Source: an uncultured Methanosarcinales archaeon | GTDB lineage: Archaea; Nanobdellota; Nanobdellia; Woesearchaeales; DSVV01 | Length of the DNA stretch: 64,000 nt | Assembly (NCBI GenBank): GCA_964556185.1 | Contig: CAZKVI010000003.1 | Coordinates: 2,089 to 66,088, forward strand | Direction: 5' to 3' | Part shown: piece by piece, positions 1-64,000 of the stretch | Position numbering within the stretch: position 1 is the stretch's first letter | Layout: each line of letters starts with the position of its first letter | The notes under the pieces: model-generated | What the model saw: the letters and a program-made list of their open reading frames with translations, nothing else | What the model was told of the DNA's origin: nothing | The model's database searches: none | Made by a program: the position numbers and the translations under genes

Positions 1-683
1 AACGAGGTTTTGCAGTTAAACAAAAATATCTTGTAAAAACTTTTGTAATCGGCGGATTAATATTTGGATTAGTTCCAATTGCATTGTGTTTATTAGGGTT
101 TGTTGCAGCAAATCCAGCTGTAAGTATAGAAGTAGCAGATCCACAAATGGTTGGTCCATTAGTTATTGGACACTTTTTACCAAAAGCAGCATTATTGTTA
201 TTTGTATTTATGGCTTTTGCAGGTTTGTCCTCGACACTAGACTCTGCTTATTGTGCAATTAGTTCTTTGGGAACAATTGATTTGTATAAAAAATACATAA
301 ATCCAAATGCAAGTAGTAGAATATTATTAAAAGTTTCAAGAACTTTAATGATAGCCATGGCTGTAATTGGTACAGTAATTGCATTATTACAACCAAAACT
401 ACTTTGGGTGTTCTTAATTTACGGTGCACTAGCATCTGCTGCCTTATTTCCAACAATATTTAGTTTGTATTGGGATAGATTAGAGAAAAATGCTGCATTC
501 TTAGCAGTAGCATTGTCCTTAGTAATTGGATTACCACTTTCAATCTATGCCAATGTTGTTGAGAATGTAAACTTGATTGTATTAGCAGCAGTATTAAGCG
601 CAACTATTGGATTAGTTGTTTGTTTAGTTGGTGGATTCATGAATACAAAACGATATAAGTTTGAAGTTTACGAGAAAGAGTAA
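1..683 (+). CDS. sodium:solute symporter family transporter, C-terminal part (5' end outside window; frame open from position 3)
   Basis: Frame is open from the window edge. Multiple TM segments; conserved SSF-like stretch LSSTLDSAYCAISSLGTIDLY. Confidence 0.55.
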   Translation, partial: RGFAVKQKYLVKTFVIGGLIFGLVPIALCLLGFVAANPAVSIEVADPQMVGPLVIGHFLPKAALLLFVFMAFAGLSSTLDSAYCAISSLGTIDLYKKYINPNASSRILLKVSRTLMIAMAVIGTVIALLQPKLLWVFLIYGALASAALFPTIFSLYWDRLEKNAAFLAVALSLVIGLPLSIYANVVENVNLIVLAAVLSATIGLVVCLVGGFMNTKRYKFEVYEKE

Positions 684-1055
684 TCAAACCTCACAAACCA
701 ATCTAGAATTTGGCAATGGCTCAGAGATCTGTTGCATTATGATTGGATTCTTTTCTATAATTTTATTTCTAATCTCTACTTGGAACATCAATCTAATCTC
801 TAATTTTCCATCATTAACACTTACATTAAATTCCCATTTTGGAATTTTTAAAAGTTTATTCTTACTTAATTCTAAAAATTTAGATGCTTCGAATATTTGA
901 ATACCAACAATATAACCTTCTTTATCTATATCAAGAACTATGTTCTCCAATTCTATTGATTTAATATAATCTCTTTCTAATGTTTTAAAGAATAATATAT
1001 CTTGTTTAAAGTCATAATCAAATTCTCCTTTTGCTCTTAAAAATTTATCTTTCAT
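684..1055 (-). CDS. small DUF2283-like hypothetical protein
   Basis: 123-aa ORF; motif DKEGYIVGIQIFEASKF resembles the DUF2283 core. Confidence 0.35.
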   Translation of the reverse strand: MKDKFLRAKGEFDYDFKQDILFFKTLERDYIKSIELENIVLDIDKEGYIVGIQIFEASKFLELSKNKLLKIPKWEFNVSVNDGKLEIRLMFQVEIRNKIIEKNPIIMQQISEPLPNSRLVCEV

Positions 1056-1057
1056 TG

Positions 1058-1408
1058 TTATCTATGTTTAACAACAATCTTTTTCTTTATTTTGTTGTGT
1101 ACATGGTGTTTGGTTGTTTCCCAATAGAAATCTCTGAATTTTTTAATTACTGGGTTTGTTAATGCAAGTTTATACATCTTGGCTTTTCCAACAATTCTTG
1201 TATTAATTACAATTCCTTCATCTTCTAATCTTTGCCAAAATAATTTTAATGTAGAATAACCAACTCCAGATAAACTAGCTATGTCTGTCATACTGTAATC
1301 AAAGTCTTCATTAACTACAAGAAAATCTAAAACTCTCAAAATAGGAGTATCTCCAAATATTTCCAAAAATACTGTTTTTCCTTCCATTGTATACATAATA
1401 AGACACAT
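1058..1408 (-). CDS. winged-helix transcriptional regulator
   Basis: wHTH-like LRVLDFLVVNEDFDYSMTDIASLSGVGYSTLKLFWQRLEDEGIV. Minus-strand TATA tatatataaatctttc about 20 bp upstream. Confidence 0.5.
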   Translation of the reverse strand: MCLIMYTMEGKTVFLEIFGDTPILRVLDFLVVNEDFDYSMTDIASLSGVGYSTLKLFWQRLEDEGIVINTRIVGKAKMYKLALTNPVIKKFRDFYWETTKHHVHNKIKKKIVVKHR

Positions 1409-1502
1409 TTCATATATAAATCTTTCTATTTATAGCCAATATAAGCTATATATAAGAACTAAAATAAATAAGCTTTTAAATAATTACTTTATTGAATTTT
1501 TT

Positions 1503-1772
1503 ATGGGGAAAAAGTTAACTAATTCTGATTATGTAAAAATTAAGAAAAACATTCTTAAAAGATTATATTCTAAACAAGCATTTAGTCAAGGCCATTTGTT
1601 ATATGAAAGATTACGATCAAGTATCCCCCCTCATTTACATGGATTTGTAGAAGATGTTCTTAAAGATCTTATAAAAGATGGGTTAGTTATATCTTATGGA
1701 AAAACAAAACATGGAAATGCTTATCAATTAAATATTAAGAAATTAGATGAGATTGAGAATATAATAATTTAA
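1503..1772 (+). CDS. hypothetical small basic protein
   Basis: 89-aa ORF with ATG start and host-like codon bias. Confidence 0.3.
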   Translation: MGKKLTNSDYVKIKKNILKRLYSKQAFSQGHLLYERLRSSIPPHLHGFVEDVLKDLIKDGLVISYGKTKHGNAYQLNIKKLDEIENIII

Positions 1773-2914
1773 TTGAAATAACTCAAAACCCTATCTATTT
1801 TTTTATTTTTCTTATATTCTTTAGCTAAAGACATAACTTTCTTCTTGTCAATATCCAATCCACTTCTCTCGATAAACTTACCTGAAGAGAAGAATTGCAG
1901 AACTTGAGTTACATTCTTTGGTCTTTCAGAATAATTAGATCTTTCAAAGTCAATCAAATGAATTTTGTTCTTGTCGTCGATTATAATATGTTTCATTGGT
2001 TTATGCATCTCTTCTTTGTTTATGTTTAATTCATCCATTTTCTTCATCAATCGCAATAATTGTCTCATTACATCTTTTATTTCTTTTTTATTTCCTTTCT
2101 CAAATAAATCATGTATCAATTTCCCGTCAACAAATTCCATTACAAAGTAATCATCGCAACCAAAACACAATTTTGGACCTATTTTTTCTTTATTTAGTTT
2201 CTTTAGCCAGTTTTTCTCAATCTTTACTCTTGATATTGCTTCACTCATAGGATTTTTAGATTTGACAACAACTTTTTTACCTTTATAATTAGCTAAAAAC
2301 AATAATCCTCTATTACCTTTTGTAAAATATTGAACATTTGTTAATCCTTTTCCTTCTAAAGTTTTCAAAAACTTTTGTTTTTCAATAATATAAACATACA
2401 ATTCTTCAAAACCAACTTTCAACTTATCAATTTCCTTAAACTCAAATAAATTTCTATCTAAAATCTCACAAACTTTCTTTTTCTTAGATAATGAACTAAA
2501 TAATAACAATATTTTACCATTTTCAACTAAATAAGAATTAACATTATCCAAAAACCTCTCAATAAGTTCATAACCTTTTTTACCTCCATCTAATGCAATA
2601 TCTCGAGCATAATCTTTCTCAGGATCTGGTAAATAAGGCGGATTAAAAATAACTAAATCAAACTTCCCAGTAACTTTTGAGAACAAATCACTTTCAATAA
2701 CTTTTACATTCTTCAAATTTTGTTGTTTAACATTCTTTTGAACAAACTTAACAGCTTCTGGATTAATATCAACAGCTAATACATTAGCATATTTAGCAGC
2801 TTCTAAAGCAAGTATTCCAGAACCAGTACCTATTTCCAATACATTACCTTTGCAATAGTCTTTCAAATGCTTTTGCAATAGATAAGAGTCTTCTCTTGGT
2901 TGATATATTTCCAT
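1769..2914 (-). CDS. HemK/Mtq2-like N5-glutamine methyltransferase fused to a Bud32/RIO-like small kinase domain
   Basis: N-terminal VLEIGTGSGILALEAAK...DINPEAV...DLVIFNPPYLP (SAM methyltransferase with the NPPY motif). C-terminal Gly-rich loop KGNRGLLFLANYKGKKVVVK, hinge FVMEFVDG, IHLIDFERS (DFG-like). Confidence 0.55.
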   Translation of the reverse strand: MEIYQPREDSYLLQKHLKDYCKGNVLEIGTGSGILALEAAKYANVLAVDINPEAVKFVQKNVKQQNLKNVKVIESDLFSKVTGKFDLVIFNPPYLPDPEKDYARDIALDGGKKGYELIERFLDNVNSYLVENGKILLLFSSLSKKKKVCEILDRNLFEFKEIDKLKVGFEELYVYIIEKQKFLKTLEGKGLTNVQYFTKGNRGLLFLANYKGKKVVVKSKNPMSEAISRVKIEKNWLKKLNKEKIGPKLCFGCDDYFVMEFVDGKLIHDLFEKGNKKEIKDVMRQLLRLMKKMDELNINKEEMHKPMKHIIIDDKNKIHLIDFERSNYSERPKNVTQVLQFFSSGKFIERSGLDIDKKKVMSLAKEYKKNKKIDRVLSYFN

Positions 2915-2950
2915 AAAGGTAATAATTCATAACTATTTATTAATTCTTTC

Positions 2951-3451
2951 CTAAAAATCCAAATCAATTTTCCTAAAATAGTCAGTTACTCTGCTCATTA
3001 TTGGTGGTAAAACATATTGTTCAATCTTCTCCCTATAAACATCTTGTAAATCACTGAATTCAACAATTCTATAATTATTCTTAATTTTCTCAACAAGAAA
3101 AATATCTCGAAGTCTTTTAATTTGTCTTCTTACATTTGAAGAAGCCACTCCAGTCAAAGGTAATTCATAATTATTCCTTGTTTCAATTACCATTGATCTT
3201 ATTTCATCAGAACTTAAGTTCTTTCTGTCTTTTTTTGCTTCTAAAATAACATAGAGTACATCAACAATTACATCTCTACTATCACCTGGCTGTAAAAGAC
3301 CCATGCTTAAGCAGAACTTTCTTACTAATTCTCTTTTATCCAAGGAATCTGGTTTTTCATATCTTCTTAATGTGAGTTCCATCAAAGGAGTATCGCGGGA
3401 GATTGTTGCCATAATTATCACCTCAATTATATGTAGCAGCATTGAGCTCAA
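2951..3451 (-). CDS. hypothetical protein (possible DNA-binding)
   Basis: 166-aa ORF, basic. Start may be an internal Met (MATISRD). Confidence 0.35.
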   Translation of the reverse strand: MSSMLLHIIEVIIMATISRDTPLMELTLRRYEKPDSLDKRELVRKFCLSMGLLQPGDSRDVIVDVLYVILEAKKDRKNLSSDEIRSMVIETRNNYELPLTGVASSNVRRQIKRLRDIFLVEKIKNNYRIVEFSDLQDVYREKIEQYVLPPIMSRVTDYFRKIDLDF

Positions 3452-3454
3452 AAT

Positions 3455-3545
3455 TCACTCAAAGAACACATCGCGACCGTTGCGAGGGGTTGCTCCCTCC
3501 GGGAACGCAGGTCCTTTGAAACATCATCCAGAATTTTGAAGCTGC
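3455..3545. ncRNA. GC-rich island with local hairpins (GAGGG-GTTGCT-CCCTC); candidate small RNA or UTR structure
   Basis: Sharp local GC rise in a roughly 30% GC background, between the IleRS 3' end and the start of the next gene. Confidence 0.2.
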
Positions 3546-3741
3546 TATATTTATTATGATCAAACTTGTTTATATACTTCACACCAACCTGTCCAGTGTA
3601 AACAATAATACAAGCTATAACAACAAAATATAGCTAATACAAGCCATATCAACCACTCGCCAACACCTTGTCCAATACATTATTTACATATAAAAAAACT
3701 AAAATTCTGTCCACTGGATGCTAAGAAATAATAAGTAATTC

Positions 3742-6700
3742 CTAAACCTTCTCACAACTTATCAAAACTTCCATCTTTTTAATCTTCTCTTTAGAACAAT
3801 CTTGTAATGTGTCTGCTTCAACACCAACAAAGATCTCAACAGCCCCACATTTGTCTTTAATATCATCTTGCCATTTGATTAACATATCAACATATGATTG
3901 AGTACTCTGCAAATGCAATTTAATATTATCTTTTTTCTCCAATCCTAACTTTTTCCTAAATGCTTGAACTCTTCGCATGACTTCTCTGGAATAACCTTCT
4001 GCATCTAAGTCAGGAGTTCTTGTTTTATCTAAAAACAATTGTCCATGTCTATATTCTGCTTCAACTAAGTTCTCAGGCAGTTCTTTCTCAATAATAAAGT
4101 GCTCTTTTTTCAAACTTACTTTATGTCCATCTAAAACAACAGTATGTGCACCTTTTTCAACATCTGCCAAGATTTTCTCGTCAGCAACTTGTATTAATCT
4201 AGTAATTATTTTAGGAACTAATTCACCATATTCTTGACCAATTGTTCTATGGTTTGGTTTCATTTTTATCTTAACTTCAGTACACTTATCAACTAATTCA
4301 ATATGTTTGACATTTGTTTGTTTTTTAATAGTTTCATCTAACTTAGTAATAGATTCAATAGTATCATTATCAGTAACTACAATCCTAATTTTACCAACAG
4401 GCCATCTTACTCCTAGTTGTGCTCTTTCACGAGCAGCTAAAATACTTTGAATTGTATCTTTTGCAATAGAAAACTCTTTTTCTAAAGAGTTATCAATAAA
4501 CTTTGCATCAAATTTAGGCCAATCAAACAAATGAATACTCTCAACCTCAAGATCAAAGTACTCTTTCAAATCTTGATACATTCTCTCAGCTATAAATGGA
4601 GAAACAATTGCAAACATTTTCAAATTCTCTAAAAATGTTTCAAATATAACATTAAATACAACTTGTTTTTGTTCTTCCAACCCAAGAGCTGCTTTCTCAC
4701 GAACCAATTGAATATATGTTCTTGATAATTCCATAAATATTTCTTCAACTTTCAAAGGAACTTCATTTATCTTATAACTATCCATTAATTCTGTTATTTC
4801 TTTAATACCAGAATGTAATTTTGAAATCATATACTCTTCTTCTTGTTCTAAACAATTCTTATCAATTCCAGTGAATTTCAAACCATTATTCTTAGCTAAA
4901 TCAATTATAAACTTGTGCAGATTCCAATACACACCTAAATTCTTATATTTTAATTTACAGTCATCAAAATTATAATTAATATCAATTCCAGGATTAGCTC
5001 CACCAATCATATAATATCTTAATGTGTCTGCTCCGTATTTATCAACAACTTCTTGAGGTAAAATATAATTACCAAGAGATTTACTCATCTTACGTCCCTG
5101 TGAATCTTGTACAAAACCATGCATGTAAACATTTCTAAAAGAAGGTTTTTCCATGCTTACCATAGAAGCAACATGTAATAAATTAAACCAACCTCTAATT
5201 TGATCTTTTCCTTCTAAAATAAAATCAGGTGGAAACAAATTCTTAAAATTCTCTTCTTTATGTGGATAATCCAAACAAATCCATGAAGTACAACCAGCAT
5301 CTACCCAAACATCTAAAATATCTGGAATTCTTTTTTTAACACCACCACAATCACATTTGATTGTTACTTCATCAATCCAAGGTTTATGTAATTTCTCTAC
5401 TTTTTGTCCTGATAACTTTTCTAATTCAGCAACATCACCGACGACAATATAATTATCACACTCTTCACATCTCCATACTGGTACTGGTGTTCCCCAGAAT
5501 CTTTGTTTTGTAATAGAATTGTCTCTTAAGTTTTCTAACCATGAATTAAAAGCATTATAAGCAGCTTGAGGTACCCATTTAATTTTATTATTCTCTTCAA
5601 TTAACTTTTCTTTCATATCATCTACTTTAAAGAACCATTGTTTTGTAGTTTTATAGACAACAGCTTCATGACATCTCCAACAATGTGCATAACTATGATT
5701 AGTTTTACTTTGTGCAATTAAAGTGCCATTCTCATCCATTAGTTCAACAAATTTCTTATCATCTTTCTTAGCAACTAAACCAGAGAACTTTGAATCATCC
5801 TTTGGATATGTGCCATTTTCATCAATAAGATTAAATGGTTTAATACCTTTTCTTACACATAATTCATAATCAGAATCCCCGCAACCAGGTGCAAAATGCA
5901 CTAAACCAGTACCATCATCTAAATGTACATATTCATCTGATAATAAAACTGTATAAATCTTATCTTGTGTTTTTCTTGCTTCTTTAATTTGAGGAAATGA
6001 ATTTTCAAAAGAAGGAATATATTCTTTGCCTTCTAATTTCTTTCCTTTGAATTCTTCAACAATTTCATAATCTTTTCCTGCTTTTAATTTAATAACTTCT
6101 TCTGCAAGGTCTTTTGCAACAATCCAATGTTCATCACCAACTTTACATTTAACATATTCAAAATCAGGATGTACAACAACTGCTAGATTAAAAGGAATTG
6201 TCCATGGAGTTGTTGTCCAAATGATTAAATAATCATTTTCAGTTCCTCTTAATTTAAATCTTAAATAAATAGAATCATCAGTAATATCTTGGTATTCTAA
6301 TTCATGCTTTGCTAATGCTGTTGCACACGAAGCACACCAAGTCATTGCTCTTTCTCCTTCATACAATCTTTTATTTTCATGTGCTTTTTTAATTAACCAC
6401 CATTCTCCTTCAATAAATTCTTTTGAAATAGGTTGGTAAGCATTTTCAAAGCCCATCCATACACCTAATCTAGTAAAATCCTTATTCATTACATGCATAT
6501 TTTCTATAGATAGTTTTTTACATTCTTCAATAAACTTAGCAACACCAAACTTCTTGATTCCTTCTTTTCCATTAATTCCTAGTTTCTTTTCAACTGCATG
6601 CGCTGTAGGTAATCCATGCATATCATAGCCAGCTCTATCCCAAACATTGAAACCAGCCATTCTTTTATATCTAAGAACCATATCTTTTAGTGATTTGTTC

Positions 6701-6870
6701 CAAGCAGTACCTATATGAACCTTCCCAGAAGTATAAGGTGGTCCATCTAAGAAATAGTAGTCTTGGCCATCTTTACATTTATCTTTAGCTTTCTGGTATA
6801 TACTGTTCTTATCCCAGAACTCTAAAGTGCCTTCTTCAACTTCCTTGAAATCATAATTCCCTACTTGCAT
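3742..6870 (-). CDS. ileS: isoleucine--tRNA ligase (archaeal/eukaryotic type)
   Basis: HIGH motif (PPYTSGKVHIGTAW) and KMSKS motif (KMSKSLGNY), editing domain, 1040-1059 aa. Start assigned to MQVGNYDFKEVEE because the TATA box at about 6925-6935 would place the transcription start downstream of the first ATG at 6921. Confidence 0.9.
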   Translation of the reverse strand: MQVGNYDFKEVEEGTLEFWDKNSIYQKAKDKCKDGQDYYFLDGPPYTSGKVHIGTAWNKSLKDMVLRYKRMAGFNVWDRAGYDMHGLPTAHAVEKKLGINGKEGIKKFGVAKFIEECKKLSIENMHVMNKDFTRLGVWMGFENAYQPISKEFIEGEWWLIKKAHENKRLYEGERAMTWCASCATALAKHELEYQDITDDSIYLRFKLRGTENDYLIIWTTTPWTIPFNLAVVVHPDFEYVKCKVGDEHWIVAKDLAEEVIKLKAGKDYEIVEEFKGKKLEGKEYIPSFENSFPQIKEARKTQDKIYTVLLSDEYVHLDDGTGLVHFAPGCGDSDYELCVRKGIKPFNLIDENGTYPKDDSKFSGLVAKKDDKKFVELMDENGTLIAQSKTNHSYAHCWRCHEAVVYKTTKQWFFKVDDMKEKLIEENNKIKWVPQAAYNAFNSWLENLRDNSITKQRFWGTPVPVWRCEECDNYIVVGDVAELEKLSGQKVEKLHKPWIDEVTIKCDCGGVKKRIPDILDVWVDAGCTSWICLDYPHKEENFKNLFPPDFILEGKDQIRGWFNLLHVASMVSMEKPSFRNVYMHGFVQDSQGRKMSKSLGNYILPQEVVDKYGADTLRYYMIGGANPGIDINYNFDDCKLKYKNLGVYWNLHKFIIDLAKNNGLKFTGIDKNCLEQEEEYMISKLHSGIKEITELMDSYKINEVPLKVEEIFMELSRTYIQLVREKAALGLEEQKQVVFNVIFETFLENLKMFAIVSPFIAERMYQDLKEYFDLEVESIHLFDWPKFDAKFIDNSLEKEFSIAKDTIQSILAARERAQLGVRWPVGKIRIVVTDNDTIESITKLDETIKKQTNVKHIELVDKCTEVKIKMKPNHRTIGQEYGELVPKIITRLIQVADEKILADVEKGAHTVVLDGHKVSLKKEHFIIEKELPENLVEAEYRHGQLFLDKTRTPDLDAEGYSREVMRRVQAFRKKLGLEKKDNIKLHLQSTQSYVDMLIKWQDDIKDKCGAVEIFVGVEADTLQDCSKEKIKKMEVLISCEKV

Positions 6871-6991
6871 AAGAATTAGTGAATGAATGAGTGATTTATA
6901 AATATTATGGCATAATAACACATATTATATATGAAAAAGGCGTATTTTATTACACAAAAATTTAAATACTTCCTTACCAAGAAATTAAATC

Positions 6992-7219
6992 ATGGCTAAA
7001 TTATGGTTCAAAGCTAAGAAATATGGATGGGGATGGACTCCATGCACAAAAGAAGGATGGTTAATAACTTTGCTTTTTATTTTAGCTGTAATAACAATAG
7101 CAATGAGATACGCAGAAACAAATAGTATAATGTTCTTTACTTCTTTGATTGCATTAATAGCAATTTTCTTATTAATTGCTTACAAAAAAGGCGAAAAACC
7201 AAGATGGTCTTGGGGATAA
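6992..7219 (+). CDS. small membrane protein
   Basis: 75 aa, two predicted TM helices. Confidence 0.3.
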   Translation: MAKLWFKAKKYGWGWTPCTKEGWLITLLFILAVITIAMRYAETNSIMFFTSLIALIAIFLLIAYKKGEKPRWSWG

Positions 7220-7239
7220 TAAAAATCGAGGTGAATTAA

Positions 7240-7452
7240 ATGGGATTAATAAATTGGATGGAAAGTATGATAAAAAAGATGAAATGGTATGATATTTCAC
7301 TTGTTAAAATGTCAACACTATGTTCAACATTGTTTTTAATGACAGTTTGGCCAGCATTTGCAAACTTTGTATACAGCATTGCTTGGTATTATTGGTTAAT
7401 CTTAGTGTTTGTATTCGCAGCAATACCATTGAAAAGAATGTTTCTAGATTGA
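7240..7452 (+). CDS. small membrane protein
   Basis: 70 aa, hydrophobic, directly downstream of the previous ORF. Confidence 0.3.
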   Translation: MGLINWMESMIKKMKWYDISLVKMSTLCSTLFLMTVWPAFANFVYSIAWYYWLILVFVFAAIPLKRMFLD

Positions 7453-8769
7453 ACATAACATATGCTCTCTGAAGAAATTCATCTTCCGAGGGTATTTATT
7501 TATTTTTTCTATTGTTTTCTTATAATTATTTCTTAATTTAATAGCTTCTTTATTAGTCAATCCTGAAGAAACTTCATAAGTTAATCTAGGCTCCAATACA
7601 GTTCTTTGTTCTTCAATAATCTTAGTTATTTTGAATTTCTTTGGGTTTTTGTATACTTGAGAATCTTTTTGCAAACCAAATATTGAAACAGAGACTAAAT
7701 CAATATATTCATCATTATCTTTTAAGAATTGAATAGTTTCTAAGAATTCTTCTCTAGTTTCCCCTGGAAAACCAAACATTATGTAGACTACATTCTTTAT
7801 TCCTACTTCATGTGAATGTTTTAATACTTTTTCAACTTCTTCTTTGTTTGTTCCTTTGTTCATTAATTTCAAAACTCTATTATTTCCAGACTCAACACCC
7901 CAAATAACCATTGATAAACCAGATTCTTTTAATTTAACTAATGTTTCTTTGTTAATATCTTTTGGTTTTAATTGACAAGTGTAATTAACTTTTAATGGTT
8001 TTAAAACATTAGCTATTTCTAATAATCTTTTCTCATGTATCATGTCATCAATTAAAAAGAAATGTTTTTGTTTTGATTTCTTAATTGTTTGTTTTATTAA
8101 TTCTAAATTATATTCACAATAAGGTTGATTTGTAAAATGTGTACAAAAAGTACATCCTTTATAATAACAAGTTGATGATGTTTTAATTGGAATAACTGGT
8201 TCTGGACAAAAATACTCTTTTAGATTGTAAATAGAAAAATCAGGAACAATTTCACAGTTTAATTCATCATGTTTCACTTCTTCACCAATATATTTCAATA
8301 ATTCAACTTCATTATTCAAACACTTGGCCAGAGATTTTAATTTATCATTAACAGCAGGCCCACCAATTACAACATTCTTTAATTCTTTCAATAAAGCATA
8401 TGCATAAAATGCTTGACTTGAATAAACTAAACTAAATAAAACCAAATCAGGTTTCTTTTCTTGAATTTTCTTTAACATTTCTTCAAACAATTCTGGTTTT
8501 TCACCATTTACAACTGCTCTATTATTTTTCAGATATAATTTTGAAGTTATTTTGTTAAATTCTGTTGTTGTTTTTTCATAATCATCAAATTTACCTTCTT
8601 GGTAGTATTTATGATACTCTGGAAATTTCTTTTTATGAAATTCTAAATTCAAATCTAATACATCAATATTATGCTTTGAATTAGCCTTTAGAAATGAAGC
8701 TAAATAAGTCAATGAATAAGGAGGACTCGCAGGAGTACAAAACGGTAAATATACTAGTAATATGTTCAT
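7444..8769 (-). CDS. B12-binding domain radical SAM protein
   Basis: N-terminal MNILLVYLPF...PPYSLTYLASFL (B12-binding fold typical of class B radical SAM). Cys cluster CYYKGCTFC. Confidence 0.6.
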   Translation of the reverse strand: MNILLVYLPFCTPASPPYSLTYLASFLKANSKHNIDVLDLNLEFHKKKFPEYHKYYQEGKFDDYEKTTTEFNKITSKLYLKNNRAVVNGEKPELFEEMLKKIQEKKPDLVLFSLVYSSQAFYAYALLKELKNVVIGGPAVNDKLKSLAKCLNNEVELLKYIGEEVKHDELNCEIVPDFSIYNLKEYFCPEPVIPIKTSSTCYYKGCTFCTHFTNQPYCEYNLELIKQTIKKSKQKHFFLIDDMIHEKRLLEIANVLKPLKVNYTCQLKPKDINKETLVKLKESGLSMVIWGVESGNNRVLKLMNKGTNKEEVEKVLKHSHEVGIKNVVYIMFGFPGETREEFLETIQFLKDNDEYIDLVSVSIFGLQKDSQVYKNPKKFKITKIIEEQRTVLEPRLTYEVSSGLTNKEAIKLRNNYKKTIEKINKYPRKMNFFREHMLCSI

Positions 8770-8852
8770 TTCTTTAGTTAATTATCAATTGTTATTAAGG
8801 TTTTGGGTAAATAAGCATAGTCTTATATACTACCACTAATTTCACATGAATT

Positions 8853-9290
8853 ATGGGAAGATTTGAAGGTTCAAGAGGCAGAAGTTCTGGCCGTGGAAGA
8901 GACTCAAGAAGAGGCGGTAGAAGCGGCAATAGAAGAGATTCTAGTTATAGTAGAGACTCTAGCAGAAGTAATTATGGCAGAAGAGACTCTGGCAGAAGTT
9001 CTTATGGTGGAAGATCTAGCAGAGGCAGAGATTCTGGACGAAGTTATGGTGGCAGAGGCAGTAGAAGAGATAGTAATGACATTGAAATGACCAAAGTTAT
9101 TTGTGCTTCTTGTAAAGAAGAATGCGAAATCCCATTCAAACCTAAAACAGACAAGCCAGTCTATTGCAGAGATTGTTATTCAAAAGAAGGCAATGGCAGA
9201 TCATCTGGCAGATCTAATAATTCTAGCAGAGACCTTGACCAAATCAACGAAAAACTCAACAAAATCATGAAAGCATTAAATGTTGAATAA
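8853..9290 (+). CDS. Arg/Ser/Gly-rich low-complexity protein with C-terminal CxxC...CxxC zinc ribbon
   Basis: RGRDSRRGGRSGNRRDSSYSRDSSRS repeats followed by CASCKEECEIPFKPKTDKPVYCRDCY. Confidence 0.5.
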   Translation: MGRFEGSRGRSSGRGRDSRRGGRSGNRRDSSYSRDSSRSNYGRRDSGRSSYGGRSSRGRDSGRSYGGRGSRRDSNDIEMTKVICASCKEECEIPFKPKTDKPVYCRDCYSKEGNGRSSGRSNNSSRDLDQINEKLNKIMKALNVE

Positions 9291-9339
9291 ACTCTTAGTT
9301 AGGTTTATATACTGTATTTGATTTCTCTAGTATAAAGAG

Positions 9340-10713
9340 GTGGTTTTATGGGTGCAAAAATTGAGTTTAATAATAGATCCAAACGCAGCAGAAGAATTTG
9401 ATTATCAATTAGATAGATCTCTAAGAGTTGATATTACTTATGATCTTGATCTTGGTCTTTCAGAAAATTTAGAAAGAAAAATAGCAGCAGTCGCTAGTTC
9501 AAGAGAAAGACCAGATATTATTTGTGGGCAAAGATCTTCTTTAATACAATTACCTGAACCTTCTACTATTTTCAAAGGCTTTGATTTACAAGCCATACAA
9601 GTAAAAGGACATTTCTTTAGACCAACAGAAGAAAGCCGTGTTATTCATAATCCACAAATGACTATTTACACAGGAAGAGGTCATCCTGAAGTAATTTGGC
9701 ATTTCGATGATAAAGGAACACTAATTCTTATTCCAAATCCTGATATTCCTTGTGGTGCAATGCTCTTAGAAAATGCAAAACTTGAATTTAGAGCAGCAAA
9801 AGAAATGATGGAAGTAGGTTTACCTGTTGTTTGTCCAATGGGTTATGGAAATTTTCCTGATTTAGGATTTAATGTATATGATTCTATAATGGCTGCAACT
9901 CCAGGCACACTAAGTGGGTTTGCTATACAAGCTGGAGCATATGGTGATTTGGCAGCTATTAATAGAAGACAAGAAGTTGGATTTATGGTTTATGGAATTT
10001 ACACACCTGATAATTGTCGTTGTTTTGAAAGTGTTCTCAATGTAACTTCTGAATTAGATAAATCAAATAAAAGATTATTTTTAGCTGATTTCTTTAGAGC
10101 TTATGGAGCAGCACTAAGACAATTTCATGATAAAGGTTATATTCATGGGTCTCCTAATTTAGATAATCTTTCTCTTGTACCAGTTAGTGAAGCTAGACGA
10201 GGAATGAAATTACCAAATAAATTACAAACATTTTCTGTGTATGAAATTGTTTTCCATGATCTAACAGGAGACCTTGGAACTATTACGAGAAGAAAAGATG
10301 TTTCAAAAGAAAAATGGTTAAGTCATGTTATTTGGGATTTATCAGTTACAACAGGATTGTTATCTAATTTTTATTTTACACCAGAACGATGGGATATGGT
10401 TTATGGACATGATGGAGAAGCCCGTAGAAATATAATTAGAAGAAACCAAAGAATTGCTGAATTAACACAAGAAGTAGGTTATAATCCTGGTCCTGCTTTT
10501 TTTAAAGGATATTTAGGTGAAGATTTTCATAAACTTCCATCAGATTATTTTGAACATGATGGCAGTATGCTTATGCCATGCGATATAAGAACAAGAATAA
10601 CAATACCTTTACAATTAGCCATGAACAGAGGAGAAAAACCACAAGTAAACATCCCAGAATTCTGCAAAACAGAACCTTTAATGAATGTTGTTAGAAATGT
10701 TTATATGCAGTAA
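9340..10713 (+). CDS. hypothetical protein with kinase-like motif (possible pseudokinase); GTG start, true start uncertain
   Basis: GYIHGSPNLDNLSL resembles the HGDLHPGN catalytic loop with Asp replaced by Ser. Lys-poor composition. Confidence 0.35.
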   Translation: MVLWVQKLSLIIDPNAAEEFDYQLDRSLRVDITYDLDLGLSENLERKIAAVASSRERPDIICGQRSSLIQLPEPSTIFKGFDLQAIQVKGHFFRPTEESRVIHNPQMTIYTGRGHPEVIWHFDDKGTLILIPNPDIPCGAMLLENAKLEFRAAKEMMEVGLPVVCPMGYGNFPDLGFNVYDSIMAATPGTLSGFAIQAGAYGDLAAINRRQEVGFMVYGIYTPDNCRCFESVLNVTSELDKSNKRLFLADFFRAYGAALRQFHDKGYIHGSPNLDNLSLVPVSEARRGMKLPNKLQTFSVYEIVFHDLTGDLGTITRRKDVSKEKWLSHVIWDLSVTTGLLSNFYFTPERWDMVYGHDGEARRNIIRRNQRIAELTQEVGYNPGPAFFKGYLGEDFHKLPSDYFEHDGSMLMPCDIRTRITIPLQLAMNRGEKPQVNIPEFCKTEPLMNVVRNVYMQ

Positions 10714-10757
10714 ATATTATAAATACTACTTCATTTCTCTCTTTTTGGGGTTAGTTA

Positions 10758-11843
10758 ATGGGTGTTGAAGAACTTAGAGCAGCAGTAATTGGAGCAAATA
10801 AAACTAATTCAGGCTTAGGTCTATATATTGTTCAGAAATTCCATAAATTAAGTAGAGTAGATTTAGTTGCATTCTCGTGTAGAACAGAAGAATCTGCTAG
10901 ATATGCAAATACTGCTTTTAGAGAACACGGAATTGATGCAACACCTTATTATACTCATAATGGTTCTCCAGAAGATTCAATAGATGCAATGTTAACAGAA
11001 AAAAGACCAGATATTGTTGCAATATGTACACCTAATAGAACACATTTAGATTATCTTGAACTTGTTCTTGATCATAATGATACTTCTGATCGTAAAACCC
11101 ATGTTCTTCTTGAAAAACCTTTAGCAGAAAGTTCTCCAGAGCATATAGAAAGAGATCTTGACAGAGCAATTGAACTTGTAGAAAGAGCTGAAAAACAAGA
11201 CATAGTTCTTACATACAATGCTTCACTTGCTGCATTAGTTGACCCATATAAAGGAAAAGTTGGAGATTTAGATGATAATCAATTTACTGTAGCAATGCAT
11301 ATGAAACATAAAGGAGGGGAATTACCTTCTCCAAGAACACTCCAATACTCAATCTTATCCCATACAATAGGAATACTTCAAGCATATTTTGGTCCAAACA
11401 TGGGTATTGAAAATCTTGAAAGAAAAACTACTGAGCCAACAGGTGATGATAATGCAGTTGGTGCTTATCACAAATTTACATTAACATATGGTGGATGGAA
11501 AAGTGTTCCTTGCATTATTGATCTTTCTAAATCACCAGAACTTGCGAAGCATGAAAGATATTTTGGAGTTAAAGACAATTATGCTCACATTGAAAAGAAA
11601 GATGGTTTCTGGCATCTTGTTTTCAAAGATGAAGAACGAAAAGTTGAAGACTTCCAAGACACAGTTATTGCAAACATGGTAGATGTAGTCAGAACAGAAC
11701 CAAATCGTCGAGGTGTACTTGATCACCCAAAACCAATCCTCGACGGTAGAGCAATGATAATGAACCAAGTCATATTGCACACATTAATGGGAGATCTAAC
11801 ACCAGAAAAAGCTGAACAATATCAGAGAAAGTTGTATAATTAG
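10758..11843 (+). CDS. Gfo/Idh/MocA-family NAD(P)-dependent oxidoreductase
   Basis: N-terminal Rossmann fold; PDIVAICTPNRTHLDY...HVLLEKPLA (the family's EKP motif). Confidence 0.55.
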   Translation: MGVEELRAAVIGANKTNSGLGLYIVQKFHKLSRVDLVAFSCRTEESARYANTAFREHGIDATPYYTHNGSPEDSIDAMLTEKRPDIVAICTPNRTHLDYLELVLDHNDTSDRKTHVLLEKPLAESSPEHIERDLDRAIELVERAEKQDIVLTYNASLAALVDPYKGKVGDLDDNQFTVAMHMKHKGGELPSPRTLQYSILSHTIGILQAYFGPNMGIENLERKTTEPTGDDNAVGAYHKFTLTYGGWKSVPCIIDLSKSPELAKHERYFGVKDNYAHIEKKDGFWHLVFKDEERKVEDFQDTVIANMVDVVRTEPNRRGVLDHPKPILDGRAMIMNQVILHTLMGDLTPEKAEQYQRKLYN

Positions 11844-11937
11844 ATCTTATTCTACCGTAACCTTTATAAACCACCTCTCAATTCATCAGTCTATTCCCGT
11901 ACAACTATTACCAGAACGGCAATAGGAGGGCCTAAAC

Positions 11938-12585
11938 ATGAAAACAGAAGATATTCAAAAAGCATTAGAAACAATAAGAAAGGACTCTAAAAAGCGTAAT
12001 TTCCCACAAACTGTGGAATTAATTCTAGGATTACAAAACTTAGATTTGAAAAAACCTGATCATCAAGTAGAGTTCTTTACAACATTAGCAAAATCACCTA
12101 AAAAACGAAGAATTTGTGCTTTCGTAGGTCCAGAATTAAAAGATGAAGCAGAGAAAGTATGTGATTTAATAATCTCAGCAGATGACTTTAATAAATATAC
12201 AGACAAGAAAAAAGCTAAAGCATTAGCAGTAGGTTACGACTTCTTCATAGCCCAGGCAAACATCATGGCAAAAGTAGCAACTGCATTTGGTAGAACATTA
12301 GGTCCAAGAGGAAAGATGCCAAATCCAAAAGCAGGTTGTGTAGTTCCACCTAAAGCAAACTTACAACCATTATACGATAAATTACAAAGAACAATAAAAG
12401 TAAGTGCAAAAACTCAATTACAATTACAACTTTCAATTGCAAATGAAGACATGGAAGATAAAGATATTATTGAAAACATATCACATGTTTACAAACAATT
12501 AGTACATCACTTACCAACACATGAAAATAATATAAAAACTACTTATATTAAATTTACAATGTCAAAACCAGTTAGGGTGTTATAA
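11938..12585 (+). CDS. rpl1: 50S ribosomal protein L1 (uL1)
   Basis: L1 fold motifs; GGAGG ribosome-binding site; sits upstream of P0 and P1. Confidence 0.9.
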   Translation: MKTEDIQKALETIRKDSKKRNFPQTVELILGLQNLDLKKPDHQVEFFTTLAKSPKKRRICAFVGPELKDEAEKVCDLIISADDFNKYTDKKKAKALAVGYDFFIAQANIMAKVATAFGRTLGPRGKMPNPKAGCVVPPKANLQPLYDKLQRTIKVSAKTQLQLQLSIANEDMEDKDIIENISHVYKQLVHHLPTHENNIKTTYIKFTMSKPVRVL

Positions 12586-12587
12586 AG

Positions 12588-13892
12588 ATGGTAAAAAGAG
12601 CTGGAATGAAACAAAAGTTAGGAGTAATTAAGGAATTTGAAGACTTAATAGTTGAATATCCTATTATTGGTTCTGTTAATATGACTTCTTTACCAACTAA
12701 AACAGTTCAGCAAATGAGAGCTCAATTAAGAAAAAAAGGCGTTGTCCTTAAAATGAGCAAAAGAAGATTAATTAATATTGCAATAAATAATTGTAAAGAG
12801 AAAAAGAAAGGTATTGAAAATCTTCTACCTGAACTTAAAGGTATGCCAGCATTAATATTCACAAAAGAAAATCCTTTTGCATTATACAAGTTTTTATCTA
12901 AGAATAAATCATCTGCTCCTGCAAAAGCAGGCCAAATAGCTCCAAATGAAATTGTAGTTAAAGCAGGTCCAACAGGTTTTTCACCAGGACCAATTATTGG
13001 AGAACTAGGTGCTGTAGGAATTAAAGCAGGTGTTGATGGTGGAAAGATTGCAATCAAAGCAGATAGTGTTGTAGCTAAAGAAGGAGATGAAATTACAGAA
13101 CAATTAGCAGCAATATTAACAAGACTTGGTATTGAACCAATGGAAATTGGTTTAAACATGGTTGCAGTATTTGAAGAAGGTAATGTTTATGATAGTAAAA
13201 TCTTAGCAATTGATGAAGATGAATACATGAATAACATAACAACAGCAGCAACTTGGGCTTTCAACTTAGCAGTTGAAGCAGCAATACCAACACCAGATAC
13301 AACAGAATTACTATTACAAAAATGTTTCAAAGATTCCAAAGCAGTTGCAATGGAAGGAAATATTATGGCAGATGCTGTTGCAGAAGAATTACTTGCAAAA
13401 GCTGAAAGAGAAATGTTAGCTCTAAAAGCAGAAGCAAATATTAGTGATGCACCAGTAGTTGACAAAGTCAACGAAGAAGCGCAAGCTTCTGTAAAAGAAG
13501 AAGTTAAAGAAGAACCAAAAGCTGAAGAAAAACCAGCTGAAGAAGCAAAAGAAACAGAAACAAAAGAAGTTTCCGAACTTTCCGAGGGAAAGCAAGAAGC
13601 TGATAAAGCTTCTGTGGGAAACGAAGAAGTCGCAGAGACTTCTGAAGAAAAACCAGCAGAAACTACAGAAACTAAAGAAGGACCTGAAGCAGAAGGAGCT
13701 GATGAGGCACCTAAAGCAGAAGAAAAACCAGCTGAACCTGCACCAGCAGAGGAAGCAAAAGCTGAAGAGAAAGCTGATGAGGCTAAACCTGAAGCTAAAG
13801 AAGAAGCTGCACCAGAAGAACCAGCTAAAGAAGAACCTAAAGCTGAAGAAGCTCCTGCAAAAGCAGAAGATAAACCAGCTGATGAATCATAA
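12588..13892 (+). CDS. rplP0: ribosomal stalk protein P0 (uL10) with roughly 130-aa EKPA-rich C-terminal extension
   Basis: uL10 core domain, then [17 protein letters not shown] repeats. Ends ...KPADES without the conserved stalk peptide (GxGALF-type) seen in P1. Confidence 0.85.
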
Positions 13893-13933
13893 TCAAGAGG
13901 TTGATTAATTATTATAACAAGGAGGAATTAAAA

Positions 13934-14245
13934 ATGGAATACGTTTATGCCGCAATGTTAATCCACAAAGCAGGTGGAAAAGTTGATGAAGCTAATGTTA
14001 AAAAAGTTTTAGAAGCAGCCGGAGTTAAAGCTGATGATGCAAGAATCAAAGCTTTAGTCGCAGCTCTCGATGGTGTCAATATTGACGAAGCAGTCGAGAA
14101 AGCAGCAGCAGCTCCTGTCGCAGCCGCACCAGCAGCTGCTCCAGCAGAAGGAGACGCAGCACCAGCTGAAGCTAAAAAAGACGAAGCTAAAGAAGAAGAG
14201 AAAAAAGAGGAAGCAGCAGCTGGCCTTGGAGCTCTTTTCGGATAA
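13934..14245 (+). CDS. rpl12: ribosomal stalk protein P1 (aL12)
   Basis: [17 protein letters not shown]...[17 protein letters not shown] ribosome-binding site at 13921. Confidence 0.9.
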
Positions 14246-14275
14246 AGGCTTTTTAGCCTTTTTTTATTTTATTTT
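14245..14275 (+). terminator. hairpin AAGGCT-TTTT-AGCCTT followed by a T-run after the P1 gene
   Basis: Perfect 6-bp stem plus oligo-T, read directly from the sequence. Confidence 0.55.
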
Positions 14276-14307
14276 TAATAGAAGTTGACAACGCCAAGTG
14301 AGATCTA

Positions 14308-15198
14308 ATGGATAAAAAAGAAAAAGATAATTTATTGAAAGACATTTCTGATAAAAAGAAGGATGTTTCTGGGTTAAAACAACAACTCAATGACATTAAT
14401 TTAGAAAAGGAAAAATTCTATCAAGAAAAAGAAACTCATTCTAAGAAGATAAAAGAATTATTATCTAATCTAAAGTCTCTAAAAAAAGAAAGAGATAAGT
14501 TTACTAGAGCTGTAAGAGAACATAAAGGTAAAAGAGAAGTTATCAATAAACAAATTCAAAAGAAAATTAAAGTAGTAAGAGAATTTACTAAAGAAAAAGA
14601 CCAAGTAACTAAAAAACTCCAGATTAAAGACGATCCTGTAAAATTAAAGAAAACTATTGACCATTTAGAGCTTTCAATTGAAATAGAAGCAATGTCTTTT
14701 AAAAAAGAACAAGGAGTTATGAAAAAAATCAAGGAATTAAAGAAGAAATACGAAGATCTTTCTGAAATTACAGTTGTTCATAAAAAAATTAAAGAATTTT
14801 CAAAAGAAATAAAGAAATTAAAAAAAGAAGCAGACCAAATTCATAGAAGTGTTCAAGAGAATGCTAAAAACTCTCAAGAAAGACATGAAAAACTATTAGG
14901 ATTTTCTAAAGAAATTGACGAATTAAAAGAAAAAGAAAAAACAGCTTATGAAAAATTCTTAGAACAAAAGAAAGCTTTTACTAAAATAAATAATAAACTA
15001 AAAGAAATCTTGCCTGATATGAATAAATTACATGGAAAACTAAGTGACGAAAAGAAAAAACAAAGAAAAAAACACGAAGAAAAACAACAAAAAACTCTTC
15101 AAGAAAAAAAGAAACAAGTAAACGAGAAACTCAAAAAAGGCAAAGGCGTTACATTAACAATGGAAGATCTTCTAGCATTTCAATCTGGTAAAGAATAA
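14308..15198 (+). CDS. Lys/Glu-rich coiled-coil protein
   Basis: 296 aa of heptad-like K/E-rich sequence. Confidence 0.4.
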   Translation: MDKKEKDNLLKDISDKKKDVSGLKQQLNDINLEKEKFYQEKETHSKKIKELLSNLKSLKKERDKFTRAVREHKGKREVINKQIQKKIKVVREFTKEKDQVTKKLQIKDDPVKLKKTIDHLELSIEIEAMSFKKEQGVMKKIKELKKKYEDLSEITVVHKKIKEFSKEIKKLKKEADQIHRSVQENAKNSQERHEKLLGFSKEIDELKEKEKTAYEKFLEQKKAFTKINNKLKEILPDMNKLHGKLSDEKKKQRKKHEEKQQKTLQEKKKQVNEKLKKGKGVTLTMEDLLAFQSGKE

Positions 15199-15262
15199 TT
15201 CCGAGTAAATATCTAACTTTTCTACAGAAAGTAAAGAATAAGTATAAATAAAAAAAATAATT

Positions 15263-15439
15263 TTACAATTTCTCCATATAATGGCATTTACCGCAAGTCA
15301 TTCTGTTTTTGTGTTGTGCCATGAATACACCTTTACCACACTTTGGACAGAATTTATTTTTAGATTTGCCATTCTCATAGGATTTGTATAATTGTGATGG
15401 TTTTCTTTTAGTATCTTTTTTTCCTTTGTCTGCTGCCAT
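15263..15439 (-). CDS. rps27ae: 30S ribosomal protein S27ae (eS31)
   Basis: Manual translation [58 protein letters not shown] (C4 zinc ribbon). Not in the supplied ORF track. Abuts S24e. Confidence 0.8.
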
Positions 15440-15441
15440 TT

Positions 15442-15873
15442 TTATTCACTCTTTTCTGCAGGTGCTTCTGCTTTCTCTTCACCAGCGTCTTCTTTCTTTT
15501 CTTCGGCTGGAGCTTCTTTTTTATCATCAGCACTTTCTTCCTTCTTTTCTGGTGCTGGAGCTTCTTGTTCTTCCTTCTTCTCAATCACTTTCTTAAAATG
15601 CTTTGCAATTAAACCTTCGCTCTCTAATTTCTCAAGCAAGTCTTTTTTATCATAGACATGAGCAATTAATTTAGCTCTTCTTGCTCCAAATCTTTGATAA
15701 ATGTGTTTAATTATAACTAAATCAGGATTAACTTTTAATTGAGTACCTAATGCAAACTTTAATTCTAGTCTTGAAGGTGTTGTAGCTGCAAAATTAACAA
15801 ATGCAGTTACTCTTTTCCTTGATAATAAAGGTGCGTCATTTTGTTTTGTTACTTCGATTTCCATCATCTTCAC
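15442..15873 (-). CDS. rps24e: 30S ribosomal protein S24e with acidic EKAP-rich tail
   Basis: [36 protein letters not shown]...IKHIYQRFG, then [13 protein letters not shown]... tail. Confidence 0.85.
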
Positions 15874-16058
15874 CTACACTTAATTGCATATTCGCCATCT
15901 TTTTCTATGCCAATCTTCTTTGCAATCTCAGATTTTTTAACATCAGTTATTGTGATTTTCCCTTGCCAGTTATTTGTAAAAGAACTTGCCTTACAAAGTG
16001 GACATTTAGCTCCTTCAACAAAACTTTTGCATAATTTACAAACTTTTTTCTTTGCCAT
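15870..16058 (-). CDS. spt4: transcription elongation factor Spt4 (RNA polymerase subunit E'')
   Basis: CKLCKSF...CPLCKAS...NWQGKITITDVKKSEIAKKIGIEKDGEYAIKC. Confidence 0.8.
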   Translation of the reverse strand: MAKKKVCKLCKSFVEGAKCPLCKASSFTNNWQGKITITDVKKSEIAKKIGIEKDGEYAIKCR

Positions 16059-16059
16059 T

Positions 16060-16638
16060 TTACTTACCTGCTTTTGAGACTTTCTTTACTTTGCCTTCTC
16101 TTTTAGCTTTGTCCTCGTCAAACCATTCAGGCTTACCCAAACCTGATTGTCTCATTGTAAGTCCTAATTTTGGATTTGTTGGATCTTTGTAACTTACTGC
16201 AATAACCCTTGCTTTACAATCGTCACCAACTTTTAAACTTCTTTTACTTTCTTTTCCAAGTAAAACCTTATCCTTAGAAAAACTCACAAAATCATCCATT
16301 GTTTGTGATACATGAACCATTCCTTCTGTTGGTCCAATACTTAAGAAACCTCCAAAGTCTGCAATATCTTTCATTTTTCCTAAGAGAACTTCTTGCAACT
16401 CTGGTTTAAATGTGAATAAGTCAAAAACACATTCATAATAAGGGCTTCCATCGCCCGGAATTATAATTCCATCTTTTATCTCTTCAATACCACCTACATC
16501 AATAACGATTCCTAGGTCTTTTGAGATAAAACCCTCAAACTTAGCTTTGATTTGTTTAACAACTGCACTCTTTAATTCTAAATCGAATAATTCAGGAGTG
16601 ACTCTTATATGATCCCTAACTTTTGTTTTATAAAACAT
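16060..16638 (-). CDS. rpoE: DNA-directed RNA polymerase subunit E' (Rpo7) with S1 domain
   Basis: N-terminal Rpo7 fold plus S1-like domain. Conserved Spt4/S24e/S27ae neighbourhood. Confidence 0.85.
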   Translation of the reverse strand: MFYKTKVRDHIRVTPELFDLELKSAVVKQIKAKFEGFISKDLGIVIDVGGIEEIKDGIIIPGDGSPYYECVFDLFTFKPELQEVLLGKMKDIADFGGFLSIGPTEGMVHVSQTMDDFVSFSKDKVLLGKESKRSLKVGDDCKARVIAVSYKDPTNPKLGLTMRQSGLGKPEWFDEDKAKREGKVKKVSKAGK

Positions 16639-16640
16639 TT

Positions 16641-17021
16641 TTATTCAAACACCAAATATTTTTTTTGTCTTAGGAAGACTTTCCTTCCTGTCAATCTTTT
16701 TTTCAACTCTGTATCTTGCGTTGCAATAATGTAATCATCATTTAACCTTACTAATACATCATCAACATAGTCATCAGAGTCTTCTATTAACACATTGATT
16801 TTCTTTGCGTCAATTAAACTCAAAGCAAGCTTAGCTTCCCTCGAATCCTTGCCACGGCCCCTTTCCTGGATTCTCTCCAGTTCTTGCTTGGACTTTTCCA
16901 AGACAAAAAGCTCATAGGGGAAATCACACATTTCCTCAAACTTCTCAAAGATATCTACACCAAGACTGGCTGGTATCATCAAAAAGTTTGTATCAAGTAT
17001 GATTTTCTTTGCCACAGGCAT
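16641..17021 (-). CDS. PIN-domain protein (conserved partner of the rpoE' operon)
   Basis: ILDTNFLMIP... PIN signature with acidic residues; position in the operon. Confidence 0.7.
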   Translation of the reverse strand: MPVAKKIILDTNFLMIPASLGVDIFEKFEEMCDFPYELFVLEKSKQELERIQERGRGKDSREAKLALSLIDAKKINVLIEDSDDYVDDVLVRLNDDYIIATQDTELKKRLTGRKVFLRQKKYLVFE

Positions 17022-17113
17022 TTATAGAGAAGATTTGAAGGGGATTTATAAATGTTTAGGTCCTTACTACTATTTTCCATTACATACAGAAGCTAACGCT
17101 TCTTACTTTACTG

Positions 17114-17129
17114 CGTAAAGTTTATATAT
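17114..17129 (+). promoter_or_regulatory. BRE/TATA box (gcgtaaagTTTATATA)
   Basis: Matches the recurring promoter consensus, about 35 bp upstream of the ATG at 17165. Confidence 0.5.
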
Positions 17130-17164
17130 GAACTAATCCCTAAAATACTAAAAGAGGGGACAAT

Positions 17165-19261
17165 ATGGCATTCTTTGGATCAGGATATAAAGGAGAAATG
17201 AAAGAGTACTTCTCAAGTCCAGCAGGTTATTTAGGTAGTTTTGGTGATAATCCTAGAGCTCCAAACATAGAAGCACCAATTATAGGTGTGAAAGATCTTG
17301 GCCAGAGCGTTACAGAAGGTCAAAGATTTGGTAGCTTATTACAAACTTCTACAGAAGCAATAAGAAGAGGAGCAGGTAATATGGAACTTGCAACTATTGC
17401 AGGTGGTCAAGAACCAGGCGGTGCAGAATCTTATGGTGTAGAAGCTAGACAAGCACTAAGAGAATTAGCAAGAGCAAATAATATTTACTTTACTTCAGTC
17501 CATTCGCCTGTTCAAGTTGGAAATGTTTCTGGATTTAATCCTCAAGAAAGAGGTTTTAATGATGAATTTAGACATAGAAGTGTTGAAGAAGTTAAAAGAG
17601 CAATTGAATTTGCAGCAGATGTAGGCGCAGGCGCAGTTGTTGTACATACAGGAGAAGCACAAAGAGATATGTCTCAAGCTCCTTGGAATAGAGAAATTGC
17701 TCCAGGACTGATGGAAATGATGAGTTTTGAAGAAGAACCAGGCAGACAAGTTCTTTATATGGTAGACAGAAGAAATGGTAAATTAATTACAGAAGTTAGA
17801 AAATCTCAAATTGTTTTCGAACCAGAATATGAAAGAGTAGAAATAGCAAACGGTGATTGGAGATATGTATCTGCAGATGGAGATATATTAGATGAGAATA
17901 ATGTCGACCATCTACTACTGAGAGTACCAAAATGGGATAATGAAAGAGCTAAGTTTAAAACATTTAGAAGAGATTGGGATTGGTTTAAATATAAAGCAGA
18001 ACGTTGGGATAAACTTTATCCAAGACCAGATAAAAGAAACTGGACAGCAGAAGAAATGTTTTTTAGAACACAAATGGAAACCAGAATTTTACAATCAAGA
18101 GGTCATTCTTTATTCTATGCAGGTAGATATGAAAAACAAGTAAAACAAAGAGATAGATTATTGAAAGCATTGGAATATTATGGGGAACTTGAGAAAAATA
18201 TACCTGAAGAAGAACTTTGGAAAATTATGAGAGAAGATACTGTATTTTATGGTGCTGCAGGCCAGATTGTCCACGGTGAAAAGAAAAAACCATCTGAAAT
18301 ATTAAAAGATGAACTTAGAGAAACAAATTTAAGTCTAAGACAGATTCATGAAGCTTCTTCTGCAGCAGACGCGCAAGCGGACGAGTATGAAGAAACCCTA
18401 TTACATGTCATGCCAGTTGTTGATTATGCAAAAGATAAAACATCTAGAAGTTATGCAGAAGCAGGAATCTTAGCAATGGATGTAACCCAAAATAATAAAA
18501 ATGTTCAACAAGATGTTTTTGTTGCTCCAGAAAACCTTTGGCCAGAGATGGGTTATGGAACACACCCTCAAGAATTAATTGAATTAGTGTCTGGTGCAAG
18601 AGAACGAATGGTTCAAATGCTTACAGAACAAATGATACCTGATCCTCACGAGCGAAGAGATGAAAAAGGACACCTTCTTATGGTTCCAAATCCTAATTAT
18701 CAGAAAATGGAGAAAGGCAAAGCACAAGAATATGCAAAAAGACATATTAGAGCAACATTTGATACACAACATTTAGGTATGTGGTGGAAACATTTTCAAC
18801 CTTTACCAGGAGAAACAAGAGATAAAAGAAGAGGACGTTTTAAAAAATGGTTTAAGTCTCAAGTTAAAGATATGTTAAAAAAAGATATTCTTGGTCATGT
18901 GCATGCAGTCGATGCTCTTGGTGGTGGTCATCATCACTTACCAATTGGTCAAGGTGACTTACCAGTTAAATGGGCCTTAGAATATCTAAAAAAGAAAGGT
19001 TTCAAAGGAACAATGGTTTCAGAAGGTCATGAAGAAGAATCAAGATTTGGTGCAGGAAGACAATTAACAGCTTCTTGGAGACACTTAGGCACAAATATTA
19101 CTGGTTCTCATGCTGGTGCAGGTGGTGCTGTACCAGGTGGTGGAAATTGGAATGATATTCAATATTCTTATTTCAGAAATATGCAATCTCCTTATTTTAT
19201 TTTCGGAGCTTATTCACCAAGCAATGATTGGCAATTATGGTCACAAGTACCAATGGAATGA
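17165..19261 (+). CDS. large xylose-isomerase-like/AP-endonuclease-2-type TIM-barrel protein with roughly 400-aa insertion
   Basis: N-terminal part ELATIAGG...VHSP...DVGAGAVVVHTGE. C-terminal part HVHAVDALGGGHHHLPIGQGDLPVKWALEYLKKKGFKGTMVSEGHEEE (typical barrel end). Lys-poor. Confidence 0.45.
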   Translation: MAFFGSGYKGEMKEYFSSPAGYLGSFGDNPRAPNIEAPIIGVKDLGQSVTEGQRFGSLLQTSTEAIRRGAGNMELATIAGGQEPGGAESYGVEARQALRELARANNIYFTSVHSPVQVGNVSGFNPQERGFNDEFRHRSVEEVKRAIEFAADVGAGAVVVHTGEAQRDMSQAPWNREIAPGLMEMMSFEEEPGRQVLYMVDRRNGKLITEVRKSQIVFEPEYERVEIANGDWRYVSADGDILDENNVDHLLLRVPKWDNERAKFKTFRRDWDWFKYKAERWDKLYPRPDKRNWTAEEMFFRTQMETRILQSRGHSLFYAGRYEKQVKQRDRLLKALEYYGELEKNIPEEELWKIMREDTVFYGAAGQIVHGEKKKPSEILKDELRETNLSLRQIHEASSAADAQADEYEETLLHVMPVVDYAKDKTSRSYAEAGILAMDVTQNNKNVQQDVFVAPENLWPEMGYGTHPQELIELVSGARERMVQMLTEQMIPDPHERRDEKGHLLMVPNPNYQKMEKGKAQEYAKRHIRATFDTQHLGMWWKHFQPLPGETRDKRRGRFKKWFKSQVKDMLKKDILGHVHAVDALGGGHHHLPIGQGDLPVKWALEYLKKKGFKGTMVSEGHEEESRFGAGRQLTASWRHLGTNITGSHAGAGGAVPGGGNWNDIQYSYFRNMQSPYFIFGAYSPSNDWQLWSQVPME

Positions 19262-19498
19262 TTAAGGTAAGAAATCAAAGTCAGCTGGATGTCTATAAAT
19301 TTTAGGATTAACAGGTTTTTTGTTTTTCTTATAACAATCTTTACAAAAAAAGAATTTCTTATAAGTGTTAGGAATTTTTCTAGCATGCATATGTTCTTTA
19401 CAAATATACATACCACAATGATCACAGAACATATCTGTATGGGCTTTGCATTCTTTACACTTTCCGTCGACATGCATACGAATTCCCAATAAAATCAC
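19262..19498 (-). CDS. small Cys-rich zinc-finger protein
   Basis: Three CxxC pairs in 78 aa. Confidence 0.4.
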   Translation of the reverse strand: MILLGIRMHVDGKCKECKAHTDMFCDHCGMYICKEHMHARKIPNTYKKFFFCKDCYKKNKKPVNPKIYRHPADFDFLP

Positions 19499-19505
19499 CT
19501 ATTAA

Positions 19506-19775
19506 TTATTTAATTAGTTCATCTAATTTATCAGTTGCTTTTTCATCACCAGGTTGCTTTGCAGCCATTTCCTTAGCTTGTGCTTCTAAATCAACACCTA
19601 AATCCTTAAGTCCTTTAACATGCATTTGCATTAATTGCTCTACAATATTTAAGATCTTAATCATTTCTTCTCTTTCTTTTGCTAATGTAGCTAATGCTCC
19701 CTTGTGAAAACCTATTTGTTCTTCTTTACTTGCTGCAGGAACTTGAGCAGCAGGTTGTGGTTGTTCTTCAGCCAT
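19506..19775 (-). CDS. hypothetical small acidic protein
   Basis: ORF with internal Met start MAEEQPQ. Confidence 0.3.
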   Translation of the reverse strand: MAEEQPQPAAQVPAASKEEQIGFHKGALATLAKEREEMIKILNIVEQLMQMHVKGLKDLGVDLEAQAKEMAAKQPGDEKATDKLDELIK

Positions 19776-19856
19776 TATGTACACCTCATAATCTTGATAA
19801 AGTTGATTAAATTACAATCATATATAAATTAATCGCTTAAAATTATTTATTCTAAT

Positions 19857-19877
19857 AGCGTAAACTTTATATATCTC
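19857..19877 (+). promoter_or_regulatory. BRE/TATA box (cgtaaacTTTATATAT) for the histone gene
   Basis: Consensus promoter about 25 bp upstream of the ATG at 19897 (leaderless). Confidence 0.5.
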
Positions 19878-19896
19878 TACATACTAAATCAACAAC

Positions 19897-20112
19897 ATGG
19901 GAACAAAAAGATCAACAATAATACCAAAAGCACCTTTAGCAAGAATTCTAATGAATGCAGGTGCAAAAAGAGTTTCAGCAGATGCAGTAAATGCACTAAC
20001 AGATGCAATGGAAGATTTCGCAGAAAGAATAGGAACACAATCTGTTAAAATCGCAAAACACTCAGGTAGAAAAACAGTACATGAAGGAGATGTTAAATTA
20101 GCTGCAAAATAA
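19897..20112 (+). CDS. archaeal histone (HMfB family) with short N-terminal extension
   Basis: PLARILMNAGAKRVSADAVNALTDAMEDFAERIGTQSVKIAKHSGRKTVHEGDVKLA (histone fold). Confidence 0.9.
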   Translation: MGTKRSTIIPKAPLARILMNAGAKRVSADAVNALTDAMEDFAERIGTQSVKIAKHSGRKTVHEGDVKLAAK

Positions 20113-20144
20113 GTTATTTCTTTTATTATTTAATTTAGAATTGA

Positions 20145-21065
20145 TTAAGCTGCAGGTCTAGGTTGTTGTTGACGTACTGGTCGAGGTCTTGCAGCAAGAT
20201 ATGTTCCAGTAGCATCTTCTAAAGAATATGCATGAACATCTATTCTTGTTTCTATTGTTGTAGTTGCATCAGCTTCAATAATTTTTGGTCTTGATCTAGC
20301 CTTAGCAGCACAAGCCATCATCGCATCAATTGTACTATTAGCTCTTGTTGATCCATCATATTTATTGAAAGCTCTCATTGTATATTGAAGTCTTTGATCT
20401 TCCATTCTTTGTTGTATCTGTAAATCTTCTTCACGAGCAGCATCTTCTGTTTCTCTATATCTATCAACTGCTGCAACTAAAGTAGATCTATTAACTTCTC
20501 TCTTAATAGGTTGCCTTAGTGGAACTACATTAGCAGGTCTTTCTAAATACTCATCAACTGCTGTAACTATTCCTGGTTTAGTACCAGAAGCTCTCCTACT
20601 ACCTACTAAATCTCCATAAGAATAACCTGTTGCAGCCCTTGTTCTTGCTCTTTGCTTAGCAGCTGTTTGAGAATATTGTCTAACTTGAGGTTTAGCATAA
20701 CTTTTTCCACCATATGCTGAAACCATATCTGCATGACTTGGACTATTTCCATAAGCTGATCTTCCAGAACGTACAGCAGGTTTTCTTTCTGAGTCTGCAT
20801 ATGTTATAGCAGGAAGATTTGCATACCATGTTCTATATGCTTGAGCTCCAGCTATTACTGCAGCACCTACCAAAGCAAATAATGATGAAGTTTTATCAAA
20901 TCCATAAGTTAATGCTTCATTAATACCAAAAAGAACTCCACCTAATCCAGCTGCTTGAGCTGTTCTAACCATCATTTCTGTAAGTAAATCTACTTCTCCT
21001 ACTGCTGACTCAACTACATCATCTATTGTTCTAGTTATTGAGGTCATCCCATATCTATTAAACAC
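20145..21065 (-). CDS. hypothetical protein with atypical composition (Ala/Arg/Thr/Gln-rich, about 3.5% Lys) and one hydrophobic segment
   Basis: Long ORF with locally higher GC. No recognisable domain. Confidence 0.45.
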   Translation of the reverse strand: MFNRYGMTSITRTIDDVVESAVGEVDLLTEMMVRTAQAAGLGGVLFGINEALTYGFDKTSSLFALVGAAVIAGAQAYRTWYANLPAITYADSERKPAVRSGRSAYGNSPSHADMVSAYGGKSYAKPQVRQYSQTAAKQRARTRAATGYSYGDLVGSRRASGTKPGIVTAVDEYLERPANVVPLRQPIKREVNRSTLVAAVDRYRETEDAAREEDLQIQQRMEDQRLQYTMRAFNKYDGSTRANSTIDAMMACAAKARSRPKIIEADATTTIETRIDVHAYSLEDATGTYLAARPRPVRQQQPRPAA

Positions 21066-21228
21066 TTCAATTATTTAAAATTTTACTTATTATCACCTAA
21101 AAGTTTATAAATAACCCCGAAAAAACAGACTATAGCCTGTGACTAATGAGAATCGAAAGGTTTGAATGAGGCCATAAGTTCTATTAGTCATTTACTATTA
21201 ATTAAAGGCATATTGGAGGTAAATAAAA

Positions 21229-21545
21229 TGGCAGACAATGATAAAGTATACGAAGCTATTGAAGTAGCAAAAGCTACTGGAAAAATTAGAAAAGGTACAA
21301 ATGAAGTTACAAAAGCAATTGAAAAAGGCAATGCAAAATTAGTTGCAGTTGCATCTGATGTTAATCCACCAGAAATTACAATGCATCTTCCTTTATTATC
21401 AAAAGAAAAAGGTGTTCCATGTTTTACAGTTGGAAATAGAGAAGAACTTGGAGCTGCTGCTGGTTTAGGAGTTTCTACAACTGCTGTTGCAATTGTTCAA
21501 GAAGGAGAAGCAAAAAACCTTATTGGAAGATTATCTAAAGAATAA
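21229..21545 (+). CDS. rpl7ae: 50S ribosomal protein L7Ae
   Basis: [29 protein letters not shown]...VPCFTV. GGAGG ribosome-binding site. Confidence 0.9.
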
Positions 21546-21556
21546 GGTGTAATAAG

Positions 21557-21847
21557 ATGGCAGCAATAAAGAAAATGGTTAAAAAACCTGGCAAAGAAGA
21601 AGCCTCTGCAAAAGGTCAAGTTAATTTTTCTTATGCAGTTCCTGCAAAAGTTGAAGAAGTAATTGGCAGAACTGGATCAAGAGGAGAAGCTACTCAAGTA
21701 AGATGCAGGGTTTTAGATGGTCGTGATAAAAACAAAGTATTGAGAAGAAATGTTAAAGGTCCTGTTCAAAAAGATGATGTGTTAATGTTAAGGGAAACAG
21801 AAATCGAAGCTAGACCATTAACAAAAGCAGGAAGAGGACAAGGGTGA
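21557..21847 (+). CDS. rps28e: 30S ribosomal protein S28e
   Basis: [46 protein letters not shown]. Confidence 0.9.
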
Positions 21848-21852
21848 TTATA

Positions 21853-22035
21853 ATGGTTAAATGTACTTTTTGTGCAAACGAATTCCCTAAAGGAACTGGA
21901 AAGATCTTTGTTAAAAAAGATGGAAAAATATTTTATTTTTGTTCAAGCAAATGCGAAAAAAGTCTCTTAAAATTAAAGAGAAATCCAAGAAAAACTTCAT
22001 GGACAGAAACATGGAGAAAAATAAAAAAGAAATAG
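21853..22035 (+). CDS. rpl24e: 50S ribosomal protein L24e
   Basis: MVKCTFCANEFPKGTGKIFVKKDGKIFYFCSSKCEKS. Confidence 0.85.
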   Translation: MVKCTFCANEFPKGTGKIFVKKDGKIFYFCSSKCEKSLLKLKRNPRKTSWTETWRKIKKK

Positions 22036-22524
22036 GTGATGTTAATGATTCAACAAACATTAGTTTTACTAAAACCTGATGCAGTCGAAAGAGGACTTAC
22101 AGGTAGAATAATTGATAGGTTTGAAACAGCTGGATTAAAACTTATAGCTATGAAAATGGTTTGGATTGATAAGGAGTTTTCAAAAAAGCATTACAAAGCT
22201 CACGTCGACAAACCTTTTTATGCAGGTCTTGAAGAATTTATTGTTTCAGGTCCAGTAGTTGCAATAGCTATTGAAGGTATTGAAGCTGTTGAACTTGTAA
22301 GAAAAATGGTTGGTGCAACAGAACCAAAAGCTGCTCAACCTGGTACAATTAGAGGAGATTTTTCACATCACTCTTATGGTTATGCTGACGAAAAAGGCAT
22401 AGCAATCAAAAACCTAGTTCATGCTTCTGGTAGCTTAGATGATGCTAAAGAAGAAATGAAAATTTGGTTTACAGAAGAAGAACTACATAAATATGATTTA
22501 GTTCATGAAAAACATACAAGATAA
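22036..22524 (+). CDS. ndk: nucleoside diphosphate kinase
   Basis: LVLLKPDAVERGLTGRIIDRFE...; NDK catalytic His region. Confidence 0.9.
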   Translation: MMLMIQQTLVLLKPDAVERGLTGRIIDRFETAGLKLIAMKMVWIDKEFSKKHYKAHVDKPFYAGLEEFIVSGPVVAIAIEGIEAVELVRKMVGATEPKAAQPGTIRGDFSHHSYGYADEKGIAIKNLVHASGSLDDAKEEMKIWFTEEELHKYDLVHEKHTR

Positions 22525-22549
22525 ACAAAAGAATTAGTGAGGTAGTAAA

Positions 22550-24718
22550 ATGGGAGAAAAGATGGTAGATAGGGTTACAAGAAGTATGAAGAACAAAGAA
22601 CAAATTAGAAATATTGCTATTTGTGCTCATATTGATCATGGTAAAACAACATTCTCAGATAACTTATTAGCAGGAGCAGGAATGTTGAGTGAAGAAATCG
22701 CAGGAAAAGCTTGTGTTCTTGATTTTCACGATGACGAACAAGAAAGAGGAATCACAATTGATTCTGCAAGTGTATCTATGGTTCACACTTTCAAAGAAAA
22801 AGATTACTTAATTAACTTAATTGATACTCCTGGTCACGTTGATTTTGGTGGAGACGTTACAAGAGCAATGCGTGCAGTTGATGGTGCAATTGTTTTAGTA
22901 GACGCTGTTGAAGGTGTTATGCCACAAACAGAAACAGTTCTAAGACAAGCATTAAAAGAAAGAGTTAAACCAATACTTTTCATTAATAAATCTGATAGAT
23001 TAATCAAAGAATTACAATTAACACCAGAACAAATGCAAGAAAAGTTTGTCAAAGTGATTACACATGTTAATAAATTAATCAAAGATATTGCAGGCGAAGA
23101 ACTTGGAAACAAATGGCAAGTTAATGTTCAAGACGGTTCTGTTTGTTTTGGATCTGCTTTCCACAATTGGGCACTTTCTATTGACTACATGCAGTCAAAA
23201 GGAATTTCTTTTAAAGATATTATTGATGCTTATGAAGCAGGCGAAGAAGCTTACAAAGAACTTGGAAAAAAAGCACCTTTGCATGAAGTTATCTTAAATT
23301 CTGTTATTACACATCTACCAAATCCAGATGAAGCTCAAAGATATAGAATTCCAAAGCTTTGGAGAGGAGATATGGAAAGTGAAGACGGAAAAGGATTAAT
23401 ATCATGTGATCCAAATGGCCCTTTATTTTTTATAATTACAAAAATTGTTGTTGATCCTCAAGCAGGAGAAATCTCTGCCGGTAGATTATTCTCAGGAACA
23501 ATGAAAAAAGGGACACCTGTTTACTTAAACAGAGCAAAGTGTAATTTAAGAGTACAACAAGTGTTTATTTACAATGGATCTAAAAGAGAAATTGTCGACG
23601 AGGTTCCAGCAGGAAACATTATTGGTGTAGCTGGATTAAAAGCAGCTCCTGGAGAAACAATTACATTAGAACCTTCAGAACCTTTTGAAGAAATTAAACA
23701 CATTTTTGATCCTGTTGTTACAAAAGCAATTGAAGCAGCAAGACCAAGCGATCTTCCAAAATTAATTGAAGTCTTAAGAATGGTTCAAAAAGAAGATCCA
23801 ACAATTAAAATTGAAATTAATGAAGAAACAGGCGAACATTTAATGAGTGGAATGGGTGAACTACACCTGGAAGTAATTGAAAATAGAATTAAGACAGAGA
23901 AAAATGTAGAAGTAAAGACTTCACCACCTGTTGTTGTTTACAGAGAAACCATTACAAAAACATCTGAAATATTTATGGGTAAATCCCCTAATAAACACAA
24001 CCATTTATTCTTTAGTGTGGAACCAGTTCCACAAGCTGTAGCTGATGCAATTAAGTCTGGCGACATCCCATCTGGAAGAATAAAGAAAAAAGACATTGAA
24101 TTAAGAGACAAATTGGTTGATTTAGGAATGGACTCTAAAATGGCTTCACAAGTTAAAAATATTCATGAAGGAAATATGTTATTTGAAACCACACGTGGTC
24201 AAGTACATATTGGAGAAATCATGGAAATGGTTAACGATATGTTTGAAGATGTTATGCATGCAGGTCCAGTTGCTAGAGAACCATGTACAGGAGTTTTAGT
24301 GAAATTTGTTGATTGTAAATTACATGAAGATGCTATTCACAGAGGTCCTGCACAAATGTACCCAGCAATTAGAGAAGGTATTAGAGAAGCAATGGCACAT
24401 GCAAAACCAATGATCTTTGAACCAGTACAAACCCTTCAATTCGAGGCTCCTGAAGAATTTATGGGAGAAGTTTCCAAATTAATCTCTAACAAAAGAGGAC
24501 AACTATTAGACATGCAACAAGATGCAGGTACAGTAGTTGTAAAAGGTAAAATGCCAGTTGGAGAAATGTTTGGGTTAAGTAATGATCTTAGATCTGCAAC
24601 AGGGGGAAGAGGAAGCTCTTCTTTAGTTGATCAGACATTCGAAAGACTACCTGATGAATTACAGCAAAAGATCATAAAACAAATTAGAGATAGAAAAGGG
24701 CTAACAGATGCTCAATAA
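22550..24718 (+). CDS. fusA: elongation factor 2 (aEF-2)
   Basis: AHIDHGKTT G-domain; diphthamide-loop HRG (DAIHRGPAQ); 722 aa. Confidence 0.95.
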   Translation: MGEKMVDRVTRSMKNKEQIRNIAICAHIDHGKTTFSDNLLAGAGMLSEEIAGKACVLDFHDDEQERGITIDSASVSMVHTFKEKDYLINLIDTPGHVDFGGDVTRAMRAVDGAIVLVDAVEGVMPQTETVLRQALKERVKPILFINKSDRLIKELQLTPEQMQEKFVKVITHVNKLIKDIAGEELGNKWQVNVQDGSVCFGSAFHNWALSIDYMQSKGISFKDIIDAYEAGEEAYKELGKKAPLHEVILNSVITHLPNPDEAQRYRIPKLWRGDMESEDGKGLISCDPNGPLFFIITKIVVDPQAGEISAGRLFSGTMKKGTPVYLNRAKCNLRVQQVFIYNGSKREIVDEVPAGNIIGVAGLKAAPGETITLEPSEPFEEIKHIFDPVVTKAIEAARPSDLPKLIEVLRMVQKEDPTIKIEINEETGEHLMSGMGELHLEVIENRIKTEKNVEVKTSPPVVVYRETITKTSEIFMGKSPNKHNHLFFSVEPVPQAVADAIKSGDIPSGRIKKKDIELRDKLVDLGMDSKMASQVKNIHEGNMLFETTRGQVHIGEIMEMVNDMFEDVMHAGPVAREPCTGVLVKFVDCKLHEDAIHRGPAQMYPAIREGIREAMAHAKPMIFEPVQTLQFEAPEEFMGEVSKLISNKRGQLLDMQQDAGTVVVKGKMPVGEMFGLSNDLRSATGGRGSSSLVDQTFERLPDELQQKIIKQIRDRKGLTDAQ

Positions 24719-24738
24719 TTCTTTCTTTATTTTTCTTA

Positions 24739-26331
24739 TTATTTTTTCAATTGCTCAGATTTAGCAAAATCTCTATTTGCTTCATCTTGTCTATCCATCC
24801 TTTCTAGTGCACAACCTCTATTGTTATAACATGTAGCCAAGAATTCATCTGAAACGTCTTCTGCTTTATCAATTACAATTGAATATTGTTCAAATGCATT
24901 TTCATTATCTCCTTTTTTAAGGTAAGCATATCCTAATCCTGATATTGCATCATAATCATCTGGTTCTAATTTTAATTGTTCAAATCTACACTCAATAGCT
25001 AAATCATATTCTTCTAAGCTTACAGCTGCAACTGCAGCATTATTATAAACAGCTTTTTGTGTTCCTTCCTCTAATTCATTTCTAACTTCTATTAATATTT
25101 TATAATGACGTAGTGCATCTTCTTTATTTCCAAGTTCTCCATTAGCATAAGCTACACCAAAACGTGCATCATGATTATTTGGATCAAAAGCAAGTAAATA
25201 ATAACCATCTACAATAGCACCTTTCCAATCACCGACTTCTCTTCTTGCACCAAAACTATTAGTTCGTATATACATACAATTAGGAAATAAAGAACTTGCT
25301 CTATTCAAACAATCAGAAGCTTTTTCCATACATTGCTCTTTTTCACCTTCTTCAGCAATATCAGATCTTACTATCCATTCATATCCTAAGTTCCCATACA
25401 TAATTCCAGCAATTTGTTTTTTATTAAGACCTTTCATATATCCTCCTCTTTCTAATTCATCTCTACCTAAACCAAATTCTTCAATATATTCTTCATCACT
25501 CCTTGCAATTCCTGCAGTAGTTTCCCAATTCACATGACTACCATCAAATTTCCCCCATCTTACAAACATATGTTCTGGGCCTAATACAGCTTCAATAGGG
25601 AAATTAAGTACTTGCCCAATTGCAAGATAAATCATTGACATATTGTCACAATCCATTTGGTAAAATCCTTGACTATATTTTTCTATTTTTCTTCTTCTTG
25701 AACCTCTTCTATATTCACTAAGGAAAGAGAAATAACCAGAAGGAGATTGAGTACGTAAAATATGATCATTTATGAAATCATTTACTTCTTCTGATGCTTC
25801 TGTAAATTCATCTCCTTCAAAATCAATAATTTTTTGAGCATTTCCTTCATCTTTTAGATATTCTACAATTTCTCCTTCTTGTTTTGTAAATGCTGAACCT
25901 AGTCTATTATTTTCTTTATAAACAACATTAAATATATCAGAAAGAGCTTCATCAATCCATCCCATAATCTTTCTTATGTCATCTAGATCATATGTTTCTA
26001 TCATTTCACTACTAAAAGCTGAGTCAACTCCTTCCTCACCAAGCCTTGAACCTAAAGATACTCTTTCTGGGCTTGCAATTTCTGCTTTATATTTTGTTCT
26101 AATTTCATGAATAACAGAATCTAAGAAATCATAATTTTCTTGAGTTACTTCAAAACCTTGTAGATGTTCAGCATCTAAAAATGAATGAGCATATGTATTA
26201 TATCTAGAATCAAATCCAGATCTTTCTCTCTCAATTGCCAAGGCTGTAACAGGTGCAAAACTAGTCACAATTGCTGCCAAACCAGCTGCAGCTCCACTAG
26301 CACCCAAAAACCACCTTCTACTCCTTTCCAT
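24739..26331 (-). CDS. Tat-signal transglutaminase-like cysteine protease-fold protein with C-terminal TPR repeats
   Basis: SRRWFLGASGAAAGLAA (twin-arginine signal motif). Cys-His-Asp core QMDCDNMSMIYL...PEHMFVRWG...NWETT. TPR-like C-terminus. Confidence 0.55.
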   Translation of the reverse strand: MERSRRWFLGASGAAAGLAAIVTSFAPVTALAIERERSGFDSRYNTYAHSFLDAEHLQGFEVTQENYDFLDSVIHEIRTKYKAEIASPERVSLGSRLGEEGVDSAFSSEMIETYDLDDIRKIMGWIDEALSDIFNVVYKENNRLGSAFTKQEGEIVEYLKDEGNAQKIIDFEGDEFTEASEEVNDFINDHILRTQSPSGYFSFLSEYRRGSRRRKIEKYSQGFYQMDCDNMSMIYLAIGQVLNFPIEAVLGPEHMFVRWGKFDGSHVNWETTAGIARSDEEYIEEFGLGRDELERGGYMKGLNKKQIAGIMYGNLGYEWIVRSDIAEEGEKEQCMEKASDCLNRASSLFPNCMYIRTNSFGARREVGDWKGAIVDGYYLLAFDPNNHDARFGVAYANGELGNKEDALRHYKILIEVRNELEEGTQKAVYNNAAVAAVSLEEYDLAIECRFEQLKLEPDDYDAISGLGYAYLKKGDNENAFEQYSIVIDKAEDVSDEFLATCYNNRGCALERMDRQDEANRDFAKSEQLKK

Positions 26332-26569
26332 TAAATCAAGGAATAAATTGGCTATATATAATCCTTTCTATAGCGTATTATTTCTAAGTAAATACGCTTT
26401 ATTCAGCTAAAAAACCCAAAAAAAGCCCATTTTCAGCTTTAGAATACGTAACCTTTTTAAATCACTGAAATTTTATCCCTAATACATAAAAAGAGGCAAA
26501 GAAGCCTTTAAATCATGAATAGGGCTCAATTAAGGCTCAAAATCAAGAAAACAGTTGGAGGAATAGAGA

Positions 26570-27862
26570 ATGGCAGATAAAAAAATCCATATAAACCTTG
26601 TTTTTATCGGACACGTCGATCACGGTAAATCCACTACAGTAGGAAGACTACTTTTCGATTCAGGAAATATTGATGAAGCAGCAATGAGAAAGTTAAAAGA
26701 CAAAGCACAAGAGCTTGGAAAAGGTGGCTTTGAATTCGCTTTTGTCATGGACAACTTAAAAGAAGAAAGAGAAAGAGGAGTTACAATTGATCTAGCTCAC
26801 AAAAAGTTTGAGACAGACAAATACTACTTCACTATTATCGATGCACCAGGTCACAAGGACTTTATCAAGAACATGATTACAGGAGCATCACAAGCAGATG
26901 CAGGTGTTTTAGTTGTAGCTGCAAATGATGGTGTAAATGCACAAACAAAAGAACACGTCTTCTTATCCAAAACACTTGGAGTTAACCAATTAATTGTTGC
27001 AGTTAACAAAATGGATATCTCAGGTGTTGACTATGCTGAAGCAAAATTCAATTCAGTTCAAGAAGAAGTAGGAACACTTTTGAAATCAGTAGGTTATAAA
27101 GCAGATGAAATTCCATTTGTAGCAATCGCTTCTTTACCAGGAGATAATGTTGTTAAGAAAACAGACAAAATGCCATGGTATAAAGGAAAATCATTATTAG
27201 AAACAATCAATGATCTTAAGGAACCTGAAAAACCAACAGAACTTCCACTAAGACTTCCAATCCAAGATGTTTATAACATCACAGGTATTGGTGTTGTCCC
27301 AGTTGGAAGAGTTGAAACAGGTGTACTAAAAGTTGGACAAAAAGTTGTAGCAATTCCAGGAAGAGAAGGAAAAGGAGTTCCAGGCGAAGTTAAATCTATT
27401 GAGATGCATCACGAACAATTACAAGAAGCTGTTCCAGGTGACAACTGCGGATTTAATGTTCGAGGCTTTGGAAAAACAGACATTGCAAGAGGCGATGTTA
27501 TTGGTCCAGCAGATAATGCACCAACATTAGCAACAGAATTCACAGCACAAATTGTTGTGTTAAATCATCCATCTGTTGTAACTGTCGGTTACACACCAGT
27601 ATTCCACATACATACAGCTCAAGTTGCATGTCAAATTACAGCAATTGAGAAAAAGCTAAATCCAGCAACTGGAGAAGTTTTAGCAGAAAATCCTGACTTC
27701 ATCAAAAATGGTGACGCAGCAATTGTTAAAATTAAACCAGTACAACCTTTAGTAATTGAAACACAAAAGGAAATTCCACAACTTTCAAGATTCGCAATCA
27801 GGGATTCCGGTGCAACAGTTGCAGCAGGTATGTGTACAGCTTTAACTAAAAAGGAACTTTAA
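26570..27862 (+). CDS. tuf: elongation factor 1-alpha (aEF-1A)
   Basis: [21 protein letters not shown] motifs. GGAGG ribosome-binding site. Confidence 0.95.
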
Positions 27863-27926
27863 ACCTTTTTATTTTATTTTATTTTTTTCATGATCATTCA
27901 CACGGTTTTCATGAGGTAAACAGAGA

Positions 27927-28235
27927 ATGCAAAAAGCAAGAATAAAGATAGCAAGTACAGACATAGACAAGATTAATAATACTTGTAGGTATATTTCTGA
28001 TATAGCTGATAAAACTGGTGTTGATATGCGTGGTCCTATTCCTTTACCAACTAAAAAATTAAAATTAACTACTCGTAAAACTCCTTGCGGAGACGGAAAA
28101 GCTTCCTGGGAAAGATACGAAATGCGAATTCATAAAAGATTCATTGATCTCGGCTTAGATGAAAGAGCTTTAAGATTGGTTATGAGGGTACCAATACCTG
28201 AAGGCTTGAACATAGAAATTGAAATGATTGATTAA
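27927..28235 (+). CDS. rps10: 30S ribosomal protein S10 (uS10)
   Basis: KARIKIASTDIDKINNTCRYI... Conserved EF1A-S10 gene order. Confidence 0.9.
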   Translation: MQKARIKIASTDIDKINNTCRYISDIADKTGVDMRGPIPLPTKKLKLTTRKTPCGDGKASWERYEMRIHKRFIDLGLDERALRLVMRVPIPEGLNIEIEMID

Positions 28236-28297
28236 GTTTGTTCTTGATTAACTCTTAGAATTGAGGCCGAAAGGCTCGAAGTCGAAGACTTCGCCCG

Positions 28298-28336
28298 CCT
28301 GAAGGCTTGAACATTGAGATTGAAATGATAGACTGA
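28298..28336 (+). repeat. degenerate 39-bp direct repeat of the S10 gene 3' end (about 34/39 identical to 28197-28235)
   Basis: cctgaaggcttgaacatTgaGattgaaatgatAgaCtga versus the gene end cctgaaggcttgaacatagaaattgaaatgattgattaa. The 62-bp insert between the copies holds a GAA-triloop hairpin. Confidence 0.7.
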
Positions 28337-28390
28337 TTCTACCCAAAAGCTTTTATTTGATACTTGATTTCTCTCTATTTAGGGTGCAAA

Positions 28391-28828
28391 ATGGCTAAAG
28401 TTAAGAGTAATGCAATTGGAAAACTTGAAGATGGTACTGAAGATAATAGAGCATATAATGCATTGGTTCGTCAATATGGTGTTGCATTTAAAGAATTATA
28501 TGATAATTTTCCAAGAGAACCAAAACCAAGATTAGGTCTTTATATGATGAGTATTAAAAGACCTGAAGGAGTCTTACGTCTTACACCAGGGGTTGTTGGT
28601 AGTTCATCAGATGGGATCCAGAAAAGAGTTCAAGCACATCTAGGAAAATGCTTAGATCAAATTGGATTAGATGATTTATGTATGGACGTTTTTACAGTTT
28701 CTTGTAATAGTACGAGCAGTGTTTGTGAAATAACTCCTTACACACTTGAAGCTAGAGCTTATTTAAAACATTATGGACAACAAATACTTGTTCCAGAAAT
28801 GCGAAGATTAAGATCTCAATCAAAATAA
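28391..28828 (+). CDS. hypothetical protein
   Basis: ORF with internal ATG start (MAKVKSN). No recognised domain. Confidence 0.3.
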   Translation: MAKVKSNAIGKLEDGTEDNRAYNALVRQYGVAFKELYDNFPREPKPRLGLYMMSIKRPEGVLRLTPGVVGSSSDGIQKRVQAHLGKCLDQIGLDDLCMDVFTVSCNSTSSVCEITPYTLEARAYLKHYGQQILVPEMRRLRSQSK

Positions 28829-29232
28829 TCTTCATAAGCAAATTTTCTTTTTTCAAATGTACAAGATCCTTTGTCTTCAATAACATTTCCATCTAGAGAA
28901 TTCCTAAATCTAGCAATTAATGCATTACAATCACTACATCTTCGAAAACAAGTTCCAATTTCCACTTCAAAACCTTTTTCATTTAATTGTTTTAACTTAG
29001 TTGGCACTTCTGCTCTTTCTCTGAAGACATTATAAACATTATGAACAAAAGAAGAATCAATTATTGCATCAGAGAGTCTAATTTGAAGTTTACATTTCTT
29101 AGGTGCTTTAGTTTCAACAACATCTTTCCTTATAAGGATACATCTAGAATTCTTTAGTCTATTCTCTCTATCTTGCTTTTGCTTTGCAAACTTATCAGGA
29201 AGTTTAATACTTCCATCAGGATTGAATTCCAT
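28816..29232 (-). CDS. hypothetical Cys-containing protein (5' end trimmed to avoid the tRNA)
   Basis: The ORF-track N-terminus overlaps tRNA-Lys. Internal start MEFNPDGS chosen. Contains CFRRCSDC. Confidence 0.35.
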   Translation of the reverse strand: MEFNPDGSIKLPDKFAKQKQDRENRLKNSRCILIRKDVVETKAPKKCKLQIRLSDAIIDSSFVHNVYNVFRERAEVPTKLKQLNEKGFEVEIGTCFRRCSDCNALIARFRNSLDGNVIEDKGSCTFEKRKFAYEDYFD

Positions 29233-29236
29233 TTTA

Positions 29237-29356
29237 CGGGCCCACGGGGATTCGAACCCCGGGCCTATGGCTGTCTGTGCGTAAGCAAAGACCCAGTGGA
29301 TCTTTGATCCTAACGCGTAAGAGGCCACCGCTCTAACCAGGCTGAGCTATGAGCCC
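29237..29356 (-). tRNA. tRNA-Lys(CUU) with about 45-nt intron after position 37
   Basis: Manual fold: GGGCTCA/TGGGCCC acceptor, GCTC/GAGC D-stem, GTGGC/GCCAT anticodon stem, loop CU-CUU-A, T-arm CGGGG-TTCGAAT-CCCCG, discriminator G. Confidence 0.7.
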
Positions 29357-29443
29357 ATAAAGGGCTTGACTGACCAAAGGGAAGGAAACCCTTCTTGCGT
29401 GTCGACCGAGCGTAACCAGTCGCCACGGGTGAGATTGAGCCCA
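29357..29443 (-). ncRNA. GC-rich structured segment immediately 5' of tRNA-Lys; also begins GGGCUCA; identity unknown
   Basis: Local GC above 50% with stems (AAGGG...CCCTT). No T-arm, so not called as a tRNA. Confidence 0.2.
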
Positions 29444-29485
29444 TATTATTCTCAGAATTAAATATTAATTTATAAAAGTTCTTGA

Positions 29486-30367
29486 TTATCCTTGATAAAA
29501 ACCAATTAACTGTCTTTGTCTCTTAACATGTCTTAATTTTCTTAAGGCTTTTACTTCGATTTGTCTTATTCTTTCTCTTGTTAAATCAAATACTTGACCA
29601 ATCTCTTCAAGAGAATAATGACGAGGATGATCAATTCCATATCTCATTTTCATAACTTTTTCTTCTCTGGGTGTTAATTCAGCAAGTACACTTCTAACAG
29701 CCTTTGCTAAATCAGAATCCCCTACATTTTCATCAGGTCTTCGAACACTAGCTCCTTCTATAAAATCACCTATGGTTGCATCTGATTCATCACCAACTTT
29801 TTGCTCTAATGATAATGGTTCTCTTGCAAGCCTATAAATATCTTCAATTTTTTCAACTGGTTCACCTAACCAATCTGCAATTTCTTCAGAAGTTGGTTCT
29901 CTACCAAGATCAGTAACAAGTTTTCGAGCCGTTCTTCTAACTTTAGTAACCATTTCTAATTTATAAATTGGAATTCTTATTGTTCTTACTGTAGCTTCTA
30001 TTCCTCTAATAACACTTTGTCTAATCCACCAAGAAGCATATGTAGAAAATTTATATCCTCTTCTATATTCAAATTTTTCAACAGCTCTTATTAAACCTAA
30101 ATTACCTTCTTGAATTAAATCACCAAGTGGCAAGCCTCTATATTGGTATTGTCTTGCAATACTAACAACTAGTCTTAAATTGCCTTTTATTAAATCTTCT
30201 TTAGCTGTAGCTGCTTCATAAGGAGTGCCTTCTTCCATTGTTGTAGCTAATCTAACTTCATCATCTCTAGATAATAATGCTACAGCCCCCATTTGATTCA
30301 TATACTTCCTTAGAACTCTAGGATCATCTCTATATCTTGGCCCACCTTGATAATGACTAACACCCAT
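29486..30367 (-). CDS. bacterial-type RNA polymerase sigma-70 family factor (regions 1.2, 2, 3, 4)
   Basis: Region 1.2 [28 protein letters not shown]. Region 2 [58 protein letters not shown]. Region 4 [15 protein letters not shown]...[29 protein letters not shown]. Confidence 0.8.
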
Positions 30368-30406
30368 TTCATAAGGTAATCAATAGTTACTTTTAAACCT
30401 TCCTAG

Positions 30407-31510
30407 GTGGTCTGTGTTGATTATACCCATTCTCAAGTAGTTAAAAACAGAAAGGCTTATATATGGGATAAAGTACCTTCATATATAAAGTGGGGTTTAA
30501 ATATGAGTAAAGCAAGACAGCTTATACAAAGAGCATTGGCAGCAAAAGATGATGAATTTTTTGATGGTGTTTATAGATTTAAAAGAGGAAATGTGTTTTC
30601 ACCAATCCCTATAGACACAGCTGACCATCTTGATCTTTATAGTTCTATAGTTCAGCTTTTGAGACCAAGCAGAACACCAAGAAAATCTATTGGGGCAACT
30701 CTACTTTATCTTTTCTTAGTATCTTCACAGGAGTTTTATGGTCAAGGACCTAAAAATTATACAACTTTTGGAAGAAGAGGAAGAGATCAAATGAAAGAAC
30801 AATTGGAAGCATATTGTAGTTCTATATCTGCTTTAGAAATTGTTTATCATGATAATAATACACCAGATGGAGCTAATGCAACTGTAGGTAAATTTGATGA
30901 ACATAGCACAAGACATGAATTAGAAGATTTACTAGATCTTGTTCGAACTGATGAATGGAGAGAAGGAAGAAGTTATGAAATTGTTTATGTACAATCACCA
31001 GGAGATCTTGTTAGTGAAGATGGCAGAGAAGATATTGTAGCAGGTAGTTTATCTCAAAGATTTATAGAAGGACTTAGAGTACACGAAGATTATTTTGCAA
31101 CAAATGATACATTTAGAGAAGAAGTACCTGATGAAGATTATGCACACCTTTTTGAAGGTGATGTTAGTCATAGGGAAACATATGAACTATGTGATCAATA
31201 TCTTGTAGATCACCAAGAACTTTCAGATACAACAAGAGAACATCTTGAAGGATTTAGAGCTAGAATGTTATTCATGGCATGCTCACAAGAACAAGACCCA
31301 AAGGCGGAAGCTTTCTTTGATGGATTAGTTGCCCAAGTTTTACCAGCTCTCCCAACAGAAGAGTTTTACATAAATCAACTAGCTAGAAACGTTGCACAAA
31401 CTGGCGGTGTGTTAATTCTTGAAGGATTCCAACAACAAGAAGTAGAAGGTTTCGAACTTCTCCAAGAAGATAGGAATGTTCGTTTATACACTAGAGTTGT
31501 TGAGGAATAA
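30407..31510 (+). CDS. hypothetical acidic protein (Lys-poor)
   Basis: 367-aa ORF. True start may be at MSKARQL (30503). Confidence 0.35.
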   Translation: MVCVDYTHSQVVKNRKAYIWDKVPSYIKWGLNMSKARQLIQRALAAKDDEFFDGVYRFKRGNVFSPIPIDTADHLDLYSSIVQLLRPSRTPRKSIGATLLYLFLVSSQEFYGQGPKNYTTFGRRGRDQMKEQLEAYCSSISALEIVYHDNNTPDGANATVGKFDEHSTRHELEDLLDLVRTDEWREGRSYEIVYVQSPGDLVSEDGREDIVAGSLSQRFIEGLRVHEDYFATNDTFREEVPDEDYAHLFEGDVSHRETYELCDQYLVDHQELSDTTREHLEGFRARMLFMACSQEQDPKAEAFFDGLVAQVLPALPTEEFYINQLARNVAQTGGVLILEGFQQQEVEGFELLQEDRNVRLYTRVVEE

Positions 31511-31561
31511 CTCTAACTATTTATCAATAAACTTTAAAAGGACTTAATTTATTCCTAATTT

Positions 31562-32260
31562 ATGGATAACTCATTTATTGCTGAAGTTTTGAAATATTCT
31601 AATATGATGAATGTTGAGCAAGGTATGAATATTTATCATTTATTAAGTCAAGTACTTGCACAAGATATTCCTGGAGAAATAGTTGAACTTGGGTGTTATG
31701 AAGGTATTACAGGTGTTCTTATCCAGAAAACATTAGATCAAGCAAATAGTAAAAAAGAATTACATTTATTTGATTCTTTTGAAGGCTTACCAAAAGTCTT
31801 ACCAGAAGATGGTCTTACTACAGCAAAAGAAGGTATGTTACGAACAGCAAAAGATAGTGTTATAGCAAACTTTAACAGATTTAATTTAAAACAACCTACT
31901 ATTTTTGAAGGTTGGTTTAAAGATACTTTACCAACTAATCTACCTGATAAAATATGTTTTGCACATTTAGATGGAGATATGTATTCTTCAATAATAGAAA
32001 GTCTTAATTATATTTATCCAAAACTTTCTAAAGGTGCAATTGTTATTATTGATGATTATTATTGTCGTGAAGGCCATATGAAAATAGAAAAAAGAATGAA
32101 TGAAAATTCATACCAACAATTTCGTAATATAATAACAGAAGTCAAAGATATTCTTCCAGGTGTAAAAAAAGCATGTGATGAGTTCTTTGAAGATAAACCA
32201 GAGAAAATAATTGTTTTAATGGCAGGTTGCGAAAGACATGCATATTTTAAGAAAATGTAG
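31562..32260 (+). CDS. TylF/MycF-like class I SAM-dependent O-methyltransferase
   Basis: GEIVELGCYEGITGVLI...LHLFDSFEGLP...FAHLDGDMYSS...IVIIDDY. Confidence 0.55.
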   Translation: MDNSFIAEVLKYSNMMNVEQGMNIYHLLSQVLAQDIPGEIVELGCYEGITGVLIQKTLDQANSKKELHLFDSFEGLPKVLPEDGLTTAKEGMLRTAKDSVIANFNRFNLKQPTIFEGWFKDTLPTNLPDKICFAHLDGDMYSSIIESLNYIYPKLSKGAIVIIDDYYCREGHMKIEKRMNENSYQQFRNIITEVKDILPGVKKACDEFFEDKPEKIIVLMAGCERHAYFKKM

Positions 32261-32295
32261 TTAAATTTATAATACATTGCTTCTAATCTAAGAAA

Positions 32296-32973
32296 ATGGA
32301 AAAACTACACAGAGTTCAGAAATTATTAAGCAACTACGGCTATTGTTCTAGACGAAAAGCTGAAACATTAATCCAAGATGGAAGAGTTAGAGTAAATAAC
32401 AAAAGAATTACAATTGGTGATAAAGCTACTGAGAAAGATAATTTATATGTAGATAATAAACTAGTAAATAAAGAAAGTAAAATATACATAATCTTCAACA
32501 AACCTGTTGGTTGTGTAACTGCAGTAAGAGACAGAGATTACAAAACAGTTATGGATTTTGTAAAAGTTAAAGAAAGAGTTTTCCCAATTGGAAGATTAGA
32601 TTTCAACACTTCTGGATTATTATTGTTAACAAATGATGGAGACTTTGCTAACAAAGTAATGCATCCAAGATATGAAGTAGAGAAAACATACATCGTAGAA
32701 ATTGACAGACAAATTAGTAAAAAAGATATGCTAAATATCCAAAGAGGAGTTAAATTAAGAGATGGATTCACTTCCCCAGCTAAACTTAGAAGAATTAACT
32801 TAGATATAATAGAAATTAAAATCCACGAGGGCAAAAACAGAGTTGTAAGAAGAATCTTCAACAAATTAGGTTATAGAATTAACTCATTAGAAAGAGTTGC
32901 AATTGGTAAACTAAGATTAGGCAAATTACAATCTAAAAAATACAAAATTCTAAAAACAGAACCAAGAATTTAA
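32296..32973 (+). CDS. RsuA/RluB-family pseudouridine synthase with N-terminal S4 domain
   Basis: S4 domain LHRVQKLLSNYGYCSRRKAETLIQDGRVRVN. Catalytic VFPIGRLDFNTSGLLLLTNDGDFANKVMHP. Confidence 0.85.
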   Translation: MEKLHRVQKLLSNYGYCSRRKAETLIQDGRVRVNNKRITIGDKATEKDNLYVDNKLVNKESKIYIIFNKPVGCVTAVRDRDYKTVMDFVKVKERVFPIGRLDFNTSGLLLLTNDGDFANKVMHPRYEVEKTYIVEIDRQISKKDMLNIQRGVKLRDGFTSPAKLRRINLDIIEIKIHEGKNRVVRRIFNKLGYRINSLERVAIGKLRLGKLQSKKYKILKTEPRI

Positions 32974-35222
32974 CCCCAAGAATAATCAACAACTATATGC
33001 ACTGGAACTATTGTGCCACCATACTCAAAATTTCCCATACCTGCTCCTTGTAATCTTGTTGCATCGTTATTTAATTCTGCTAAAACATCTGGATTATTTG
33101 GATAATGAGGAACAACACTAGTCTTACTTGTAGATGAATCATGGAAATATCCAAATGGATCTGGTGTTGCAATTCCCCAGAAATCACATGTTCTTGAGAA
33201 CTCAGAAGACTCCCACCAAGATAATAACCAGTCAGTACTTCCATCATAAACATTCAAATTAACTTCATAAGCAGAAGGATCATCTTCAGAAGCTTCTAAT
33301 CTTGTTGGTGCTTTACTTGAAGAAGGATATTTCTCATCAACTTCCCATGTATTATATTCAGAACCACTTACAGTACTTGAATCACTTTCCCATTGCAGAC
33401 TACATGATCTTGCGTATTCTATAAATTGGTGTTCATTATAACTATAATAAAGCATTTGATCTTTAACAACAAACTCATCATTGTCCTCGTCATAAACCAA
33501 TGTATCTCTTGACATCATATATCCTCTTTCAAACCAAGATCCTGTTCCAGGATCTCCTGATAAAGTTAATTCAGACATATCTACAGATGTACTATAACTC
33601 CATGAATAAGTTGTATAACCACTCCATTCAGGAGCACATTTACCTTCTGCATCAATATCAAATTGAGTAAATGCAATATTATCTAAATGTGAATTTGCAA
33701 CAATAACAACTGCTACATCTATTTCTTCTGTTGGTCTTGTTCTACAAAATTTTAACTTTTTCAACTCAGAAACATCTTGGTAAAACCAATGCTCTCCAAT
33801 TTTATAAACTATTTGTGTTGCAAAGTCTGGTTGAGAATCTGTAGTAATTAAACTAAAATCAAACTCAACTCTATCAATATCATCTTCAAAGAAATAATAA
33901 TAATACATTATTCCTCCTGGGTTTAAATTAACTTCTTGAGTGTATTTTTCTTTATTCTCAAATGTTTTCTTTTTCCTACTTTGTCCATATGGTTTTTTTG
34001 TTGGTTTATTATTATGATCATAATAAAACTTAAATGGTTCTGTATTGTAATTGTATAAAGCATATTGTTTAAACTCTTCATAAAAGTCTGGTCTATTTTT
34101 TATTGCATCTTTCATACCTAATAAACCTGCTTCATCTAACATTTTCTTGACGACCATTCCATCTTTTCCATATCTATGTGATAAAAACCAAGGCCATAAA
34201 TAAGAACCATATTGATGATAAGTTACATTATCAGAGTCAAAAAAATCTTTATTAAAATAAGGAAAAATATTACTATCAAAACCATGCTCTGTATTAACTT
34301 CAGGATATGTAAAATCTTCTGACCATGTTGCAGTTGATTCCCAAATCCATTCTTCTGTAGAATATGACTTCAAAGGAATATATTGTTGAAAACAATGAAA
34401 TAATTCATGTGCTGTTGATGTTTTTAATGCATCATCACTTTGTGAAGTACTAATTAAAATATGACATCTATTAGCTCCTTCATGATCATCCATATATTGT
34501 TGTCCATCATCTTCTAAGCTTTGTACTTTTACATAAATCCAATCTGTTGGTTCTTTCATTCCAAGATTTTTATATTTATTATAAGAATGTTCTAAAGCAG
34601 CTTTTACAATATCTGCTTTATCAGTTATCCAAGGATCATCATAATGCACTTGCCATTTTCCATCAATTGGATGTTCATTATCCATTGCATTTACTGAAGG
34701 TATAATAGCTACTGCATCTAAAAATTCCCTTGCTAAAGATTCATCTTCTTGATTAATTTTATACCAATAACTTTCAGGATCATCAGGATTTGTAACAAAA
34801 GGTCTTAGAATATCTTGTGTTTCCTCAGAGAAATCATCAATTCTATCATTAATCATCAATAATAAGAAAGAACTATCTCTTCTTTCTGCTCTAATTGATT
34901 TGTATTCATTTGGTAAGTTTTTATGATCAAATGCTTCCAAAACTCTTAGAATATAATACTCTTCTTCTGTAATTATTCCTTTATTATGATAAGCATCATT
35001 GATTAATGTTAGAGATAATGGTTCTTCAGGTTCCTCTGGTTCTCTTTCTTCATAAATATCTAATAACCAGTCTTCAAAATCACTTGTATCTACATTACCA
35101 CCACCAATTGAAAATCCACTATCATCACTTCCACAACCTTTGAATAACAAGAATAGAATTACTAATATTACAATACCTACAATTGCAAGAAGAATAGTTT
35201 TCCGCCCCATAGGCATTTCCAA
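32970..35222 (-). CDS. large secreted/membrane-anchored protein with HExxH zinc-metallopeptidase motif
   Basis: N-terminal TM/signal segment (ILLAIVGIVILVILFLLFKGCGS); TAHELFHCFQ. Confidence 0.5.
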   Translation of the reverse strand: MEMPMGRKTILLAIVGIVILVILFLLFKGCGSDDSGFSIGGGNVDTSDFEDWLLDIYEEREPEEPEEPLSLTLINDAYHNKGIITEEEYYILRVLEAFDHKNLPNEYKSIRAERRDSSFLLLMINDRIDDFSEETQDILRPFVTNPDDPESYWYKINQEDESLAREFLDAVAIIPSVNAMDNEHPIDGKWQVHYDDPWITDKADIVKAALEHSYNKYKNLGMKEPTDWIYVKVQSLEDDGQQYMDDHEGANRCHILISTSQSDDALKTSTAHELFHCFQQYIPLKSYSTEEWIWESTATWSEDFTYPEVNTEHGFDSNIFPYFNKDFFDSDNVTYHQYGSYLWPWFLSHRYGKDGMVVKKMLDEAGLLGMKDAIKNRPDFYEEFKQYALYNYNTEPFKFYYDHNNKPTKKPYGQSRKKKTFENKEKYTQEVNLNPGGIMYYYYFFEDDIDRVEFDFSLITTDSQPDFATQIVYKIGEHWFYQDVSELKKLKFCRTRPTEEIDVAVVIVANSHLDNIAFTQFDIDAEGKCAPEWSGYTTYSWSYSTSVDMSELTLSGDPGTGSWFERGYMMSRDTLVYDEDNDEFVVKDQMLYYSYNEHQFIEYARSCSLQWESDSSTVSGSEYNTWEVDEKYPSSSKAPTRLEASEDDPSAYEVNLNVYDGSTDWLLSWWESSEFSRTCDFWGIATPDPFGYFHDSSTSKTSVVPHYPNNPDVLAELNNDATRLQGAGMGNFEYGGTIVPVHIVVDYSWG

Positions 35223-35294
35223 TGTCTTCTACTATTTAAATTTTAAGAAAATCTTTATAAATAACTATATTAATTAATTCCATGGGGTGATATA

Positions 35295-35828
35295 ATGAAA
35301 TACTTAGCAATAATCTTAGCAATTTCACTTTTATTTTTAGCAGCCTGTGGTGGAGATAATGATGACCAATCTGCTCTACAACAAAGAGCAGCTGAAAAAC
35401 AAGTTGAATATGCAGCAGACGCAGCTGAAGATGCTGCAGAAGAAGCAGCTCACGAAGCTTCACAAGAATTAGTAAACTTCAAATGTGTAATTGCAGACAT
35501 GCAAACAATATATTTCTACAAAGAAAAAGCCAAAATAAAATCTGATTGGAGTGAATCATGGTTAAATGATGATGGTTCTTTTGTAGTAATGGAATTAATG
35601 GGTGAAGAATATCTTGTTCAATACCCAGCAGATCAATCTGAAATGGATAGAGAAGGAATGATGACAACTTATCACACTTCTAAAACATTAGATAATATTG
35701 ATTGTGAATTAGATGTTGTCACAGAAGCAGACGTAACTCTTCCAGACTTAGAAATAGTTAGTGACGAAGAATTCCAGAACTTATTAATGGAAGATATGAT
35801 GGCTGGTTACGAAGATATGTATGAATAA
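35295..35828 (+). CDS. acidic lipoprotein
   Basis: Signal peptide with lipobox LFLAACGG. Confidence 0.5.
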   Translation: MKYLAIILAISLLFLAACGGDNDDQSALQQRAAEKQVEYAADAAEDAAEEAAHEASQELVNFKCVIADMQTIYFYKEKAKIKSDWSESWLNDDGSFVVMELMGEEYLVQYPADQSEMDREGMMTTYHTSKTLDNIDCELDVVTEADVTLPDLEIVSDEEFQNLLMEDMMAGYEDMYE

Positions 35829-35846
35829 TTATTTCTTTTTTTCTTT

Positions 35847-36605
35847 TTATTCTTTTGCTTGTTTCCATAAAGTCTCAAAAAACTTTCTAAAACCATCAAC
35901 TGTTTCTTGATTTTTCATTAAAATTCCAATTGGTTTTTTCTGAGAAATAAACAAAAGCACATATTCATTATAAACATAAGTTTCAACTAATGTTTTTTGA
36001 TGTAAATATCTTATTTCATGTAATTTACAATTATCATAATATATATGTCTTTGTTTTCTTTTTCTCATGTCCTCATTAAAGATTATTCTAACTTTGAAAC
36101 CTCGTTTCTCAACTCTAGCTTGGTGTTTTCTCCAAAAAATATCACCAACTTCAGGTTCTTTTCCAGCACTTGCTCCAAAAACTAAACTTTCATCTCCTTT
36201 TGACATAGAATTCTCAAGAGTTAAAAAAGCAGTTTTCAATCCATCCCAACCATAAAAGACTTCAACATCAACACTTTCTTCTGTTTTTTGATACTTCAAC
36301 AATAATGTTGGTAATAATTCTTCAACTAAAGTTTCTTCTTCAATAATCTCTTTTTTCTTTTCTTGAATAAAGTCCTTTAGTCTTTTAGGATTCGCAGCAC
36401 TAAAATGAATTACTCCATTTTTCTTTACAGATGAGATAATACCTTTTTCTAATAATCTATTTGCTATTTCATAAACCTTTGAAGAAGAAATACCAGATTT
36501 CTTAACTAGTTTTGTTCTAGTACTTTCACCTAATTCTAATAAAGCATTGTATACCTTGATTTCACCTTCTGTAAGCCCTATTTTCTTTAAATCTTTGAGA
36601 TCCAT
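35847..36605 (-). CDS. TrmB-family transcriptional regulator
   Basis: N-terminal LGLTEGEIKVYNALLELGESTRTKLVKKSGISSSKVYEIANRLLEKGII plus C-terminal effector domain. Confidence 0.7.
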   Translation of the reverse strand: MDLKDLKKIGLTEGEIKVYNALLELGESTRTKLVKKSGISSSKVYEIANRLLEKGIISSVKKNGVIHFSAANPKRLKDFIQEKKKEIIEEETLVEELLPTLLLKYQKTEESVDVEVFYGWDGLKTAFLTLENSMSKGDESLVFGASAGKEPEVGDIFWRKHQARVEKRGFKVRIIFNEDMRKRKQRHIYYDNCKLHEIRYLHQKTLVETYVYNEYVLLFISQKKPIGILMKNQETVDGFRKFFETLWKQAKE

Positions 36606-36705
36606 ATATTTAGATTATATTAAGAATATATAAATCTTTCTATAGTTGCCCCTGAAGGGGGTGCATGAGTTTAAATACCTAATACTATTCAGTAGTAATA
36701 AAATG

Positions 36706-38541
36706 TGCGGAATAAATGGAATAGTGGATTATAAAGCCTCAATTGATGATTCAATAGTTCATGCTATGAATGATTCATTAGCACATAGGGGTCCAGATGG
36801 TGAAGGAATTTTCACATCAAGAACCAGGAATGTCGCATTAGGGAATAGGAGATTAAGTATTGTTGATATTGACAATGGTTCACAACCTGTTGTTGTAACT
36901 CACAATGGTTATGAATTTGCAATAACTTATAATGGTGAAGTTTACAATCACAAAGAGTTAAGACACGAATTAGAAAGCAGAGGATATAAATTTAAAACAA
37001 ACTCTGATACAGAAGTTGTATTAAATGCATATGTTGAATTTGGAGAAAGATGTGTAGATAGATTTAATGGTCAATTTGCTTTTGCAATCTATGATGGAAA
37101 AAAAGATTCAGTTTATTTAGCAAGAGATAAATTTGGAATTAAACCTTTATATTATGCTAATGTTAATGGTGCACTTGTTTTTAGTTCAGAACCAAAAGGA
37201 ATTTTAACTCATCCTAATTTTAATGCTAAACCAAATTTAGAAACAATTGCAGACTTTTTTTTAACAATGGATATATTTACAGATGGCCATATTTCATTAA
37301 ATAGAACTTTTTTTGATGGAATTCATGCACTTGAACCAGGAATGTATTGTGTTGTTGATAGAAATGGTTCTGAAATACAAAGATATTGGGATGTTAATAT
37401 TCATACAGATAATCCGGATGAAATTACAGAAGAATTAATTAGAAATGCAGTCTCAATTAGAATTCCTGATGAAGTTAGAGTAGGAACTGCTTTAAGTGGT
37501 GGTTTAGATTCAAGTATTGTAACTTATTTAACATTACAACAAGGACACCAACTTCCTGCTGCAACTGTTAAATACAATGGTGTTAAGTACAATCCAGATT
37601 GGGATCATGCACAATTATTTGCAGACGAGTTTGGAGTAGAAAATCTTTGTGTAGGATTAGATGCAAACACACTACTTGATGATATTGATCCAATGATTAG
37701 AGCAATGGATGAACCACATACTTCAATAAGACAACTTGGGTTGTATGCAACTTATAGGGCTTTAAGTAATGCAGGTTGTAAAGTTGTATTGGTTGGAGAG
37801 GGTGCAGATGAATTTAACATGGGTTATTTCTGGGATTATCCTGGGTTTTTTAAAGATCATGATAAAGTCGCTAGTGCAAATTCACTAAGAACATTCATGC
37901 AAAGAAAAGTAGGATTTGTTTCAAGATATTTTACAAGAGATTTTTTAGATGGGATTAATTTTAACACAGTAATTGATTCTACAATTGAAAATTATTACAG
38001 TAGATGTAAACATCCAGATAAATTTGAAAGAATGAGATATTATTATGCTAAAAAATTCTTAAAATATAGATTGGATGCTAATGATAAGTGTGGAATGGCA
38101 CATTCAGTTGAAGCTCGTGTCCCATTTTTAGATCCGGGTGTTGTGGCTGCAGCATTAAGCATACCTTACAAAGATCATTTAAGATTTGGAAGTGAAAAAT
38201 ATCCTTTAAGACATGCATTTGAAACCCAACTTCCACAAGCAATCATTGATAGAAGAAAATATTCTTTTCCTGAGAGCCAAGATGTTAGATTTCATAAAAT
38301 GGTTGCAGATGAATTAGATAGAAATATGTATGGAATTAATAGTGAAGTTTGGGATATTTTTGATAGAAATTATGTAACAGAATTAAATACAAGATTCAGA
38401 AGAAAATTAAGTTTATTACATGGAAAAGACGCTACTGATTTAACCACTGAAACAGCAATGAATGAAGATGATGATGTCAGAATAAAACATGTATTTAGTG
38501 TATTAACATTCATGCGTTGGTTTGAGATGAATTTTGGTTAA
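36706..38541 (+). CDS. asnB: asparagine synthetase (glutamine-hydrolysing) / AsnB-family amidotransferase
   Basis: N-terminal MCGINGI (Cys2 nucleophile); SGGLDSS PP-loop. Confidence 0.85.
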   Translation, partial: CGINGIVDYKASIDDSIVHAMNDSLAHRGPDGEGIFTSRTRNVALGNRRLSIVDIDNGSQPVVVTHNGYEFAITYNGEVYNHKELRHELESRGYKFKTNSDTEVVLNAYVEFGERCVDRFNGQFAFAIYDGKKDSVYLARDKFGIKPLYYANVNGALVFSSEPKGILTHPNFNAKPNLETIADFFLTMDIFTDGHISLNRTFFDGIHALEPGMYCVVDRNGSEIQRYWDVNIHTDNPDEITEELIRNAVSIRIPDEVRVGTALSGGLDSSIVTYLTLQQGHQLPAATVKYNGVKYNPDWDHAQLFADEFGVENLCVGLDANTLLDDIDPMIRAMDEPHTSIRQLGLYATYRALSNAGCKVVLVGEGADEFNMGYFWDYPGFFKDHDKVASANSLRTFMQRKVGFVSRYFTRDFLDGINFNTVIDSTIENYYSRCKHPDKFERMRYYYAKKFLKYRLDANDKCGMAHSVEARVPFLDPGVVAAALSIPYKDHLRFGSEKYPLRHAFETQLPQAIIDRRKYSFPESQDVRFHKMVADELDRNMYGINSEVWDIFDRNYVTELNTRFRRKLSLLHGKDATDLTTETAMNEDDDVRIKHVFSVLTFMRWFEMNFG

Positions 38542-38647
38542 TTTCCTCAGTAAACCTTAAATACTTGTTCTGTATTCTAACTAATGATAAGGGCTCTTTG
38601 AACAATAGTTTTCTATTGGCTTGATGATAAGTATTTAGAGGAATATT

Positions 38648-39094
38648 ATGCTAGACGGAAAACAAATTGCAGATGTTGTTAGAGCTTTTGAAGAAGAAGT
38701 ATTAAGCCAAATAGCTCCTGATCAAGCAGCAGATGCAGCTGCAGATCTTGATATGAGGTTACGTAGAGATTTATTAGGTGATGCAGTGTTCGGTGATATT
38801 GTTTTTAAAGATGGTTATTATTATAGCACAAGTTCCCAGTATGGCAAACAAAAAGCAGACTCAACACCAGGTCTTATCTTAAGGTATTTATTGGACCATG
38901 AAGGAGAAACTTTCTCAAAAGATGAACTCTTTCCAAACATTCCACGTGAAGACAGTACTTGTTCTGGTGCATTAACACTTGATGTTATTCCTTGGGTAAA
39001 TGAATATTCAAAAGTCTATGAAGCATTTAAAGAAGGATATGCACCTACAAAATATGGAATAAGAAGAATACAAGAAGCTCCTCAAGATACTTAA
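38648..39094 (+). CDS. hypothetical acidic protein
   Basis: 148-aa ORF with no recognised domain. Confidence 0.3.
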   Translation: MLDGKQIADVVRAFEEEVLSQIAPDQAADAAADLDMRLRRDLLGDAVFGDIVFKDGYYYSTSSQYGKQKADSTPGLILRYLLDHEGETFSKDELFPNIPREDSTCSGALTLDVIPWVNEYSKVYEAFKEGYAPTKYGIRRIQEAPQDT

Positions 39095-40038
39095 TCTTCC
39101 ATATCTTTTATTTTCTTCCAATCTTCTTCCATCTCTCGCAACAATTCAATATCAAATTTCTCAGATAACTTTTTCCTTAATTTTGCAGCACCAGGAACAC
39201 CTTTTGTGAAAAAGAATGCGTGCTGTTTTAAGTCATTGAAATCAAGATTAAACTCTTTCCATAACTTAAGATACTCTTCAAACATTTCAACTTTCGATTT
39301 CTGCTCCAAAACTTTCCCAGTCCTAAGATACTCATCAATCTGTTTAAACAAAAATGGATTTCCACATGCAGCTCTTCCAATCATTATTCCATCACAATTA
39401 GTCTGTTTCAATAATAACTCTGCACTTTTGCAATCAACAACATCTCCATTTCCAATAACTGGAATATTTAATTCATCCTTAACTTCCTTAATCACAAACC
39501 ATTTTGCTTTGCCAGAATAAGATTGCGCAACTGTTCTACCATGAATAGTTATTGCAGATGCTCCTGCCTTCTCTATCACCCTCGCAATCTTCAAACAATT
39601 ATGCTTTTTAATACCAGATCGAATTTTCGCAGTAACTGGTTTATCAGTAGAAGAAACCATTGCTTCAATAATTTCTTTAATCTTTGCAGGCCTTTTCAAT
39701 AAAGCAGAACCAGCACCTTGTTGTATAATTTTTCTAGCAGGACAACCAAAATTAAAATCAATTATATCTGCTTTTTTCTCAATAATTGAAACAGCTTTTT
39801 TAATAACATCTATTCTAGTTCCAAATAATTGCATTGCTACTGGCTTATCTCTAGCACAAGTAGCTGTCATTCTTATTGTAGCTTTATTATTCCTAGATAA
39901 GGCATTTGCATTGATCATCTCACTAACACATAATCCAGCATTATACTTATTACACATAACCCTAAAAGCCACATTTGAAACACCTGCCATAGGTGCCAAT
40001 ATAAGGTTATTCCTTAACTTTAGCTTGCCAATCTTCAT
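39091..40038 (-). CDS. dus: tRNA-dihydrouridine synthase
   Basis: KLRNNLILAPMAGVSNVAFR...FNFGCP... FMN-binding TIM barrel. Start set at MKIGKLKL. Confidence 0.85.
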   Translation of the reverse strand: MKIGKLKLRNNLILAPMAGVSNVAFRVMCNKYNAGLCVSEMINANALSRNNKATIRMTATCARDKPVAMQLFGTRIDVIKKAVSIIEKKADIIDFNFGCPARKIIQQGAGSALLKRPAKIKEIIEAMVSSTDKPVTAKIRSGIKKHNCLKIARVIEKAGASAITIHGRTVAQSYSGKAKWFVIKEVKDELNIPVIGNGDVVDCKSAELLLKQTNCDGIMIGRAACGNPFLFKQIDEYLRTGKVLEQKSKVEMFEEYLKLWKEFNLDFNDLKQHAFFFTKGVPGAAKLRKKLSEKFDIELLREMEEDWKKIKDMED

Positions 40039-40091
40039 ATATGTGAAGAAATTCATAATATTTATAAAACCTTCCAACTTCGCAATTTTCT

Positions 40092-42887
40092 ATGTCAATA
40101 CAACCTACAAAGAAAAACCCAATATTCTCATTTATTATACCGATCTTAATTGTAATTTTCTTTTCATCAACTAAATTAATCAATTTAGTAACAGATTATT
40201 GGTGGTTCGATGCATTAGGTTTCAAAGAAATCTTTATGATCAGCTTAAAAGCTAAATTAACATTATTCATAGCAGCAGCATTATTCTTCTTCATATTCGC
40301 ATTAATTAATCTAACTATCTCAACCTATCTAAACAAGAAAATAACAATGCCAAAAGGTGTTAAACCAATACCATTTAGATTCAAACTTTTATTAACATCT
40401 TTAGTGGCTTTATTTGTTGGTTTTGTATCTTACAATTCTTGGTTTAATGTTTTGCAATACTTAAATCAAACACCTTTTAATTTACAAGATCCAATATTTT
40501 TTAGAGATGTTGCATTCTATGTGTTTTCATTGCCATTTTTCTTATTTGCCTGGAAATTTTTAATGGCAACTTTAGTAATTACAACAATTATTGTAGCTAT
40601 AGATTATTTACAAGCAATATTCTTTTCATTACTTAAGAAAAAACATGACAAACCACAAGTTGTTGATGCAAACGGAATCCCAAGAAGTACTGGTCAAATA
40701 AACATAGCTGAAATATTCAAAAACATAAAACAATATGCATTAGTACATCTAGCTTTCTTAGGTTCATTATTTTTCATTTTATTAGCTGTAAAACATTATT
40801 TAACAAAATTCTCAATTATGTATTCAGAAGCAGGAATTGTCGTCGGAGCCGGTTATACAGATGTAGTAGTTTTTGTCCCAATTGTAAAATTACTTACAAT
40901 CTTAGCAGTCATTGTGTCTGTATTATTCTTTGTCTGGATTTTTGTAATATCAAAATCACAAAGATTAAAGAAAAGACATATTTTAGCTTACTTCGTAATC
41001 CTATATTTGATATTTTTCTTTATAGCACCAACAGTAATCCCAGGTGTAATTCAAGCATTAAAAGTTGATCCAAATGAAATCAATCTAGAAAAACCTTATA
41101 TTGAAAACAATATTGAATTTACAAAAATTGCTTACGGTTTAGAAGATGTTGAAGAAACAGATTTCTCAGTAGAAATGTCATTAACACCAGAAATCTTAGA
41201 AGAAAATCCAGAAACAATTGATAATGTAAGAATATTAGATTGGAGACCATTAACACAAACATATAAACAAACACAAGAAATAAGGTTGTATTATGATTTA
41301 GCAAATATTGATATTGATAGATATACAATTGAAGGAAAATATACAGAAGTCATGCTCTCACCAAGAGAAATTAATCAATATCAAATCATAGATAATGCAC
41401 AAACATGGGTTAATTTACACATGGTTTATACTCATGGTTATGGTGTTGTAGTAAGTCCTGTTAATAAAGTCACAGAACAAGGAATGCCTGAGTATCTTGT
41501 ACAAGATATTCCATCTGTGTATAATGTTGATGAACCTTCTTTAATTGTAGAAACACCACAAATATATTATGGAGAAATAGACAATGATTTTATCTTAACA
41601 AACACATTAACTCCAGAATTTGATTATCCAAAGGGAAACACAAATGAATACCTGCATTATGATGGAAATGGCGGAATTGTTCTCGACACTTTCTGGAAAA
41701 AAGCATTAATGGCATTAAGATTCATGGATATTAAGATATTATTATCAGATGATTTAACTATAGAAAGTAAGATAATGTTTACAAGAGCAATCCAAGACAG
41801 AATTGCAAAATTAACACCATTCTTAATGCTTGATTATGATCCTTATTTAGTTATCAATGATGGAAAATTATATTGGATACAAGATGCTTACACTTATACA
41901 GGGAACTTCCCATACTCTGAAAAATACAACATGATTAATTACATGAGGAACTCTGTGAAAATTGTAGTCGATGCATACAATGGAGATGTAACTTATTATA
42001 TTGTTGACACAGAAGATCCATTAATTGCAACATATGCAAAAATCTTCCCAGATCAATTTAAGTCATTCGAAGAATTCCCAGAAGGATTAATTGAACATAT
42101 TAGATATCCTGAAAACTTATTTGATATACAAGCTTACATTTATAGTACATATCATATGAATGATCCAACTGTCTTTTATAATAAAGAAGATGCATGGGAT
42201 ATTCCTACAGAAGTCTATGGTACTGGTCAACAAATATATGTTGAACCATATTATATTATTATGAAATTACCAGGAGAAGAATCTGAAGAATTTGTTTTAA
42301 TGACTTCATTTACTCCAATAAGTAAAGATAATATGATTGCATGGCTAGCAGCAAGATCTGACGGAGATAATTATGGTAAACTATTGTTATACAAATTCCC
42401 AAAAGATAAATTAATCTATGGTCCATTACAAATAGAAGCTAAATTTGACCAAGACTCAGAAATATCTCAGCAATTAACACTTTGGTCTCAACAAGGTTCT
42501 AGTGTTACAAGAGGTAACTTATTAGTAATTCCAATTGATGATAGTATTTTATACATTGAACCACTTTATATCCAAGCAGAAACAGGTCAATTGCCAGAAT
42601 TAAAAAGAGTTTTAGTTTCAGATGGAGAAAGAGTAGTAATGGAACAATATTTATCAGATGCATTAGAAATTCTATTCGGAAAATCATCAACAGTTGAAGA
42701 TACAGAAGACGACAGGGAATATACTGGAGATGTAGAATACTCAGGCGATGAAACAGATGAAGAATTAATGCAATCTGCTCAAGATTACTATGATTCAATA
42801 TTAGAATCTATGGAATCTGGTGATTGGGTAGAATTTGGAGAAAACTTTGACAATCTTGGCCAAGTTTTGAATGAATTGAATAATTAA
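40092..42887 (+). CDS. UPF0182 (COG1615) family large membrane protein
   Basis: 931 aa; N-terminal polytopic TM region, large extracytoplasmic domain, acidic C-terminus. Confidence 0.55.
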   Translation: MSIQPTKKNPIFSFIIPILIVIFFSSTKLINLVTDYWWFDALGFKEIFMISLKAKLTLFIAAALFFFIFALINLTISTYLNKKITMPKGVKPIPFRFKLLLTSLVALFVGFVSYNSWFNVLQYLNQTPFNLQDPIFFRDVAFYVFSLPFFLFAWKFLMATLVITTIIVAIDYLQAIFFSLLKKKHDKPQVVDANGIPRSTGQINIAEIFKNIKQYALVHLAFLGSLFFILLAVKHYLTKFSIMYSEAGIVVGAGYTDVVVFVPIVKLLTILAVIVSVLFFVWIFVISKSQRLKKRHILAYFVILYLIFFFIAPTVIPGVIQALKVDPNEINLEKPYIENNIEFTKIAYGLEDVEETDFSVEMSLTPEILEENPETIDNVRILDWRPLTQTYKQTQEIRLYYDLANIDIDRYTIEGKYTEVMLSPREINQYQIIDNAQTWVNLHMVYTHGYGVVVSPVNKVTEQGMPEYLVQDIPSVYNVDEPSLIVETPQIYYGEIDNDFILTNTLTPEFDYPKGNTNEYLHYDGNGGIVLDTFWKKALMALRFMDIKILLSDDLTIESKIMFTRAIQDRIAKLTPFLMLDYDPYLVINDGKLYWIQDAYTYTGNFPYSEKYNMINYMRNSVKIVVDAYNGDVTYYIVDTEDPLIATYAKIFPDQFKSFEEFPEGLIEHIRYPENLFDIQAYIYSTYHMNDPTVFYNKEDAWDIPTEVYGTGQQIYVEPYYIIMKLPGEESEEFVLMTSFTPISKDNMIAWLAARSDGDNYGKLLLYKFPKDKLIYGPLQIEAKFDQDSEISQQLTLWSQQGSSVTRGNLLVIPIDDSILYIEPLYIQAETGQLPELKRVLVSDGERVVMEQYLSDALEILFGKSSTVEDTEDDREYTGDVEYSGDETDEELMQSAQDYYDSILESMESGDWVEFGENFDNLGQVLNELNN

Positions 42888-43204
42888 TCAACTTTCATAT
42901 CTTTTAATTTCTTATTTATTGTAATTTCAATTAAATCTAAATTAATATTTTCATAACCTTTAGATATTCTTAATTGTAACTCTGCATTTACTTTTCTGTT
43001 TAATTTATTCTTAATATTTTCAATATCTTTATCTGGCAATACTGTATAAGTTGGATTTATCTTCTCTCTGTATTTCATAGAAATATCAAAACTATTCTTA
43101 AGTTCTTTATCATAATGTTTTCTAATGTTGTCGTCATCAATGGCTTTAGATAATATTTCATGGATTATTGAATTTGATAAGTTACCAATAAATAAGTCTA
43201 TCAA
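42884..43204 (-). CDS. hypothetical protein
   Basis: 106-aa ORF directly downstream of the palindromic promoter element. Confidence 0.3.
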   Translation of the reverse strand: MIDLFIGNLSNSIIHEILSKAIDDDNIRKHYDKELKNSFDISMKYREKINPTYTVLPDKDIENIKNKLNRKVNAELQLRISKGYENINLDLIEITINKKLKDMKVD

Positions 43205-43208
43205 TTTA

Positions 43209-43300
43209 TACTAAAAGTGATTAATTTTCGTACAAATTAATCACTTTTGTATATACCAGAGTGTAAAATAATTTGACTTTATTTTACACTTTAAGTATAT
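43209..43300. promoter_or_regulatory. palindromic operator/promoter module, copy A (AAAAGTGATTAATT-n9-AATTAATCACTTTT, TATATA, AGAGTGTAAAATAA-n6-TTATTTTACACTTT)
   Basis: Same module as 50043..50122. AAAGTG/CACTTT half-sites flank a TATA box. Confidence 0.6.
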
Positions 43301-43302
43301 TT

Positions 43303-44100
43303 CTATTTTGAACCACTTTTAATCCCTCTCAAAATCTTTGTTTCTAATTTCTTATACAATTTCTTGTATTTTCTAAGAAATCTCTTTTTATCACTTATTA
43401 TGTTCTCTTTTATTTCTTTGTATGCATTCTTTCCGAACAATTTATCAATTTCCTTGTCAACTTTATCTTTACTTATCTTATTTTTATTTAAAAACAATGA
43501 AATAGAAACAACATTCCTTAACATTTCATATTTTTCATTACCATTTAACATATTAAAGTTTTCAATTAATAATTTGCTTTTTAATAAGTGCAAATCTAAT
43601 ATTTTATAATTAATTTTATGTTTTGTTTTATAGATAAATCTTTTTCTAGTAATACATTTACTTAACATTGTTTGATACAATGGATCTGTATTCAAACCAT
43701 TAATTAAGGCTTTATTATTTATTAGAATTATGTGCGGTTTAATACCTAATTTATTTTCTAATTCTTCTTCAAGATATTTCTCATCAATTTGATCATCCAT
43801 AATAACTAATACATCAATATCATTAAAATGAAACCCTTTTTCTAAAAATGAACCTGTTATGATTAGGTTATCATAAGTTTTGAATATTTTATCTATATTC
43901 TCAAATATTTGGCTGATTATATTAACTTTTACAGGCTCTAAGAAGTCAATATTATAGAAAAATGGTTTCTCAATAGGTCTTTCTAACTCTTGTAATGGTT
44001 TTATGGTTACATGACTACCTACTTCAAACCCAAGCCTTCTTTTTGGGATGTATATTTGATCCATCCTACTTCCTTTACTAATCTTACTTATTAGTTTCAT
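43303..44100 (-). CDS. AbrB/MazE-like N-terminal domain fused to a minimal nucleotidyltransferase domain
   Basis: SKGSRMDQIYIPKRR...EVGSHVTI (swapped-hairpin-like), then ITGSFLEKGFHFNDIDVLVI (GS...D.D). Confidence 0.45.
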   Translation of the reverse strand: MKLISKISKGSRMDQIYIPKRRLGFEVGSHVTIKPLQELERPIEKPFFYNIDFLEPVKVNIISQIFENIDKIFKTYDNLIITGSFLEKGFHFNDIDVLVIMDDQIDEKYLEEELENKLGIKPHIILINNKALINGLNTDPLYQTMLSKCITRKRFIYKTKHKINYKILDLHLLKSKLLIENFNMLNGNEKYEMLRNVVSISLFLNKNKISKDKVDKEIDKLFGKNAYKEIKENIISDKKRFLRKYKKLYKKLETKILRGIKSGSK

Positions 44101-44140
44101 ATTACGTAATATTACGTAATAATATATAAATCTTTCGGTT

Positions 44141-44443
44141 TTATTTCAGGCTTTTATTATTTAATCTAGCTTTTCTAATTTTAATAAGCTTCTTAATCTT
44201 CTTATTCCATCTTTTAATATCTAAAAATTTAGCAAAACAAGATTTATCACTTCTTAATTTTGTTCTGTCATCATAACCTCTAAATCCATCTCTATAATTT
44301 GTCCAATCATCATACATTTCTTTTGGTTCTAGACATTCTTCAATTAGTTTACTCTTTTTTAACTTAATGGTTGAGTTAGGAGTAACTCTACCACTATGTC
44401 TTCTTTTCTTTCTGTTCATTTTATTAGAATACCCTAATGACAA
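44141..44443 (-). CDS. hypothetical basic protein
   Basis: 100-aa ORF. Confidence 0.3.
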   Translation of the reverse strand: MSLGYSNKMNRKKRRHSGRVTPNSTIKLKKSKLIEECLEPKEMYDDWTNYRDGFRGYDDRTKLRSDKSCFAKFLDIKRWNKKIKKLIKIRKARLNNKSLK

Positions 44444-44556
44444 GGCTTTTACCTTGCCATTTTAAGATTATATCTATTAAGGGTAGCAGCACATGGCTTT
44501 GCATCTTTTCTCACCATCTGTCCAAAAGTACATGACTTATTTTTATTGTTCTTGGA

Positions 44557-44904
44557 CTATGAGTTAATTGTTGGAGAAGTTTTACTAATCTCTTCAATAG
44601 ATTTTAAAGCTTCTTCAATTGCTTTAATCTTTTCTTCAGAGATCTCTTCTTTTTCCACAATCCTTTGTTTCATATTATCATATTCTTGTATGGCTTTCTC
44701 AATCTCTCTTTCTTTATTCCTTTTTTCTCTTTTTATGTCTTCTTCAATATCTTTGTTCCAGTTTTCTAAATCAATCTTTAATTCTTCTATTTGTTGTTCT
44801 TTGTGTTTTAATTTTTCCTTAAATGTTGACTTGGTAGTCATGATGTCAAGTTTTCTTCCTGTAAGTCTTTCCACAATACTATATCTTGATTGACTTTCTG
44901 TCAT
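44557..44904 (-). CDS. coiled-coil protein
   Basis: E/K-rich heptads. The opposite-strand ORF is low complexity. Confidence 0.3.
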   Translation of the reverse strand: MTESQSRYSIVERLTGRKLDIMTTKSTFKEKLKHKEQQIEELKIDLENWNKDIEEDIKREKRNKEREIEKAIQEYDNMKQRIVEKEEISEEKIKAIEEALKSIEEISKTSPTINS

Positions 44905-44927
44905 GTTCTCACCTCATTTTTTTACTG

Positions 44928-45063
44928 TTAATAGCGCCAGGGACGGGAGTTTCAGTAACTTCAAAGAGTTACACCCCATCAGTTGACATTTGAACCCACG
45001 TGACATTCAGGGGACGAATGTCAACTGGATCATCAGTCCAGCGTCTTGAGCCAGACTCGACCA
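44928..45063 (-). tRNA. tRNA-like gene with Ile(GAU) anticodon arm interrupted by two insertions (possible non-canonical introns) or a pseudo-tRNA
   Basis: Minus-strand TATA about 25 bp upstream. Acceptor GCCAGGG/CCCTGGC, anticodon arm CTGGA-CUGAUGA-TCCAG, GGGTTCAAAT T-loop. A 9-bp hairpin insert and a 40-nt insert interrupt it. Confidence 0.3.
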
Positions 45064-45100
45064 CCCTGGCCTCGCCAACAGTAAAGTTTATATACTTGTT

Positions 45101-45146
45101 TGAATATACAATTAATTAAGGGGACGAATGTCAATTTGGATTATCA
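45101..45146. repeat. degenerate duplicate of the anticodon-arm/hairpin segment of the adjacent tRNA-like gene
   Basis: ggggacgaatgtcaaTttggatTatcaAtccag versus ggggacgaatgtcaaCtggatCatcaGtccag at 45002-45033. Confidence 0.6.
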
Positions 45147-45224
45147 ATCCAGTTTCTTTGGCCAACTTGGCCTTTTTTCTTTTTCAATATTCATTTTATA
45201 TATTGGCTCTATAAAGAACCATTA

Positions 45225-45725
45225 TTGGTAACCAATATAGATTACAATAAATATATAAAGTTTTCGGTTACTAATATATATTGTAATATGTATCCAGCTA
45301 AAAAAGAAAAGATAATTCATACAAAAATTATTGAATTTTTGAGAAATAATCCAAAAGGCCTTACTATGACTCAATTAGTAAGAGCCACAAAATTCTCTAG
45401 AAAGGCCATTGAAAAGCACCTAGAAGTATTAATATTGGAAAATGAGATTTATATGAAAAAATTTGGAGTTACAAAGGTTTATTACCCAAACCATAGAATT
45501 CATCACTTTGATTTTGAAAAATTGAGCTTTAACAACAGAACTATTTGGTTTGATATTTTAGAGAATGAATACGGGAAATATTTATTGATACAAAAAAAGA
45601 AAAAAGTAGAAGATAAATGGGAACATGAGCATTCAATCACAATACCATTAGAAAAAAGCAAAGAATTCTTAAAAACATTAGATAATCTTTTGAAATCAAG
45701 TAGAATGAAGAAATTGATTAAATAA
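45225..45725 (+). CDS. probable winged-helix DNA-binding protein
   Basis: KIIEFLRNNPKGLTMTQLVRATKFSRKAIEKHLEVLILENEIY. Confidence 0.4.
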   Translation: MVTNIDYNKYIKFSVTNIYCNMYPAKKEKIIHTKIIEFLRNNPKGLTMTQLVRATKFSRKAIEKHLEVLILENEIYMKKFGVTKVYYPNHRIHHFDFEKLSFNNRTIWFDILENEYGKYLLIQKKKKVEDKWEHEHSITIPLEKSKEFLKTLDNLLKSSRMKKLIK

Positions 45726-45766
45726 CCATCAATAAATTTATTAATACATCAATCAATAATCTTTCT

Positions 45767-46648
45767 ATGAACAAATCAATTATAATCTCATTAATACTTA
45801 TACTTGTCTTAATCACATCAGTTTATGCATTAGAAGGTTCTAGAACTGAATTAGAAAAAGCATCTGCTCAAGAATATGGCTATGCAAGAGGATATGACCA
45901 AGCTTCTGATGGAATGTCAAAAGATCCAAATTGGGTTAGCAAATATACAAATAGATTAAGTAGTATTGCAAGACACTATGTAATTGATGTAACTGAAGAA
46001 GAAATTGAAGCATATCAATCAGCAAAAGGTACATATTTGTTAGCATATAAACAAGGCTATGATGATTATAAACAAGGAGAACCTGAACCACAAACTAAAA
46101 AAGTTGAAAAAGTTGAAAGATATGGAACAGTTACAGAAGAAATAACAGAATCACCTTTAACAAATATAGATTGGGATAAATCTACAGAAGAACTTGGTTA
46201 TGAATTCGGTGTTTATGATGCACAACAAGGCAATGCAAAATCTCCTTATACAATTTTGAATAAACTTAGTTGGGATACTTCTTTGAAAATAAAAGCACGA
46301 AGAATAGTTAATGAAAAAGTAGACTTTATCAAAGCATACAAAAAAGGATATGAAGCATCTGATTCTGTTGAAATAGTAAGACAACAAGACAAAGGCATGG
46401 CTGAAAAAGGAGAATCTGAAATAATTGGCTGGGCACTAGGTTATTCTCATGCAATTAATGGCCAAGAACAAGACTCAGGAGTTATTTATGATTACACATA
46501 CCTTAGCAGGCTTCCTAAGGATCTATTTGACAAAAGTGTACATCATATGTTACCACGTAGATTAAAAATCAGTCCTAATGAAAGACATTGGTTTGAACAA
46601 GGCTATAACAATGGCTATGCAGATGGTTTGCTGAAGTTAGAAGAATGA
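45767..46648 (+). CDS. secreted acidic protein with six GY-containing repeats
   Basis: Signal peptide; repeats YGYARGYDQASDG / AYKQGYDDYKQGE / LGYEFGVYDAQQGN / AYKKGYEASDS / LGYSHAINGQEQD / FEQGYNNGYADG. Confidence 0.5.
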   Translation: MNKSIIISLILILVLITSVYALEGSRTELEKASAQEYGYARGYDQASDGMSKDPNWVSKYTNRLSSIARHYVIDVTEEEIEAYQSAKGTYLLAYKQGYDDYKQGEPEPQTKKVEKVERYGTVTEEITESPLTNIDWDKSTEELGYEFGVYDAQQGNAKSPYTILNKLSWDTSLKIKARRIVNEKVDFIKAYKKGYEASDSVEIVRQQDKGMAEKGESEIIGWALGYSHAINGQEQDSGVIYDYTYLSRLPKDLFDKSVHHMLPRRLKISPNERHWFEQGYNNGYADGLLKLEE

Positions 46649-46755
46649 TGGTAATTATATAACATTAAATATTGTTTATCACAACATCTGATGTTAAACT
46701 AAAGTTCTCTAAAATTAACAGATTGTTAATAACAAAGAACAAGTGAAAAACTTCT

Positions 46756-47571
46756 CTACTTAAAGTCATGTTCTTTGTATTTCTTAAGAAGTCCTAAAAT
46801 TTCCTTATCTTTAATATCTTTCAATTTTAAAATAATATTATTTATATCATCGCCTTCTTCACTATTGTCTTCTTTTCTAAAACTTATTGAAATTTTATCA
46901 TCTTGCCAAATAAAATATCTCAATATCTCAATATCTTTATCATTAGAGTTGTCCTCTAGCCATTTTCCAAGCTTTTTCTTTAATTTAAATAAATCTTCAT
47001 CATATTTTGGTGTTTTAGTATAAAGTGCTCTAGCGAAACCCTCTAATCCAATAATACTATTAAGTTTTTTCTTTGTTTTTCTTGAATAATATTCATAGTC
47101 TGTTCTACTAATTGGTTTTTCCTCAATAATCCTTTTAATTATTTGTTTTTCTTTTTTTGTGAAAATTTGAGATAGCCACATCTGTAGATTTCTCTCTGCA
47201 TAGATTTTTTGCTTGTCAATTATTAATTCAGATTTTTTTAATCTAGCTAATTGCAATTCAAACTCTTGTTTAAATTCATCATAATCAAGATTTCCTTTAT
47301 TACTAAACTCAGGCAATTGTTTATCAATATTATTCTCTTCAAATATTATTCTTGTAAAAGCTAATATTTGGCTAAAAATCTTTTTTTTAGGTGTTTTTTG
47401 ATATAATTCTTCAATATCTAAGTCATACTTATAAATTAGAAATGGAATAGCTTTCAAATATCTTATATTCTCAGTCTTCAAAATAGATAAAATTAGTTTT
47501 TCTTTGCTTTTATCTGCACCAAGCATCCTGTAGCCTGCATCAGTAAGCTTTTTCTCTATTGCTGTTGCCAT
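46756..47571 (-). CDS. hypothetical protein, second gene of the cassette operon
   Basis: Overlaps the upstream nucleotidyltransferase gene by 16 nt. No recognised domain. Confidence 0.4.
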   Translation of the reverse strand: MATAIEKKLTDAGYRMLGADKSKEKLILSILKTENIRYLKAIPFLIYKYDLDIEELYQKTPKKKIFSQILAFTRIIFEENNIDKQLPEFSNKGNLDYDEFKQEFELQLARLKKSELIIDKQKIYAERNLQMWLSQIFTKKEKQIIKRIIEEKPISRTDYEYYSRKTKKKLNSIIGLEGFARALYTKTPKYDEDLFKLKKKLGKWLEDNSNDKDIEILRYFIWQDDKISISFRKEDNSEEGDDINNIILKLKDIKDKEILGLLKKYKEHDFK

Positions 47572-48176
47572 TTTTTAACCTCATTTATTATTTCTTTATT
47601 TTCCATATTCCATTCTTTAAATTTTATTTCAATTAGATCTAATAATTTTTGTTTATAATTTGCAACAATAGATGTTTGCATAGTTTCTTTATATCTACTA
47701 ACAAGTTCTTTAAGATCTATTTTCTCTTTTTCAAAAATTCTTTTTACATCATCAAAGTCTCTAGAATCACCTCTTGCTAATTTACTTATTATAACATCAT
47801 ACAAAGATAATGTATAAAGTTCAATCTTACCAAATGATTGAATATGTTTGGATTTTTCTAAACAATCTGGAAGTAAATCAGTTCCTAAAATATATGAACT
47901 ATGAAAGACATCAAAAGCCAAACCTTCTTGTGTAATCCAGCGAATATGTCCTGTTTTCTCAAATCCAATCTGTTCAAATATCTTACAGATATATTTGTAT
48001 TCTTTATCTGAGTGGATATTAATATCTATGTCTAATGTTGATTGTTTGATATTAAGTATTGTTAATGCTGTTCCACCTAATGCATACATCTTAGTTTTCT
48101 TTTCAATAAATTTTGATAGGGATTCAAGTAATTCAAAGAGTTCATTAGCATTAATTTCTTTTTTATTGTGAGGCAT
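47556..48176 (-). CDS. AbiEii/DUF1814-like nucleotidyltransferase (putative toxin/abortive-infection component)
   Basis: YALGGTALTILNIKQSTLDIDINI matches the GGTAL...S.DIDf nucleotidyltransferase motif. Confidence 0.45.
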   Translation of the reverse strand: MPHNKKEINANELFELLESLSKFIEKKTKMYALGGTALTILNIKQSTLDIDINIHSDKEYKYICKIFEQIGFEKTGHIRWITQEGLAFDVFHSSYILGTDLLPDCLEKSKHIQSFGKIELYTLSLYDVIISKLARGDSRDFDDVKRIFEKEKIDLKELVSRYKETMQTSIVANYKQKLLDLIEIKFKEWNMENKEIINEVKKWQQQ

Positions 48177-48544
48177 ATTACTAATAAAACAGCTTTAGTA
48201 TATAAATCTTCCTATTTTTGTACGTATATATACAATTATTGTATAAAAAACTCACAAAGAAGGCTATAACAATGACTATGCAGATGGATTGTTGAAGTTG
48301 GAAGAATGAATATAAACAAAGAAAACTAGCAAATAATGTAGTGGTTAACTTTTTAATAAATTACTATTTAATATGTAAAATGTAGTGGTTATATATTTCT
48401 CTAAATTAGGTGTCTACATTTATGGTGTTTTGTAGTCACCCATATATTGATTATTTATTTCTAACTAGTTCAATTAATTTCATTCTTACTTTGGTTCAAA
48501 TTAAGACCAAAAAAGTTCTTCTTAAGATTTGAGTATGGATTGTA

Positions 48545-48600
48545 AGAAAAAAACGCCACGACCCGGACTTTCAAACCACAGGTTTGAACCTTTTGGTTTT
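48545..48600 (-). repeat. degenerate partial duplicate of the tRNA-Ser 3' end with an internal hairpin insertion
   Basis: tatcccggttcaaa...tccgggtcgtggcg versus the tRNA 3' end tatcccggttcaaatccgggccacagcg. No valid cloverleaf. Confidence 0.5.
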
Positions 48601-48649
48601 TGAACCGGGATACAATATGAGCTTTGCTCATATGTACAAAAAATTAAAA

Positions 48650-48763
48650 CGCTGTGGCCCGGATTTGAACCGGGATATCCCGGAGGAAACAAGCTAAACA
48701 GTGCATGCCTTGAAAATACATACATTTCCAGGCTTGCGCAGTACCAGGTTGTGCCACCACAGC
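48650..48763 (-). tRNA. tRNA-Ser(GGA) with about 30-nt anticodon-loop intron and long variable arm
   Basis: Acceptor GCTGTGG/CCACAGC, anticodon stem CAAGC/GCTTG, loop CU-GGA-A, T-arm CCCGG-TTCAAAT-CCGGG, discriminator G. Confidence 0.55.
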
Positions 48764-48772
48764 AAAAAAAGG

Positions 48773-48897
48773 TGGCAGTGGCGGGATCTGAACCCGCGGC
48801 TTCTAGATCGCCCAGATATAAAGTTTAATCATCGGCATGAGCCTCATCACTCAAATCTTATGAGTCTAGCACTCTAACCAGGCTGAGTTACACTGCC
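48773..48897 (-). tRNA. tRNA-Met/Ile2(CAU), elongator type, with 50-nt intron
   Basis: Acceptor GGCAGTG/CACTGCC, D-stem ACTC/GAGT, anticodon stem CTAGA/TCTAG, loop CU-CAU-AA, T-arm GCGGG-TTCAGAT-CCCGC. Intron contains GUGAUGA. Confidence 0.7.
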
Positions 48898-48914
48898 TTA
48901 ATTATTGTTTAGAA

Positions 48915-49334
48915 CTAGTGGTCTTTTAAAAAGCTTACTATCTTTTCCTGTACAGATTCAGCTTCTCCTTCTGCATACTGGCCACCTGGCCAATGTTGAT
49001 AACCATCATTTGGTATCCTTGGAATAACATGAATATGAGCATGGAATACTATTTGTCCAGCTACTGCTTTGTTATTCATTATCAAATTAACACCAGATGC
49101 TTCAGTAGATTCAAGTATTGCAGTAGATATCTTCTTAGCAACAGCAATCATATTCTTAGAATCTTCCTCTGGCAAATCAACAATATCAGCATAATGCTTT
49201 TTTGGAATAACTAATGTATGCCCAGGATTATTTGGAGCAATATCTAAGAATGCAAACACATTGTCGTCTTCATAGACTTTTTTACAAGGAATATCTCCTT
49301 TGATAATTTTGCAGAATATACACTCATCTGTCAT
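48915..49334 (-). CDS. HIT-family (histidine triad) nucleotide hydrolase
   Basis: CIFCKII...; HAHIHVIP histidine triad. Confidence 0.9.
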   Translation of the reverse strand: MTDECIFCKIIKGDIPCKKVYEDDNVFAFLDIAPNNPGHTLVIPKKHYADIVDLPEEDSKNMIAVAKKISTAILESTEASGVNLIMNNKAVAGQIVFHAHIHVIPRIPNDGYQHWPGGQYAEGEAESVQEKIVSFLKDH

Positions 49335-49375
49335 TGTAATCTCTAGGAGAATATAGTTGTTAAAAAATGTTTTGG

Positions 49376-49879
49376 TTAATAACTACCTTGCATTTCTTTG
49401 ATTTTTTCTTTAAGAACTTCGATTGTTCGTGCATTATCTTGTTGTTGTAATAATGTACCACATTCAGGACACTTAAACTCTAACTCTGTACTTTGCTCAA
49501 AATCTAATCTAGCGCAAGCATTTGTGCATAAAAAGAAACATCCTTTGTTTGATTCTTCTCTTTCAAGTCTTTCTTGTAGTTTTTCTAAGCGAGTACTATG
49601 AATAACAGAAGCAACATCTTTAAGTCTTTTAGGAAAATAAGTCCAATAACTGATATAATAACCTTTTTTAGAGTCTTTTTTTCTTTTATATGTAGCAAGA
49701 TTCATACTATGCATTCTATATAAGATATTTCTTACTTGATGGATCTCAATCTCAGTTTTCTCAGAAATTATAAACTCAGAAATATTTTTCCTATTTTTAA
49801 GGAAATCTACAATAGGTAAACAGTCTTCACCGATTGCATTTGTTATTGTATCTTGAGCCATCTTATTTGTCATACGCAT
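49376..49879 (-). CDS. tfe: transcription factor E (TFE / TFIIE-alpha homologue)
   Basis: N-terminal winged helix plus C-terminal zinc ribbon CFFLCTNACARL...CPECG. Confidence 0.8.
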   Translation of the reverse strand: MRMTNKMAQDTITNAIGEDCLPIVDFLKNRKNISEFIISEKTEIEIHQVRNILYRMHSMNLATYKRKKDSKKGYYISYWTYFPKRLKDVASVIHSTRLEKLQERLEREESNKGCFFLCTNACARLDFEQSTELEFKCPECGTLLQQQDNARTIEVLKEKIKEMQGSY

Positions 49880-50042
49880 AAGTCTCTTCCCCCATTCTCG
49901 GAGCGACAGAGTCCTATGTTTTGGAGTCTTGTTTTACTTCCCCAACAACACATTACTCTCAATTCCCCGTATAGTTCCTCTGGTAACTTATATAAAAACT
50001 TTTTCATTGTGTCATATATACGTTTTCTGAGGTTTCTGTTTA

Positions 50043-50122
50043 TACTAAAAGTGATTAATCACTTTTGTATATACAAAAGTGTGAAATAATGAAATTATTT
50101 TGCACTTTAAGTATATATATAG
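50043..50122. promoter_or_regulatory. palindromic operator/promoter module, copy B (AAAAGTGATTAATCACTTTT; CACTTTTGTATATACAAAAGTG; AAAGTGTGAAATAAT-gaa-ATTATTTTGCACTTT)
   Basis: Three overlapping perfect or near-perfect palindromes sharing AAAGTG/CACTTT ends. Homologous to 43209..43300. Confidence 0.6.
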
Positions 50123-50269
50123 CGAAGTTAGAAGTTCAACAAGAACTTCTCATTATTACCCATATACTGGATAATAACCTTCATATCAATATTAATGCCA
50201 TAGGTTATATATAAACCTTTCGGTTATGTAGTTACTTTAGAGGAGTTAATATATAAAAGAAAGTATATA

Positions 50270-50341
50270 TGGACTCACCGAGATTTGAACTCGGAGTCTC
50301 CCCGAAGCCAACGGGGTGCGATACCATTTCGCCATAAGCCC
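50270..50341 (-). tRNA. tRNA-Ala(GGC), no intron
   Basis: GGGCTTA acceptor with the G3:U70 Ala identity pair; D-stem GCGA/TCGC; anticodon stem CCCCG/CGGGG; loop UU-GGC-UU; T-arm CCGAG-TTCAAAT-CTCGG. Confidence 0.8.
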
Positions 50342-50508
50342 ATACAATGCTAGCTACATATATGCTTATATATAATTTACGCTAATTTCTCACTATATGT
50401 AGTACTTGTACACATTACATAACTTTCTAATAAAGCAATCCTAATATACAAATCATAACCTTTTTATATCACCTTAGTCATACTTTGACTTAACACGGGG
50501 GTGTTTAA

Positions 50509-50895
50509 ATGGTAATTTTATTTGATAGATTCAATATGCCGGATGATGTTTTCGAAGTCATCTTCGCTACACCACAACAGAAAATAGTTGGTAAACTTCT
50601 AATTAAAATGATAAAAGAAAAAGGTGGAGAAATTACTAAAACAGAAATGAGCACTTTTGCAATGGCTCTCCATGAAGGAAGACTAGTAACAAATGAAGTT
50701 GATGATCCACAATACAAAAATAAAGAAGTCAAACTAAGTTATAACAAAAGACAATTCTACGACAGAATATTGACTCCAATGAAAGGTATGGGTTTAATCG
50801 ACTACGATCTTTACAAAAAGACATACAGAATCTCAGACAAATTCAACAAAGCAATGATAAAAGTAGGATTAATGTGGATGAGAGAGATAAGGTAA
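50509..50895 (+). CDS. hypothetical protein
   Basis: 128-aa ORF. Confidence 0.3.
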   Translation: MVILFDRFNMPDDVFEVIFATPQQKIVGKLLIKMIKEKGGEITKTEMSTFAMALHEGRLVTNEVDDPQYKNKEVKLSYNKRQFYDRILTPMKGMGLIDYDLYKKTYRISDKFNKAMIKVGLMWMREIR

Positions 50896-51297
50896 TCATC
50901 CACCAATCTTTTTATCTATATCTTCAGCTATTTCTTTAAGACTATCAAAAGTCCTATGCATATCCTTCTCTAACTCATCAATTAATCTACTCAAGTTGTG
51001 AACTCTTAGAATATAACCTTTCTTTTCCTGCACTACAATCCCTGAATCCATTAACTTATGCAAGTGATGCACTACAGTGCCCCTAGATAATTGCAATCTA
51101 ACAGCTAATCCATCACTAGAAATAGGCTCATCTTTCTTTGCTTGCTTTAATAATTCAATAAATATTCTAAAACATGATCGATCTTTATCACGTAAACTAA
51201 ATAATCCAAGAGAAGTACCAAACCACTGCAATTTCTCATTAATATTACTTCTCACAGGCCTTCTAATCTTGATTATAGTGATTCTTCGTTGCTCCAT
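50896..51297 (-). CDS. ArsR-like winged-helix transcriptional regulator
   Basis: CFRIFIELLKQ...SDGLAVRLQLSRGTVVHHLHKLMDSGIV. Confidence 0.5.
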   Translation of the reverse strand: MEQRRITIIKIRRPVRSNINEKLQWFGTSLGLFSLRDKDRSCFRIFIELLKQAKKDEPISSDGLAVRLQLSRGTVVHHLHKLMDSGIVVQEKKGYILRVHNLSRLIDELEKDMHRTFDSLKEIAEDIDKKIGG

Positions 51298-51340
51298 ATT
51301 AGAAATTGATGTAGAAGATGTTTATAAATATTCTTTAATT

Positions 51341-51583
51341 TTACTGTAAATCTTTATGATATAAAGCAATAATATAAATGACTCTTTTTTCAATCCTATA
51401 TGATAATCTAAATGGAGGAATATACAACTCTCTTGTCCCTTTTCTATTATACATCATAGGTTTGCCAATCTCAGGATTATCTTTTATTTTAGAAATTTGT
51501 TTGATGATTTTCTGTTTAAGGGCATTATTCTTAATCTTACTAAATTCCTTCTTAAATAAAGAATCAAAAATAACTTCTACCAC
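51341..51583 (-). CDS. relE: RelE/ParE-family toxin
   Basis: 80 aa; NRKGTRELYIPPFRLSYRIEKRVIYIIALYH. 7-nt overlap with the upstream antitoxin gene. Confidence 0.7.
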   Translation of the reverse strand: MVEVIFDSLFKKEFSKIKNNALKQKIIKQISKIKDNPEIGKPMMYNRKGTRELYIPPFRLSYRIEKRVIYIIALYHKDLQ

Positions 51584-51843
51584 TTTTTCATTTCCTCAAG
51601 AAAATCATCAAATTCCATTTTAATGCCTTTACCTTCTTCAATTCTCTTCCAAGCTTGTTCTGTTCTTTTTGCAAATTCTAGATCTTCTTTTAGATTTTTC
51701 TCTAATTCTGTAGCTTTCTTCATAATTAATTGATGGTCATTCTTAATAATGATTAATTTATCTCCTTCATGAAGATCTCCTCTCATTTCATTAGGAATTA
51801 CAACTTGGCCTTTTGAACTCATTCGTGTTATAGCAACATCCAT
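51577..51843 (-). CDS. AbrB/MazE/SpoVT-type antitoxin
   Basis: MSSKGQVVIPNEMRGDLHEGDKLII. Confidence 0.7.
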   Translation of the reverse strand: MDVAITRMSSKGQVVIPNEMRGDLHEGDKLIIIKNDHQLIMKKATELEKNLKEDLEFAKRTEQAWKRIEEGKGIKMEFDDFLEEMKKW

Positions 51844-51906
51844 ATTATCACCAAGTAAGATTAATCTTACTTAGTATATAAAGTTTACGGTTTTACACGT
51901 AAACTA

Positions 51907-51923
51907 AGAAGTCGAAGACTTCT
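51907..51923 (-). terminator. GNA-triloop hairpin AGAAGTC-GAA-GACTTCT followed on the minus strand by a U-rich tract; probable terminator of the 51961..52386 gene
   Basis: Perfect 7-bp stem. The same hairpin occurs at 28277..28293, and a variant at 53170..53188. Confidence 0.45.
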
Positions 51924-51960
51924 GTATCTTTCTATTTTAGTATATAAATTAGTATAATAT

Positions 51961-52386
51961 TTACTGTAACCAAATAGGCAACATTGGACTAACTATTGGA
52001 GCTACTAATTCCCATGCATATGGTGCTAATATGATAATAACTCCTAAAATCAATGTATGATACCAACGTTCACCAACTTTTCCTGCAATAGCTGCTGCAC
52101 CAGCAATTTTAAACATTGCAATAATACCTATCACAACCCTAATACCAAATTCTACAAACCAATCAGCTGTAAAAGCTAAATTCATCCATCCAAGAACAAA
52201 ACTAATATTCATACTTACAAAAACAAAGAATAATGTAAATGGCAGAGCATGCAAAGCATGAGTAAACCAACCCATTCCTGCTTCATCACTATGTACAAAC
52301 ACAACTTCAATAAGCCCAATCAAAATACCCATAACAATAGCAGGCCCTATAACATATGTTTGTACAACTATCTCTTCTGTCACCAT
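51961..52386 (-). CDS. polytopic membrane protein
   Basis: 141 aa, four hydrophobic helices. Confidence 0.4.
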   Translation of the reverse strand: MVTEEIVVQTYVIGPAIVMGILIGLIEVVFVHSDEAGMGWFTHALHALPFTLFFVFVSMNISFVLGWMNLAFTADWFVEFGIRVVIGIIAMFKIAGAAAIAGKVGERWYHTLILGVIIILAPYAWELVAPIVSPMLPIWLQ

Positions 52387-52469
52387 CTTGTCAATAATTC
52401 TGAAGATTTTCCTATAAAAACTTTTCTATTGTGACAATATTTAAATATGAGTAATCTGCAAATATACCT

Positions 52470-53072
52470 ATGCAGTGGAAAAAACTATCTCCATACATAT
52501 TATCTTTCTTTGTGTTACTTACAGCAGTTTATGCAAGAACTAGGTTTCCAACAGGAGAATTAAGAGATGTTATGAATGTATTTGGAGATATTTACAACCA
52601 AGCACCATATTTAGTTGATGCATTAGTATTATTAATTATATTTGTACCTTTAGCAAGGAAGATCCTAGGAGAAAGACTAGGTAAAGTCCCAGCAACAGGC
52701 TTAGGATTTTTATTAGTGCTTTCAGTTATTGTTTCAGAAGCAAAATTCGATTATAGTATTATTAGGGATTTTAGTATTCCAGCAGTTATAATCTTATTAT
52801 CAATGTTTGGAATTAGTTTATTTGTTATGTTAAAACAATTTGATGCAAATACTTGGTTAGCAGTCAGTGCTGGTTGGGTAGCTGTTGTCGTAGTATCTTA
52901 TTTTGCAGTCCCAGATGTTGTTGAAATGATACAAAGAGATTATGAAGTCATTTGGTGGTTTTTAATTGTATTAACTGGATTTTTTATACTTGCATTTGTT
53001 TTTAGTATGTTCTTTGGCGGTGGCGGAGGGGGCCATCATGAACCAGCAGCTCCAGCAGCACCTCATCCTTAA
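52470..53072 (+). CDS. membrane protein with Gly/His-rich C-terminus (paralogue of 53136..54143)
   Basis: TM helices; ...FFGGGGGGHHEPAAPAAPHP tail; IYNQAPYLVDAL motif shared with the next gene. Confidence 0.4.
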   Translation: MQWKKLSPYILSFFVLLTAVYARTRFPTGELRDVMNVFGDIYNQAPYLVDALVLLIIFVPLARKILGERLGKVPATGLGFLLVLSVIVSEAKFDYSIIRDFSIPAVIILLSMFGISLFVMLKQFDANTWLAVSAGWVAVVVVSYFAVPDVVEMIQRDYEVIWWFLIVLTGFFILAFVFSMFFGGGGGGHHEPAAPAAPHP

Positions 53073-53135
53073 TTACTTTTAGTATAAAATCAAACTAAAC
53101 ATTTATATATACTATTTCTTAGAAATTATACTATT

Positions 53136-54143
53136 GTGGGTAATCAATTAAACTTTCCGAAGGAAAGCAAGAAGTCGATGAGACTTCTGTGGAAGAGGAT
53201 AATATTAGTTTTATCTATATTTCTTGCTACATTGCAGACTACTCTAGCTTATTCTTGGAGTGAGTTTGTAAGCACAACAATGAAAATATACAATGCTCAA
53301 GCAGATTTCTTTTCTAATATATTTAATGCAGCACCTCCTTTATTCCATGCACTCTTTTATTGGCTTTTTATCTATATTGCAATCTTCAGAAAATATGTAA
53401 AACCAAAATTAGGAGCAGGTTTTGCATTGGGAATGCCTGTTTTATTAGCTCTTGGGGTTGTTACAGCTGAACGCTTAACAGGAGTAAGCTTTTTTTGGAT
53501 GTTTTTAATCTTTTTTGGAATATATAAAACATTGTTTGTAATTCTTGCATTCAGAAAAGCTAATTTTCCAGTAATTTTAATTGGATCATTAGCTTTTATT
53601 ATTGCATTTGTTCTTTTATTATTTTACCAACCAGCATGGTTTATTGATTTTAGACAAGATCATCCACTTATTATGTTATTAGGATATATTTTGTTTGCAA
53701 TCTTTTCAATAATTACTTTATTTGGTGCTTTTAGATACATAATTGGTGGAGGTTATAGTAATATTCAATGGCCACCTCCATTTAGACAAACATATAAAGA
53801 TTTATATGGTGATCCAGGATCCTCCTCCTCTTCAGGTCAATCAACACCAAATATGTCAAGATTACATAGAAAAGCTGAAAAGTTTCTTGCAAATTCTGCA
53901 GAATACGCTGCTGCAGAACAAAAGTATGCACAAATGAATGCATCACAAAGAGCAAAAGTAGAAAAAGATATGCAAGATAGTCGAATTTCTTTGATAGCAA
54001 GGGGAACTGCAATAAGAAATCATAAAAAATATGAAAGAGATGTTCCACAAGATGTTAAACATAGATTTGAAACAGCATTTAATGCTATTATGACTCAAGG
54101 TGGCTCACATGGTGGAGCAGGTGGCGGAGGCCCTGGCCATTAA
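53136..54143 (+). CDS. membrane protein with Gly/His-rich C-terminus; probable start at the ATG at 53178
   Basis: MRLLWKRIILVLSIFLA... TM helices; tail GGSHGGAGGGGPGH. A hairpin overlaps the start codon. Confidence 0.4.
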   Translation: MGNQLNFPKESKKSMRLLWKRIILVLSIFLATLQTTLAYSWSEFVSTTMKIYNAQADFFSNIFNAAPPLFHALFYWLFIYIAIFRKYVKPKLGAGFALGMPVLLALGVVTAERLTGVSFFWMFLIFFGIYKTLFVILAFRKANFPVILIGSLAFIIAFVLLLFYQPAWFIDFRQDHPLIMLLGYILFAIFSIITLFGAFRYIIGGGYSNIQWPPPFRQTYKDLYGDPGSSSSSGQSTPNMSRLHRKAEKFLANSAEYAAAEQKYAQMNASQRAKVEKDMQDSRISLIARGTAIRNHKKYERDVPQDVKHRFETAFNAIMTQGGSHGGAGGGGPGH

Positions 54144-54176
54144 CCAGGACATTAAAATAAAGAAAAGAGGGAATAA

Positions 54177-55388
54177 ATGGGAATAAGAGATCTTTTTGAA
54201 TCACATCTACAAAGAGTCTTTGAAGATGCAATGGCTAAAGTAGAAGAAGATCTAGAATACTTAGAACAAGAAATAGCTAAAATAAAAGCTAGAGCAGAGA
54301 AAAAAAGACAATTAATTTTACAAGCACAACAATCTGGTCAATATACAGAAGCTCAAGCAGCAGAGCAATTAAGATTTGTAAATGGCAAAGAAGAAAGAGA
54401 ACTAAATAGATTAAGGCAAGGTTTGGATTTAGTTGATGGAACTACCCCAGAAAAAGAAACAGCAGCAAAAGCAGAAATCCCTCGAAGAAAAGAATTTGAT
54501 TCTTTAAGTCATCAAGTTGAAGGTTGTGCAGATGATGCAGAACATACTTTAGCTAAAACTAGAAAATATCTAAATTACTTAAAATCACTTTTGGTTCTAA
54601 GAGTTAGAGAAACACATGAAATTGAAGCAGATATGCAAAAAATAAGAACTCTACTTTCAAATTTTCAACATGCAACGGAATCTGAACAATTAAAACAAGA
54701 TTCAACAAGAATGCAAAAAATAAAACACAATGCTCTTAAAGAATTAGAGGTACTTATAATGCAAGCATCTCATTTTCTTAAATTAGAAGAAAGAGCAGAG
54801 AGAAAAGTAGTAAGAATTGAGAGAAGAATCTTTAGCACAGAAGCAGATTTTGAAAAAGCAGACCAACAATTACAACAATTTATTCTTAAAACAGAATATT
54901 TTATTAAACAAGCATGGCATAATCAACAAGCTTATCAAAAAGCAGAACAACAATTTGGTCAATTAAACTCAGCTTTACATTCCCTGAATGATGATTTTAT
55001 TAATGTTTATAGGCCATTATTAGCAATGACAAAAAAAGTTTATCTAAGAGAACAAAGAATGGAATCTGCATTAAAACAAGTAAGGAACATGGTAGAAACA
55101 TTAGATACTTCATCTAATCAATTACAAAATGCACAAACTTTTAGAAGATTATTTGAACAACTTAGTTTAATTGAACAAGTTTTACAACAAGAAATGGGTA
55201 CTGGTTCTATCCAAGAGTTCTTTCCAGGAATACAAGGAGAAGTGCGAGCATTAAGAAGAGCTGAACAAGATATAGATAGAATGATCCAAGTTCTTGAACA
55301 AATAAATTCTATATTTGATGAATTAAGAAAAATGGAACTTGAAGCAATACAACAACAATCTCCTGAATTAATAGAGCTAGCAGCATAA
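54177..55388 (+). CDS. Gln/Glu-rich coiled-coil protein
   Basis: 403 aa of predicted coiled coil; 33-bp spacing to the upstream gene. Confidence 0.4.
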   Translation: MGIRDLFESHLQRVFEDAMAKVEEDLEYLEQEIAKIKARAEKKRQLILQAQQSGQYTEAQAAEQLRFVNGKEERELNRLRQGLDLVDGTTPEKETAAKAEIPRRKEFDSLSHQVEGCADDAEHTLAKTRKYLNYLKSLLVLRVRETHEIEADMQKIRTLLSNFQHATESEQLKQDSTRMQKIKHNALKELEVLIMQASHFLKLEERAERKVVRIERRIFSTEADFEKADQQLQQFILKTEYFIKQAWHNQQAYQKAEQQFGQLNSALHSLNDDFINVYRPLLAMTKKVYLREQRMESALKQVRNMVETLDTSSNQLQNAQTFRRLFEQLSLIEQVLQQEMGTGSIQEFFPGIQGEVRALRRAEQDIDRMIQVLEQINSIFDELRKMELEAIQQQSPELIELAA

Positions 55389-55389
55389 A

Positions 55390-57348
55390 ATGAAAAACAA
55401 ACTTATTCTTATAATTTGTATCTCAATCTTTTTAATAATTCCATTATTTTCCACAATATCTTTTGCACAAGCTGGCCATTTAAAATTATTAGCAGTAACT
55501 TCTGAGACTAAAGGTGTAGAAGCAAACCTTGATTTAAGACTAATGCCAGGTACTGGAAGTGTTTTTATTGCAACATCTCCTTTAACAAAAATAGATACAC
55601 AATTATCTACAAGATTTGCTAAAGATATTGCATGCAAATTCCTCGAGAAGGATTGTTCAAATTTAGATTTCTTTTATACAATAACAAGTAATGCATCTAT
55701 TGTTGGTGGCCCAAGTGCAGGTGCAGCAATAAGTGCTTTAACAATAGCCTTACTTGAGGGCTATGAATTAGATGAAAGCTTTACAATAACAGGAACAATT
55801 AATTCAGGTGGTCTAGTCGGAAGTGTAGGTGGCTTAAAACCTAAAATAGAAATTGCTTCAAAAATTGGAGTAAAGAAAGTTTTAATACCTGCAGGAGAAA
55901 GATTTATCATAAATGAAACAATTATTTCTTTAAACACCACTGGATCAAATGCAACATTAAATTCATCAATCAATAATATTAACAATACAAACACTAATAA
56001 TAACACAACAAACACCAATTCAACACTTACTGCAACTATAAACAATACAATTGATTTATACGAATTTGGTAAAGAATTTGGAATAGAAGTAAAAGAAGTT
56101 GCAAATTTATATGATGTTATGTATGAATTTACAAATATAACTTATGAACAACTCTCAGGAGAAATCACACCAGATGATTGGTATATTGAAACAATGAGAA
56201 ATATTTCTAATGATCTTTGCGAAAGAAGCAATAACTTACAAAATGAACTTACTACACCTGAAAACACATCTAGTGATTACTTGTTTTACTCAACAGGATT
56301 AAATTTAACACAAAATGCAGAATCTGCATTATCTGAACAAGATTATTACTCAGCAGCATCATTTTGTTTTGGAGCAGCAGGTAAATTTGGTTATTTATTT
56401 CTAAAAAAACAAAATATGACAAACAATGAAACCTTAATAATACTTAATGAAACAAATGGTTCTATTGATTCAATAAGACAAAAAATAAACAATATTAATT
56501 TACAAACAATCACAGATATTCAAACTTATGTTATTGTAAATGAAAGATTAAAAGAAGCAGAGAACACATTAACTCTTGTTAATGATGCTCTTCAAGAATA
56601 TATTAATATGACTTTAACTTTAACAAATGCTAATATAACAGAAACAAATAACACAAAACAACAACTTGAACAAGTTCATGATATACTTTTACAAAAATTA
56701 GCTTATTCAATAGAAAGATTAAATAGTGCAGTTGCCTGGAGTAGCTTTTTCAATAAACCAGGTTCTACTTTTAACTTTAGCCCAGAATCTATTCATCAAT
56801 CATGTATAATAAAACAAAAAGAAGTAGAAGAAAGAATAAACTATATTCAAATTATTACTCTATTAGGTTTAGAAGGTGTAAAACAAGGTTTAGATGATGC
56901 AAAACAAGAAGAAAAAAGAGGTAATTTTATTCTTTGTCTTTTCAAAGCATCTAAAGCAAAAGCAGAAGCAGATACTGTAATGAGTATGATTGGAGCTAAA
57001 GAAGACTCAATTCAAGGTATTATTGATACAAGATTAACATTAGCTACAGATGTTATACTAAAACAACAACGCCAAGCTAGTTTCCCAATATTTGGTTATA
57101 GTTATTATGAATATGCAAAGACATTACAAATTGATGATCCTAGTTCTGCTTTGATATATTCTCATTATGCTCTTGAATTAAGTAACCTTGATATGTACTT
57201 TGAAAAAGAGCTTGATTTAGCTACTTTAGATACAGAGCTAACTAAAGATCCTGGCAATACATTCTATTTTATAATTGGATTTATTCTAGGAATATTAGTA
57301 ACAATACTCTATGTAATGAATTTTAAACCAAAGAAATCAAAAAAGTAA
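55390..57348 (+). CDS. secreted Lon-like (S16) peptidase-domain protein with Asn/Thr-rich linker and C-terminal TM anchor
   Basis: Signal peptide; GGPSAGAAISALTIALL (Lon catalytic Ser motif) ... IGVKKVLIPAGE; N-x-S/T-rich region; C-terminal FYFIIGFILGILVTILYV. Confidence 0.55.
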   Translation: MKNKLILIICISIFLIIPLFSTISFAQAGHLKLLAVTSETKGVEANLDLRLMPGTGSVFIATSPLTKIDTQLSTRFAKDIACKFLEKDCSNLDFFYTITSNASIVGGPSAGAAISALTIALLEGYELDESFTITGTINSGGLVGSVGGLKPKIEIASKIGVKKVLIPAGERFIINETIISLNTTGSNATLNSSINNINNTNTNNNTTNTNSTLTATINNTIDLYEFGKEFGIEVKEVANLYDVMYEFTNITYEQLSGEITPDDWYIETMRNISNDLCERSNNLQNELTTPENTSSDYLFYSTGLNLTQNAESALSEQDYYSAASFCFGAAGKFGYLFLKKQNMTNNETLIILNETNGSIDSIRQKINNINLQTITDIQTYVIVNERLKEAENTLTLVNDALQEYINMTLTLTNANITETNNTKQQLEQVHDILLQKLAYSIERLNSAVAWSSFFNKPGSTFNFSPESIHQSCIIKQKEVEERINYIQIITLLGLEGVKQGLDDAKQEEKRGNFILCLFKASKAKAEADTVMSMIGAKEDSIQGIIDTRLTLATDVILKQQRQASFPIFGYSYYEYAKTLQIDDPSSALIYSHYALELSNLDMYFEKELDLATLDTELTKDPGNTFYFIIGFILGILVTILYVMNFKPKKSKK

Positions 57349-57658
57349 TATCTATATTAGTTATTCTAAAAAGCTCTAAATAATCTTCTTTTAACTAGAA
57401 ACGGTTAAAAAACCCCGCAAACACTCCCGAAGGAATGTTTGCGCGGGAAAAAGAGGTGATCGTGATTGTTATCTGGCCAATGGCCAATAAATCCCCAAAT
57501 TAGCTTAAGATACCTACTTCATTTATTAAGACCATAATCATATTTAAACCTTTCCATTCTAGAGTGGTGACATTTGTTTAGGAGTTTAGAGTGAACTTGG
57601 GATACATACTTCATGTTACCGGAAAATTTATATACCTTATTTCAGAGAAATAAGACTT

Positions 57659-58192
57659 ATGGCCACTGGTAAGAATGTCGACAGAAGTTTATTACAAGTT
57701 GTACGTTATAGGGGTATTTTTGATATAGAAGCAGTCTATAAAGCTGTATATGATTGGTTGAGATCAAGAGGTATGGAAGTCCAAGAAACAAAATTCAAGA
57801 CATATGATAGGGCATATGGAAGAGAACATCAAATTAAATGGAGTGCTTGGAATAATGAAACTGACTTTGTAAAAAATTGGATATTTATCACATGGAGATT
57901 TATTGATGTTGTAGAATTAGAAGTAGTTAAAGATGGAAAAAAGAAAAAGTTAAGTAAATGTCAAGCAGATATTAGAATTCAACACGCAATGGAGTTTGAT
58001 TATAGTGAACGTTTTACAAAAACAGTGTACCAAATCCGCGCATTGGAATTTATTACAGGTTGGTTATTTAGAAAAAAGATAGATACTTTATGGGAAGATA
58101 AGTTAAGGTTTAAATGTTATGAATTGCAAAATGTTGTAAAAGAAACATTAGAAGCTCAAACAAAAGGTAATGAGCATTATGATGTATGGTAA
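57659..58192 (+). CDS. hypothetical protein, tandem paralogue A
   Basis: Shares VYDWLRSRG / VVKDGKKKKLSK motifs with 58215..58715. Confidence 0.4.
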   Translation: MATGKNVDRSLLQVVRYRGIFDIEAVYKAVYDWLRSRGMEVQETKFKTYDRAYGREHQIKWSAWNNETDFVKNWIFITWRFIDVVELEVVKDGKKKKLSKCQADIRIQHAMEFDYSERFTKTVYQIRALEFITGWLFRKKIDTLWEDKLRFKCYELQNVVKETLEAQTKGNEHYDVW

Positions 58193-58214
58193 TTAGATAA
58201 ACAAAGGTATTAAT

Positions 58215-58715
58215 ATGGTCGAGAGAAGAATTGTTGTAGATACAATGAGGATGCATTACCAAGGTCTTCTTAATGTAGTTGAATTTATGGAATTTGTAGA
58301 TCGTTGGCTTCGTGAAAAAGGTTATTATAAAAAAATTGGCAGAACAGATGAAAAAGTTTTCAAAGAAAACAGACAAGTAGAAATTGAATGGGAACCTTGG
58401 AAAAAAGTTGATGAAAATGCAAAAATAGTTATTCAAATGAAATTCTTATTCACAAATGTAAAAGATGTTGTTGTAGAAAAAGACGGAATGAAGAAAAAAC
58501 TTCAACAAGCCAAGATCTCAGTTACAATGATGGGACTTATGGAATCAGACTGGGAACACAAATGGGAAAAAAGACCTTTTTACTTCTTATTCTTCTCAGT
58601 TATTGATCAGTTTGTCTGGAAAATTCATTCTGATAAGTACTTTGGTTTAGTAGCAGAAGACTGCACAGAACTAAGAAACGAAATGAAAGCTTTCTTGAAT
58701 TTGTATAGGTTCTGA
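58215..58715 (+). CDS. hypothetical protein, tandem paralogue B
   Basis: FVDRWLREKGYY / VVEKDGMKKKLQQ align to paralogue A. Confidence 0.4.
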   Translation: MVERRIVVDTMRMHYQGLLNVVEFMEFVDRWLREKGYYKKIGRTDEKVFKENRQVEIEWEPWKKVDENAKIVIQMKFLFTNVKDVVVEKDGMKKKLQQAKISVTMMGLMESDWEHKWEKRPFYFLFFSVIDQFVWKIHSDKYFGLVAEDCTELRNEMKAFLNLYRF

Positions 58716-58772
58716 GTCACAATACAAACATTTTTAAATATTCTAAATTTCATTTGAAAAAGACCAGATATT

Positions 58773-58938
58773 TGTGGGGGTAGCCCGTAAGAAGATTCTT
58801 TGGGTTCCCTAGAGCAAAGTCTGGTCAAATGCGCAGGACTTAAGATACACTGAAGACAGCCTTCACGGCAAAGTCTTTGTTTTGAATTAGACATCCTGTC
58901 ACTTAGTGTGTTCGGGGGTTCGAATCCCCTCCCCCACA
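58773..58938 (+). tRNA. tRNA-Leu(UAA)-like gene with two introns (about 29 nt near the D-arm and about 48 nt in the anticodon loop)
   Basis: Acceptor GTGGGGG/CCCCCAC. AGTCTGGTCAAATGCGCAGGACTTAAGA matches the archaeal Leu D-loop and anticodon arm; TCCTG is found 48 nt on; long variable arm; T-arm GGGGG-TTCGAAT-CCCCT; discriminator A. 166 nt = about 87 mature + 78 intron. Confidence 0.5.
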
Positions 58939-59036
58939 TTTTATTCTTTATTTTCTATTTTATGTGCGTACTGCTTTGCAAAGCAAATGCAGTACTCGCT
59001 GACTTTTTCCCAAGTTTTTACGAACGTAAAAAGCTG

Positions 59037-59058
59037 GTGGGGATCATCCTCCCCCACA
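59037..59058 (+). repeat. degenerate duplicate of the tRNA-Leu 3' end (ggtggggATCATcctcccccaca), separated from the tRNA by two strong hairpins (58968..58995, 59015..59032)
   Basis: Compare the tRNA 3' end gggggTTCGAATcccctcccccaca. Hairpins GTACTGCTTTGC-AAA-GCAAATGCAGTAC and TTTTTACG-AA-CGTAAAAA. Confidence 0.55.
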
Positions 59059-59083
59059 TTTTCTTTTTGATTTTGATTAAGAA

Positions 59084-60844
59084 TTAAGGTTCAGTTGGTT
59101 CATCTAGTGATGCACTTGTTTCTAAGCCACTTCTTCTTAAACCTTTAAGAGTATAAGTTGGATCTTCAAGATAACTCTCACACTGTGCTTTAATTCCAAG
59201 AGCAGCCATAAGCATTTTATCTTTATCATCGTAAATTTCTCTAATAGAATCTCTATCTTTCATTGTTCTTGGATTAAATACTTCTGATAAAATTCCATCA
59301 AAAGAAAATTCATCTGCTGATTCAGATTGTTCTGTTACTTCACCAAATCCTCCTTTTGCTTTATAAGTTTCATAAAGCCTATGGATTTTATAAACTTTAT
59401 AATGGCTTAAGGAAGAAGAATCACTTGTATGGTAAGAACACAAATGATCAATTATTTGGTTTGTTTCTTCTAAAGTTTTTCTTACTAATACAAAGTTTTG
59501 AACATCTGGAATTTCACGACCTTCTTCGGCTTTCCATCTTCTGTAAGCATTTACAAGAATAACATTTTTGTATAATCTGTATAATCTTTCAAATCCTGCA
59601 TAATATTTTGTTCCTTTTCTAACATTTATTATTGGGTGTTTTTCAGCTAATGCATTTGCTCTTTCCTTTAATTGAGTTCTTATATCTCTTGTCCCATGTA
59701 AATCTTGTCCACTATATGCTGCAATAATTTCATCATAAGTTATTTCTTCAATTGACTCACCATCATCAGTTAATCTTTTTCTTTTCTTACTTCCATGTTC
59801 TCGTCTGCGAATTTCATCAGTATTTGCATGACAATCTGCAAACTTAACCATTATAGCTCTTTCTATATCTTCTTCTTTTATTGCTCTCTCTTTTCCTCCC
59901 CAACAAATTATTCCATCCCAGTCACTAGGTCTAAATATTTTGTTTACAGAATCATAATAATTTTGTTTAGTCCCCTTTGTCAAAAGATAACTAGTAACAG
60001 CAACTCCTCCAATCATTTCAACCATTGTACTATCAATAGCACCACCAAGGTCTTTCATGTAATTTTCTAAACAATTATAAATCCCATGATCGACAAAAAT
60101 ATCAGCTACTCTTTCCCCTTTTGTCATTAATTTACCTCTAACTTCAGATTTCTCTGAGAAACCATGTTTTCTTATTTCATCCCTCTTTTCTTGGATAAAT
60201 TTCTTCTTCTCAATAATTTCTTCTTCAACTCCCTCTAGTTCTTCCATTCTTTCTGCAACCTTTGCTTTATAACCATCTCTTCTTTTCCCTTCTAATTGTT
60301 TAATACTTCTTGTTAAGAAACCATGTCTTTCTATCAATCCACCAAGTTCTTCATGTTCAGCCATATTATAAATTCTAACAGTGTCTCTGATATAATGATC
60401 AATAAATTCTTCAGCAGTATCATGATATAATGCTGCAATAATTGTTGTAAGATCAGTAACACCAGCTTTGATGAGTGTTCTTGTAACTCTTAGTGGATGT
60501 TGTACAAAAGGTGCTCCTGTTAATTTTCTATCTGGTGCAATTCTATATTTCTCAAAACTATCATACAATGCAACTTTTAAGAATGTTTGTTCATCATCTT
60601 CTAAAGCAGAATAAGCTTCTTCTTGACCTCTATAAAGCATTCCAACAACGCTTTCGAGTTTTTCTTCTTTGTCTTTAAAATCAACTTTAAAGCTATCATC
60701 AGAATCTTTGTTTGTAAAGAAAGCAACCATTCCATGATCTATTCGACTTAAATAAAGCTCATTTCTTCCAATAAGCCTTTCAAGATTTACATGGCCACTA
60801 TGTGGACTTGGACTAACACCCATCTTCTCTTCAAATAATCTCAA
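59084..60844 (-). CDS. HD-domain phosphohydrolase related to the RelA/SpoT (p)ppGpp hydrolase domain, with N- and C-terminal extensions
   Basis: PFVQHPLRVTRTLIKAGVTDLTTIIAALYHDTAEE matches the Rel/SpoT HD signature HPL..A..L......D..T..AALLHD..ED. Confidence 0.6.
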   Translation of the reverse strand: MRLFEEKMGVSPSPHSGHVNLERLIGRNELYLSRIDHGMVAFFTNKDSDDSFKVDFKDKEEKLESVVGMLYRGQEEAYSALEDDEQTFLKVALYDSFEKYRIAPDRKLTGAPFVQHPLRVTRTLIKAGVTDLTTIIAALYHDTAEEFIDHYIRDTVRIYNMAEHEELGGLIERHGFLTRSIKQLEGKRRDGYKAKVAERMEELEGVEEEIIEKKKFIQEKRDEIRKHGFSEKSEVRGKLMTKGERVADIFVDHGIYNCLENYMKDLGGAIDSTMVEMIGGVAVTSYLLTKGTKQNYYDSVNKIFRPSDWDGIICWGGKERAIKEEDIERAIMVKFADCHANTDEIRRREHGSKKRKRLTDDGESIEEITYDEIIAAYSGQDLHGTRDIRTQLKERANALAEKHPIINVRKGTKYYAGFERLYRLYKNVILVNAYRRWKAEEGREIPDVQNFVLVRKTLEETNQIIDHLCSYHTSDSSSLSHYKVYKIHRLYETYKAKGGFGEVTEQSESADEFSFDGILSEVFNPRTMKDRDSIREIYDDKDKMLMAALGIKAQCESYLEDPTYTLKGLRRSGLETSASLDEPTEP

Positions 60845-60893
60845 TTAATATTTAAATCTTCCCAACATTAACCACTATAAAGTGGAATAGAAA

Positions 60894-61373
60894 TTAAGCA
60901 ATATTCCACATGTCATCGCCTACATGGTGGATATTCTCAATGACTTTCCCAGAATTCATTCCTAACATTTCCTCAGAATTAAACAAAACCTTACCAATTG
61001 CCAGAGCTTTTCCATGTGTTTCATCAACAATAACTACAAACTCACCAACTTTAATTCCTTCATCAATCTTTGTAATACCTGGTCTCATAATGTCTGCACC
61101 AGATGTTACAAACTTTATTGCACCCATATCAACTGTAATATTTTTCAATAACTCTAAATTGTCCATAACCAATTTCAAACAAGGAATTAAAACATCATCT
61201 TGAAAAAAGAAATACAACTTTTGATTTACAAAAACTAAATTATTTTCTTTCTCAACTTTATCTTTTTTACTTAGAAAGTTCTCTTTTCCATACAATTCAA
61301 AAATCTTAGAATTCAATTCTTTAATTTCTGACTTATTAAGCTGTTTCCTCATAAGGTACAACCTCAATCTCAA
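60894..61373 (-). CDS. PUA-domain RNA-binding protein
   Basis: MGAIKFVTSGADIMRPGI ... VVIVDETHGKALAIGKV. Confidence 0.6.
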   Translation of the reverse strand: MRLRLYLMRKQLNKSEIKELNSKIFELYGKENFLSKKDKVEKENNLVFVNQKLYFFFQDDVLIPCLKLVMDNLELLKNITVDMGAIKFVTSGADIMRPGITKIDEGIKVGEFVVIVDETHGKALAIGKVLFNSEEMLGMNSGKVIENIHHVGDDMWNIA

Positions 61374-61746
61374 TTTTCATCTTATGATCTTTTGCTTTTT
61401 CTCTAAATTCATCAGAAAAATCTATAGAAGCTTTGTTTGTATTAAATGCAAGTGTTCTATTATCTAAGAAATCAGATTTTCTAACAACAAATTCATGATC
61501 ATCGTCGTAAAACTCATTATATTCTGCAATTACTTCTTCAACAACATCATCTGCAGTAATTTTAATTAATAATTTTCCACCATTACCAACTTTCTCACCA
61601 ACTTTTTGCAATTCTTTCTTATCAAAAGTTGATTTAATTCCACAAATACAATTACCTTTCCATGTTACAAAATCATCTTTTGTAAATTCAAAAGTAGTTT
61701 CGTGGTTAGCTCTAATTTCTCTATGTCCATATGCAAAGAATTTCAT
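61336..61746 (-). CDS. hypothetical protein
   Basis: 136-aa ORF overlapping the start of the PUA gene. Confidence 0.35.
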   Translation of the reverse strand: MKFFAYGHREIRANHETTFEFTKDDFVTWKGNCICGIKSTFDKKELQKVGEKVGNGGKLLIKITADDVVEEVIAEYNEFYDDDHEFVVRKSDFLDNRTLAFNTNKASIDFSDEFREKAKDHKMKIEIEVVPYEETA

Positions 61747-61799
61747 AAAATAAATTAATTATGTGTTAGTTATAAACTTTCCGGTGTTTTTGTCGTTAT

Positions 61800-61995
61800 T
61801 TTAGTTACCATCAATTTACGAGGCTCTTTAAGTTTTATATGAACAAGCAGAGGGGGTTGCCCCATCCGGGGAGATGCTGCTCTTTGAATTAAGCATAGAA
61901 AGCTGAGTCGATGGTAACTCAATAGAATTATGAAAAAAGTCATGGCCCGTTTCAACAATTCTGTGGGGTGGGGGTTTAGAATTAAGATCAGTATC
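61800..61995. ncRNA. GC-rich structured intergenic region (9-bp closing stem GTTACCATC/GATGGTAAC, GGGG-TTG-CCCC and GGCCCG...CGGGCC stems); candidate ncRNA of unknown class
   Basis: GC content and stems read from the sequence. No RNase P or SRP consensus recognised. Confidence 0.25.
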
Positions 61996-62101
61996 TACGG
62001 GCCTGACCTCTAATCTATATTATAGTTAAACTAGTATATAAATGTTACGTTTTTGTATACTGGTGTGGTTATTCTATATTTAAAGAGTATATCTTCACTA
62101 T

Positions 62102-62133
62102 AAAGTGATTAATATAACGAAAGGTTTATATAC
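62102..62133 (+). promoter_or_regulatory. AAAGTGATTAAT half-site immediately upstream of BRE/TATA (cgaaaGGTTTATATA) for the gene at 62168
   Basis: Shares the half-site with the palindromic modules at 43209 and 50043. Confidence 0.45.
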
Positions 62134-62167
62134 ACCCTACAGATTACGTTTTCAAGGAGTTTAGAAA

Positions 62168-63631
62168 ATGAAACATGGAGTTTTGGGTAGTCTAGCTGGA
62201 TTAGTATCAATCTTATTCACAGCTCTAGCTCCAGGCAATGCAGGAGCGATTTCTCCTGACTTAAGAAAACAATTAGCAAGTGAAGAAGATAGACAAGAGC
62301 AAGTTGAATACACTCCAGATGTTTCTCAATTACAAATTGGTTTGTCAAGAGATGTTTCAACTTTAGAAGGTTGTTTAGATATTGAAGGAGAAGTTCTTCC
62401 TTGGAATGTTTATCATAAATTCAAACATAGAGATAATTTAGGCCAAGAATTAATTGCATATGCTCAAAACATTGATTCATTAACAACACAAGGAAATGAA
62501 CCAGAACAATTTGAGTTATTATTAAATGGATTACAAATTTATGCTCAGAATTTAGCTATTATTGGAAATGCACCAGAGGATCCACAAAAAGAACGACAAC
62601 TATTAGAAGATATAACACAAGCTAGAACTACTTTACAAGATTATAACACACAACAATCACATCTGGCCAATAATGATTCAATACTTCAACAATATGTAAA
62701 TAATCTAGATCAAAGTTCACTAAATCAAAGACAACAAACTCAATTATTCCAAAGACTTTTTACTTTGGATGATAAGCCACAATTACAAACACAAATTGCA
62801 ACAATTCTTAAACAAAGTTTTGAAAACATGCCAGGAGATAAGATTGGAATTATTGGTACAAATGATATTCCTTATGCAATTGCTGACAACAGAGTTGCTC
62901 AACTTTCTATTTTAGGAGTAGATATTCAAGATACAAATAGAAAACTCTTAAGATCAGGACCAGTTAGAGCTATTGACAGAGAATTAAATCCTGTTGATGG
63001 TTTTTATTTATTAAATGCTGAAAGATTAGCTCATTATGGAATTAATCCAGATGATACAATAACAATAGAAGGTGAAACAGGACTTGTTTATGCAACTGGT
63101 GATACAACTACAACTGACTTTTTATTTAGTTTATATGAACAACTCCCAATAAATCCAACACAACAACAAAGACTTTTAGTTAATTACATGTTCTCAGATA
63201 TTGATCCAGATAATATTTCTGGTCAAGTAACTCAACCTAGAAACAGAGGAAAATCTGTTGTTTTTTCATTTGTTCCAATGTTAGACACAACTGTTGAAGT
63301 TTTACATCCATCTTCTCAAAAATATTCAACAACAACACTTTATATATCTCCAGAAATGGAACAAGGTGTAGAAGATTATAAATTACCTGCATGGGGAGTT
63401 TCTCCTATTGATTTACAACAAATACAATCTTCTTTAGATCAATATGATCAAGCTTTTGCAGACTATGTAAGAGCAAATCTTCCTGAACTTGAACAGAGTG
63501 CAAGAGAACAAGCAGAAGCTTTTTCTAGAATGATTACACCATATCTACAAATAGCTAGTAATCCAGCTCTAGAATATACTATTGATGCAAATAGCTCTCA
63601 AGAACCAAATGAACACCTACCAATAGAATAA
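62168..63631 (+). CDS. secreted Gln/Asn-rich protein
   Basis: Signal peptide MKHGVLGSLAGLVSILFTALAPGNAGA. Lys-poor. Confidence 0.4.
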   Translation: MKHGVLGSLAGLVSILFTALAPGNAGAISPDLRKQLASEEDRQEQVEYTPDVSQLQIGLSRDVSTLEGCLDIEGEVLPWNVYHKFKHRDNLGQELIAYAQNIDSLTTQGNEPEQFELLLNGLQIYAQNLAIIGNAPEDPQKERQLLEDITQARTTLQDYNTQQSHLANNDSILQQYVNNLDQSSLNQRQQTQLFQRLFTLDDKPQLQTQIATILKQSFENMPGDKIGIIGTNDIPYAIADNRVAQLSILGVDIQDTNRKLLRSGPVRAIDRELNPVDGFYLLNAERLAHYGINPDDTITIEGETGLVYATGDTTTTDFLFSLYEQLPINPTQQQRLLVNYMFSDIDPDNISGQVTQPRNRGKSVVFSFVPMLDTTVEVLHPSSQKYSTTTLYISPEMEQGVEDYKLPAWGVSPIDLQQIQSSLDQYDQAFADYVRANLPELEQSAREQAEAFSRMITPYLQIASNPALEYTIDANSSQEPNEHLPIE

Positions 63632-64000
63632 TCACTTACTTATTTTAATAGCTCTTAATTTATCACAAACACTTCTTGAATATGCTAATCTGTCTTTTGT
63701 ATCAGAATAAATTGTAAATAATTTATCTCCTGGTTTAACATGATCTCCTGTATGCACATGCAAATAAACTCCTGCTTCTTTATCATGTGGTGCACCAGCA
63801 AACCTTGCAAATTTATTTATTAAATTATTGCCAATATGTAAAACTTTTCCAGGCCTATTTGTTTTTACAGTATAAAAGTGTTTAGCCAATCTAATTTTCT
63901 CAGCTTTAACTTTTTTGCCATTCTGTGCTTTAATAATTTCCCAGAATTTCTTCTCAGCTTTTCCACTCTCAAGAATTTCTCTTGCTAATTTCTTACCTTT
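63632..64000 (-). CDS. C-terminal part of a thymidine/AMP phosphorylase-like protein (PYNP_C domain); 5' end beyond the window
   Basis: Frame open to the window edge; ...HVHTGDHVKPGDKLFTIYSD resembles the PYNP C-terminal domain. Confidence 0.4.
   Translation of the reverse strand, partial: KGKKLAREILESGKAEKKFWEIIKAQNGKKVKAEKIRLAKHFYTVKTNRPGKVLHIGNNLINKFARFAGAPHDKEAGVYLHVHTGDHVKPGDKLFTIYSDTKDRLAYSRSVCDKLRAIKISK

Follow-up and report, generated by a model that had tools for sequence, protein, structure and literature searches.

Do four consecutive plus-strand genes of a woesearchaeal genome encode one dedicated system, or does an autonomous surface protease lie beside a membrane module with an existence of its own? 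Uncultivated and reduced in genome, Woesearchaeota and related archaea are believed to live in dependence on other cells, for which their surface proteins are the likely tools. In the window (the whole stretch of 64,000 nucleotides analysed here), the first-pass annotation had read the four genes as a single system, a reading under which ORF1, ORF2 and ORF3 would be obligatory partners that anchor the Lon-like peptidase ORF4, activate it or present substrates to it. All four are present in the ORF list, and a fifth gene, m141, which that annotation had left out, is transcribed divergently from ORF1:

51961..52386, minus strand: m141, a small membrane protein of 141 aa with four transmembrane (TM) helices, from the ORF call and hydropathy
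52440..52447, plus strand: TATA-like box TTTAAATA, 22 nt 5′ of the ORF1 ATG, read from the sequence
52470..53072, plus strand: ORF1, 200 aa, paralogue A of the five-TM (5-TM) family
53102..53111, plus strand: TATA-like box TTTATATATA, 25 nt 5′ of GTG 53136, read from the sequence
53136..54143, plus strand: ORF2, 335 aa, GTG start with an alternative ATG at 53178, paralogue B of the 5-TM family
54177..55388, plus strand: ORF3, 403 aa, Q/E-rich, helix-biased and soluble
55390..57348, plus strand: ORF4, 652 aa, predicted membrane-anchored ecto-peptidase of the Lon/S16 family
55714..55716, plus strand: codon of catalytic Ser109 (GPSAG)
55843..55845, plus strand: codon of catalytic Lys152
55918..56040, plus strand: Asn/Thr-rich insertion in ORF4 (aa 177–217)
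56176..57198, plus strand: all-helical domain of ORF4 (aa 263–603)
57250..57321, plus strand: predicted C-terminal TM anchor of ORF4 (aa 621–644)

The intergenic gaps are 63 bp between ORF1 and ORF2, 33 bp between ORF2 and ORF3 and 1 bp between ORF3 and ORF4, and the last two are compatible with a single transcript, as the earlier proposal of an ORF2-ORF3-ORF4 operon had it. The box TTTAAATA, found by reading rather than with an archaeal promoter model, suggests that ORF1 has a leaderless-type promoter of its own, and TTTATATATA is a candidate promoter for the three genes that follow. Of the two ORF2 starts on record, GTG 53136 is favoured, since it has this box 25 nt upstream and the resulting N-terminal extension MGIQLNFPKESKKS is conserved in the homologues P0126 and P0128; ATG 53178 is retained as an alternative only. 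A GAGGG ribosome-binding-like site precedes ORF3. The GC content of the locus resembles that of its surroundings, and the 2.2 kb upstream contain a tRNA-Ala gene as well as a toxin-antitoxin pair of the ParE/MazE type.

ORF4 has the Lon protease fold. It matches Pfam PF05362 (Lon_C) with 36.1 bits (cut-off 21.1, E 6.6e-9), and among PDB sequences it is closest to the protease domain of A. fulgidus LonB (E 2e-12). Ser109 aligns with the serine of the LonB GDSAS motif and Lys152, 43 residues further on, with the LonB catalytic lysine; the same Ser-to-Lys spacing is read for LonB from the alignment. This dyad is invariant in 30 of 30 homologues and again in 85 of 85 members of a larger family set. 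The protease fold begins at residue 25, directly past the signal peptide, and the AAA+ ATPase module is absent; matches to the NCBIfam models of LonB (TIGR00764, 48 bits against a cut-off of 516.6) and LonA (28–29 bits against cut-offs of 608–891) are confined to the protease part. The earlier description of an ATPase-less Lon domain with a GPSAG...K motif is thereby upheld.

The Asn/Thr-rich, sequon-dense stretch, by contrast, is not the interdomain linker for which it had been taken, but a lineage-variable insertion within a loop of the Lon fold. Residues 177–217 are predicted to be disordered (pLDDT below 50) and are flanked on both sides by strands of the fold, the profile alignment of ORF4 with LonB runs on beyond them, and the corresponding segment (aa 176–218) measures 44 aa with 8 sequons in the ORF4 of the window, whereas the family median is 5 aa. 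The fold is followed by the helical domain of about 340 aa, which carries a FPILGYSYYEYA motif and four near-invariant cysteines (277, 326, 472 and 516) and for which neither a Pfam family nor a specific structural neighbour was identified. A C-terminal TM helix and a basic tail (NFKPKKSKK) complete the layout.

Hydropathy predicts both the N-terminal signal-like segment and the C-terminal anchor (placed at 625–643 by hydropathy), in agreement with the first-pass annotation, and the C-terminal TM is found in 83 of 86 family members. That ORF4 faces the outside is predicted from features that agree with one another, namely the signal peptide, six cysteines conserved in the family, an excess of N-X-S/T sequons (22, compared with 9.3 ± 2.7 in shuffled sequences) and the basic tail after the last TM. 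The protein is probably N-glycosylated, and the missing ATPase, taken together with the signal peptide, cysteines and sequons, predicts extracellular action that is independent of ATP. ORF4 would thus be an ATP-independent S16 Ser-Lys endopeptidase, exported by its signal peptide and stabilised by disulfides, with its C-terminal helix anchoring it to the external side of the membrane. It may cleave or trim surface or secreted proteins, either of its own envelope or of a partner's. In place of the AAA+ module of true Lon, the helical domain might select substrates or mediate oligomerisation; the structure, being a single-chain model, is silent on ring or hexamer assembly. The protease lends itself to expression, to activity assays and to a search for substrates.

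The ORF4 family is large. Its members were counted in 517 or more species genomes, most of which bear a Woesearchaeota or Nanoarchaeota label, and PF05362 is present in all 120 of the ORF4 homologues listed. This Lon-type Ser-Lys peptidase, predicted to be exported and equipped with a conserved helical domain, is both widespread and uniform among these archaea. The locus had been called a system not described in archaea. In the literature searched, we indeed found nothing on archaeal exported Lon-like peptidases or on Lon or S16 peptidases of Woesearchaeota or DPANN, and no mention of COG1750. The claim is weakened by bacterial precedents of the SepM type and by the JGI product name of a 76%-identical homologue (P0002), "predicted S18 family serine protease", which we take to be the COG1750 designation (predicted archaeal serine proteases); the link of the family to S18/COG1750 comes solely from this automated name.

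A membrane-anchored, ATP-independent Lon-like ectoprotease belongs to a known class, while the architecture of ORF4 is new and the accessory module is uncharacterised. Compared with the proteolytic domains of archaeal LonB and bacterial LonA (MEROPS S16; PDB 1z0w, 1xhk, 1rr9, 3k1j), ORF4 lacks both the AAA+ module and the LonB-type membrane insertion, is predicted to be exported rather than cytoplasmic, and adds the unrelated 340-aa helical domain and the C-terminal anchor. SepM of Streptococcus mutans, a 346-aa protein with an N-terminal TM anchor and a PDZ domain before its Lon domain, is a membrane-anchored, extracellular, ATP-independent Lon-like S16 peptidase that trims the CSP-21 pheromone (PMC11197336). 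It is the best functional analogy for ORF4, which is likewise an ATPase-less Lon-like S16 protein and is predicted to be tethered to the membrane outside the cell. Unlike SepM, ORF4 has no PDZ domain (no Pfam match), a cleavable-type signal peptide, its anchor at the C-terminus and a helical domain past the Lon fold, and it reaches 22.1 of the 200 bits set as cut-off for the SepM family model (NCBIfam NF041438, SepM_fam_S16), over residues 98–168 only. The non-canonical Lon-like proteins MtaLonC (PDB 4fw9) and the BrxL C-terminal domain (PDB 8eil) differ from ORF4 in being cytoplasmic and in keeping an AAA-like or AAA+ part. A role in defence was considered and rejected: the match of ORF4 to BREX BrxL (PADLOC PDLC02506, E 0.0013) is marginal and covers the Lon part only, eight neighbouring proteins gave no further match to a defence system, and the AAA+ plus Lon-like architecture within a BREX cluster is absent. 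Archaeal stomatin/NfeD (STOPP) operons encode a membrane Ser-Lys protease beside a coiled-coil membrane scaffold. The parallel is conceptual only, as the predicted sidedness of protease and scaffold differs at this locus and no gene here has a Pfam match to stomatin (Band 7) or NfeD. What ORF4 adds is modest, one more architecture in the class of ATP-independent, membrane-tethered Lon-like proteases, and it resolves no long-standing question.

ORF1 and ORF2 are paralogues, as had been noted before, with 30% identity over 164 aa by BLASTP (E 6e-6) and reciprocal profile matches of 1e-9 to 5e-16. ORF1 has a signal peptide, an ecto segment of about 25 aa, five TM helices and a Gly6-His2-Pro/Ala tail that is predicted to be cytoplasmic; ORF2 has an ORF1-like membrane core followed by a Gly-rich stretch, a basic helical C-terminal domain of 139 aa and a Gly/His tail. 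The sequences of both tails are as the first-pass annotation quoted them. In the AF2 model of ORF2 (pLDDT 51.6 overall), helices 228–306 reach 75–87, and the membrane core, at 35–55, is too poor for a fold search. The family shares a plan of signal peptide, short acidic ecto segment, five TM helices, Gly-rich stretch and variable, often coiled-coil tail (six hydrophobic segments in 28 of 39 members), with the motif R-L-G-x4-G-x-G-L-x-L-S conserved after TM1, and it matched no Pfam, NCBIfam, PHROG or PADLOC family. A word-indexed protein search with ORF2 returned five proteins, including the identical entry, and missed the L082 orthologues, so that "orphan" status cannot be judged from such searches and exhaustive HMMER is needed. 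The latter showed the family to be rare, with 34 clusters at E 1e-3 or better among 1.84 billion representatives; a metagenome scan with ORF1 gave a single match, a 98% identical copy.

The family-wide charge distribution predicts that the Gly/His tails are cytoplasmic and hence across the membrane from the protease, topology being called here from hydropathy and charge rules only. Arguing against cytoplasmic tails, some family members carry tails of usually extracellular kinds, namely collagen-like GKDG repeats (L091), a β-rich domain (in an 812-aa protein of L087) and Peptidase_C1 (P0160). The idea of a His-rich membrane partner for the ectodomain is not supported by the predicted sidedness or by the L082 orthologues, in which the tail histidines are missing.

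ORF3 (Q 11.2%, E 12.2%) has no hydrophobic segment, signal peptide or TM. Its size and Q/E-rich composition are as first described, and the coiled coil is suggested by this composition and a weak SMC-like match rather than by a dedicated predictor. Comparison with PspA/ESCRT-III, SMC and other named coiled-coil families gave sub-threshold matches only (Rop-like E 0.094; SMC 17 bits versus 567). The protein evolves fast: a word-indexed search found four homologues, the identical entry and three at 82–87% identity, and the 456-aa counterpart in L082 is 32% identical. The coiled-coil proteins whose genes immediately precede S16 in L083 and L002 were considered as homologues and rejected (hhalign probability 0.6%), and the one upstream of S16 in L089 has no detectable homology to ORF3; any "same role" is therefore positional only.

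The most conserved partner of the ORF1/ORF2 family is m141. Its homologues, marked by the motif FVH[SAQ]DE.G[ML]GW..H.LHA[LI]P, adjoin 5-TM family genes in L082 (74% identity), L087 (40%, E 3e-32), L090 (E 4e-39) and L091 (E 8e-46), and m141 has no match in Pfam, NCBIfam, PHROG or PADLOC. A rare and unnamed membrane/coiled-coil module is thus defined with its real boundaries, which include this gene on the opposite strand.

The relation of module and protease can be read from gene neighbourhoods. Searches of 81 S16 loci by tblastn with ORF1, ORF2, ORF3, m141, ORF5 and ORF6 gave no matches, and profiles, followed by family-wide profiles, found relatives across S16 loci in the window and L082 only. 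Even by family-wide profiles, 82 of the 84 other S16 loci have no relative of ORF1, ORF2 or ORF3 within 10 kb of S16, while the membrane module occurs in five loci that lack S16 (L086, L087, L088, L090 and L091) and genome JAWABL01 keeps the two on different contigs (L060 and L088). The co-conservation that had been expected of the four genes is therefore not supported, and a single system with obligatory partners is unlikely, all the more with tails that are predicted to lie across the membrane from the protease and whose histidines vary. The tight spacing of ORF2, ORF3 and ORF4 nevertheless speaks for such a system, as do the Q/E-rich coiled-coil genes immediately 5′ of S16 in L083 and L002 and the recurrence, on one strand, of the order 5-TM, coiled coil and S16 in L082, L089 and the P0144 contig (the last read from gene sizes and Pfam labels, not from DNA). 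L089 and the P0144 contig, in which ORF1/ORF2-family members lie upstream of S16, are distantly related, and the S16 proteins of L089 and the window are far removed from each other within the family. Somewhat less doubtful, though still not what we favour, is that module and protease are neighbours with unrelated functions whose adjacency is inherited or accidental. Each is far commoner without the other, ORF1 and ORF2 have separate TATA-like boxes, and divergence between the window and L082 is very unequal (identity 92% for the HTH protein, 74% for m141, 61% for ORF1, 57% for S16, 32% for ORF3 and 28% for ORF2). Against mere neighbourhood, adjacency occurs in three of about six module-bearing lineages with constant order and strand, including lineages whose S16 proteins form some of the most distant pairs of the family, whereas by a rough estimate a given gene would fall within three genes of S16 by chance in less than 1% of cases per lineage (genomes of about 1000 genes).

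We consider it very improbable that an integrated mobile element or provirus carries the module, or the entire cluster, as cargo. The integrase or resolvase gene that closely follows the module in each of L087, L090 and L091, the toxin-antitoxin pair and tRNA-Ala gene near the locus and the patchy distribution of the module would fit such cargo. However, m141 and ORF1–3 have no PHROG match (the sole one at the locus links the Lon-like segment of ORF4 to a family without assigned function), 2.9 million viral contigs yielded no relative of the 5-TM family, m141, ORF3 or S16, the tRNA-Ala gene and its flanks (50200–50420) are unrepeated in the window save for one promoter-like 15-mer, the GC content is that of the surroundings, and flanking housekeeping synteny is retained in the P0002 contig, which is fully syntenic. 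There is equally little to recommend the view that ORF4 is a binding module of the RadA/Sms or ComM kind, Lon-like but without catalytic activity, or that it faces the cytoplasm: its dyad is invariant throughout the 85 members, its sequence is nearest to true Lon protease domains, and the signal peptide, cysteines, sequons and post-TM tail fit an outside location.

The reading that we regard as probable recognises two entities, an autonomous, ATP-independent Lon-type surface protease and a separate, rare membrane/coiled-coil module, between which a link is plausible but not required. The module would consist of m141, the two tandem 5-TM paralogues with Gly-rich cytoplasmic linkers and ORF3 as their cytoplasmic coiled-coil partner. 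It is most likely a membrane-anchored cytoplasmic scaffold; in other organisms 5-TM core and coiled coil are joined in a single protein. Its association with S16 is facultative yet recurrent. Since the module is found 5′ of S16 in no fewer than three divergent lineages, the two may plausibly be linked in function, for instance by being co-expressed or by intramembrane contacts that position the protease. Ancient synteny, rather than function, could also account for adjacency in the three lineages.

A stronger form of coupling is speculative and, in our estimate, improbable. Here m141, the 5-TM paralogues, the coiled coil and the ecto-S16 protein would form a DPANN-specific trans-membrane apparatus, in which the 5-TM proteins anchor a coiled-coil scaffold in the cytoplasm and the scaffold in turn positions or gates the protease at the cell surface, perhaps at sites of host-cell contact or division. 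Were this so, the fast evolution of ORF2 and ORF3 (28–32% identity, compared with 57–92% for their neighbours) would reflect adaptation to partners.

The cluster comprises four plus-strand genes, all of them present as the first-pass annotation had described. Together with the neighbouring elements they are laid out as follows:

51961-52386, minus strand: m141, a 141-aa protein with four transmembrane (TM) helices
52470-53072, plus strand: ORF1, 200 aa, 5-TM family
53136-54143, plus strand: ORF2, 335 aa, GTG start, 5-TM family
54177-55388, plus strand: ORF3, 403 aa, putative coiled coil
55390-57348, plus strand: ORF4, 652 aa, Lon-type (S16) protease, predicted to be exported
57413-57447: GC-rich hairpin within the first conserved block of the ORF4-ORF5 spacer
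57659-58192, plus strand: ORF5, 177 aa
58215-58715, plus strand: ORF6, 166 aa

The window is archaeal (TFE is encoded there) and AT-rich throughout (26-35% GC), and its composition does not shift at the cluster. TATA-like boxes lie 22 nt 5′ of the ORF1 ATG and 25 nt 5′ of the ORF2 GTG, and the N-terminal extension MGIQLNFPKESKKS of ORF2 is retained in the homologues P0126 and P0128. Because of this second box and the retained extension, we accept the previously assigned GTG at 53136 as the ORF2 start. ORF2 and ORF3 are separated by 33 bp carrying a GAGGG motif and the ORF3 stop lies 1 bp from the ORF4 start, a spacing that makes the suggested operon, a single ORF2-ORF3-ORF4 transcript, plausible; ORF1 probably has a separate promoter. 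The 15-mer CGAAAGGTTTATATA, found twice in the window at 50208-50222 (minus strand) and 62118-62132 (plus strand), the latter copy 36 nt 5′ of a gene starting at 62168, probably reflects the BRE/TATA promoter consensus of the source genome.

Judged by sequence and predicted fold, ORF4 has an authentic Lon-type protease domain and no ATPase, as first proposed from its GPSAG...K motif. It matches Pfam Lon_C at 36.1 bits (cut-off 21.1), and its best sequence match in the PDB is the proteolytic domain of A. fulgidus LonB (E 2e-12), with whose catalytic serine and lysine Ser109 of the GPSAG motif and Lys152 align, 43 residues apart in both chains. An AlphaFold2 model built from 30 homologues has a mean pLDDT of 82.5. 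Loss of the dyad in homologues had been named beforehand as grounds for dropping the assignment, which survives because both residues are kept in 85 of 85 alignable sequences (86 family members, different genomes).

The remainder of the chain fits a predicted ectodomain. A signal-type hydrophobic segment forms the N-terminus (equivalent in 81 of 86 relatives), and the C-terminus consists of a TM helix, a feature shared by 83 of 86 relatives, followed by NFKPKKSKK. Six cysteines are conserved in 84-85 of 85 family sequences, Cys277 and Cys326 being missing jointly in one broken copy, and sequons number 22 against 9.3 ± 2.7 expected. The Asn/Thr-rich stretch at residues 177-217, earlier taken for an interdomain linker, is instead a lineage-specific loop insertion: in the model Lon-fold strands flank it on both sides, the profile alignment to LonB runs on across it, and the segment at 176-218 has a family median of 5 residues versus 44 in ORF4. 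The loop is probably glycosylated.

By sequence threshold, fold and dyad, ORF4 belongs to the Lon/S16 proteolytic-domain family. It falls outside LonA and LonB, since the AAA+ module is missing and curated models score far below their cut-offs. Assignment to the SepM family was likewise rejected (22 bits versus a cut-off of 200; no PDZ domain). In its probable mode of action, ORF4 would most resemble SepM, a membrane-tethered, ATP-independent Lon-like peptidase that trims a secreted peptide outside the cell (PMC11197336). The S16 entries in a review of archaeal membrane proteases comprise cytoplasm-facing LonB only (PMC4343526), and literature on COG1750 and on Woesearchaeota/DPANN Lon or S16 yielded no description of the ORF4 family. 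The view that this is not a described archaeal system thus agrees with the literature searched, although JGI already names the 76% homologue a “predicted S18 family serine protease”. ORF4 represents a new architecture within a known class of protease.

The protease occurs widely in genomes that bear a Woesearchaeota or Nanoarchaeota label. The best 120 of more than 960 database matches are full-length (563-686 aa) and 37-44% identical to ORF4, except for the identical entry and relatives at 76% and 57%; those among the 120 that bear an organism name are Woesearchaeota or Nanoarchaeota MAGs. With each species represented by one genome, a scan yielded at least 517 confirmed relatives. We compared the neighbourhoods of 84 S16 loci, taking up to 10 kb to either side. 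A PLD-like lipoprotein gene lies downstream on the same strand in 50 loci, a small Zn-ribbon-like protein gene downstream in 25, and a topoisomerase gene upstream in 26. The PLD-like neighbour, a PLDc_2 protein with a lipoprotein-type signal (for example 17154-18158 of locus L013), is far commoner beside S16 than any gene in the window and is absent from the compared part of the window (45001-64000). In locus L059 the S16 gene (4946-6880, plus strand) converges, 46 bp apart, with a canonical membrane LonB gene (6927-8801, minus strand, 624 aa), a pair from which it follows that exported S16 and canonical LonB coexist.

ORF1-3 are a separate, rare module distinct from the protease family. The paralogy of ORF1 and ORF2 noted earlier is borne out by BLASTP (30% identity over 164 aa, E 6e-6) and by reciprocal matches of their family profiles at 1e-9 to 5e-16. 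A word-indexed search returned four homologues of ORF3 and five of ORF2, with the identical entry counted in either case, and an exhaustive HMMER search of 1.84 billion representatives with an ORF2+ORF1 profile returned 34 clusters. Proteins of this 5-TM family open with a signal peptide and an acidic ecto segment (~25 aa), continue through five TM helices, the first of which is followed by a conserved R-L-G...G-x-G-L-x-L-S motif, and finish in a variable tail; in roughly one third of them at least three consecutive glycines stand directly after the last helix. In many members (P0139, P0140, P0141, P0146) the tail is a coiled coil of 200-500 aa; because both parts are so often fused, ORF2 plus ORF3 resembles a split form of these proteins, a Rosetta-stone-type hint that ORF3 may work with ORF2. 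The tail of P0160 (887 aa) holds a papain-type Peptidase_C1 domain (E 1e-12), which shows that the family serves to anchor diverse modules in the membrane.

In the neighbourhoods of distant 5-TM members, clear homologues of m141 lie beside tandem 5-TM paralogues: in L082 (74% identity), L087 (40% identity, E 3e-32), L090 (E 4e-39) and L091 (E 8e-46). The conserved core of the module is thus m141 plus two tandem 5-TM paralogues, and the original cluster boundary, which left m141 out, was drawn too narrowly.

Net charges across the 28 5-TM members showing six hydrophobic segments alternate along the chain: −1.8 in the N-terminal ecto segment, +2.2, −0.1, +1.0 and −0.5 in loops 1 to 4, and +1.0 after TM5. 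Such alternation follows the positive-inside rule for an N-out/C-in protein. Stand-alone coiled-coil partners, their genes tightly coupled to 5-TM genes, lack a signal peptide (ORF3, the 225- and 456-aa proteins of L082 and the 484-aa protein of L089). On account of the charge pattern and these signal-less partners, the Gly/His tails and the helical domain of ORF2 are most likely cytoplasmic, on the predicted opposite side of the membrane from the Lon domain. A few members bear tail types that are usually extracellular, which counts against this placement, and AlphaFold2 gives no reliable model of the membrane core of ORF2. In L082 the tails end in GGGSPPVVVPPSS and MGQAGGG and the histidines are not retained; with the tails also predicted to be cytoplasmic, the proposal of a His-rich partner for the ectodomain is not supported.

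How often module and protease occur together depends on the side from which they are viewed. At E 1e-3, tblastn with ORF1, ORF2, ORF3, m141, ORF5 and ORF6 gave no matches in 81 other S16 loci; per-family profiles over the 84 loci matched in the window and L082 only, except for ORF5/ORF6, and family-wide 5-TM and m141 profiles again matched these two alone. The module thus adjoins S16 in 2 of 84 S16 loci; from the module side, the association is often seen, in three lineages:

Window lineage: the window itself, P0002 (a contig with complete synteny) and L082 (S16 57% identical)
L089: 5-TM (351 aa), coiled coil (484 aa), 5-TM-like (171 aa) and S16, on one strand
P0144 contig: 145 aa (minus strand), 5-TM (356 aa), 251 aa, 136 aa and a 624-aa Lon_C protein, from gene sizes and Pfam labels only

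The L089 protease is 37% identical to ORF4, ranks 84 of 86 by score to it, and has nearest S16 relatives without the module. Five loci (L086, L087, L088, L090, L091) carry the module without S16, L088 sharing its genome with L060, where S16 lies on a different contig. Chance adjacency is roughly estimated at <1% per lineage for a genome of ~1000 genes. We read the association as facultative but non-random; a four-gene system whose members are obligatorily conserved together is not supported. The first-pass finding is real and right in part; its “partners” belong to a rare module of their own, whose tie to the protease is suggestive, short of proof, and we give true functional coupling an appreciable but minority chance.

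A mobile or viral origin of the cluster is unlikely. A PHROG search of the module gave no match, no relatives were found in viral contigs, a defence-system search gave only a marginal BrxL match limited to the Lon part of ORF4, and neither the tRNA-Ala gene nor its flanks recur elsewhere in the window, except for the promoter-like 15-mer. Against this, the S16-less modules of L087, L090 and L091 adjoin ribosomal protein L35Ae and are followed by a phage-type integrase or resolvase gene (15633-16466, 12425-13192 and 6485-7708, respectively, all minus strand), a hint that some transfer of the module between genomes may occur. L090, which looks archaeal (L35Ae), also encodes a bacterial-type, PBP-like bifunctional transglycosylase/transpeptidase of 760 aa (17883-20165, plus strand). 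That tRNA-Ala gene (50269-50342) is the sole window tRNA common to Rfam and ARAGORN; three long Rfam matches of 114-125 nt missed by ARAGORN (29237-29356, 48650-48763 and 48773-48897, minus strand) are best interpreted as tRNA genes that contain introns.

Downstream of ORF4, two noncoding spacer blocks (57384-57460 and 57538-57573) are near identical to the L082 spacer, although identity between the flanking proteins is only 28-61%. In minus-strand orientation a T6 run comes after the hairpin, and block 2 gives the BRE/TATA-like AAAGGTTTAAATA; the fold z-score is −3.1 and no Rfam family matched. We regard the spacer as a candidate source of a small RNA of ~100 nt from the minus strand. ORF5 and ORF6 are paralogues (E 5e-10) without a Pfam match. 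In L037 and L054 a single homologue is located ~0.9 kb downstream of S16, and a 176/166-aa pair follows the Lon_C gene of the P0144 contig, resembling ORF5/ORF6 as judged by gene sizes and Pfam labels; these genes may be older synteny partners of the protease than ORF1-3. Between an HTH regulator gene and m141 lies a ParE-toxin/MazE(AbrB)-antitoxin-type pair (51341-51583 and 51577-51843, minus strand), which both syntenic contigs, P0002 and L082, lack. Downstream of the cluster, a 586-aa protein (59084-60844, minus strand) has a weak RelA/SpoT-type HD domain, and L082 carries a RelA_SpoT-domain protein nearby (1843-2772, minus strand).

Follow-up and report, generated by a model that had tools for sequence, protein, structure and literature searches.

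The tRNA-Leu(UAA) gene of the archaeal window analyzed here (the window is the whole stretch of DNA under study, 64 kb with ~31% G+C) is followed by an insertion of 120 bp, which consists of 105 bp of non-coding cargo and a 15-bp duplicate of the tRNA-Leu end. The hairpin core of this cargo was also detected beside the termini of further tRNA genes in relatives, and we suggest that it represents a miniature DNA cassette, not described before, that targets tRNA ends. Judging from sequence comparisons, the feature belongs to what appears as a recurrent family of structured mini-cassettes at Woesearchaeota tRNA termini. We give about an even chance to the more specific reading that the tRNA-Leu cargo is a non-autonomous miniature cassette which entered the gene end through a site-specific break. 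Partial tRNA duplicates are the textbook mark of integrated viruses and plasmids. Here the whole integrated element would be a 105-bp structured cassette recurring at the tRNA termini of related DPANN archaea, and to our knowledge mobile elements are almost unknown in these organisms.

Archaeal markers encoded in the window include EF-1alpha followed by S10, TFIIE-alpha and a PUA protein, and the best matches of the S10 and HIT proteins carry the names Candidatus Woesearchaeota or Nanoarchaeia. The tRNA genes of the window contain long introns; Rfam detected four tRNAs and ARAGORN in default mode only one, missing five of the six genes. A practical point is that tRNA annotation is confused by terminal fragments and multi-intron tRNAs. 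The tRNA-Leu-like gene which the earlier note had placed 5' of the hairpins is indeed a tRNA-Leu(UAA) gene on the plus strand (58774-58938). ARAGORN returns tRNA-Leu(taa) once two introns are taken out, one of 31 nt in the D-arm (58785-58815, plus strand, boundaries ambiguous by 3 nt) and one of 48 nt in the anticodon loop after G37 (58845-58892, plus strand). Because of these two introns the gene is missed or under-scored by ARAGORN and Rfam, the latter reporting a partial tRNA match of 18.7 bits. The ancestral right flank is marked by a convergent HD-domain-like gene of 586 aa on the minus strand (59084-60844), whose stop lies 21 nt beyond the distal copy of the duplicate and which is syntenic in the related sequences L001-L003 and L009.

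The duplicated sequence is an exact 15-mer, CCTCCCCCACATTTT, comprising 3 nt of the T-stem, the acceptor 3' strand, the discriminator and four trailer T (tRNA positions 63-73 plus TTTT). Within the 64 kb of the window it is present at two places only, as a proximal direct repeat at 58928-58942 and as a distal direct repeat at 59048-59062, both on the plus strand, the latter being the displaced tRNA-Leu 3' end on the ancestral flank. The repeat is sharp-edged, its chance expectation is 0.07, and two matches were found in none of 100 shuffles. A degenerate copy of the tRNA T-arm and acceptor 3' strand had been described at this place. Alignment of the tRNA 3' end with the distal segment confirms the acceptor-end copy, though as an exact 15-nt match and not as a decayed one, while the T-arm part is not supported: GGTGGGGATCAT scores 5 against the T-arm, with a shuffle mean of 4.1-4.5 (p ~0.3-0.4).

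The cargo between the two repeats, all positions being given on the plus strand, starts with a T-rich tail adjoining the intact tRNA-Leu (58943-58967), which on the other strand reads ...GCACATAAAAT, like the copies at tRNA-Met and tRNA-Lys genes described below. It is followed by hairpin A (58968-58995, GTACTGCTTTGC-AAA-GCAAATGCAGTAC) with a GC-AAA-GC apex and a GTAC...GTAC base, a conserved 18-nt spacer (58996-59013, reverse complement TTGGGAAAAAGTCAGCGA, family consensus TTGRGMAAAASTCAGCGR) and hairpin B (59014-59033, GTTTTTACG-AA-CGTAAAAAG) of 8-9 bp with a T5 run on both strands. Both hairpins had been recognized from the letters alone as stems of 12 and 8 bp, and both were found, the 12-bp stem with one bulge in addition. 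The cargo ends with the linker CTGGTGGGGATCAT (59034-59047), the stretch in which similarity to the T-arm is not significant. The GTGGGG of this linker pairs with CCCCAC of the distal repeat, and the resulting hairpin, followed by a T5 run on the minus strand, scored as terminator-like. The fold of 58940-59066 has a z-score of -5.0, and none of 200 shuffles folded equally well. As a possible side effect, the T-runs and hairpins may serve as terminators between the two convergent genes.

No terminal inverted repeats were found at the cargo ends (left end ATTCTTTATT, right end GGGGATCAT), which argues against a classical transposase. In a search of the region with Rfam 15 the tRNA alone scores, all other matches having E > 4 and lying far under the gathering score, and C/D-box and H/ACA motifs were absent by eye. 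The cargo contains no ORF of note and no coding remnants. Several other origins of the cargo were considered and dropped. Scrambled tRNA pieces seemed an option from apparent 7-mers shared with tRNA bodies, but no significant similarity to Leu, Ser or Met tRNAs was found on either strand. The proximal tail as a captured tRNA-Leu flank of a relative was abandoned because its similarity to the tRNA-Leu flanks of the relatives is not significant. Tandem duplication was rejected because the second copy of the repeat is not trailed by repeated cargo. Treating the cargo as an intron and the distal copy as the true 3' exon is unnecessary, the proximal gene being complete.

The insertion is polymorphic among relatives. 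The filled allele was found in three metagenomic contigs from different samples (L001-L003), which are identical to the window here. In the syntenic relative L009, identity to the window is 97.6% for the 166-aa upstream gene and 84.5% for the convergent 586-aa gene, and the 3' end of tRNA-Leu directly joins the short flank before the stop of the convergent gene, without hairpins and without duplicate. The same empty state was seen in L010 and L013; L009 and L010 carry the same tRNA-Leu gene without the D-arm intron. Overall, three different empty alleles were identified at tRNA-Leu, those of L009/L010/L013, of L012 and of the 78% relative L015, with neighbor-gene identities of the empty-site relatives of 93-97% and 78%. 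The flank at 59063-59083 matches the flank right after tRNA-Leu in the empty-site relatives (p = 0.002 against L012). This match places the distal 15-mer on ancestral DNA, so that the extra segment is 58943-59062 or, equivalently, 58928-59047.

Empty sites in close relatives point to an attL/attR-like insertion. An intact tRNA has been regenerated, the direct repeat contains the tRNA terminus and empty sites exist, a combination by which integrative elements are recognized, and comparison of these alleles supports the attL/attR-like reading of the tRNA-Leu site. The arrangement proposed in the earlier note is therefore upheld by the empty-site relatives, but with 105 bp of cargo instead of about 95 bp. 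As a separate observation, the tRNA-Leu of the Nanoarchaeota genome L008 is followed by 40 nt and then a 16-nt duplicate, and its close relative L007 lacks the duplicate.

A search for the hairpin pair elsewhere, which had been recommended on the basis of the letters, proved productive: it recurs adjoining tRNA-Met and tRNA-Lys genes in related metagenomic contigs. L025 and L026 carry a HIT gene ~79% identical to that of the window, followed by a 17-nt tRNA-Met 5' fragment, CCTTTTACGTTCGTAAAAGC, TTGAGCAAAACTCAGCGG, GTGTAAACATCCGC-TTT-GCGAATGTTACAC, TAACATAAT and the intact tRNA-Met gene. The reverse complement of the window cargo aligns with the L025/L026 cargo with a local score of 31, compared to 8.2 +/- 1.5 and a maximum of 16 for shuffles. 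The 16-nt core of hairpin B is identical, as reverse complement, in L025/L026, and a consensus structure computed for the window and L025 copies retains both hairpins with compensatory double changes in 6 of 20 pairs. A covariance model built from these two copies detected a third one in L062 (51.8 bits, E ~1e-8), located next to the intact tRNA-Lys(CUU) gene and with a 17-nt piece of the 5' end of this tRNA on its other side. Hairpin B covaries in this copy and the stem of hairpin A is completely different, the latter covarying among the window, L025 and L062 copies. Full copies of the module were thus found at three loci, each in a different genome, and covariance model and motif searches gave one copy only in the window.

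The module has the order hairpin B, 18-nt spacer, hairpin A and A/T-rich tail, spans ~75-80 nt and, in all full copies, is bordered by a short displaced terminal fragment on one side and by the intact gene on the other. In these three, the tail is on the hairpin A side and hairpin B is turned toward the fragment. A partial counterpart was detected in the window at tRNA-Ser(GGA) (48763-48650, minus strand), which is followed by a hairpin A look-alike, GTACATATGAGC-AAA-GCTCATATTGTA, and then by a tRNA-Ser 3' fragment; the motif GTAC-N-GCAAAGC-N-GTA occurs in the window only in the tRNA-Leu cargo and after tRNA-Ser. Orientation is fixed in all four cases (Leu, Ser, Met, Lys), with hairpin A and the tail toward the intact tRNA. 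The duplicate is 15 nt long at tRNA-Leu and about 17-19 nt at tRNA-Met and tRNA-Lys, and the linker from hairpin B to the fragment is 14 nt for Leu, 2 nt for Met and ~8 nt for Lys. The conserved tail (...CACATAAAAT) is separated from the repeat by ~14 nt in the Leu copy and abuts the tRNA gene in the Met and Lys copies. The sequence GAATTCTAT before the fragment in L025 and L062 was considered as an end of the element; in L062, comparison with the window identifies it as homologous host flank. L025 and L026 are 78% identical in the HIT gene but identical at 44 of 45 positions across the fragment plus the first part of the module, indicating that the module is either constrained or recently spread.

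Terminal duplicates are not restricted to tRNA-Leu; they were detected at four of the six tRNA genes of the window and at the S10 gene, and their frequency indicates that the underlying process shapes these tiny genomes. The last 39 nt of the S10 gene are repeated after a 62-nt two-hairpin cargo (28197-28336), and all five differences between the two copies are synonymous, TAA/TGA included. The S10 protein is identical in relatives with a filled site (L055, L058) and with an empty site (L060), and the distal copy of L055 equals the empty-site allele of L060. An element of the same type as that after S10 had been suspected at tRNA-Leu: the likeness holds for the architecture and for the presence of filled and empty alleles, but the two cargos are not homologous. 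At the tRNA-Lys gene of the window, a decayed fragment of 16 nt accompanies a two-hairpin cargo of 70 nt whose sequence is unrelated. Upstream of the GAU-anticodon tRNA, its 5' half is present a second time in a ~80% identical form that can still fold, followed by 46 nt containing a TATA motif and the intact gene. The distal tRNA-Ser fragment contains a T-loop-intron-like insert, and its acceptor strand differs by transitions only.

The tRNA-Leu locus also carries traces of a homing-endonuclease gene and a polymorphic intron. Immediately 5' of the tRNA gene, alignment to the 78% relative L014 identified what is left of the 3' end of a LAGLIDADG homing-endonuclease gene (58716-58773, plus strand); in L014 an intact ORF of 209 aa with a weak precomputed LAGLIDADG_3 hit abuts tRNA-Leu, reads through exon 1 and stops at the end of the intron. 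The region 58716-58816 aligns with the 3' end of this ORF, exon 1 and the D-arm intron with a score of 57 (shuffles 9.8 +/- 1.8), and 58716-58773 shows no relationship to what lies upstream of the gene in the closer relative L009. The window and L014 have the D-arm intron, and L009 and L015 lack it. Since the endonuclease remnant and the D-arm intron are common to L014 and missing in the closer L009, allele exchange with a more distant lineage has taken place at this locus. As expected for allele replacement driven by a homing endonuclease, some alleles have an adjoining endonuclease gene, and an intron shows presence/absence polymorphism.

The fragment edges of the module copies lie close to intron positions as well. 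In the Met and Lys cases the fragment ends at position 17, with D-loop introns located 3-4 nt beyond this point in the intact genes of L025 and L062; the Leu fragment begins at position 63, and the T-loop intron of the L015 tRNA-Leu is located at 59/60. All three module cases therefore have a fragment edge 3-4 nt from a D-loop or T-loop intron position. The L062 tRNA-Lys gene and the tRNA-Ser fragment of the window have inserts at the same T-loop position as the L015 intron.

We found no integrase, transposase, Cas1 or recombinase domains in the cargo or in 28 scanned ORFs of the window, no PolB in the cargo or scanned ORFs, and no TnpA/TnpB. Between 43.3 and 64 kb the scan takes in every ORF with a length of 110 aa or more other than 48915-49334, 49376-49879 and 50896-51297; about 28 more ORFs of this length, most of them before 43 kb, are outside it. 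Precomputed Pfam hits on L001 exist for 48915-49334 (HIT) and 49376-49879 (TFIIE alpha), and for 50896-51297 the precomputed hits on L001 are faint or weak HTH hits only. Searches of IMG/VR with the predicted attP junction, the module pattern and the tRNA-Leu 3' end gave no match; hairpin B alone gave 23 matches in unrelated contexts and the tRNA-Ser fragment pattern gave six. Plasmid collections returned nothing and phage collections a T-rich chance match only. An autonomous relative or a mobilizing enzyme was not found in the data searched.

The most likely account of these findings is a cassette that is moved as a unit. Such a unit would best explain why one contiguous module makes up the whole cargo at three different tRNA genes, why it stops shortly after hairpin B and why its polarity is fixed. 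A site-specific DNA break would occur in the conserved T-loop/T-stem region of the gene or, where the cassette lies at a 5' end, in the D-loop region, and the cassette would be joined in so that the complete gene end is kept and the other terminal copy of 15-19 nt is left on the far side. Cutting and joining would be carried out by an enzyme supplied in trans because the cargo itself encodes nothing. The insertion polymorphism, the exact repeat, the recurrence of the module and the conservation of its structure are direct observations. We infer the mobility of the cassette itself, a role of the hairpins as recognition or structural features, the enzyme that would move and join the cassette, and the direction of events. 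Some observations fit this mechanism poorly. The known full copies number only three, all from different genomes, and the ends of the cassette are not conserved in length. A cassette with a fixed att core could not switch its target from the 3' end of tRNA-Leu to the 5' ends of tRNA-Met and tRNA-Lys. The other terminal duplications in the window (S10, tRNA-Lys and the GAU tRNA) have unrelated cargo. The endonuclease remnant and D-arm intron that the Leu allele shares with a distant lineage imply that the whole locus, cargo included, could be one foreign patch.

This last point leads to an alternative which we consider unlikely but which fits the endonuclease-gene remnant and the coincidence with intron sites, namely that the structure is a scar left when one allele replaced another. 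The resident tRNA-Leu would have been cut, perhaps by a LAGLIDADG homing endonuclease acting close to the T-loop or D-loop intron sites, and the break repaired from a foreign allele; copying would have overrun the gene end into the native flank of the donor, which would be the module, followed by end-joining that left the last 11 nt of the resident gene as the distal fragment. The homology of the upstream region and D-arm intron to the L014 lineage, and not to the 97% relative L009, is expected under such replacement, and so is the proximity of the fragment edges to intron positions. Other terminal duplicates speak for this reading as well: synonymous-only differences in S10 with a distal copy in L055 equal to the empty L060 allele, a ~80% identical 5'-half copy at the GAU tRNA, and a tRNA-Ser fragment with its intron-like insert and transitions. 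However, the same contiguous module, ending 2-14 nt past hairpin B, is found at three tRNA genes and on opposite sides of them, which is more simply explained by a discrete unit. Replacement would require donors in which the module natively flanks several tRNA genes, and no such donor was seen. In addition, the intact tRNA-Leu lacks a T-loop intron, so that a T-loop cutter would not have spared the donor, and no intact LAGLIDADG genes were found in the window. We regard it as improbable that the cargo is what is left of a kb-sized integrative element, a virus or plasmid with a tyrosine integrase whose interior was mostly deleted. The direct repeat with a regenerated tRNA is the classical signature of such elements, relatives with empty sites agree with it, and elements of 9-23 kb flanked by tRNA 3'-end duplicates are common in archaea (PMC9897764). 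Yet the repeat is just 15 nt and sharp-edged, the cargo holds no integrase fragments, and neither IMG/VR nor the phage and plasmid collections contained a match. The earlier note had left the choice between remnant and miniature element open. A miniature fits better, and we prefer it, because the same contiguous module is the whole cargo at two other tRNA genes in relatives too, which independent deletions would not yield.

Another possibility, to which we give the lowest probability, is that the module is a functional element of the host, such as a small structured RNA or a bidirectional terminator or 3'-UTR module, and that the tRNA-end duplicate is incidental. The strong fold, the compensatory changes in both hairpins and the far better conservation of the module than of the neighboring protein gene all speak for a function, and the T5 runs on both strands of hairpin B and terminator-like matches at the linker/repeat junction are what a terminator would show. 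With the apex of hairpin A read as TTT, the window and L025 copies are located 35-50 nt 3' of the stop of a protein gene. Against this, close relatives do without the module, it matches no Rfam family, and no archaeal TATA-like promoter was evident by eye in either orientation. A host function also fails to explain why every copy comes with a tRNA-terminal fragment in fixed orientation to the intact tRNA.

Returning to the mobile cassette, a broader hypothesis can be put forward tentatively, as possible but well short of an even chance. Woesearchaeota may harbor a family of ~80-nt two-hairpin cassettes that home to the D-loop and T-loop of tRNA genes, the same positions as non-canonical introns, leave 15-19-nt terminal duplicates and are mobilized in trans, possibly by the LAGLIDADG endonucleases flanking these tRNA genes. 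If true, this would represent a new type of miniature mobile element and direct genomic evidence for an arms race of tRNA introns against DNA invaders. Disrupted tRNA genes have been proposed by Randau and Soll to resist integration (PMC4390854). The fragment edges at non-canonical intron positions and the homing-endonuclease gene at the same tRNA make this idea of a guard against integration directly testable.

Several known systems resemble the cassette in part. CIMEs are kb-sized, cis-mobilizable elements of streptococcal ICEs which have att sites in common with a known parent ICE. They share with the cassette the att-type flanking repeats, the lack of recombination genes and a presumed mobilization in trans, whereas the cassette is ~100 bp long, occurs at three different targets and has no known parent element. 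IS200/IS605 elements insert 3' of a short target motif and do not duplicate their target, and MITEs are bounded by terminal inverted repeats with duplications of 2-10 bp. Miniatures derived from IS200/IS605 and MITEs are similar to the cassette in being non-coding, ~100 bp long and better conserved in structure than in sequence, and in having subterminal hairpins, here at both ends; in contrast, every copy of the cassette is flanked by a 15-19-nt duplicate and inverted repeats are missing.

Homing of introns with free-standing endonuclease genes is comparable in that a LAGLIDADG gene or its remnant abuts the tRNA gene, introns are polymorphic and the fragment edges are at D-loop and T-loop intron positions. 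Allele replacement in such systems is normally clean, unlike here, and leaves neither terminal duplicates nor a hairpin cassette. Casposons, which encode a Cas1-solo and PolB and require terminal inverted repeats, insert at the 3' ends of tRNA genes including tRNA-Leu or in a conserved protein gene, with target duplications of 14 bp (up to 35 bp) and an AT-rich 3' end, and solo remnants of them exist (PMC4779613). The tRNA-Leu 3' target is shared, and the 15-bp duplication (tRNA positions 63-73 plus 4 nt) compares well to their 14 bp, while the cargo here is 100 times smaller, has no terminal inverted repeats and comes with no Cas1 in what was scanned.

A parallel in overall arrangement is provided by the attL/attR tRNA duplicates left by tyrosine-integrase viruses, plasmids and genomic islands (Reiter 1989 and Williams 2002, as cited in PMC9897764). 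Fragments of tRNA genes are described there as attR sites of 9-23-kb elements (PMC9897764), and in the literature on tRNA fragments we did not find a description of 100-bp cassettes of this kind. Common to both are an intact tRNA, foreign DNA and a direct repeat on the old flank, the use of the 3' part of the tRNA and the existence of empty sites. The differences are in scale, with 105 bp of cargo instead of 9-23 kb and a repeat of 15 nt compared to, e.g., 44 bp, and in that no integrase was found nearby among the scanned ORFs. Moreover, the cassette is also located at the 5' termini of other tRNAs, so that one att specificity would be insufficient to account for its distribution.

The final 39 nt of the S10 gene are duplicated in the window (28197-28336, plus strand), with the terminal duplicate standing beyond a 62-nt cargo that carries two hairpins, GAGGCCGAAAGGCTC and CGAAGTCGAAGACTTCG. 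The two copies of the 39-nt repeat differ at 5 positions, all five of them synonymous and including TAA/TGA. Among the relatives whose S10 protein is identical, L055 and L058 are filled, with the cargo and the duplicated gene end, and L060 is empty. Two variants of the S10 end, ATTGATTAA and ATAGACTGA, occur in swapped order in the window and L055.

The region upstream (29357-29442, minus strand) of the tRNA-Lys(CUU) gene (29356-29237, minus strand) has a decayed 16-nt 5' fragment, GGGCTCAATCTCACCC, followed by a 70-nt G+C-rich cargo for which two hairpins are predicted. No sequence similarity was found between this cargo and the module located at the same place in the related contig L062. The two tRNA-Lys fragments, in the window and in L062, have a T8-to-A change in common. 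A 293-aa ORF (29486-30367, minus strand) is kept by relatives adjoining the S10/tRNA-Lys locus. Its counterparts in L027, L028, L029 and L062 have bacterial sigma-70 regions 2, 3 and 4, according to precomputed Pfam hits on contigs identical or related to the window, and such regions are not expected for an archaeal genome.

Downstream of the tRNA-Ser(GGA) gene (48763-48650, minus strand), the region 48554-48649 (minus strand) holds a T-run, the hairpin GTACATATGAGC-AAA-GCTCATATTGTA and a tRNA-Ser 3' fragment, in this order, which is the same layout as in the tRNA-Leu insertion. The fragment retains an intact T-stem, with a 31-nt intron-like insert within the T-loop, and its acceptor strand reads TCGTGGC vs CCACAGC in the gene, the 4 differences all being transitions. 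Since the T-stem is intact and the acceptor strand differs only by transitions, the fragment has the appearance of a terminus from another functional allele and not of random decay. Two overlapping ORFs (46756-48176, minus strand) are found 380 nt beyond the fragment, one for a DUF6036 nucleotidyltransferase of 206 aa and the other of 271 aa and of unknown family. The two have the appearance of a toxin-antitoxin or defence pair, which an older insertion at tRNA-Ser may have brought in as cargo.

A remnant of a LAGLIDADG homing-endonuclease gene lies directly 5' of tRNA-Leu in the window (58716-58815, together with the D-arm intron region). In its counterpart in the related contig L014 (1188-1820), an intact LAGLIDADG ORF reads through tRNA exon 1 and continues as far as the final codon of the D-arm intron, where it stops. 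The intron and the endonuclease gene thus have the appearance of a single unit. The tRNA-Leu genes of the closest relatives are without the D-arm intron.

Between the 166-aa gene and tRNA-Leu in the 78% relative (L015 1064-1150; L016 670-757), TTGAGCAAAGCTCAA and TTTACGTTAAC look similar to the spacer hairpin of the module and to half of its hairpin B, but with the order reversed. This segment is possibly a degenerate copy of the module; it received no score from the covariance model, built from the window and L025 copies. Long perfect hairpins of 13-15 bp in two intergenic regions (43213-43292 and 50040-50152), one just 3' of tRNA-Ala, share the word AAAGTGATTAAT..ATTAATCACTTT and may represent another repeated palindromic element.

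An unannotated tRNA with anticodon GAU (44936-45180, minus strand) is detected by ARAGORN only once a 38-40-nt T-loop insert is removed. A 24-nt hairpin in its variable region is either a long arm or a further intron. On its 5' side is an about 80% identical copy of its own D-arm and anticodon arm, which terminates in a 16-nt exact repeat (45119-45134 = 45009-45024); next come a TATA-like box and then the intact gene.

Gain and loss of tRNA introns is rapid among these lineages. Extra D-loop introns are present in the tRNA-Met of L025 (2808-2948) and the tRNA-Lys of L062 (1040-1236, minus strand; three introns, with an extra one in the T-loop too), and are missing from the corresponding genes of the window. 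The window's tRNA-Met (48773-48897, minus strand) has a 50-nt intron including GTGATGAGG and CGATGATTA, which are similar to C and C' boxes. Some archaeal tRNA introns encode C/D-box guide RNAs, and this one could be a further candidate.

Follow-up and report, generated by a model that had tools for sequence, protein, structure and literature searches.

The question raised by this locus is whether a short segment of an archaeal contig, bounded by the two strands of a tRNA acceptor stem and interrupted by two insertions, is a working tRNA gene. The DNA analysed is a stretch of 64,000 nucleotides (hereafter the window), and positions 58774 to 58938 of its plus strand very probably represent a functional tRNA-Leu(UAA) gene of a DPANN archaeon carrying two BHB introns, with transcription and splicing predicted from the sequence. 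The host is a DPANN archaeon, Woesearchaeota/Nanoarchaeota-like, with a G+C content of about 31%. The window encodes the archaeal ribosomal proteins L1, P0, P1, S24e, S28e, L7Ae, and S10, together with aEF-2, aEF-1alpha, Rpb7, TFE-alpha, an isoleucyl-type tRNA synthetase, Dus, and a pseudouridine synthase.

The gene spans 165 nt and is composed of three exons of 8, 32, and 46 nt separated by introns of 31 and 48 nt, all on the plus strand. Exon 1 (58774–58781; GTGGGGGT) corresponds to the 5′ strand of the acceptor stem (positions 1–7) followed by U8, as established by splice-aware mapping onto 86-nt intronless templates, by ARAGORN on the spliced product, and by verified coordinates. Intron 1 (58782–58812) is a 31-nt non-canonical BHB intron at site 8/9, assigned from BHB geometry, family consensus, and covariation. 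Exon 2 (58813–58844) runs from A9 to G37, and thus contains the D-arm, the 5′ strand of the anticodon stem, and the anticodon UAA (58841–58843); it was delimited by core matches and mapping. Intron 2 (58845–58892) is a 48-nt canonical 37/38 BHB intron placed by geometry and homolog mapping, and exon 3 (58893–58938), from A38 to A73, carries the 3′ strand of the anticodon stem, the variable arm, the T-arm, and the 3′ strand of the acceptor stem. The acceptor stem pairs GTGGGGG (58774–58780) with CCCCCAC (58931–58937) over its whole length, the discriminator A is at 58938, the T-arm is canonical (GGGGG-TTCGAAT-CCCCT), and CCA is not encoded at the 3′ end. An earlier, sequence-only reading had proposed a 166-nt gene starting at 58773. 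It had found the right locus; the gene starts one base inside, at 58774, and is 165 nt long. The acceptor stem followed by A and the canonical T-arm that it described are both present, and the archaeal tRNA-Leu core that it saw in the interior is borne out by a species-representative genome scan, in which the 23-nt core of exon 2, GGTCAAATGCGCAGGACTTAAGA, is matched exactly at the tRNA-Leu(UAA) genes of at least 119 species genomes, the majority from DPANN archaea. Its second, non-canonical intron between the acceptor and D-stems also stands, with a length of 31 nt at site 8/9 in place of the roughly 29 nt suggested.

Removal of both inserts in silico yields an 86-nt class II tRNA that ARAGORN calls Leu(taa), in line with the UAA anticodon and long variable arm expected from the earlier reading. 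The cloverleaf of this product is complete, with a 7-bp acceptor stem, a D-arm harboring G18G19, the T-arm GGTTCGAATCC with its 5-bp stem, and the discriminator A, and every stem is paired. Once intron 2 is removed, the anticodon arm reads CAGGA-CUUAAGA-UCCUG, that is, a 5-bp stem and a 7-nt loop with U33, the UAA triplet, and a purine at position 37. The variable region is 15 nt long with a 3-bp stem, as in class II tRNAs. The spliced length of 86 nt is shared with 31 intronless homologs, and identity to intronless homologs of this length is 79–81/86, the differences being paired changes within stems.

Intron 2 lies at the site where the sequence-only reading had placed it: the partner strand TCCTG is found 48 nt past the anticodon loop, and the geometry is that of a canonical BHB. 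The anticodon stem (5 bp plus a G-U pair) serves as outer helix, the bulges are AG|A and AC|A, and the central helix is slightly relaxed, with three of four pairs formed (C-G, U-A, UxU, A-U). Intron 2 thus resembles the canonical 37/38 intron of Archaea and eukaryotes in its site a single nucleotide past the anticodon on the 3′ side, its outer anticodon stem, and its 3-nt bulges, and differs from it by the UxU mismatch. This mismatch is ordinary for these organisms, given what is seen in homologs and in the tRNA-Lys of the same window, whose intron likewise has a 3/4 central helix. In homolog 37/38 introns (n = 72), the central helix has four pairs in 47 cases, three in 16, and two in 9, so that 25 of the 72 fall below four pairs. 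The intron itself is present in 68 of the 113 homologs mapped among the matches listed. Neither intron of the gene has an Rfam match to a group I or group II ribozyme core, either at the gathering threshold or with E values up to 10. A split or permuted tRNA, a group I intron, and a transposon insertion were considered and ruled out by the contiguous exon order and the intron sizes of 31 and 48 nt, as well as by the BHB motifs and the lack of Rfam matches. As a separate observation, 16 of 84 distinct 37/38 introns show, close to their 5′ end, a GACAC motif and then a hairpin, against about 2 expected from shuffles (carriers include L083, L006, L123, and L131–L133), and intron 2 of the window has GACAG at 58855–58859. 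The motif suggests that its carriers either form a subfamily of related introns or have a structural or protein-binding element in common.

Intron 1 (AGCCCGTAAGAAGATTCTTTGGGTTCCCTAG) lies between U8 and A9. Because the junction sequence is repeated, cuts at 8/9, 9/10, 10/11, and 11/12 all lead to the same spliced product. A BHB was searched for at each of these cuts by scanning for a helix-bulge-helix-bulge-helix geometry, with 3-nt bulges 4 bp apart and a cut past the second bulge nucleotide, and was found at 8/9 only; the cuts at 9/10, 10/11, and 11/12, which form no BHB in the window sequence, were set aside. The predicted motif has an outer helix of 2 bp (G1-C11 and U2-G10), a complete central helix (G3-U, G4-C, G5-C, G6-C), and bulges GU|A on the 5′ side and AG|A on the 3′ side. 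The central helix is formed by CCCT near the 3′ end of the intron (58807–58810) and acceptor positions 3–6, and the interior of the intron folds as a hairpin. In the strict register, the inner helix is imperfect (G-U, CxU, C-G, C-G, GxG), and 5 bp are obtained only with U33 bulged. A variant in which the 3′ cut is one base earlier, giving a 30-nt intron with a tidier inner helix, was rejected: it leaves three nucleotides between the acceptor and D-stems and a spliced length of 87 nt, at odds with every homolog. The sequence-only reading had named in advance the search for a BHB-compatible fold at the 5′ insertion as a test of its proposal; the 3-4-3 BHB found at the U8 cut leaves that proposal in place. 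A 4/4 central helix is also obtained in 5.8% of composition-preserving shuffles of intron 1, and within the window sequence alone the BHB is only modestly non-random.

Comparison with homologs is more informative on this point. The exact matches to the exon-2 core that are listed are mostly labeled Woesearchaeota, Nanoarchaeota/Nanobdellota, Micrarchaeota, or Pacearchaeota, and 113 tRNA-Leu(UAA) genes among them could be fully mapped (splice-aware, with 86-nt intronless templates). Among these listed matches, 42 of the 113 genes have no intron, 50 have the 37/38 intron as their sole intron, about 10 carry an 8/9-type intron (two of these at 9/10), and 9 carry an intron at 59/60; introns at 49–55 are found in a few, and some homologs have three introns. 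Examples with three introns are L083, L094, L126, L131, L142, and L145. BHB introns in the T-loop at 59/60 with clean 4/4 central helices were noted at L004, L009, L023, L029, L039, L048, L059, L083, L094, L126, and L131, and BHB introns in the T-stem (about 49–51) at L008, L061, L094, L108, L142, and L145. It was also noted that many MAGs with a DPANN-type tRNA-Leu core (loci L008–L107; TPA_asm/binchicken) are titled 'uncultured Methanosarcinales archaeon'. They share the same introns and, for some of them, also the flanking paralogs described below, and their Methanosarcinales labels look doubtful.

A scan of metagenomes with a pattern that only carriers of the 5′ intron can match added 26 loci. 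In total, about 32 loci (29 different sequences) have the 5′ intron at the same site, and its commonest length is 31 nt (19/32), as in the window. The same BHB is formed in every carrier, and the 3′ end of the intron tracks the acceptor sequence: CCTC is found with GCGAGGG, CTCT with GCGGAGG, CCYT with GCGGGGG, and CCCG with GCCGGGG. In most of these homologs, the right product is obtained from the 8/9 cut alone. When the 29 distinct sequences were aligned, anchored at the cut site, 92.8% of cells were paired, a value slightly favorable to the structure since the best-pairing cut was chosen among cuts giving an equal product (usually one or two options). The central helix was paired at 100%, and compensatory changes were seen in 10 of 11 pairs. 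None of 500 shuffles reached the observed values, and slid registers paired at only 33–56%. The predicted pairing of the acceptor 5′ strand with the 3′ end of intron 1 is thus kept across species. The 31-nt introns share the consensus ta...t.AAG..aa.gcTT..t..TCCTtAG, to which intron 1 of the window conforms, with AAG at 8–10, CTT at 17–19, and TCC..AG at its end; it is therefore a homologous member of a recurring intron family. Three metagenome contigs from independent metagenomes encode an identical upstream protein and have a tRNA region that is 100% identical. They represent the same population and therefore bring no comparative signal.

The surroundings of the gene resemble those of a transcribed tRNA. 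A TATA-like box, TTTTTAAATA (58731–58740, plus strand), lies 34–43 nt upstream of position 1 and is a putative promoter element, and a TTTTTAAA(T/C)A motif is found at a similar upstream distance in homologs L006, L055, L061, L083, L059, L094, and L029. An ACCAG motif (58763–58767, plus strand) about 10 nt 5′ of the mature end is possibly an initiator or leader element; (g/a)aCCAG(a/g) is found with this spacing upstream of most homologs. Directly 3′ of the discriminator, a TTTT run (58939–58942, plus strand) followed by a T-rich stretch probably acts as an archaeal-type terminator, and T-runs are also found 3′ of most homologs. On the demand side, UUA accounts for 56% of the Leu codons in 27 long ORFs of the window. 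Two tandem paralogous ORFs (57659–58192 and 58215–58715, plus strand), encoding proteins of 177 and 166 aa without a Pfam match, are located directly upstream of the tRNA gene. In at least 17 further DPANN loci, tRNA-Leu(UAA) genes with 0–3 introns likewise have homologs of these paralogs as neighbors. From this conservation, these tRNA-Leu(UAA) genes are orthologous and differ by intron gain or loss. Taken together, the TATA-like box, the T-run, the conserved synteny, and the UUA demand argue that the gene is functional.

Standard tools miss the gene at several levels. ARAGORN with default settings finds nothing at the locus, and the tRNA-Ala is its sole find in the window. Allowing introns brings up Lys-CUU, Ser-GGA, and Met-CAU, with introns of 45, 30, and 50 nt, respectively, the tRNA-Leu again going undetected. 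At the gathering threshold, Rfam reports four tRNAs in the window, the tRNA-Leu(UAA) locus not being among them, and a permissive scan (E up to 10) yields nothing there beyond noise and the T-arm, which is taken for a tmRNA fragment. The introns appear to matter for detection in the homologs as well: RF00005 matches the three nearest intronless homologs over the full model with 58–61 bits, gives a partial match of 30.6 bits on L063, a homolog with the 5′ intron only, and has no match in the four two-intron homologs tested (4/4). The GGTTCRAATCC T-arm motif is found in the window at tRNA genes and at one site with one mismatch, and nowhere else; by this motif scan, no further hidden tRNA was found in the window. 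Four of the five tRNAs of the window (Lys-CUU, Ser-GGA, Met-CAU, and Leu-UAA) thus contain introns, the exception being Ala-GGC, which agrees with the earlier remark that nearly every tRNA of the window is intron-containing.

Could the locus be something other than a functional two-intron tRNA-Leu(UAA) gene? Lowering the ARAGORN threshold produces a tRNA-Pro(tgg) with an intron (32,78) at 58774–58938, and a 104-aa ORF is present on the minus strand at 58625–58939, so that a different tRNA or an unrelated structure, such as a tRNA-Pro(UGG) with a 78-nt intron or an antisense ORF, might be envisaged. This is almost certainly wrong. The Pro anticodon of this below-default call, which was rejected, is drawn from the variable hairpin of intron 1, whose sequence is not conserved among homologs, at least 119 species share the Leu core unchanged, and gene callers of public contigs place no protein gene between the flanking ORFs. 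Another explanation for the blindness of default ARAGORN and Rfam to this locus is that it is a decaying pseudogene, namely a former tRNA-Leu(UAA) with two insertions that are not removed, its role being served by another copy elsewhere in a genome of which 64 kb are visible. The imperfect central helix of intron 2 and the imperfect inner helix of intron 1 would fit such decay. This reading is nevertheless very unlikely, as the three exons are intact and all stems pair once spliced, the promoter-like and terminator signals are conserved around a gene reading the dominant Leu codon, and the two-intron architecture is found in many species with compensatory changes that keep the splice motif, indicating selection on splicing. 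Weakly, the genome of the nearest relative also points away from it, with the two-intron locus as its only one among the matches listed.

A subtler alternative keeps the same mature tRNA and changes the way in which intron 1 is recognized: a relaxed endonuclease would cut the 5′ insert, anywhere from 8/9 to 11/12, within a cloverleaf in which the acceptor stem has formed and the intron hairpin stacks beyond U8/A9. Some archaeal enzymes are known to accept relaxed substrates of the hBH and HBh' types (PMC3239211), and the four cut positions do give one product in the window sequence. Moreover, the minimum-energy fold keeps the acceptor stem with the hairpin right past U8, at −57.2 kcal/mol, versus −48.0 kcal/mol for the conformer with the intron-1 BHB, which is thus about 9 kcal/mol less stable. 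What this alternative fails to explain is the covariation between acceptor positions 3–6 and the end of the intron, which includes swaps from G-C to A-U to C-G. It also meets the difficulty that just the 8/9 cut gives the right product in most homologs, and that in the cloverleaf fold the 3′ splice site would lie in an unstructured stretch without flanking helices. It is accordingly rated as highly improbable, and recognition of intron 1 through its BHB is preferred.

For a gene spliced at two BHBs, the following course can be proposed. Transcription would start from the TATA-box promoter about 40 nt upstream and terminate at the T-run. The first BHB would form in the nascent RNA, where acceptor nucleotides 1–6 would find their partners in G10-C11 of exon 2 and in the 3′ end of intron 1. 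Its use of the acceptor 5′ strand makes this BHB incompatible with the acceptor stem. All of its parts are contained in the first 42 nt of the transcript, for which reason it would most likely form and be cleaved during transcription, at a time when the 3′ acceptor strand, located more than 115 nt downstream, is yet to be made. The archaeal splicing endonuclease would cleave between U8 and the intron and between the intron and A9, and an RtcB-type ligase would presumably seal the exons. Independently, the anticodon stem and a 4-bp helix between anticodon and intron would present the 37/38 sites of the 48-nt intron. With both introns excised, processing by RNase P, trimming of the 3′ end, and addition of CCA would produce the 86-nt tRNA reading UUA. 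Within the 64-kb window, neither EndA nor RtcB was found among 60 ORFs scanned with Pfam and three more annotated through L001.

Archaeal multi-intron tRNAs and non-canonical BHB introns were reportedly described by Marck and Grosjean in 2003 and by Sugahara and colleagues in 2007 and 2008. That archaeal tRNAs can harbor several BHB introns, and BHB introns at non-canonical sites, is firmly documented in the available passages of the literature (PMC4090602, PMC4033280, PMC3239211, PMC3218864). The closest known systems are the multi-intron tRNAs of Thermoproteales/Pyrobaculum, Nanoarchaeota, and ARMAN-2 (Fujishima et al. 2011, PMC3239211), which likewise combine short introns at a non-canonical site and at 37/38. 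The likeness extends to the 3-4-3 BHB, the restoration of the cloverleaf by excision, and the failure of standard finders; compared with the crenarchaeal cases, the window gene differs by its DPANN host, its 8/9 site, and a BHB built from the acceptor 5′ strand. In the passages available from PMC4090602, the non-canonical positions given are 3/4, 20/21, 22/23, 25/26, 29/30, 30/31, 45/46, 53/54, 56/57, 59/60, and 'etc.'; position 8/9 is not named in this list, which the final 'etc.' leaves open-ended. Among them, the intron found at 3/4 in the acceptor stem of Thermoproteales tRNAs (credited in the same passages to Sugahara et al. 2008) appears to be similar in that it is near the 5′ end and its splice motif involves acceptor nucleotides, in competition with the mature fold. 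The 8/9 intron lies just after the stem rather than within it, and belongs to another lineage. For DPANN lineages, excerpts of Kaneta et al. (2018; PMC5829648) report EndA in these lineages, and increased tRNA disruption, with multiple introns among the cases, in those that have an L3-loop alpha4-type EndA; they also take predicted tRNA sets that fall short of completeness as a sign of disrupted tRNA genes yet to be identified. As far as these excerpts go, that study was based on few genomes, including a Woesearchaeota and a Pacearchaeota genome, and on tRNAscan-SE 2.0, and a conserved 8/9 intron family of tRNA-Leu(UAA) is not mentioned in them. The tRNA-Leu(UAA) of the window is an instance of the disrupted genes that they predict.

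The window gene therefore belongs to a known kind, the archaeal multi-intron tRNA, and leaves current knowledge of the archaeal tRNA splicing mechanism unchanged; the conserved 8/9 intron family is a modest addition. A bolder proposal, which is tentative and on balance doubtful, is that the intron of about 31 nt at 8/9 represents an uncatalogued family widely conserved in DPANN archaea, that its 3′ end mimics the acceptor 3′ strand, and that its length and AAG...CUU hairpin have an extra role. If so, splicing of the 8/9 intron must come before formation of the acceptor stem, and the hairpin could serve as a protein-binding or processing-order checkpoint or as an intron-mobility signal. Under the same proposal, an essential UUA decoder could go unannotated in many DPANN genome bins, given that the Rfam tRNA model missed all the two-intron homologs tested. 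In practical terms, the decoder of the genome's most-used Leu codon is invisible to default tools, and such genes lead to false missing-tRNA calls and to wrong assumptions on completeness or codon reassignment for DPANN bins. The orthologous set, with 0–3 introns at 8/9, 37/38, about 49–55, and 59/60, is a natural experiment on intron gain and loss, and also informs the tolerance of DPANN splicing endonucleases to varied substrates.

Finally, several other features of the window were noted in passing. The last 15 nt of the tRNA-Leu gene with its T-run (CCTCCCCCACATTTT, 58928–58942) are repeated exactly at 59048–59062, about 105 nt downstream, where 0.07 matches are expected by chance. The repeat sits in a 22-nt 'minihelix', GTGGGGATCATCCTCCCCCACA (59037–59058), which contains both acceptor-stem strands, and the intervening 145-nt intergenic stretch folds unusually well (z = −4.45). 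Three origins can be envisaged: what is left of the att site of an integrated element, a tRNA copy in decay, or a terminator hairpin of the convergent gene. An ORF at 29486–30367 (minus strand) contains all four bacterial sigma-70 regions (1.2, 2, 3, and 4; E = 1e-8 to 1e-21) and adjoins the intron-containing tRNA-Lys in a window that is otherwise clearly archaeal; either horizontal acquisition by a DPANN archaeon or a chimeric assembly could account for it. The 50-nt intron of the tRNA-Met(CAU) (48771–48897, minus strand) has a GUGAUGA resembling a C box, as well as a second motif rich in UGAU (CGAUGAUUA), and no clear D box (CUGA) was found in it. These motifs recall the box C/D guide RNAs located inside some archaeal tRNA introns, and the same window encodes L7Ae (21162–21545).

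Follow-up and report, generated by a model that had tools for sequence, protein, structure and literature searches.

An archaeal gene in the window, by which we mean the whole 64-kb stretch of DNA analyzed here, probably encodes a very divergent hydrolase of the Rel/SpoT/MESH1 (RSH) fold, which sequence comparison predicts to be catalytically competent and whose closest solved relatives are MESH1 and the bacterial small alarmone hydrolases (SAHs). The family to which it belongs is rare and has not been described before; in several tiny, symbiotic archaea its genes lie beside the same neighbor. The open reading frame (ORF) occupies positions 59084-60844 of the minus strand and comprises 586 codons from a TTG at 60844; both this ORF and the motif quoted from it in the first-pass annotation (HPLRVTRTLIKAGVTDLTTIIAALYHDTAEE, residues 116-146) are real. 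Given a TTG-initiated frame, an NCBI product of 579 aa, and an orthologue at locus L019 which aligns with the ORF product from M8 onward, the real start is almost certainly the ATG at 60823, about 30 nt downstream of an A/T-rich TTTAAATATT box, so that the gene probably spans 59084-60823 (579 aa). The product had been described as Lys-poor, which is incorrect: Lys makes up 8.2% of its residues, and the median for the 32 ORFs in the window of 200 aa or more is 8.0%.

The proposal that the HD domain is of Rel/SpoT type is borne out by the family profile, the Pfam tally and the presence of Rel-specific residues. All 19 PDB matches of a 21-sequence family profile were RSH hydrolase domains, including those of RelA (8fr8, 5.4e-12), Rel (5xnx, 2.8e-11), MESH1 (3nr1, 6.2e-11), SpoT (7qpr) and SAHs (7p1y, 7qoe, 7qoc), with a second aligned stretch that pairs KFADrlaNT with KvADRLHNM of Rel. 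This profile similarity is significant and, like the fold similarity, is closer to solved RSH hydrolases than to other HD families. Taken by itself, the ORF product gave consistent but weak, sub-threshold matches to human MESH1 (3nr1, E 5e-5), TIGR00691 spoT_relA (23 bits) and Pfam HD_4, for which the score of 20.4 bits, confined to residues 102-147, compares with a gathering score of 27.2 bits. HD_4 was the commonest Pfam match in the family (10/21), and its gathering score was reached by none of the 21 members (best E 3.1e-5); the alignment is broken by a long insertion in the HD domain, and a newer precomputed Pfam run tags a 252-aa fragment (P0003) with PF13328.13. Matches in PHROGs were to generic 'phosphohydrolase' entries only (residues 102-146), while matches to Csm6 HEPN (E 0.088) and GHD were discarded as noise. 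The sub-threshold Pfam scores, together with a weak match to the generic HD profile PF01966 (17.1 bits here, present in 4/21 members), might be taken to indicate a generic HD-superfamily phosphohydrolase, such as a nucleotidase, dNTPase or cyclic-nucleotide phosphodiesterase-like enzyme, with a superficial likeness to Rel/SpoT. We consider this very improbable, and largely refuted by the uniformly RSH matches in PDB and by RSH-specific residues (R in HD1, E-[ED] in HD4, D-x3-N in HD5/6) which are invariant or nearly so. The contrary outcome envisaged by the first-pass annotation, best matches to generic HD proteins devoid of Rel-specific residues, was looked for, and the reverse was found.

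In MESH1 the metal-binding tetrad is H35, H61, D62 and D122. RSH enzymes are set apart from generic HD proteins by an Arg ahead of the first His (HD1), an acidic E-D pair three residues past the HD (HD4) and an Asn four residues past the last Asp (HD6), according to the Rel(Seq) and MESH1 structures and Atkinson 2011. All six RSH catalytic motifs are present in the archaeal product, namely R106, H116, H141-D142, E145-E146, D337 and N341. In alignment A1, whose 21 sequences are only 22-31% identical, R106, H116, H141, D142, E145, K334, D337 and N341 are invariant, and E146 is kept in 90% or more. Among near-full-length members, motif retention ranges from 53 to 58 of 59; the metal-ligand tetrad (H116, H141, D142, D337) is conserved family-wide, with its motifs in 54-58/59 members and KxxDxxxN in 58/59. 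At the second acidic position, 32 of 54 members carry E (HDxxEE) and the other 22 carry D (HDxxED), and the frequency of E, like the HD_4 scores, is an observation that sits against our main explanation. Replacement of D by E in the catalytic pair of acidic residues, fast overall evolution (dN 0.152, against 0.007-0.046 in neighboring genes) and large non-catalytic additions could also be expected of a pseudo-hydrolase, in which an RSH-type HD fold serves a structural or regulatory role, as in the inactive HD domain of RelA. This seems a slim prospect to us, however, as the metal ligands and RSH-specific residues remain invariant or nearly so at such low overall identity, both HDxxED and HDxxEE occur within the family, and no part of the protein is more constrained than its motif-bearing N-half (92% identity to the L019 orthologue, omega 0.16).

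In the first-pass annotation, the domain was flanked by some 100 residues on its N-terminal side and some 400 on its C-terminal side, all of unknown function; instead, the HD domain is itself split, and about 80 N-terminal and 180 C-terminal residues lie outside it. The predicted fold (AF2 model; pLDDT 78.4, pTM 0.81) covers almost all of MESH1 when the two are superposed. The N-terminal region (residues 8-82; 60599-60823, minus strand, as are all features of the ORF) is poorly conserved in A1 and partly of low confidence (pLDDT below 50 for residues 1-34), with 77% identity to L019 and an omega of 0.43. It is followed by the first half of the RSH-type HD domain (residues 83-146; 60407-60598), which aligns with Rel, RelA and MESH1, and in which the marked residues Y100, R106-K107 (HD1), H116-P117 (HD2), H141-D142 (HD3) and E145-E146 (HD4) are invariant in A1 (E146 as given above). 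The insertion within the domain (residues 147-270; 60035-60406) is K/E/R-rich, shares 51-57% identity with L019, and is modeled as an antiparallel helical hairpin (helices 143-185 and 191-226) and then a low-confidence linker. The spacing from HD3 to HD5 is 193 residues here and ranges from 65 to 252 across the family, so the length of the insertion is variable. The second half of the HD domain (residues 271-345; 59810-60034) carries LLTK..NYYDS, with Y296-Y297 invariant, and the HD5/HD6 motif K334-FAD337-CHA-N341 (59822-59845). This distal catalytic motif lies about 190 residues past HDTAEE, inside the supposedly unknown C-terminal region, and aligns with the corresponding motif of Rel and with small SAH-like proteins. 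When the C-half of the domain was compared by hhalign with small SAH-like proteins and a MESH1 sequence, only the LLT[KR]...KxxDxxxN region aligned, and the end of the HD fold can therefore be placed only at about residue 345 to 441.

Beyond a variable middle region (residues 346-404; 59633-59809), which has a pLDDT dip at residues 348-360, 62% identity to L019 and an omega of 0.59, and which ends in a conserved H403-P404, lies a family-specific C-terminal module (residues 405-586; 59087-59632). These ~170-180 residues are conserved, all-helical and confidently folded in the model, and contain the motifs RLYxxYKN..L.N.YR, HLCSYH, GGF.EVT, FDGI...F and LY..K..M..AL, and G568. Relative to the L019 orthologue the module is under purifying selection (omega 0.23), as is the catalytic N-half. 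Searches by sequence and fold recovered no known relative of the module and recognized no RNA-binding fold in it, and a word-indexed profile search with the module alone returned no match. A degenerate DNA pattern for FDG...FFD was also tried and rejected, having produced chance matches only, in viral contigs. Nor were synthetase (RelA_SpoT, PF04607), TGS or ACT domains detectable in the ORF product.

The conserved motifs and the predicted fold suggest an Mn2+-dependent hydrolase which would remove a 3'-pyrophosphate, or a 3'- or 2'-phosphate, from a ribonucleotide, with (p)ppGpp, pGpp or (p)ppApp as default candidate substrates. As the ~80-residue helical hairpin and its linker, which vary widely in length and evolve fast, are inserted directly past the HDxxEE helix, the hairpin would emerge beside the active site; together with the C-terminal module it may form an apparatus, for docking or regulation, through which a partner or macromolecular substrate is engaged. 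Fold membership does not fix the substrate, because NADPH is also a substrate of MESH1, and (p)ppApp or pyrophosphorylated tRNA of some SAHs. SAH antitoxins, for example, reverse the action of toxSAS enzymes on the tRNA CCA end, and it is metazoan MESH1 that acts on NADPH.

The genes around the ORF bear on this question. A DUF371 gene (61336-61746, minus strand; Pfam E 5.6e-26) heads a co-directional cluster and overlaps by 38 nt a PUA-domain gene (60894-61373, minus strand; DUF1947 plus PUA by Pfam match, MCT-1/Tma20-like), which lies 49 nt upstream of the ORF; the HD gene is probably co-transcribed with DUF371 and often with the intervening PUA gene. Other neighbors in the window are a tRNA-Leu and small unknown ORFs. 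DUF371 adopts a PTS-IIA-like beta-barrel fold in which a His is conserved (ECOD, PMC4256011), and its PDB relatives are 7y7n and 3cbn. Its gene lies upstream of that for the HD protein in the window and at L019, L010, L014, L017, L021 and L008, and the order DUF371(-PUA)-HD holds in six of seven independent Woesearchaeota lineages with enough flanking sequence, among which the HD proteins are only 23-33% identical. The PUA gene occupies the corresponding position at L010, L014 and L019; its lack between DUF371 and the HD gene at L017 and L021 implies that the tighter link is to DUF371, rather than to the RNA-binding protein. At L016 a PUA gene is near the HD gene, a class-I aminoacyl-tRNA synthetase gene directly follows, and the 166-aa ORF preceding the PUA gene is not detectably DUF371. 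A search for a synthetase domain among those ORFs of the 64-kb window that are 177 aa or longer found none, another observation against the main explanation.

This last observation also speaks for a rival reading, in which the same fold and chemistry act on a macromolecule or cofactor, such as a 3'-pyrophosphorylated tRNA CCA end or NADPH, with the hairpin and C-terminal module serving as an RNA- or ribosome-docking arm. Large additions beside the active site would be needless for a small-molecule SAH, and the conserved link to an RNA-binding PUA gene in three lineages, its proximity at L016, and the aminoacyl-tRNA synthetase gene there point the same way, as does a weak match of the hairpin region of one member (P0022) to the DALR anticodon-binding domain (E 0.002, below cut-off). 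There is also precedent for SAH action on pyrophosphorylated tRNA (bioRxiv 10.1101/2021.04.30.441581). Against this, the PUA gene does not separate DUF371 from the HD gene at L017 and L021, the DALR match is sub-threshold and confined to a single sequence, and the C-terminal module lacks a recognized RNA-binding fold; we therefore regard a non-alarmone substrate as a minority possibility, albeit one to be taken seriously. More speculatively still, DUF371-(PUA)-HD could be a hitherto unrecognized Woesearchaeota module for processing phospho-nucleotides or RNA ends, in which DUF371 makes or presents a phosphorylated substrate, and the hydrolase, guided by its hairpin and C-terminal module, takes a 3'-(pyro)phosphate off a target linked to translation (tRNA or another RNA 3' end). 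Such a module is a long shot; were it real, it would imply either that the RSH fold can be used independently of alarmones, or that archaea have an alarmone-like signal whose synthetase is not of RSH type.

The HD gene evolves faster than its flanks, but its catalytic core is constrained: it is 73-75% identical to that of a sister strain, against 92-98% for the flanks, and the dN values cited above derive from the L019 comparison. Such rates could befit a recently acquired mobile, defense or counter-defense gene, for instance a phage-type SAH or a toxSAS antitoxin, and acquisition had been hinted at in the first-pass annotation. In the same vein, SAHs are frequent in phages and prophages (PMC7229694), RelA/SpoT genes of DPANN archaea are held to be bacterial in origin by Li et al. 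2021 (PMC8407392), and a tRNA-Leu adjoins the gene, where an insertion of ~105 nt, missing in L019, is bounded by a 15-nt direct repeat of the 3' end of the tRNA. That insertion falls outside the gene, however, and the G+C content of the gene region (0.315-0.325) is that of the window background. No match was obtained in PADLOC-DB with PADLOC at E <= 1, among 72,556 plasmids and 50,697 phage records by tblastn, or among BFVD structures at E <= 0.001, and no SAS or other toxin gene lies beside the HD gene in the window or at L010, L014, L015, L016 or L012. A gene order common to lineages with such dissimilar HD proteins leaves recent acquisition with little to recommend it. The gene does not look recently acquired, and conserved synteny suggests that it has been vertically inherited in Woesearchaeota.

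To our knowledge, RSH hydrolases are the only dedicated enzymes that erase (p)ppGpp and (p)ppApp. MESH1 illustrates that the fold can take on unexpected substrates in organisms which make no alarmone. The premise that alarmone genes are unexpected in archaea does not hold, as sporadic archaeal SAHs were listed by Atkinson et al. 2011 (PMC3153485), and RelA/SpoT homologues were reported in 41.7% of Woesearchaeota genomes by Li et al. 2021 (PMC8407392). Woesearchaeota RelA/SpoT homologues are thus known; what is new is a divergent variant with a helical arm and a novel C-terminal domain. The family was revealed by exhaustive HMMER search: a word-indexed homologue search with the single protein returned only itself, and with alignment A1 itself and one fragment. 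Genome and metagenome scans were run from a six-sequence alignment (A4), and so sample mainly one subgroup. At current Pfam and NCBIfam thresholds the family is missed, and the second HD half and C-terminal module are invisible to routine annotation. The family is an uncommon and deeply divergent branch of the RSH hydrolases that carries its own helical arm and a new C-terminal domain; apparently vertically inherited in host-dependent DPANN archaea and tied to one conserved neighbor, DUF371, it could offer a defined entry point to the roles of archaeal RSH hydrolases, whether in clearance of alarmones (from bacterial neighbors or toxins), NADPH-type metabolism, or RNA-end repair.

Compared with known systems, the archaeal product shares the six catalytic motifs (R, H, HD, E[DE], D, N) with MESH1/HDDC3 and the bacterial SAHs (PaSAH 6z3n, RelH 7qoc, TdActApo2 7p1y, Leptospira SAH 7qoe; HD_4, PF13328), and like them is a stand-alone hydrolase without a synthetase domain. 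It is about three times their size, however, with an HD domain split by a ~125-residue hairpin-plus-linker, a conserved ~180-residue C-terminal module without known relative, EE in place of ED, and a sequence too divergent for the HD_4 gathering score; at 579-586 aa it also falls outside the SAH size range (hydrolase domain alone, about 140-220 aa; Atkinson 2011; Jimmy 2020). The (p)ppApp hydrolase Aph1 (7smg) and the SAH antitoxins of toxSAS modules (ATfaRel; PMC7229694) demonstrate that the fold can take adenosine alarmones and reverse toxin products, but differ in size and extra modules, and the archaeal loci examined have no adjoining toxSAS or toxin gene. Long RSH enzymes (Rel, SpoT, RelA) are likewise multidomain, with a hydrolase domain followed by synthetase, TGS and ACT/RRM domains, and their N-terminal hydrolase domain gives the best profile matches, including alignment of the 'KxADRxxN' motif; in contrast, the archaeal product has no detectable RelA_SpoT, TGS or ACT domain, and its all-helical C-terminal module is unrelated to theirs by sequence or fold. 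Lastly, uncharacterized bacterial 'HD domain-containing proteins' of ~380 aa (for example MBM4353686.1, Deltaproteobacteria; 24 clusters at 50% identity) have ED rather than EE, a canonical 65-77 residues between HDxxED and KLADRLDN without the long hairpin, and no DUF371/PUA context, but they, too, combine an RSH-type HD domain with the same C-terminal module.

The open reading frame described in the first-pass annotation (586 codons at 59084-60844 on the minus strand, carrying its quoted motif, HPLRVTRTLIKAGVTDLTTIIAALYHDTAEE, at residues 116-146) is present in the window, with TTG as its listed start codon. Because NCBI lists the product of this sequence at 579 aa, the alignment with the orthologue from a sister strain (locus L019) begins at M8 with nothing before it, and an A/T-rich TTTAAATATT box lies about 30 nt upstream of the ATG at 60823, we take the gene as 59084-60823, with an ATG start.

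Queried alone, the protein matches Pfam HD_4 at 20.4 bits over residues 102-147 (gathering score 27.2), TIGR00691 in a short sub-threshold stretch at 23 bits, and MESH1 (3nr1) in a short match at E 5e-5; a word-indexed database search found no relative, the query itself being the sole match. Exhaustive HMMER searching of 1.84 billion cluster representatives recovered 72 relatives at E <= 1e-3, 12 at E <= 1e-30, including full-length proteins of 430-730 aa. In an alignment of 21 family sequences, at 22-31 % identity to the query, Y100, R106, H116, H141, D142, E145, Y296, Y297, K334, D337, N341, K426, G517 and G568 are invariant, and E146 is kept in at least 90 %. The conserved residues map onto the six hydrolase motifs of RelA/SpoT homologues (RSHs), namely HD1 and HD2 (R-K...G-G-P-Y-x-x-H-P), HD3 and HD4 (H-D-x-x-E-E), and HD5 and HD6 (K-F-A-D-x-x-x-N), and a separate HMMER alignment sets the family's 'rAiivKfaDrlaNte' against 'RvlviKvADRLHNMrt' of Rel. 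The alignment profile retrieved 19 PDB matches, all of them RSH hydrolase domains (among them RelA 8fr8, 5.4e-12; Rel 5xnx, 2.8e-11; MESH1, 6.2e-11; SpoT; and several small alarmone hydrolases, SAHs). A generic HD phosphohydrolase devoid of Rel-specific residues is contradicted by these RSH-only matches and conserved motifs. Taken with the Pfam matches at E <= 0.01 among the 21 members (HD_4 in 10, generic HD in four), and an AlphaFold2 model built from the alignment (pLDDT 78.4, pTM 0.81), they uphold the core of the original interpretation, a Rel/SpoT-type HD domain. The window protein has an RSH-type hydrolase fold, in which all metal ligands and RSH-specific catalytic residues are conserved.

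The HD domain is split by a hairpin insertion. In the model, HDTAEE is directly followed by a pair of long antiparallel helices (143-185 and 191-226) and then by a low-confidence linker, and the HD domain picks up again at LLTK..NYYDS and KFADCHAN (334-341). The distance from HDxxE[ED] to KxxDxxxN varies widely across the family: it is 193 residues in the window protein, 65-77 (canonical) in a subgroup of bacterial type, whose proteins measure about 380 aa, and 90-252 in members outside that subgroup. A variable stretch (346-404) precedes a C-terminal module of about 180 residues (405-586), which a local HMM located in 68 library proteins, at the C-terminal end every time. Modelled by itself, this C-module has a confident predicted fold (pLDDT 84.9, pTM 0.83) of six helices and a short beta element; no relative was found in the PDB by sequence, and no model in Pfam or NCBIfam. 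The anatomy first proposed, with some 100 N-terminal and 400 C-terminal residues of unknown function, is therefore to be redrawn: the unknown parts are about 75 N-terminal residues, the hairpin and the C-module. In a single family sequence (P0022, Woesearchaeota MFH1439084.1), the hairpin region (157-210) weakly matches the DALR anticodon-binding domain, below the cut-off (E 0.0022; 18.5 bits against 22.3).

Comparison with L019, which belongs to an organism closely related to that of the window, placed the HD-family gene apart from its neighbours, at 75 % identity (73 by tblastn) and dN/dS 0.36, versus 96 % and 0.10 for DUF371, 92 % and 0.15 for the PUA gene (DUF1947+PUA), 97.6 % and 0.10 for a 166-aa ORF, and 98.3 % and 0.05 for a 177-aa ORF; dN is 0.152, against 0.007-0.046 in these four. 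Within the protein, the catalytic N-half (92 % identity, omega 0.16) and the C-module (86 %, 0.23) are more constrained than the hairpin, linker and middle region (51-62 %, 0.30-0.59). Purifying selection thus acts on the core; the regional rates are typical of a functional enzyme whose surface appendages evolve fast, and they do not look like those of a decaying gene. Another gene that evolves faster than its neighbours (81 % identity, dN/dS 0.48 vs. L019) is a 487-aa ORF at 62168-63631 (+), whose N-terminus resembles a signal peptide and which has no match in Pfam.

The window is archaeal, as evidenced by its marker genes (IleRS, L1, L10/P0, Rpb7, aEF-2, aEF-1alpha, TFIIE-alpha, TrmB and Dus) and intron-containing tRNAs. 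The order DUF371, PUA, HD-family gene, all on one strand, recurs in four loci: the window, L019, L010/L011 (relative P0004, GCA_964452935.1) and L014 (P0032, GCA_016205905.1). DUF371 lies immediately upstream of the HD gene without an intervening PUA gene in L017 and L021, and about 1.1 kb upstream in L008, with an opposite-strand Na/Ca exchanger gene between. Seven independent archaeal lineages offer 1 kb or more of upstream flank, and DUF371 is upstream in six of them; in the seventh (L016), the HD gene is directly followed by a class-I aaRS gene, and a PUA gene is found 4.8 kb downstream. Between these lineages identity is 23-33 % for HD proteins, 46-54 % for PUA and 35-36 % for DUF371. No common gene context was seen among bacterial members. 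A mobile or defence role found no footing, as PADLOC, plasmid, phage and viral structure searches returned no match, and no SAS or toxin gene adjoins the HD-family gene. Given the conserved gene order and the lack of any mobility or defence sign, the gene is vertically inherited in the Woesearchaeota clade, and its supposed recent acquisition is unsupported. Nor is the protein lysine-poor, as had been claimed (8.2 % Lys vs. a median of 8.0 % across 32 window ORFs of at least 200 aa), and the G+C content of the gene region (0.315-0.325) equals the window background. As a whole, the first-pass observation is partly confirmed and its interpretation partly supported.

Named archaeal members (P0022, P0032, L008 and L009) are all 'Candidatus Woesearchaeota archaeon', and one protein of the subgroup with about 380 aa comes from a Deltaproteobacteria MAG, its sole annotation being 'HD domain-containing protein'. 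Since almost every family cluster is a singleton, the family is rare and deeply divergent. At L009 (Woesearchaeota MAG JACPND010000036, 6766-9044), an HD_4-like gene, whose 384-aa product matched the HD part of the family only, overlaps the stop codon of a PF01663 (type I phosphodiesterase/nucleotide pyrophosphatase) gene; a PIN-domain gene comes next.

By the established chemistry of Rel, SpoT, MESH1 and SAH enzymes, the HD-family enzyme may catalyze Mn2+-dependent removal of the 3'-pyrophosphate (or 2'/3'-phosphate) from a ribonucleotide. As the hairpin arises from the helix bearing the catalytic acidic pair, it would be placed to gate or extend the substrate site, and hairpin and C-module together may dock a partner or macromolecular substrate. 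No synthetase domain was found in window ORFs of at least 177 aa. PDB relatives of DUF371 are 3cbn and 7y7n. DUF371, a duplicated beta-barrel that carries a conserved His, is placed by ECOD with GutA-like PTS IIA phosphocarriers (PMC4256011), which is no more than a lead.

Elsewhere in the window, an unannotated tRNA-Leu(UAA) at 58774-58938 (+), missed by ARAGORN and scoring 18.7 bits against the Rfam tRNA gathering score of 29, has two introns. One, of 51 nt, follows the anticodon loop; the other, an insertion of about 31 nt that the L019 orthologue lacks, separates the 5' acceptor strand from the D-arm. An exact 15-nt direct repeat of its 3' end (CCTCCCCCACATTTT, 58928-58942 and 59048-59062 (+); 0.07 matches expected by chance) flanks some 105 nt between the tRNA and the HD-gene stop codon. 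This segment, missing in L019, resembles either a short inserted stretch or what is left of an element that integrated at the 3' end of the tRNA. Rfam, unlike ARAGORN, also detects three more tRNA genes (29237-29356, 48650-48763 and 48773-48897 (-)), which measure 114-125 nt and presumably contain introns. A complete bacterial-type sigma-70 factor (29486-30367 (-), 293 aa; regions 1.2, 2, 3 and 4 matched at E 2e-8 to 3e-21) sits on the otherwise archaeal contig. The adjacent 177- and 166-aa ORFs (57659-58192 and 58215-58715 (+)) are paralogues, with 98 % identity in L019 and no Pfam, PADLOC or PHROG family found; their counterparts in L010 (52 % identity) form three tandem copies, again beside a Lon_C-like gene. 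In the window's 652-aa protein at 55390-57348 (+), conserved at 43 % identity in L010, the Lon protease C-terminal (S16) domain is confined to residues 105-171; the protein also has a hydrophobic N-terminal segment, a long low-complexity stretch rich in Asn and Thr, and a transmembrane segment at the C-terminus.

Sporadic single-domain SAHs were already listed in the archaea Natronomonas, Methanococcoides and Methanosarcina (Atkinson et al., 2011, PMC3153485), and 41.7 % of Woesearchaeota genomes were reported to carry RelA/SpoT homologues of presumed bacterial origin (Li et al., 2021, PMC8407392). Finding an RSH hydrolase gene in a Woesearchaeote is thus no novelty, and the literature already covers the headline surprise of the first-pass annotation, the occurrence of alarmone-type enzymes in archaea. 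We found no published description of the split HD domain with its variable hairpin and conserved new C-terminal module, nor of the family's sub-threshold Pfam/NCBIfam status, DUF371 linkage and fast evolution. It constitutes a well-defined, testable family in DPANN archaea, RSH-type by fold. SAHs, of which 11 subfamilies are recognized, are described as single-domain RSHs (Jimmy et al., 2020, PMC7229694); the window protein shares the RSH hydrolase fold, but is neither a 'small' alarmone hydrolase nor a long RSH.
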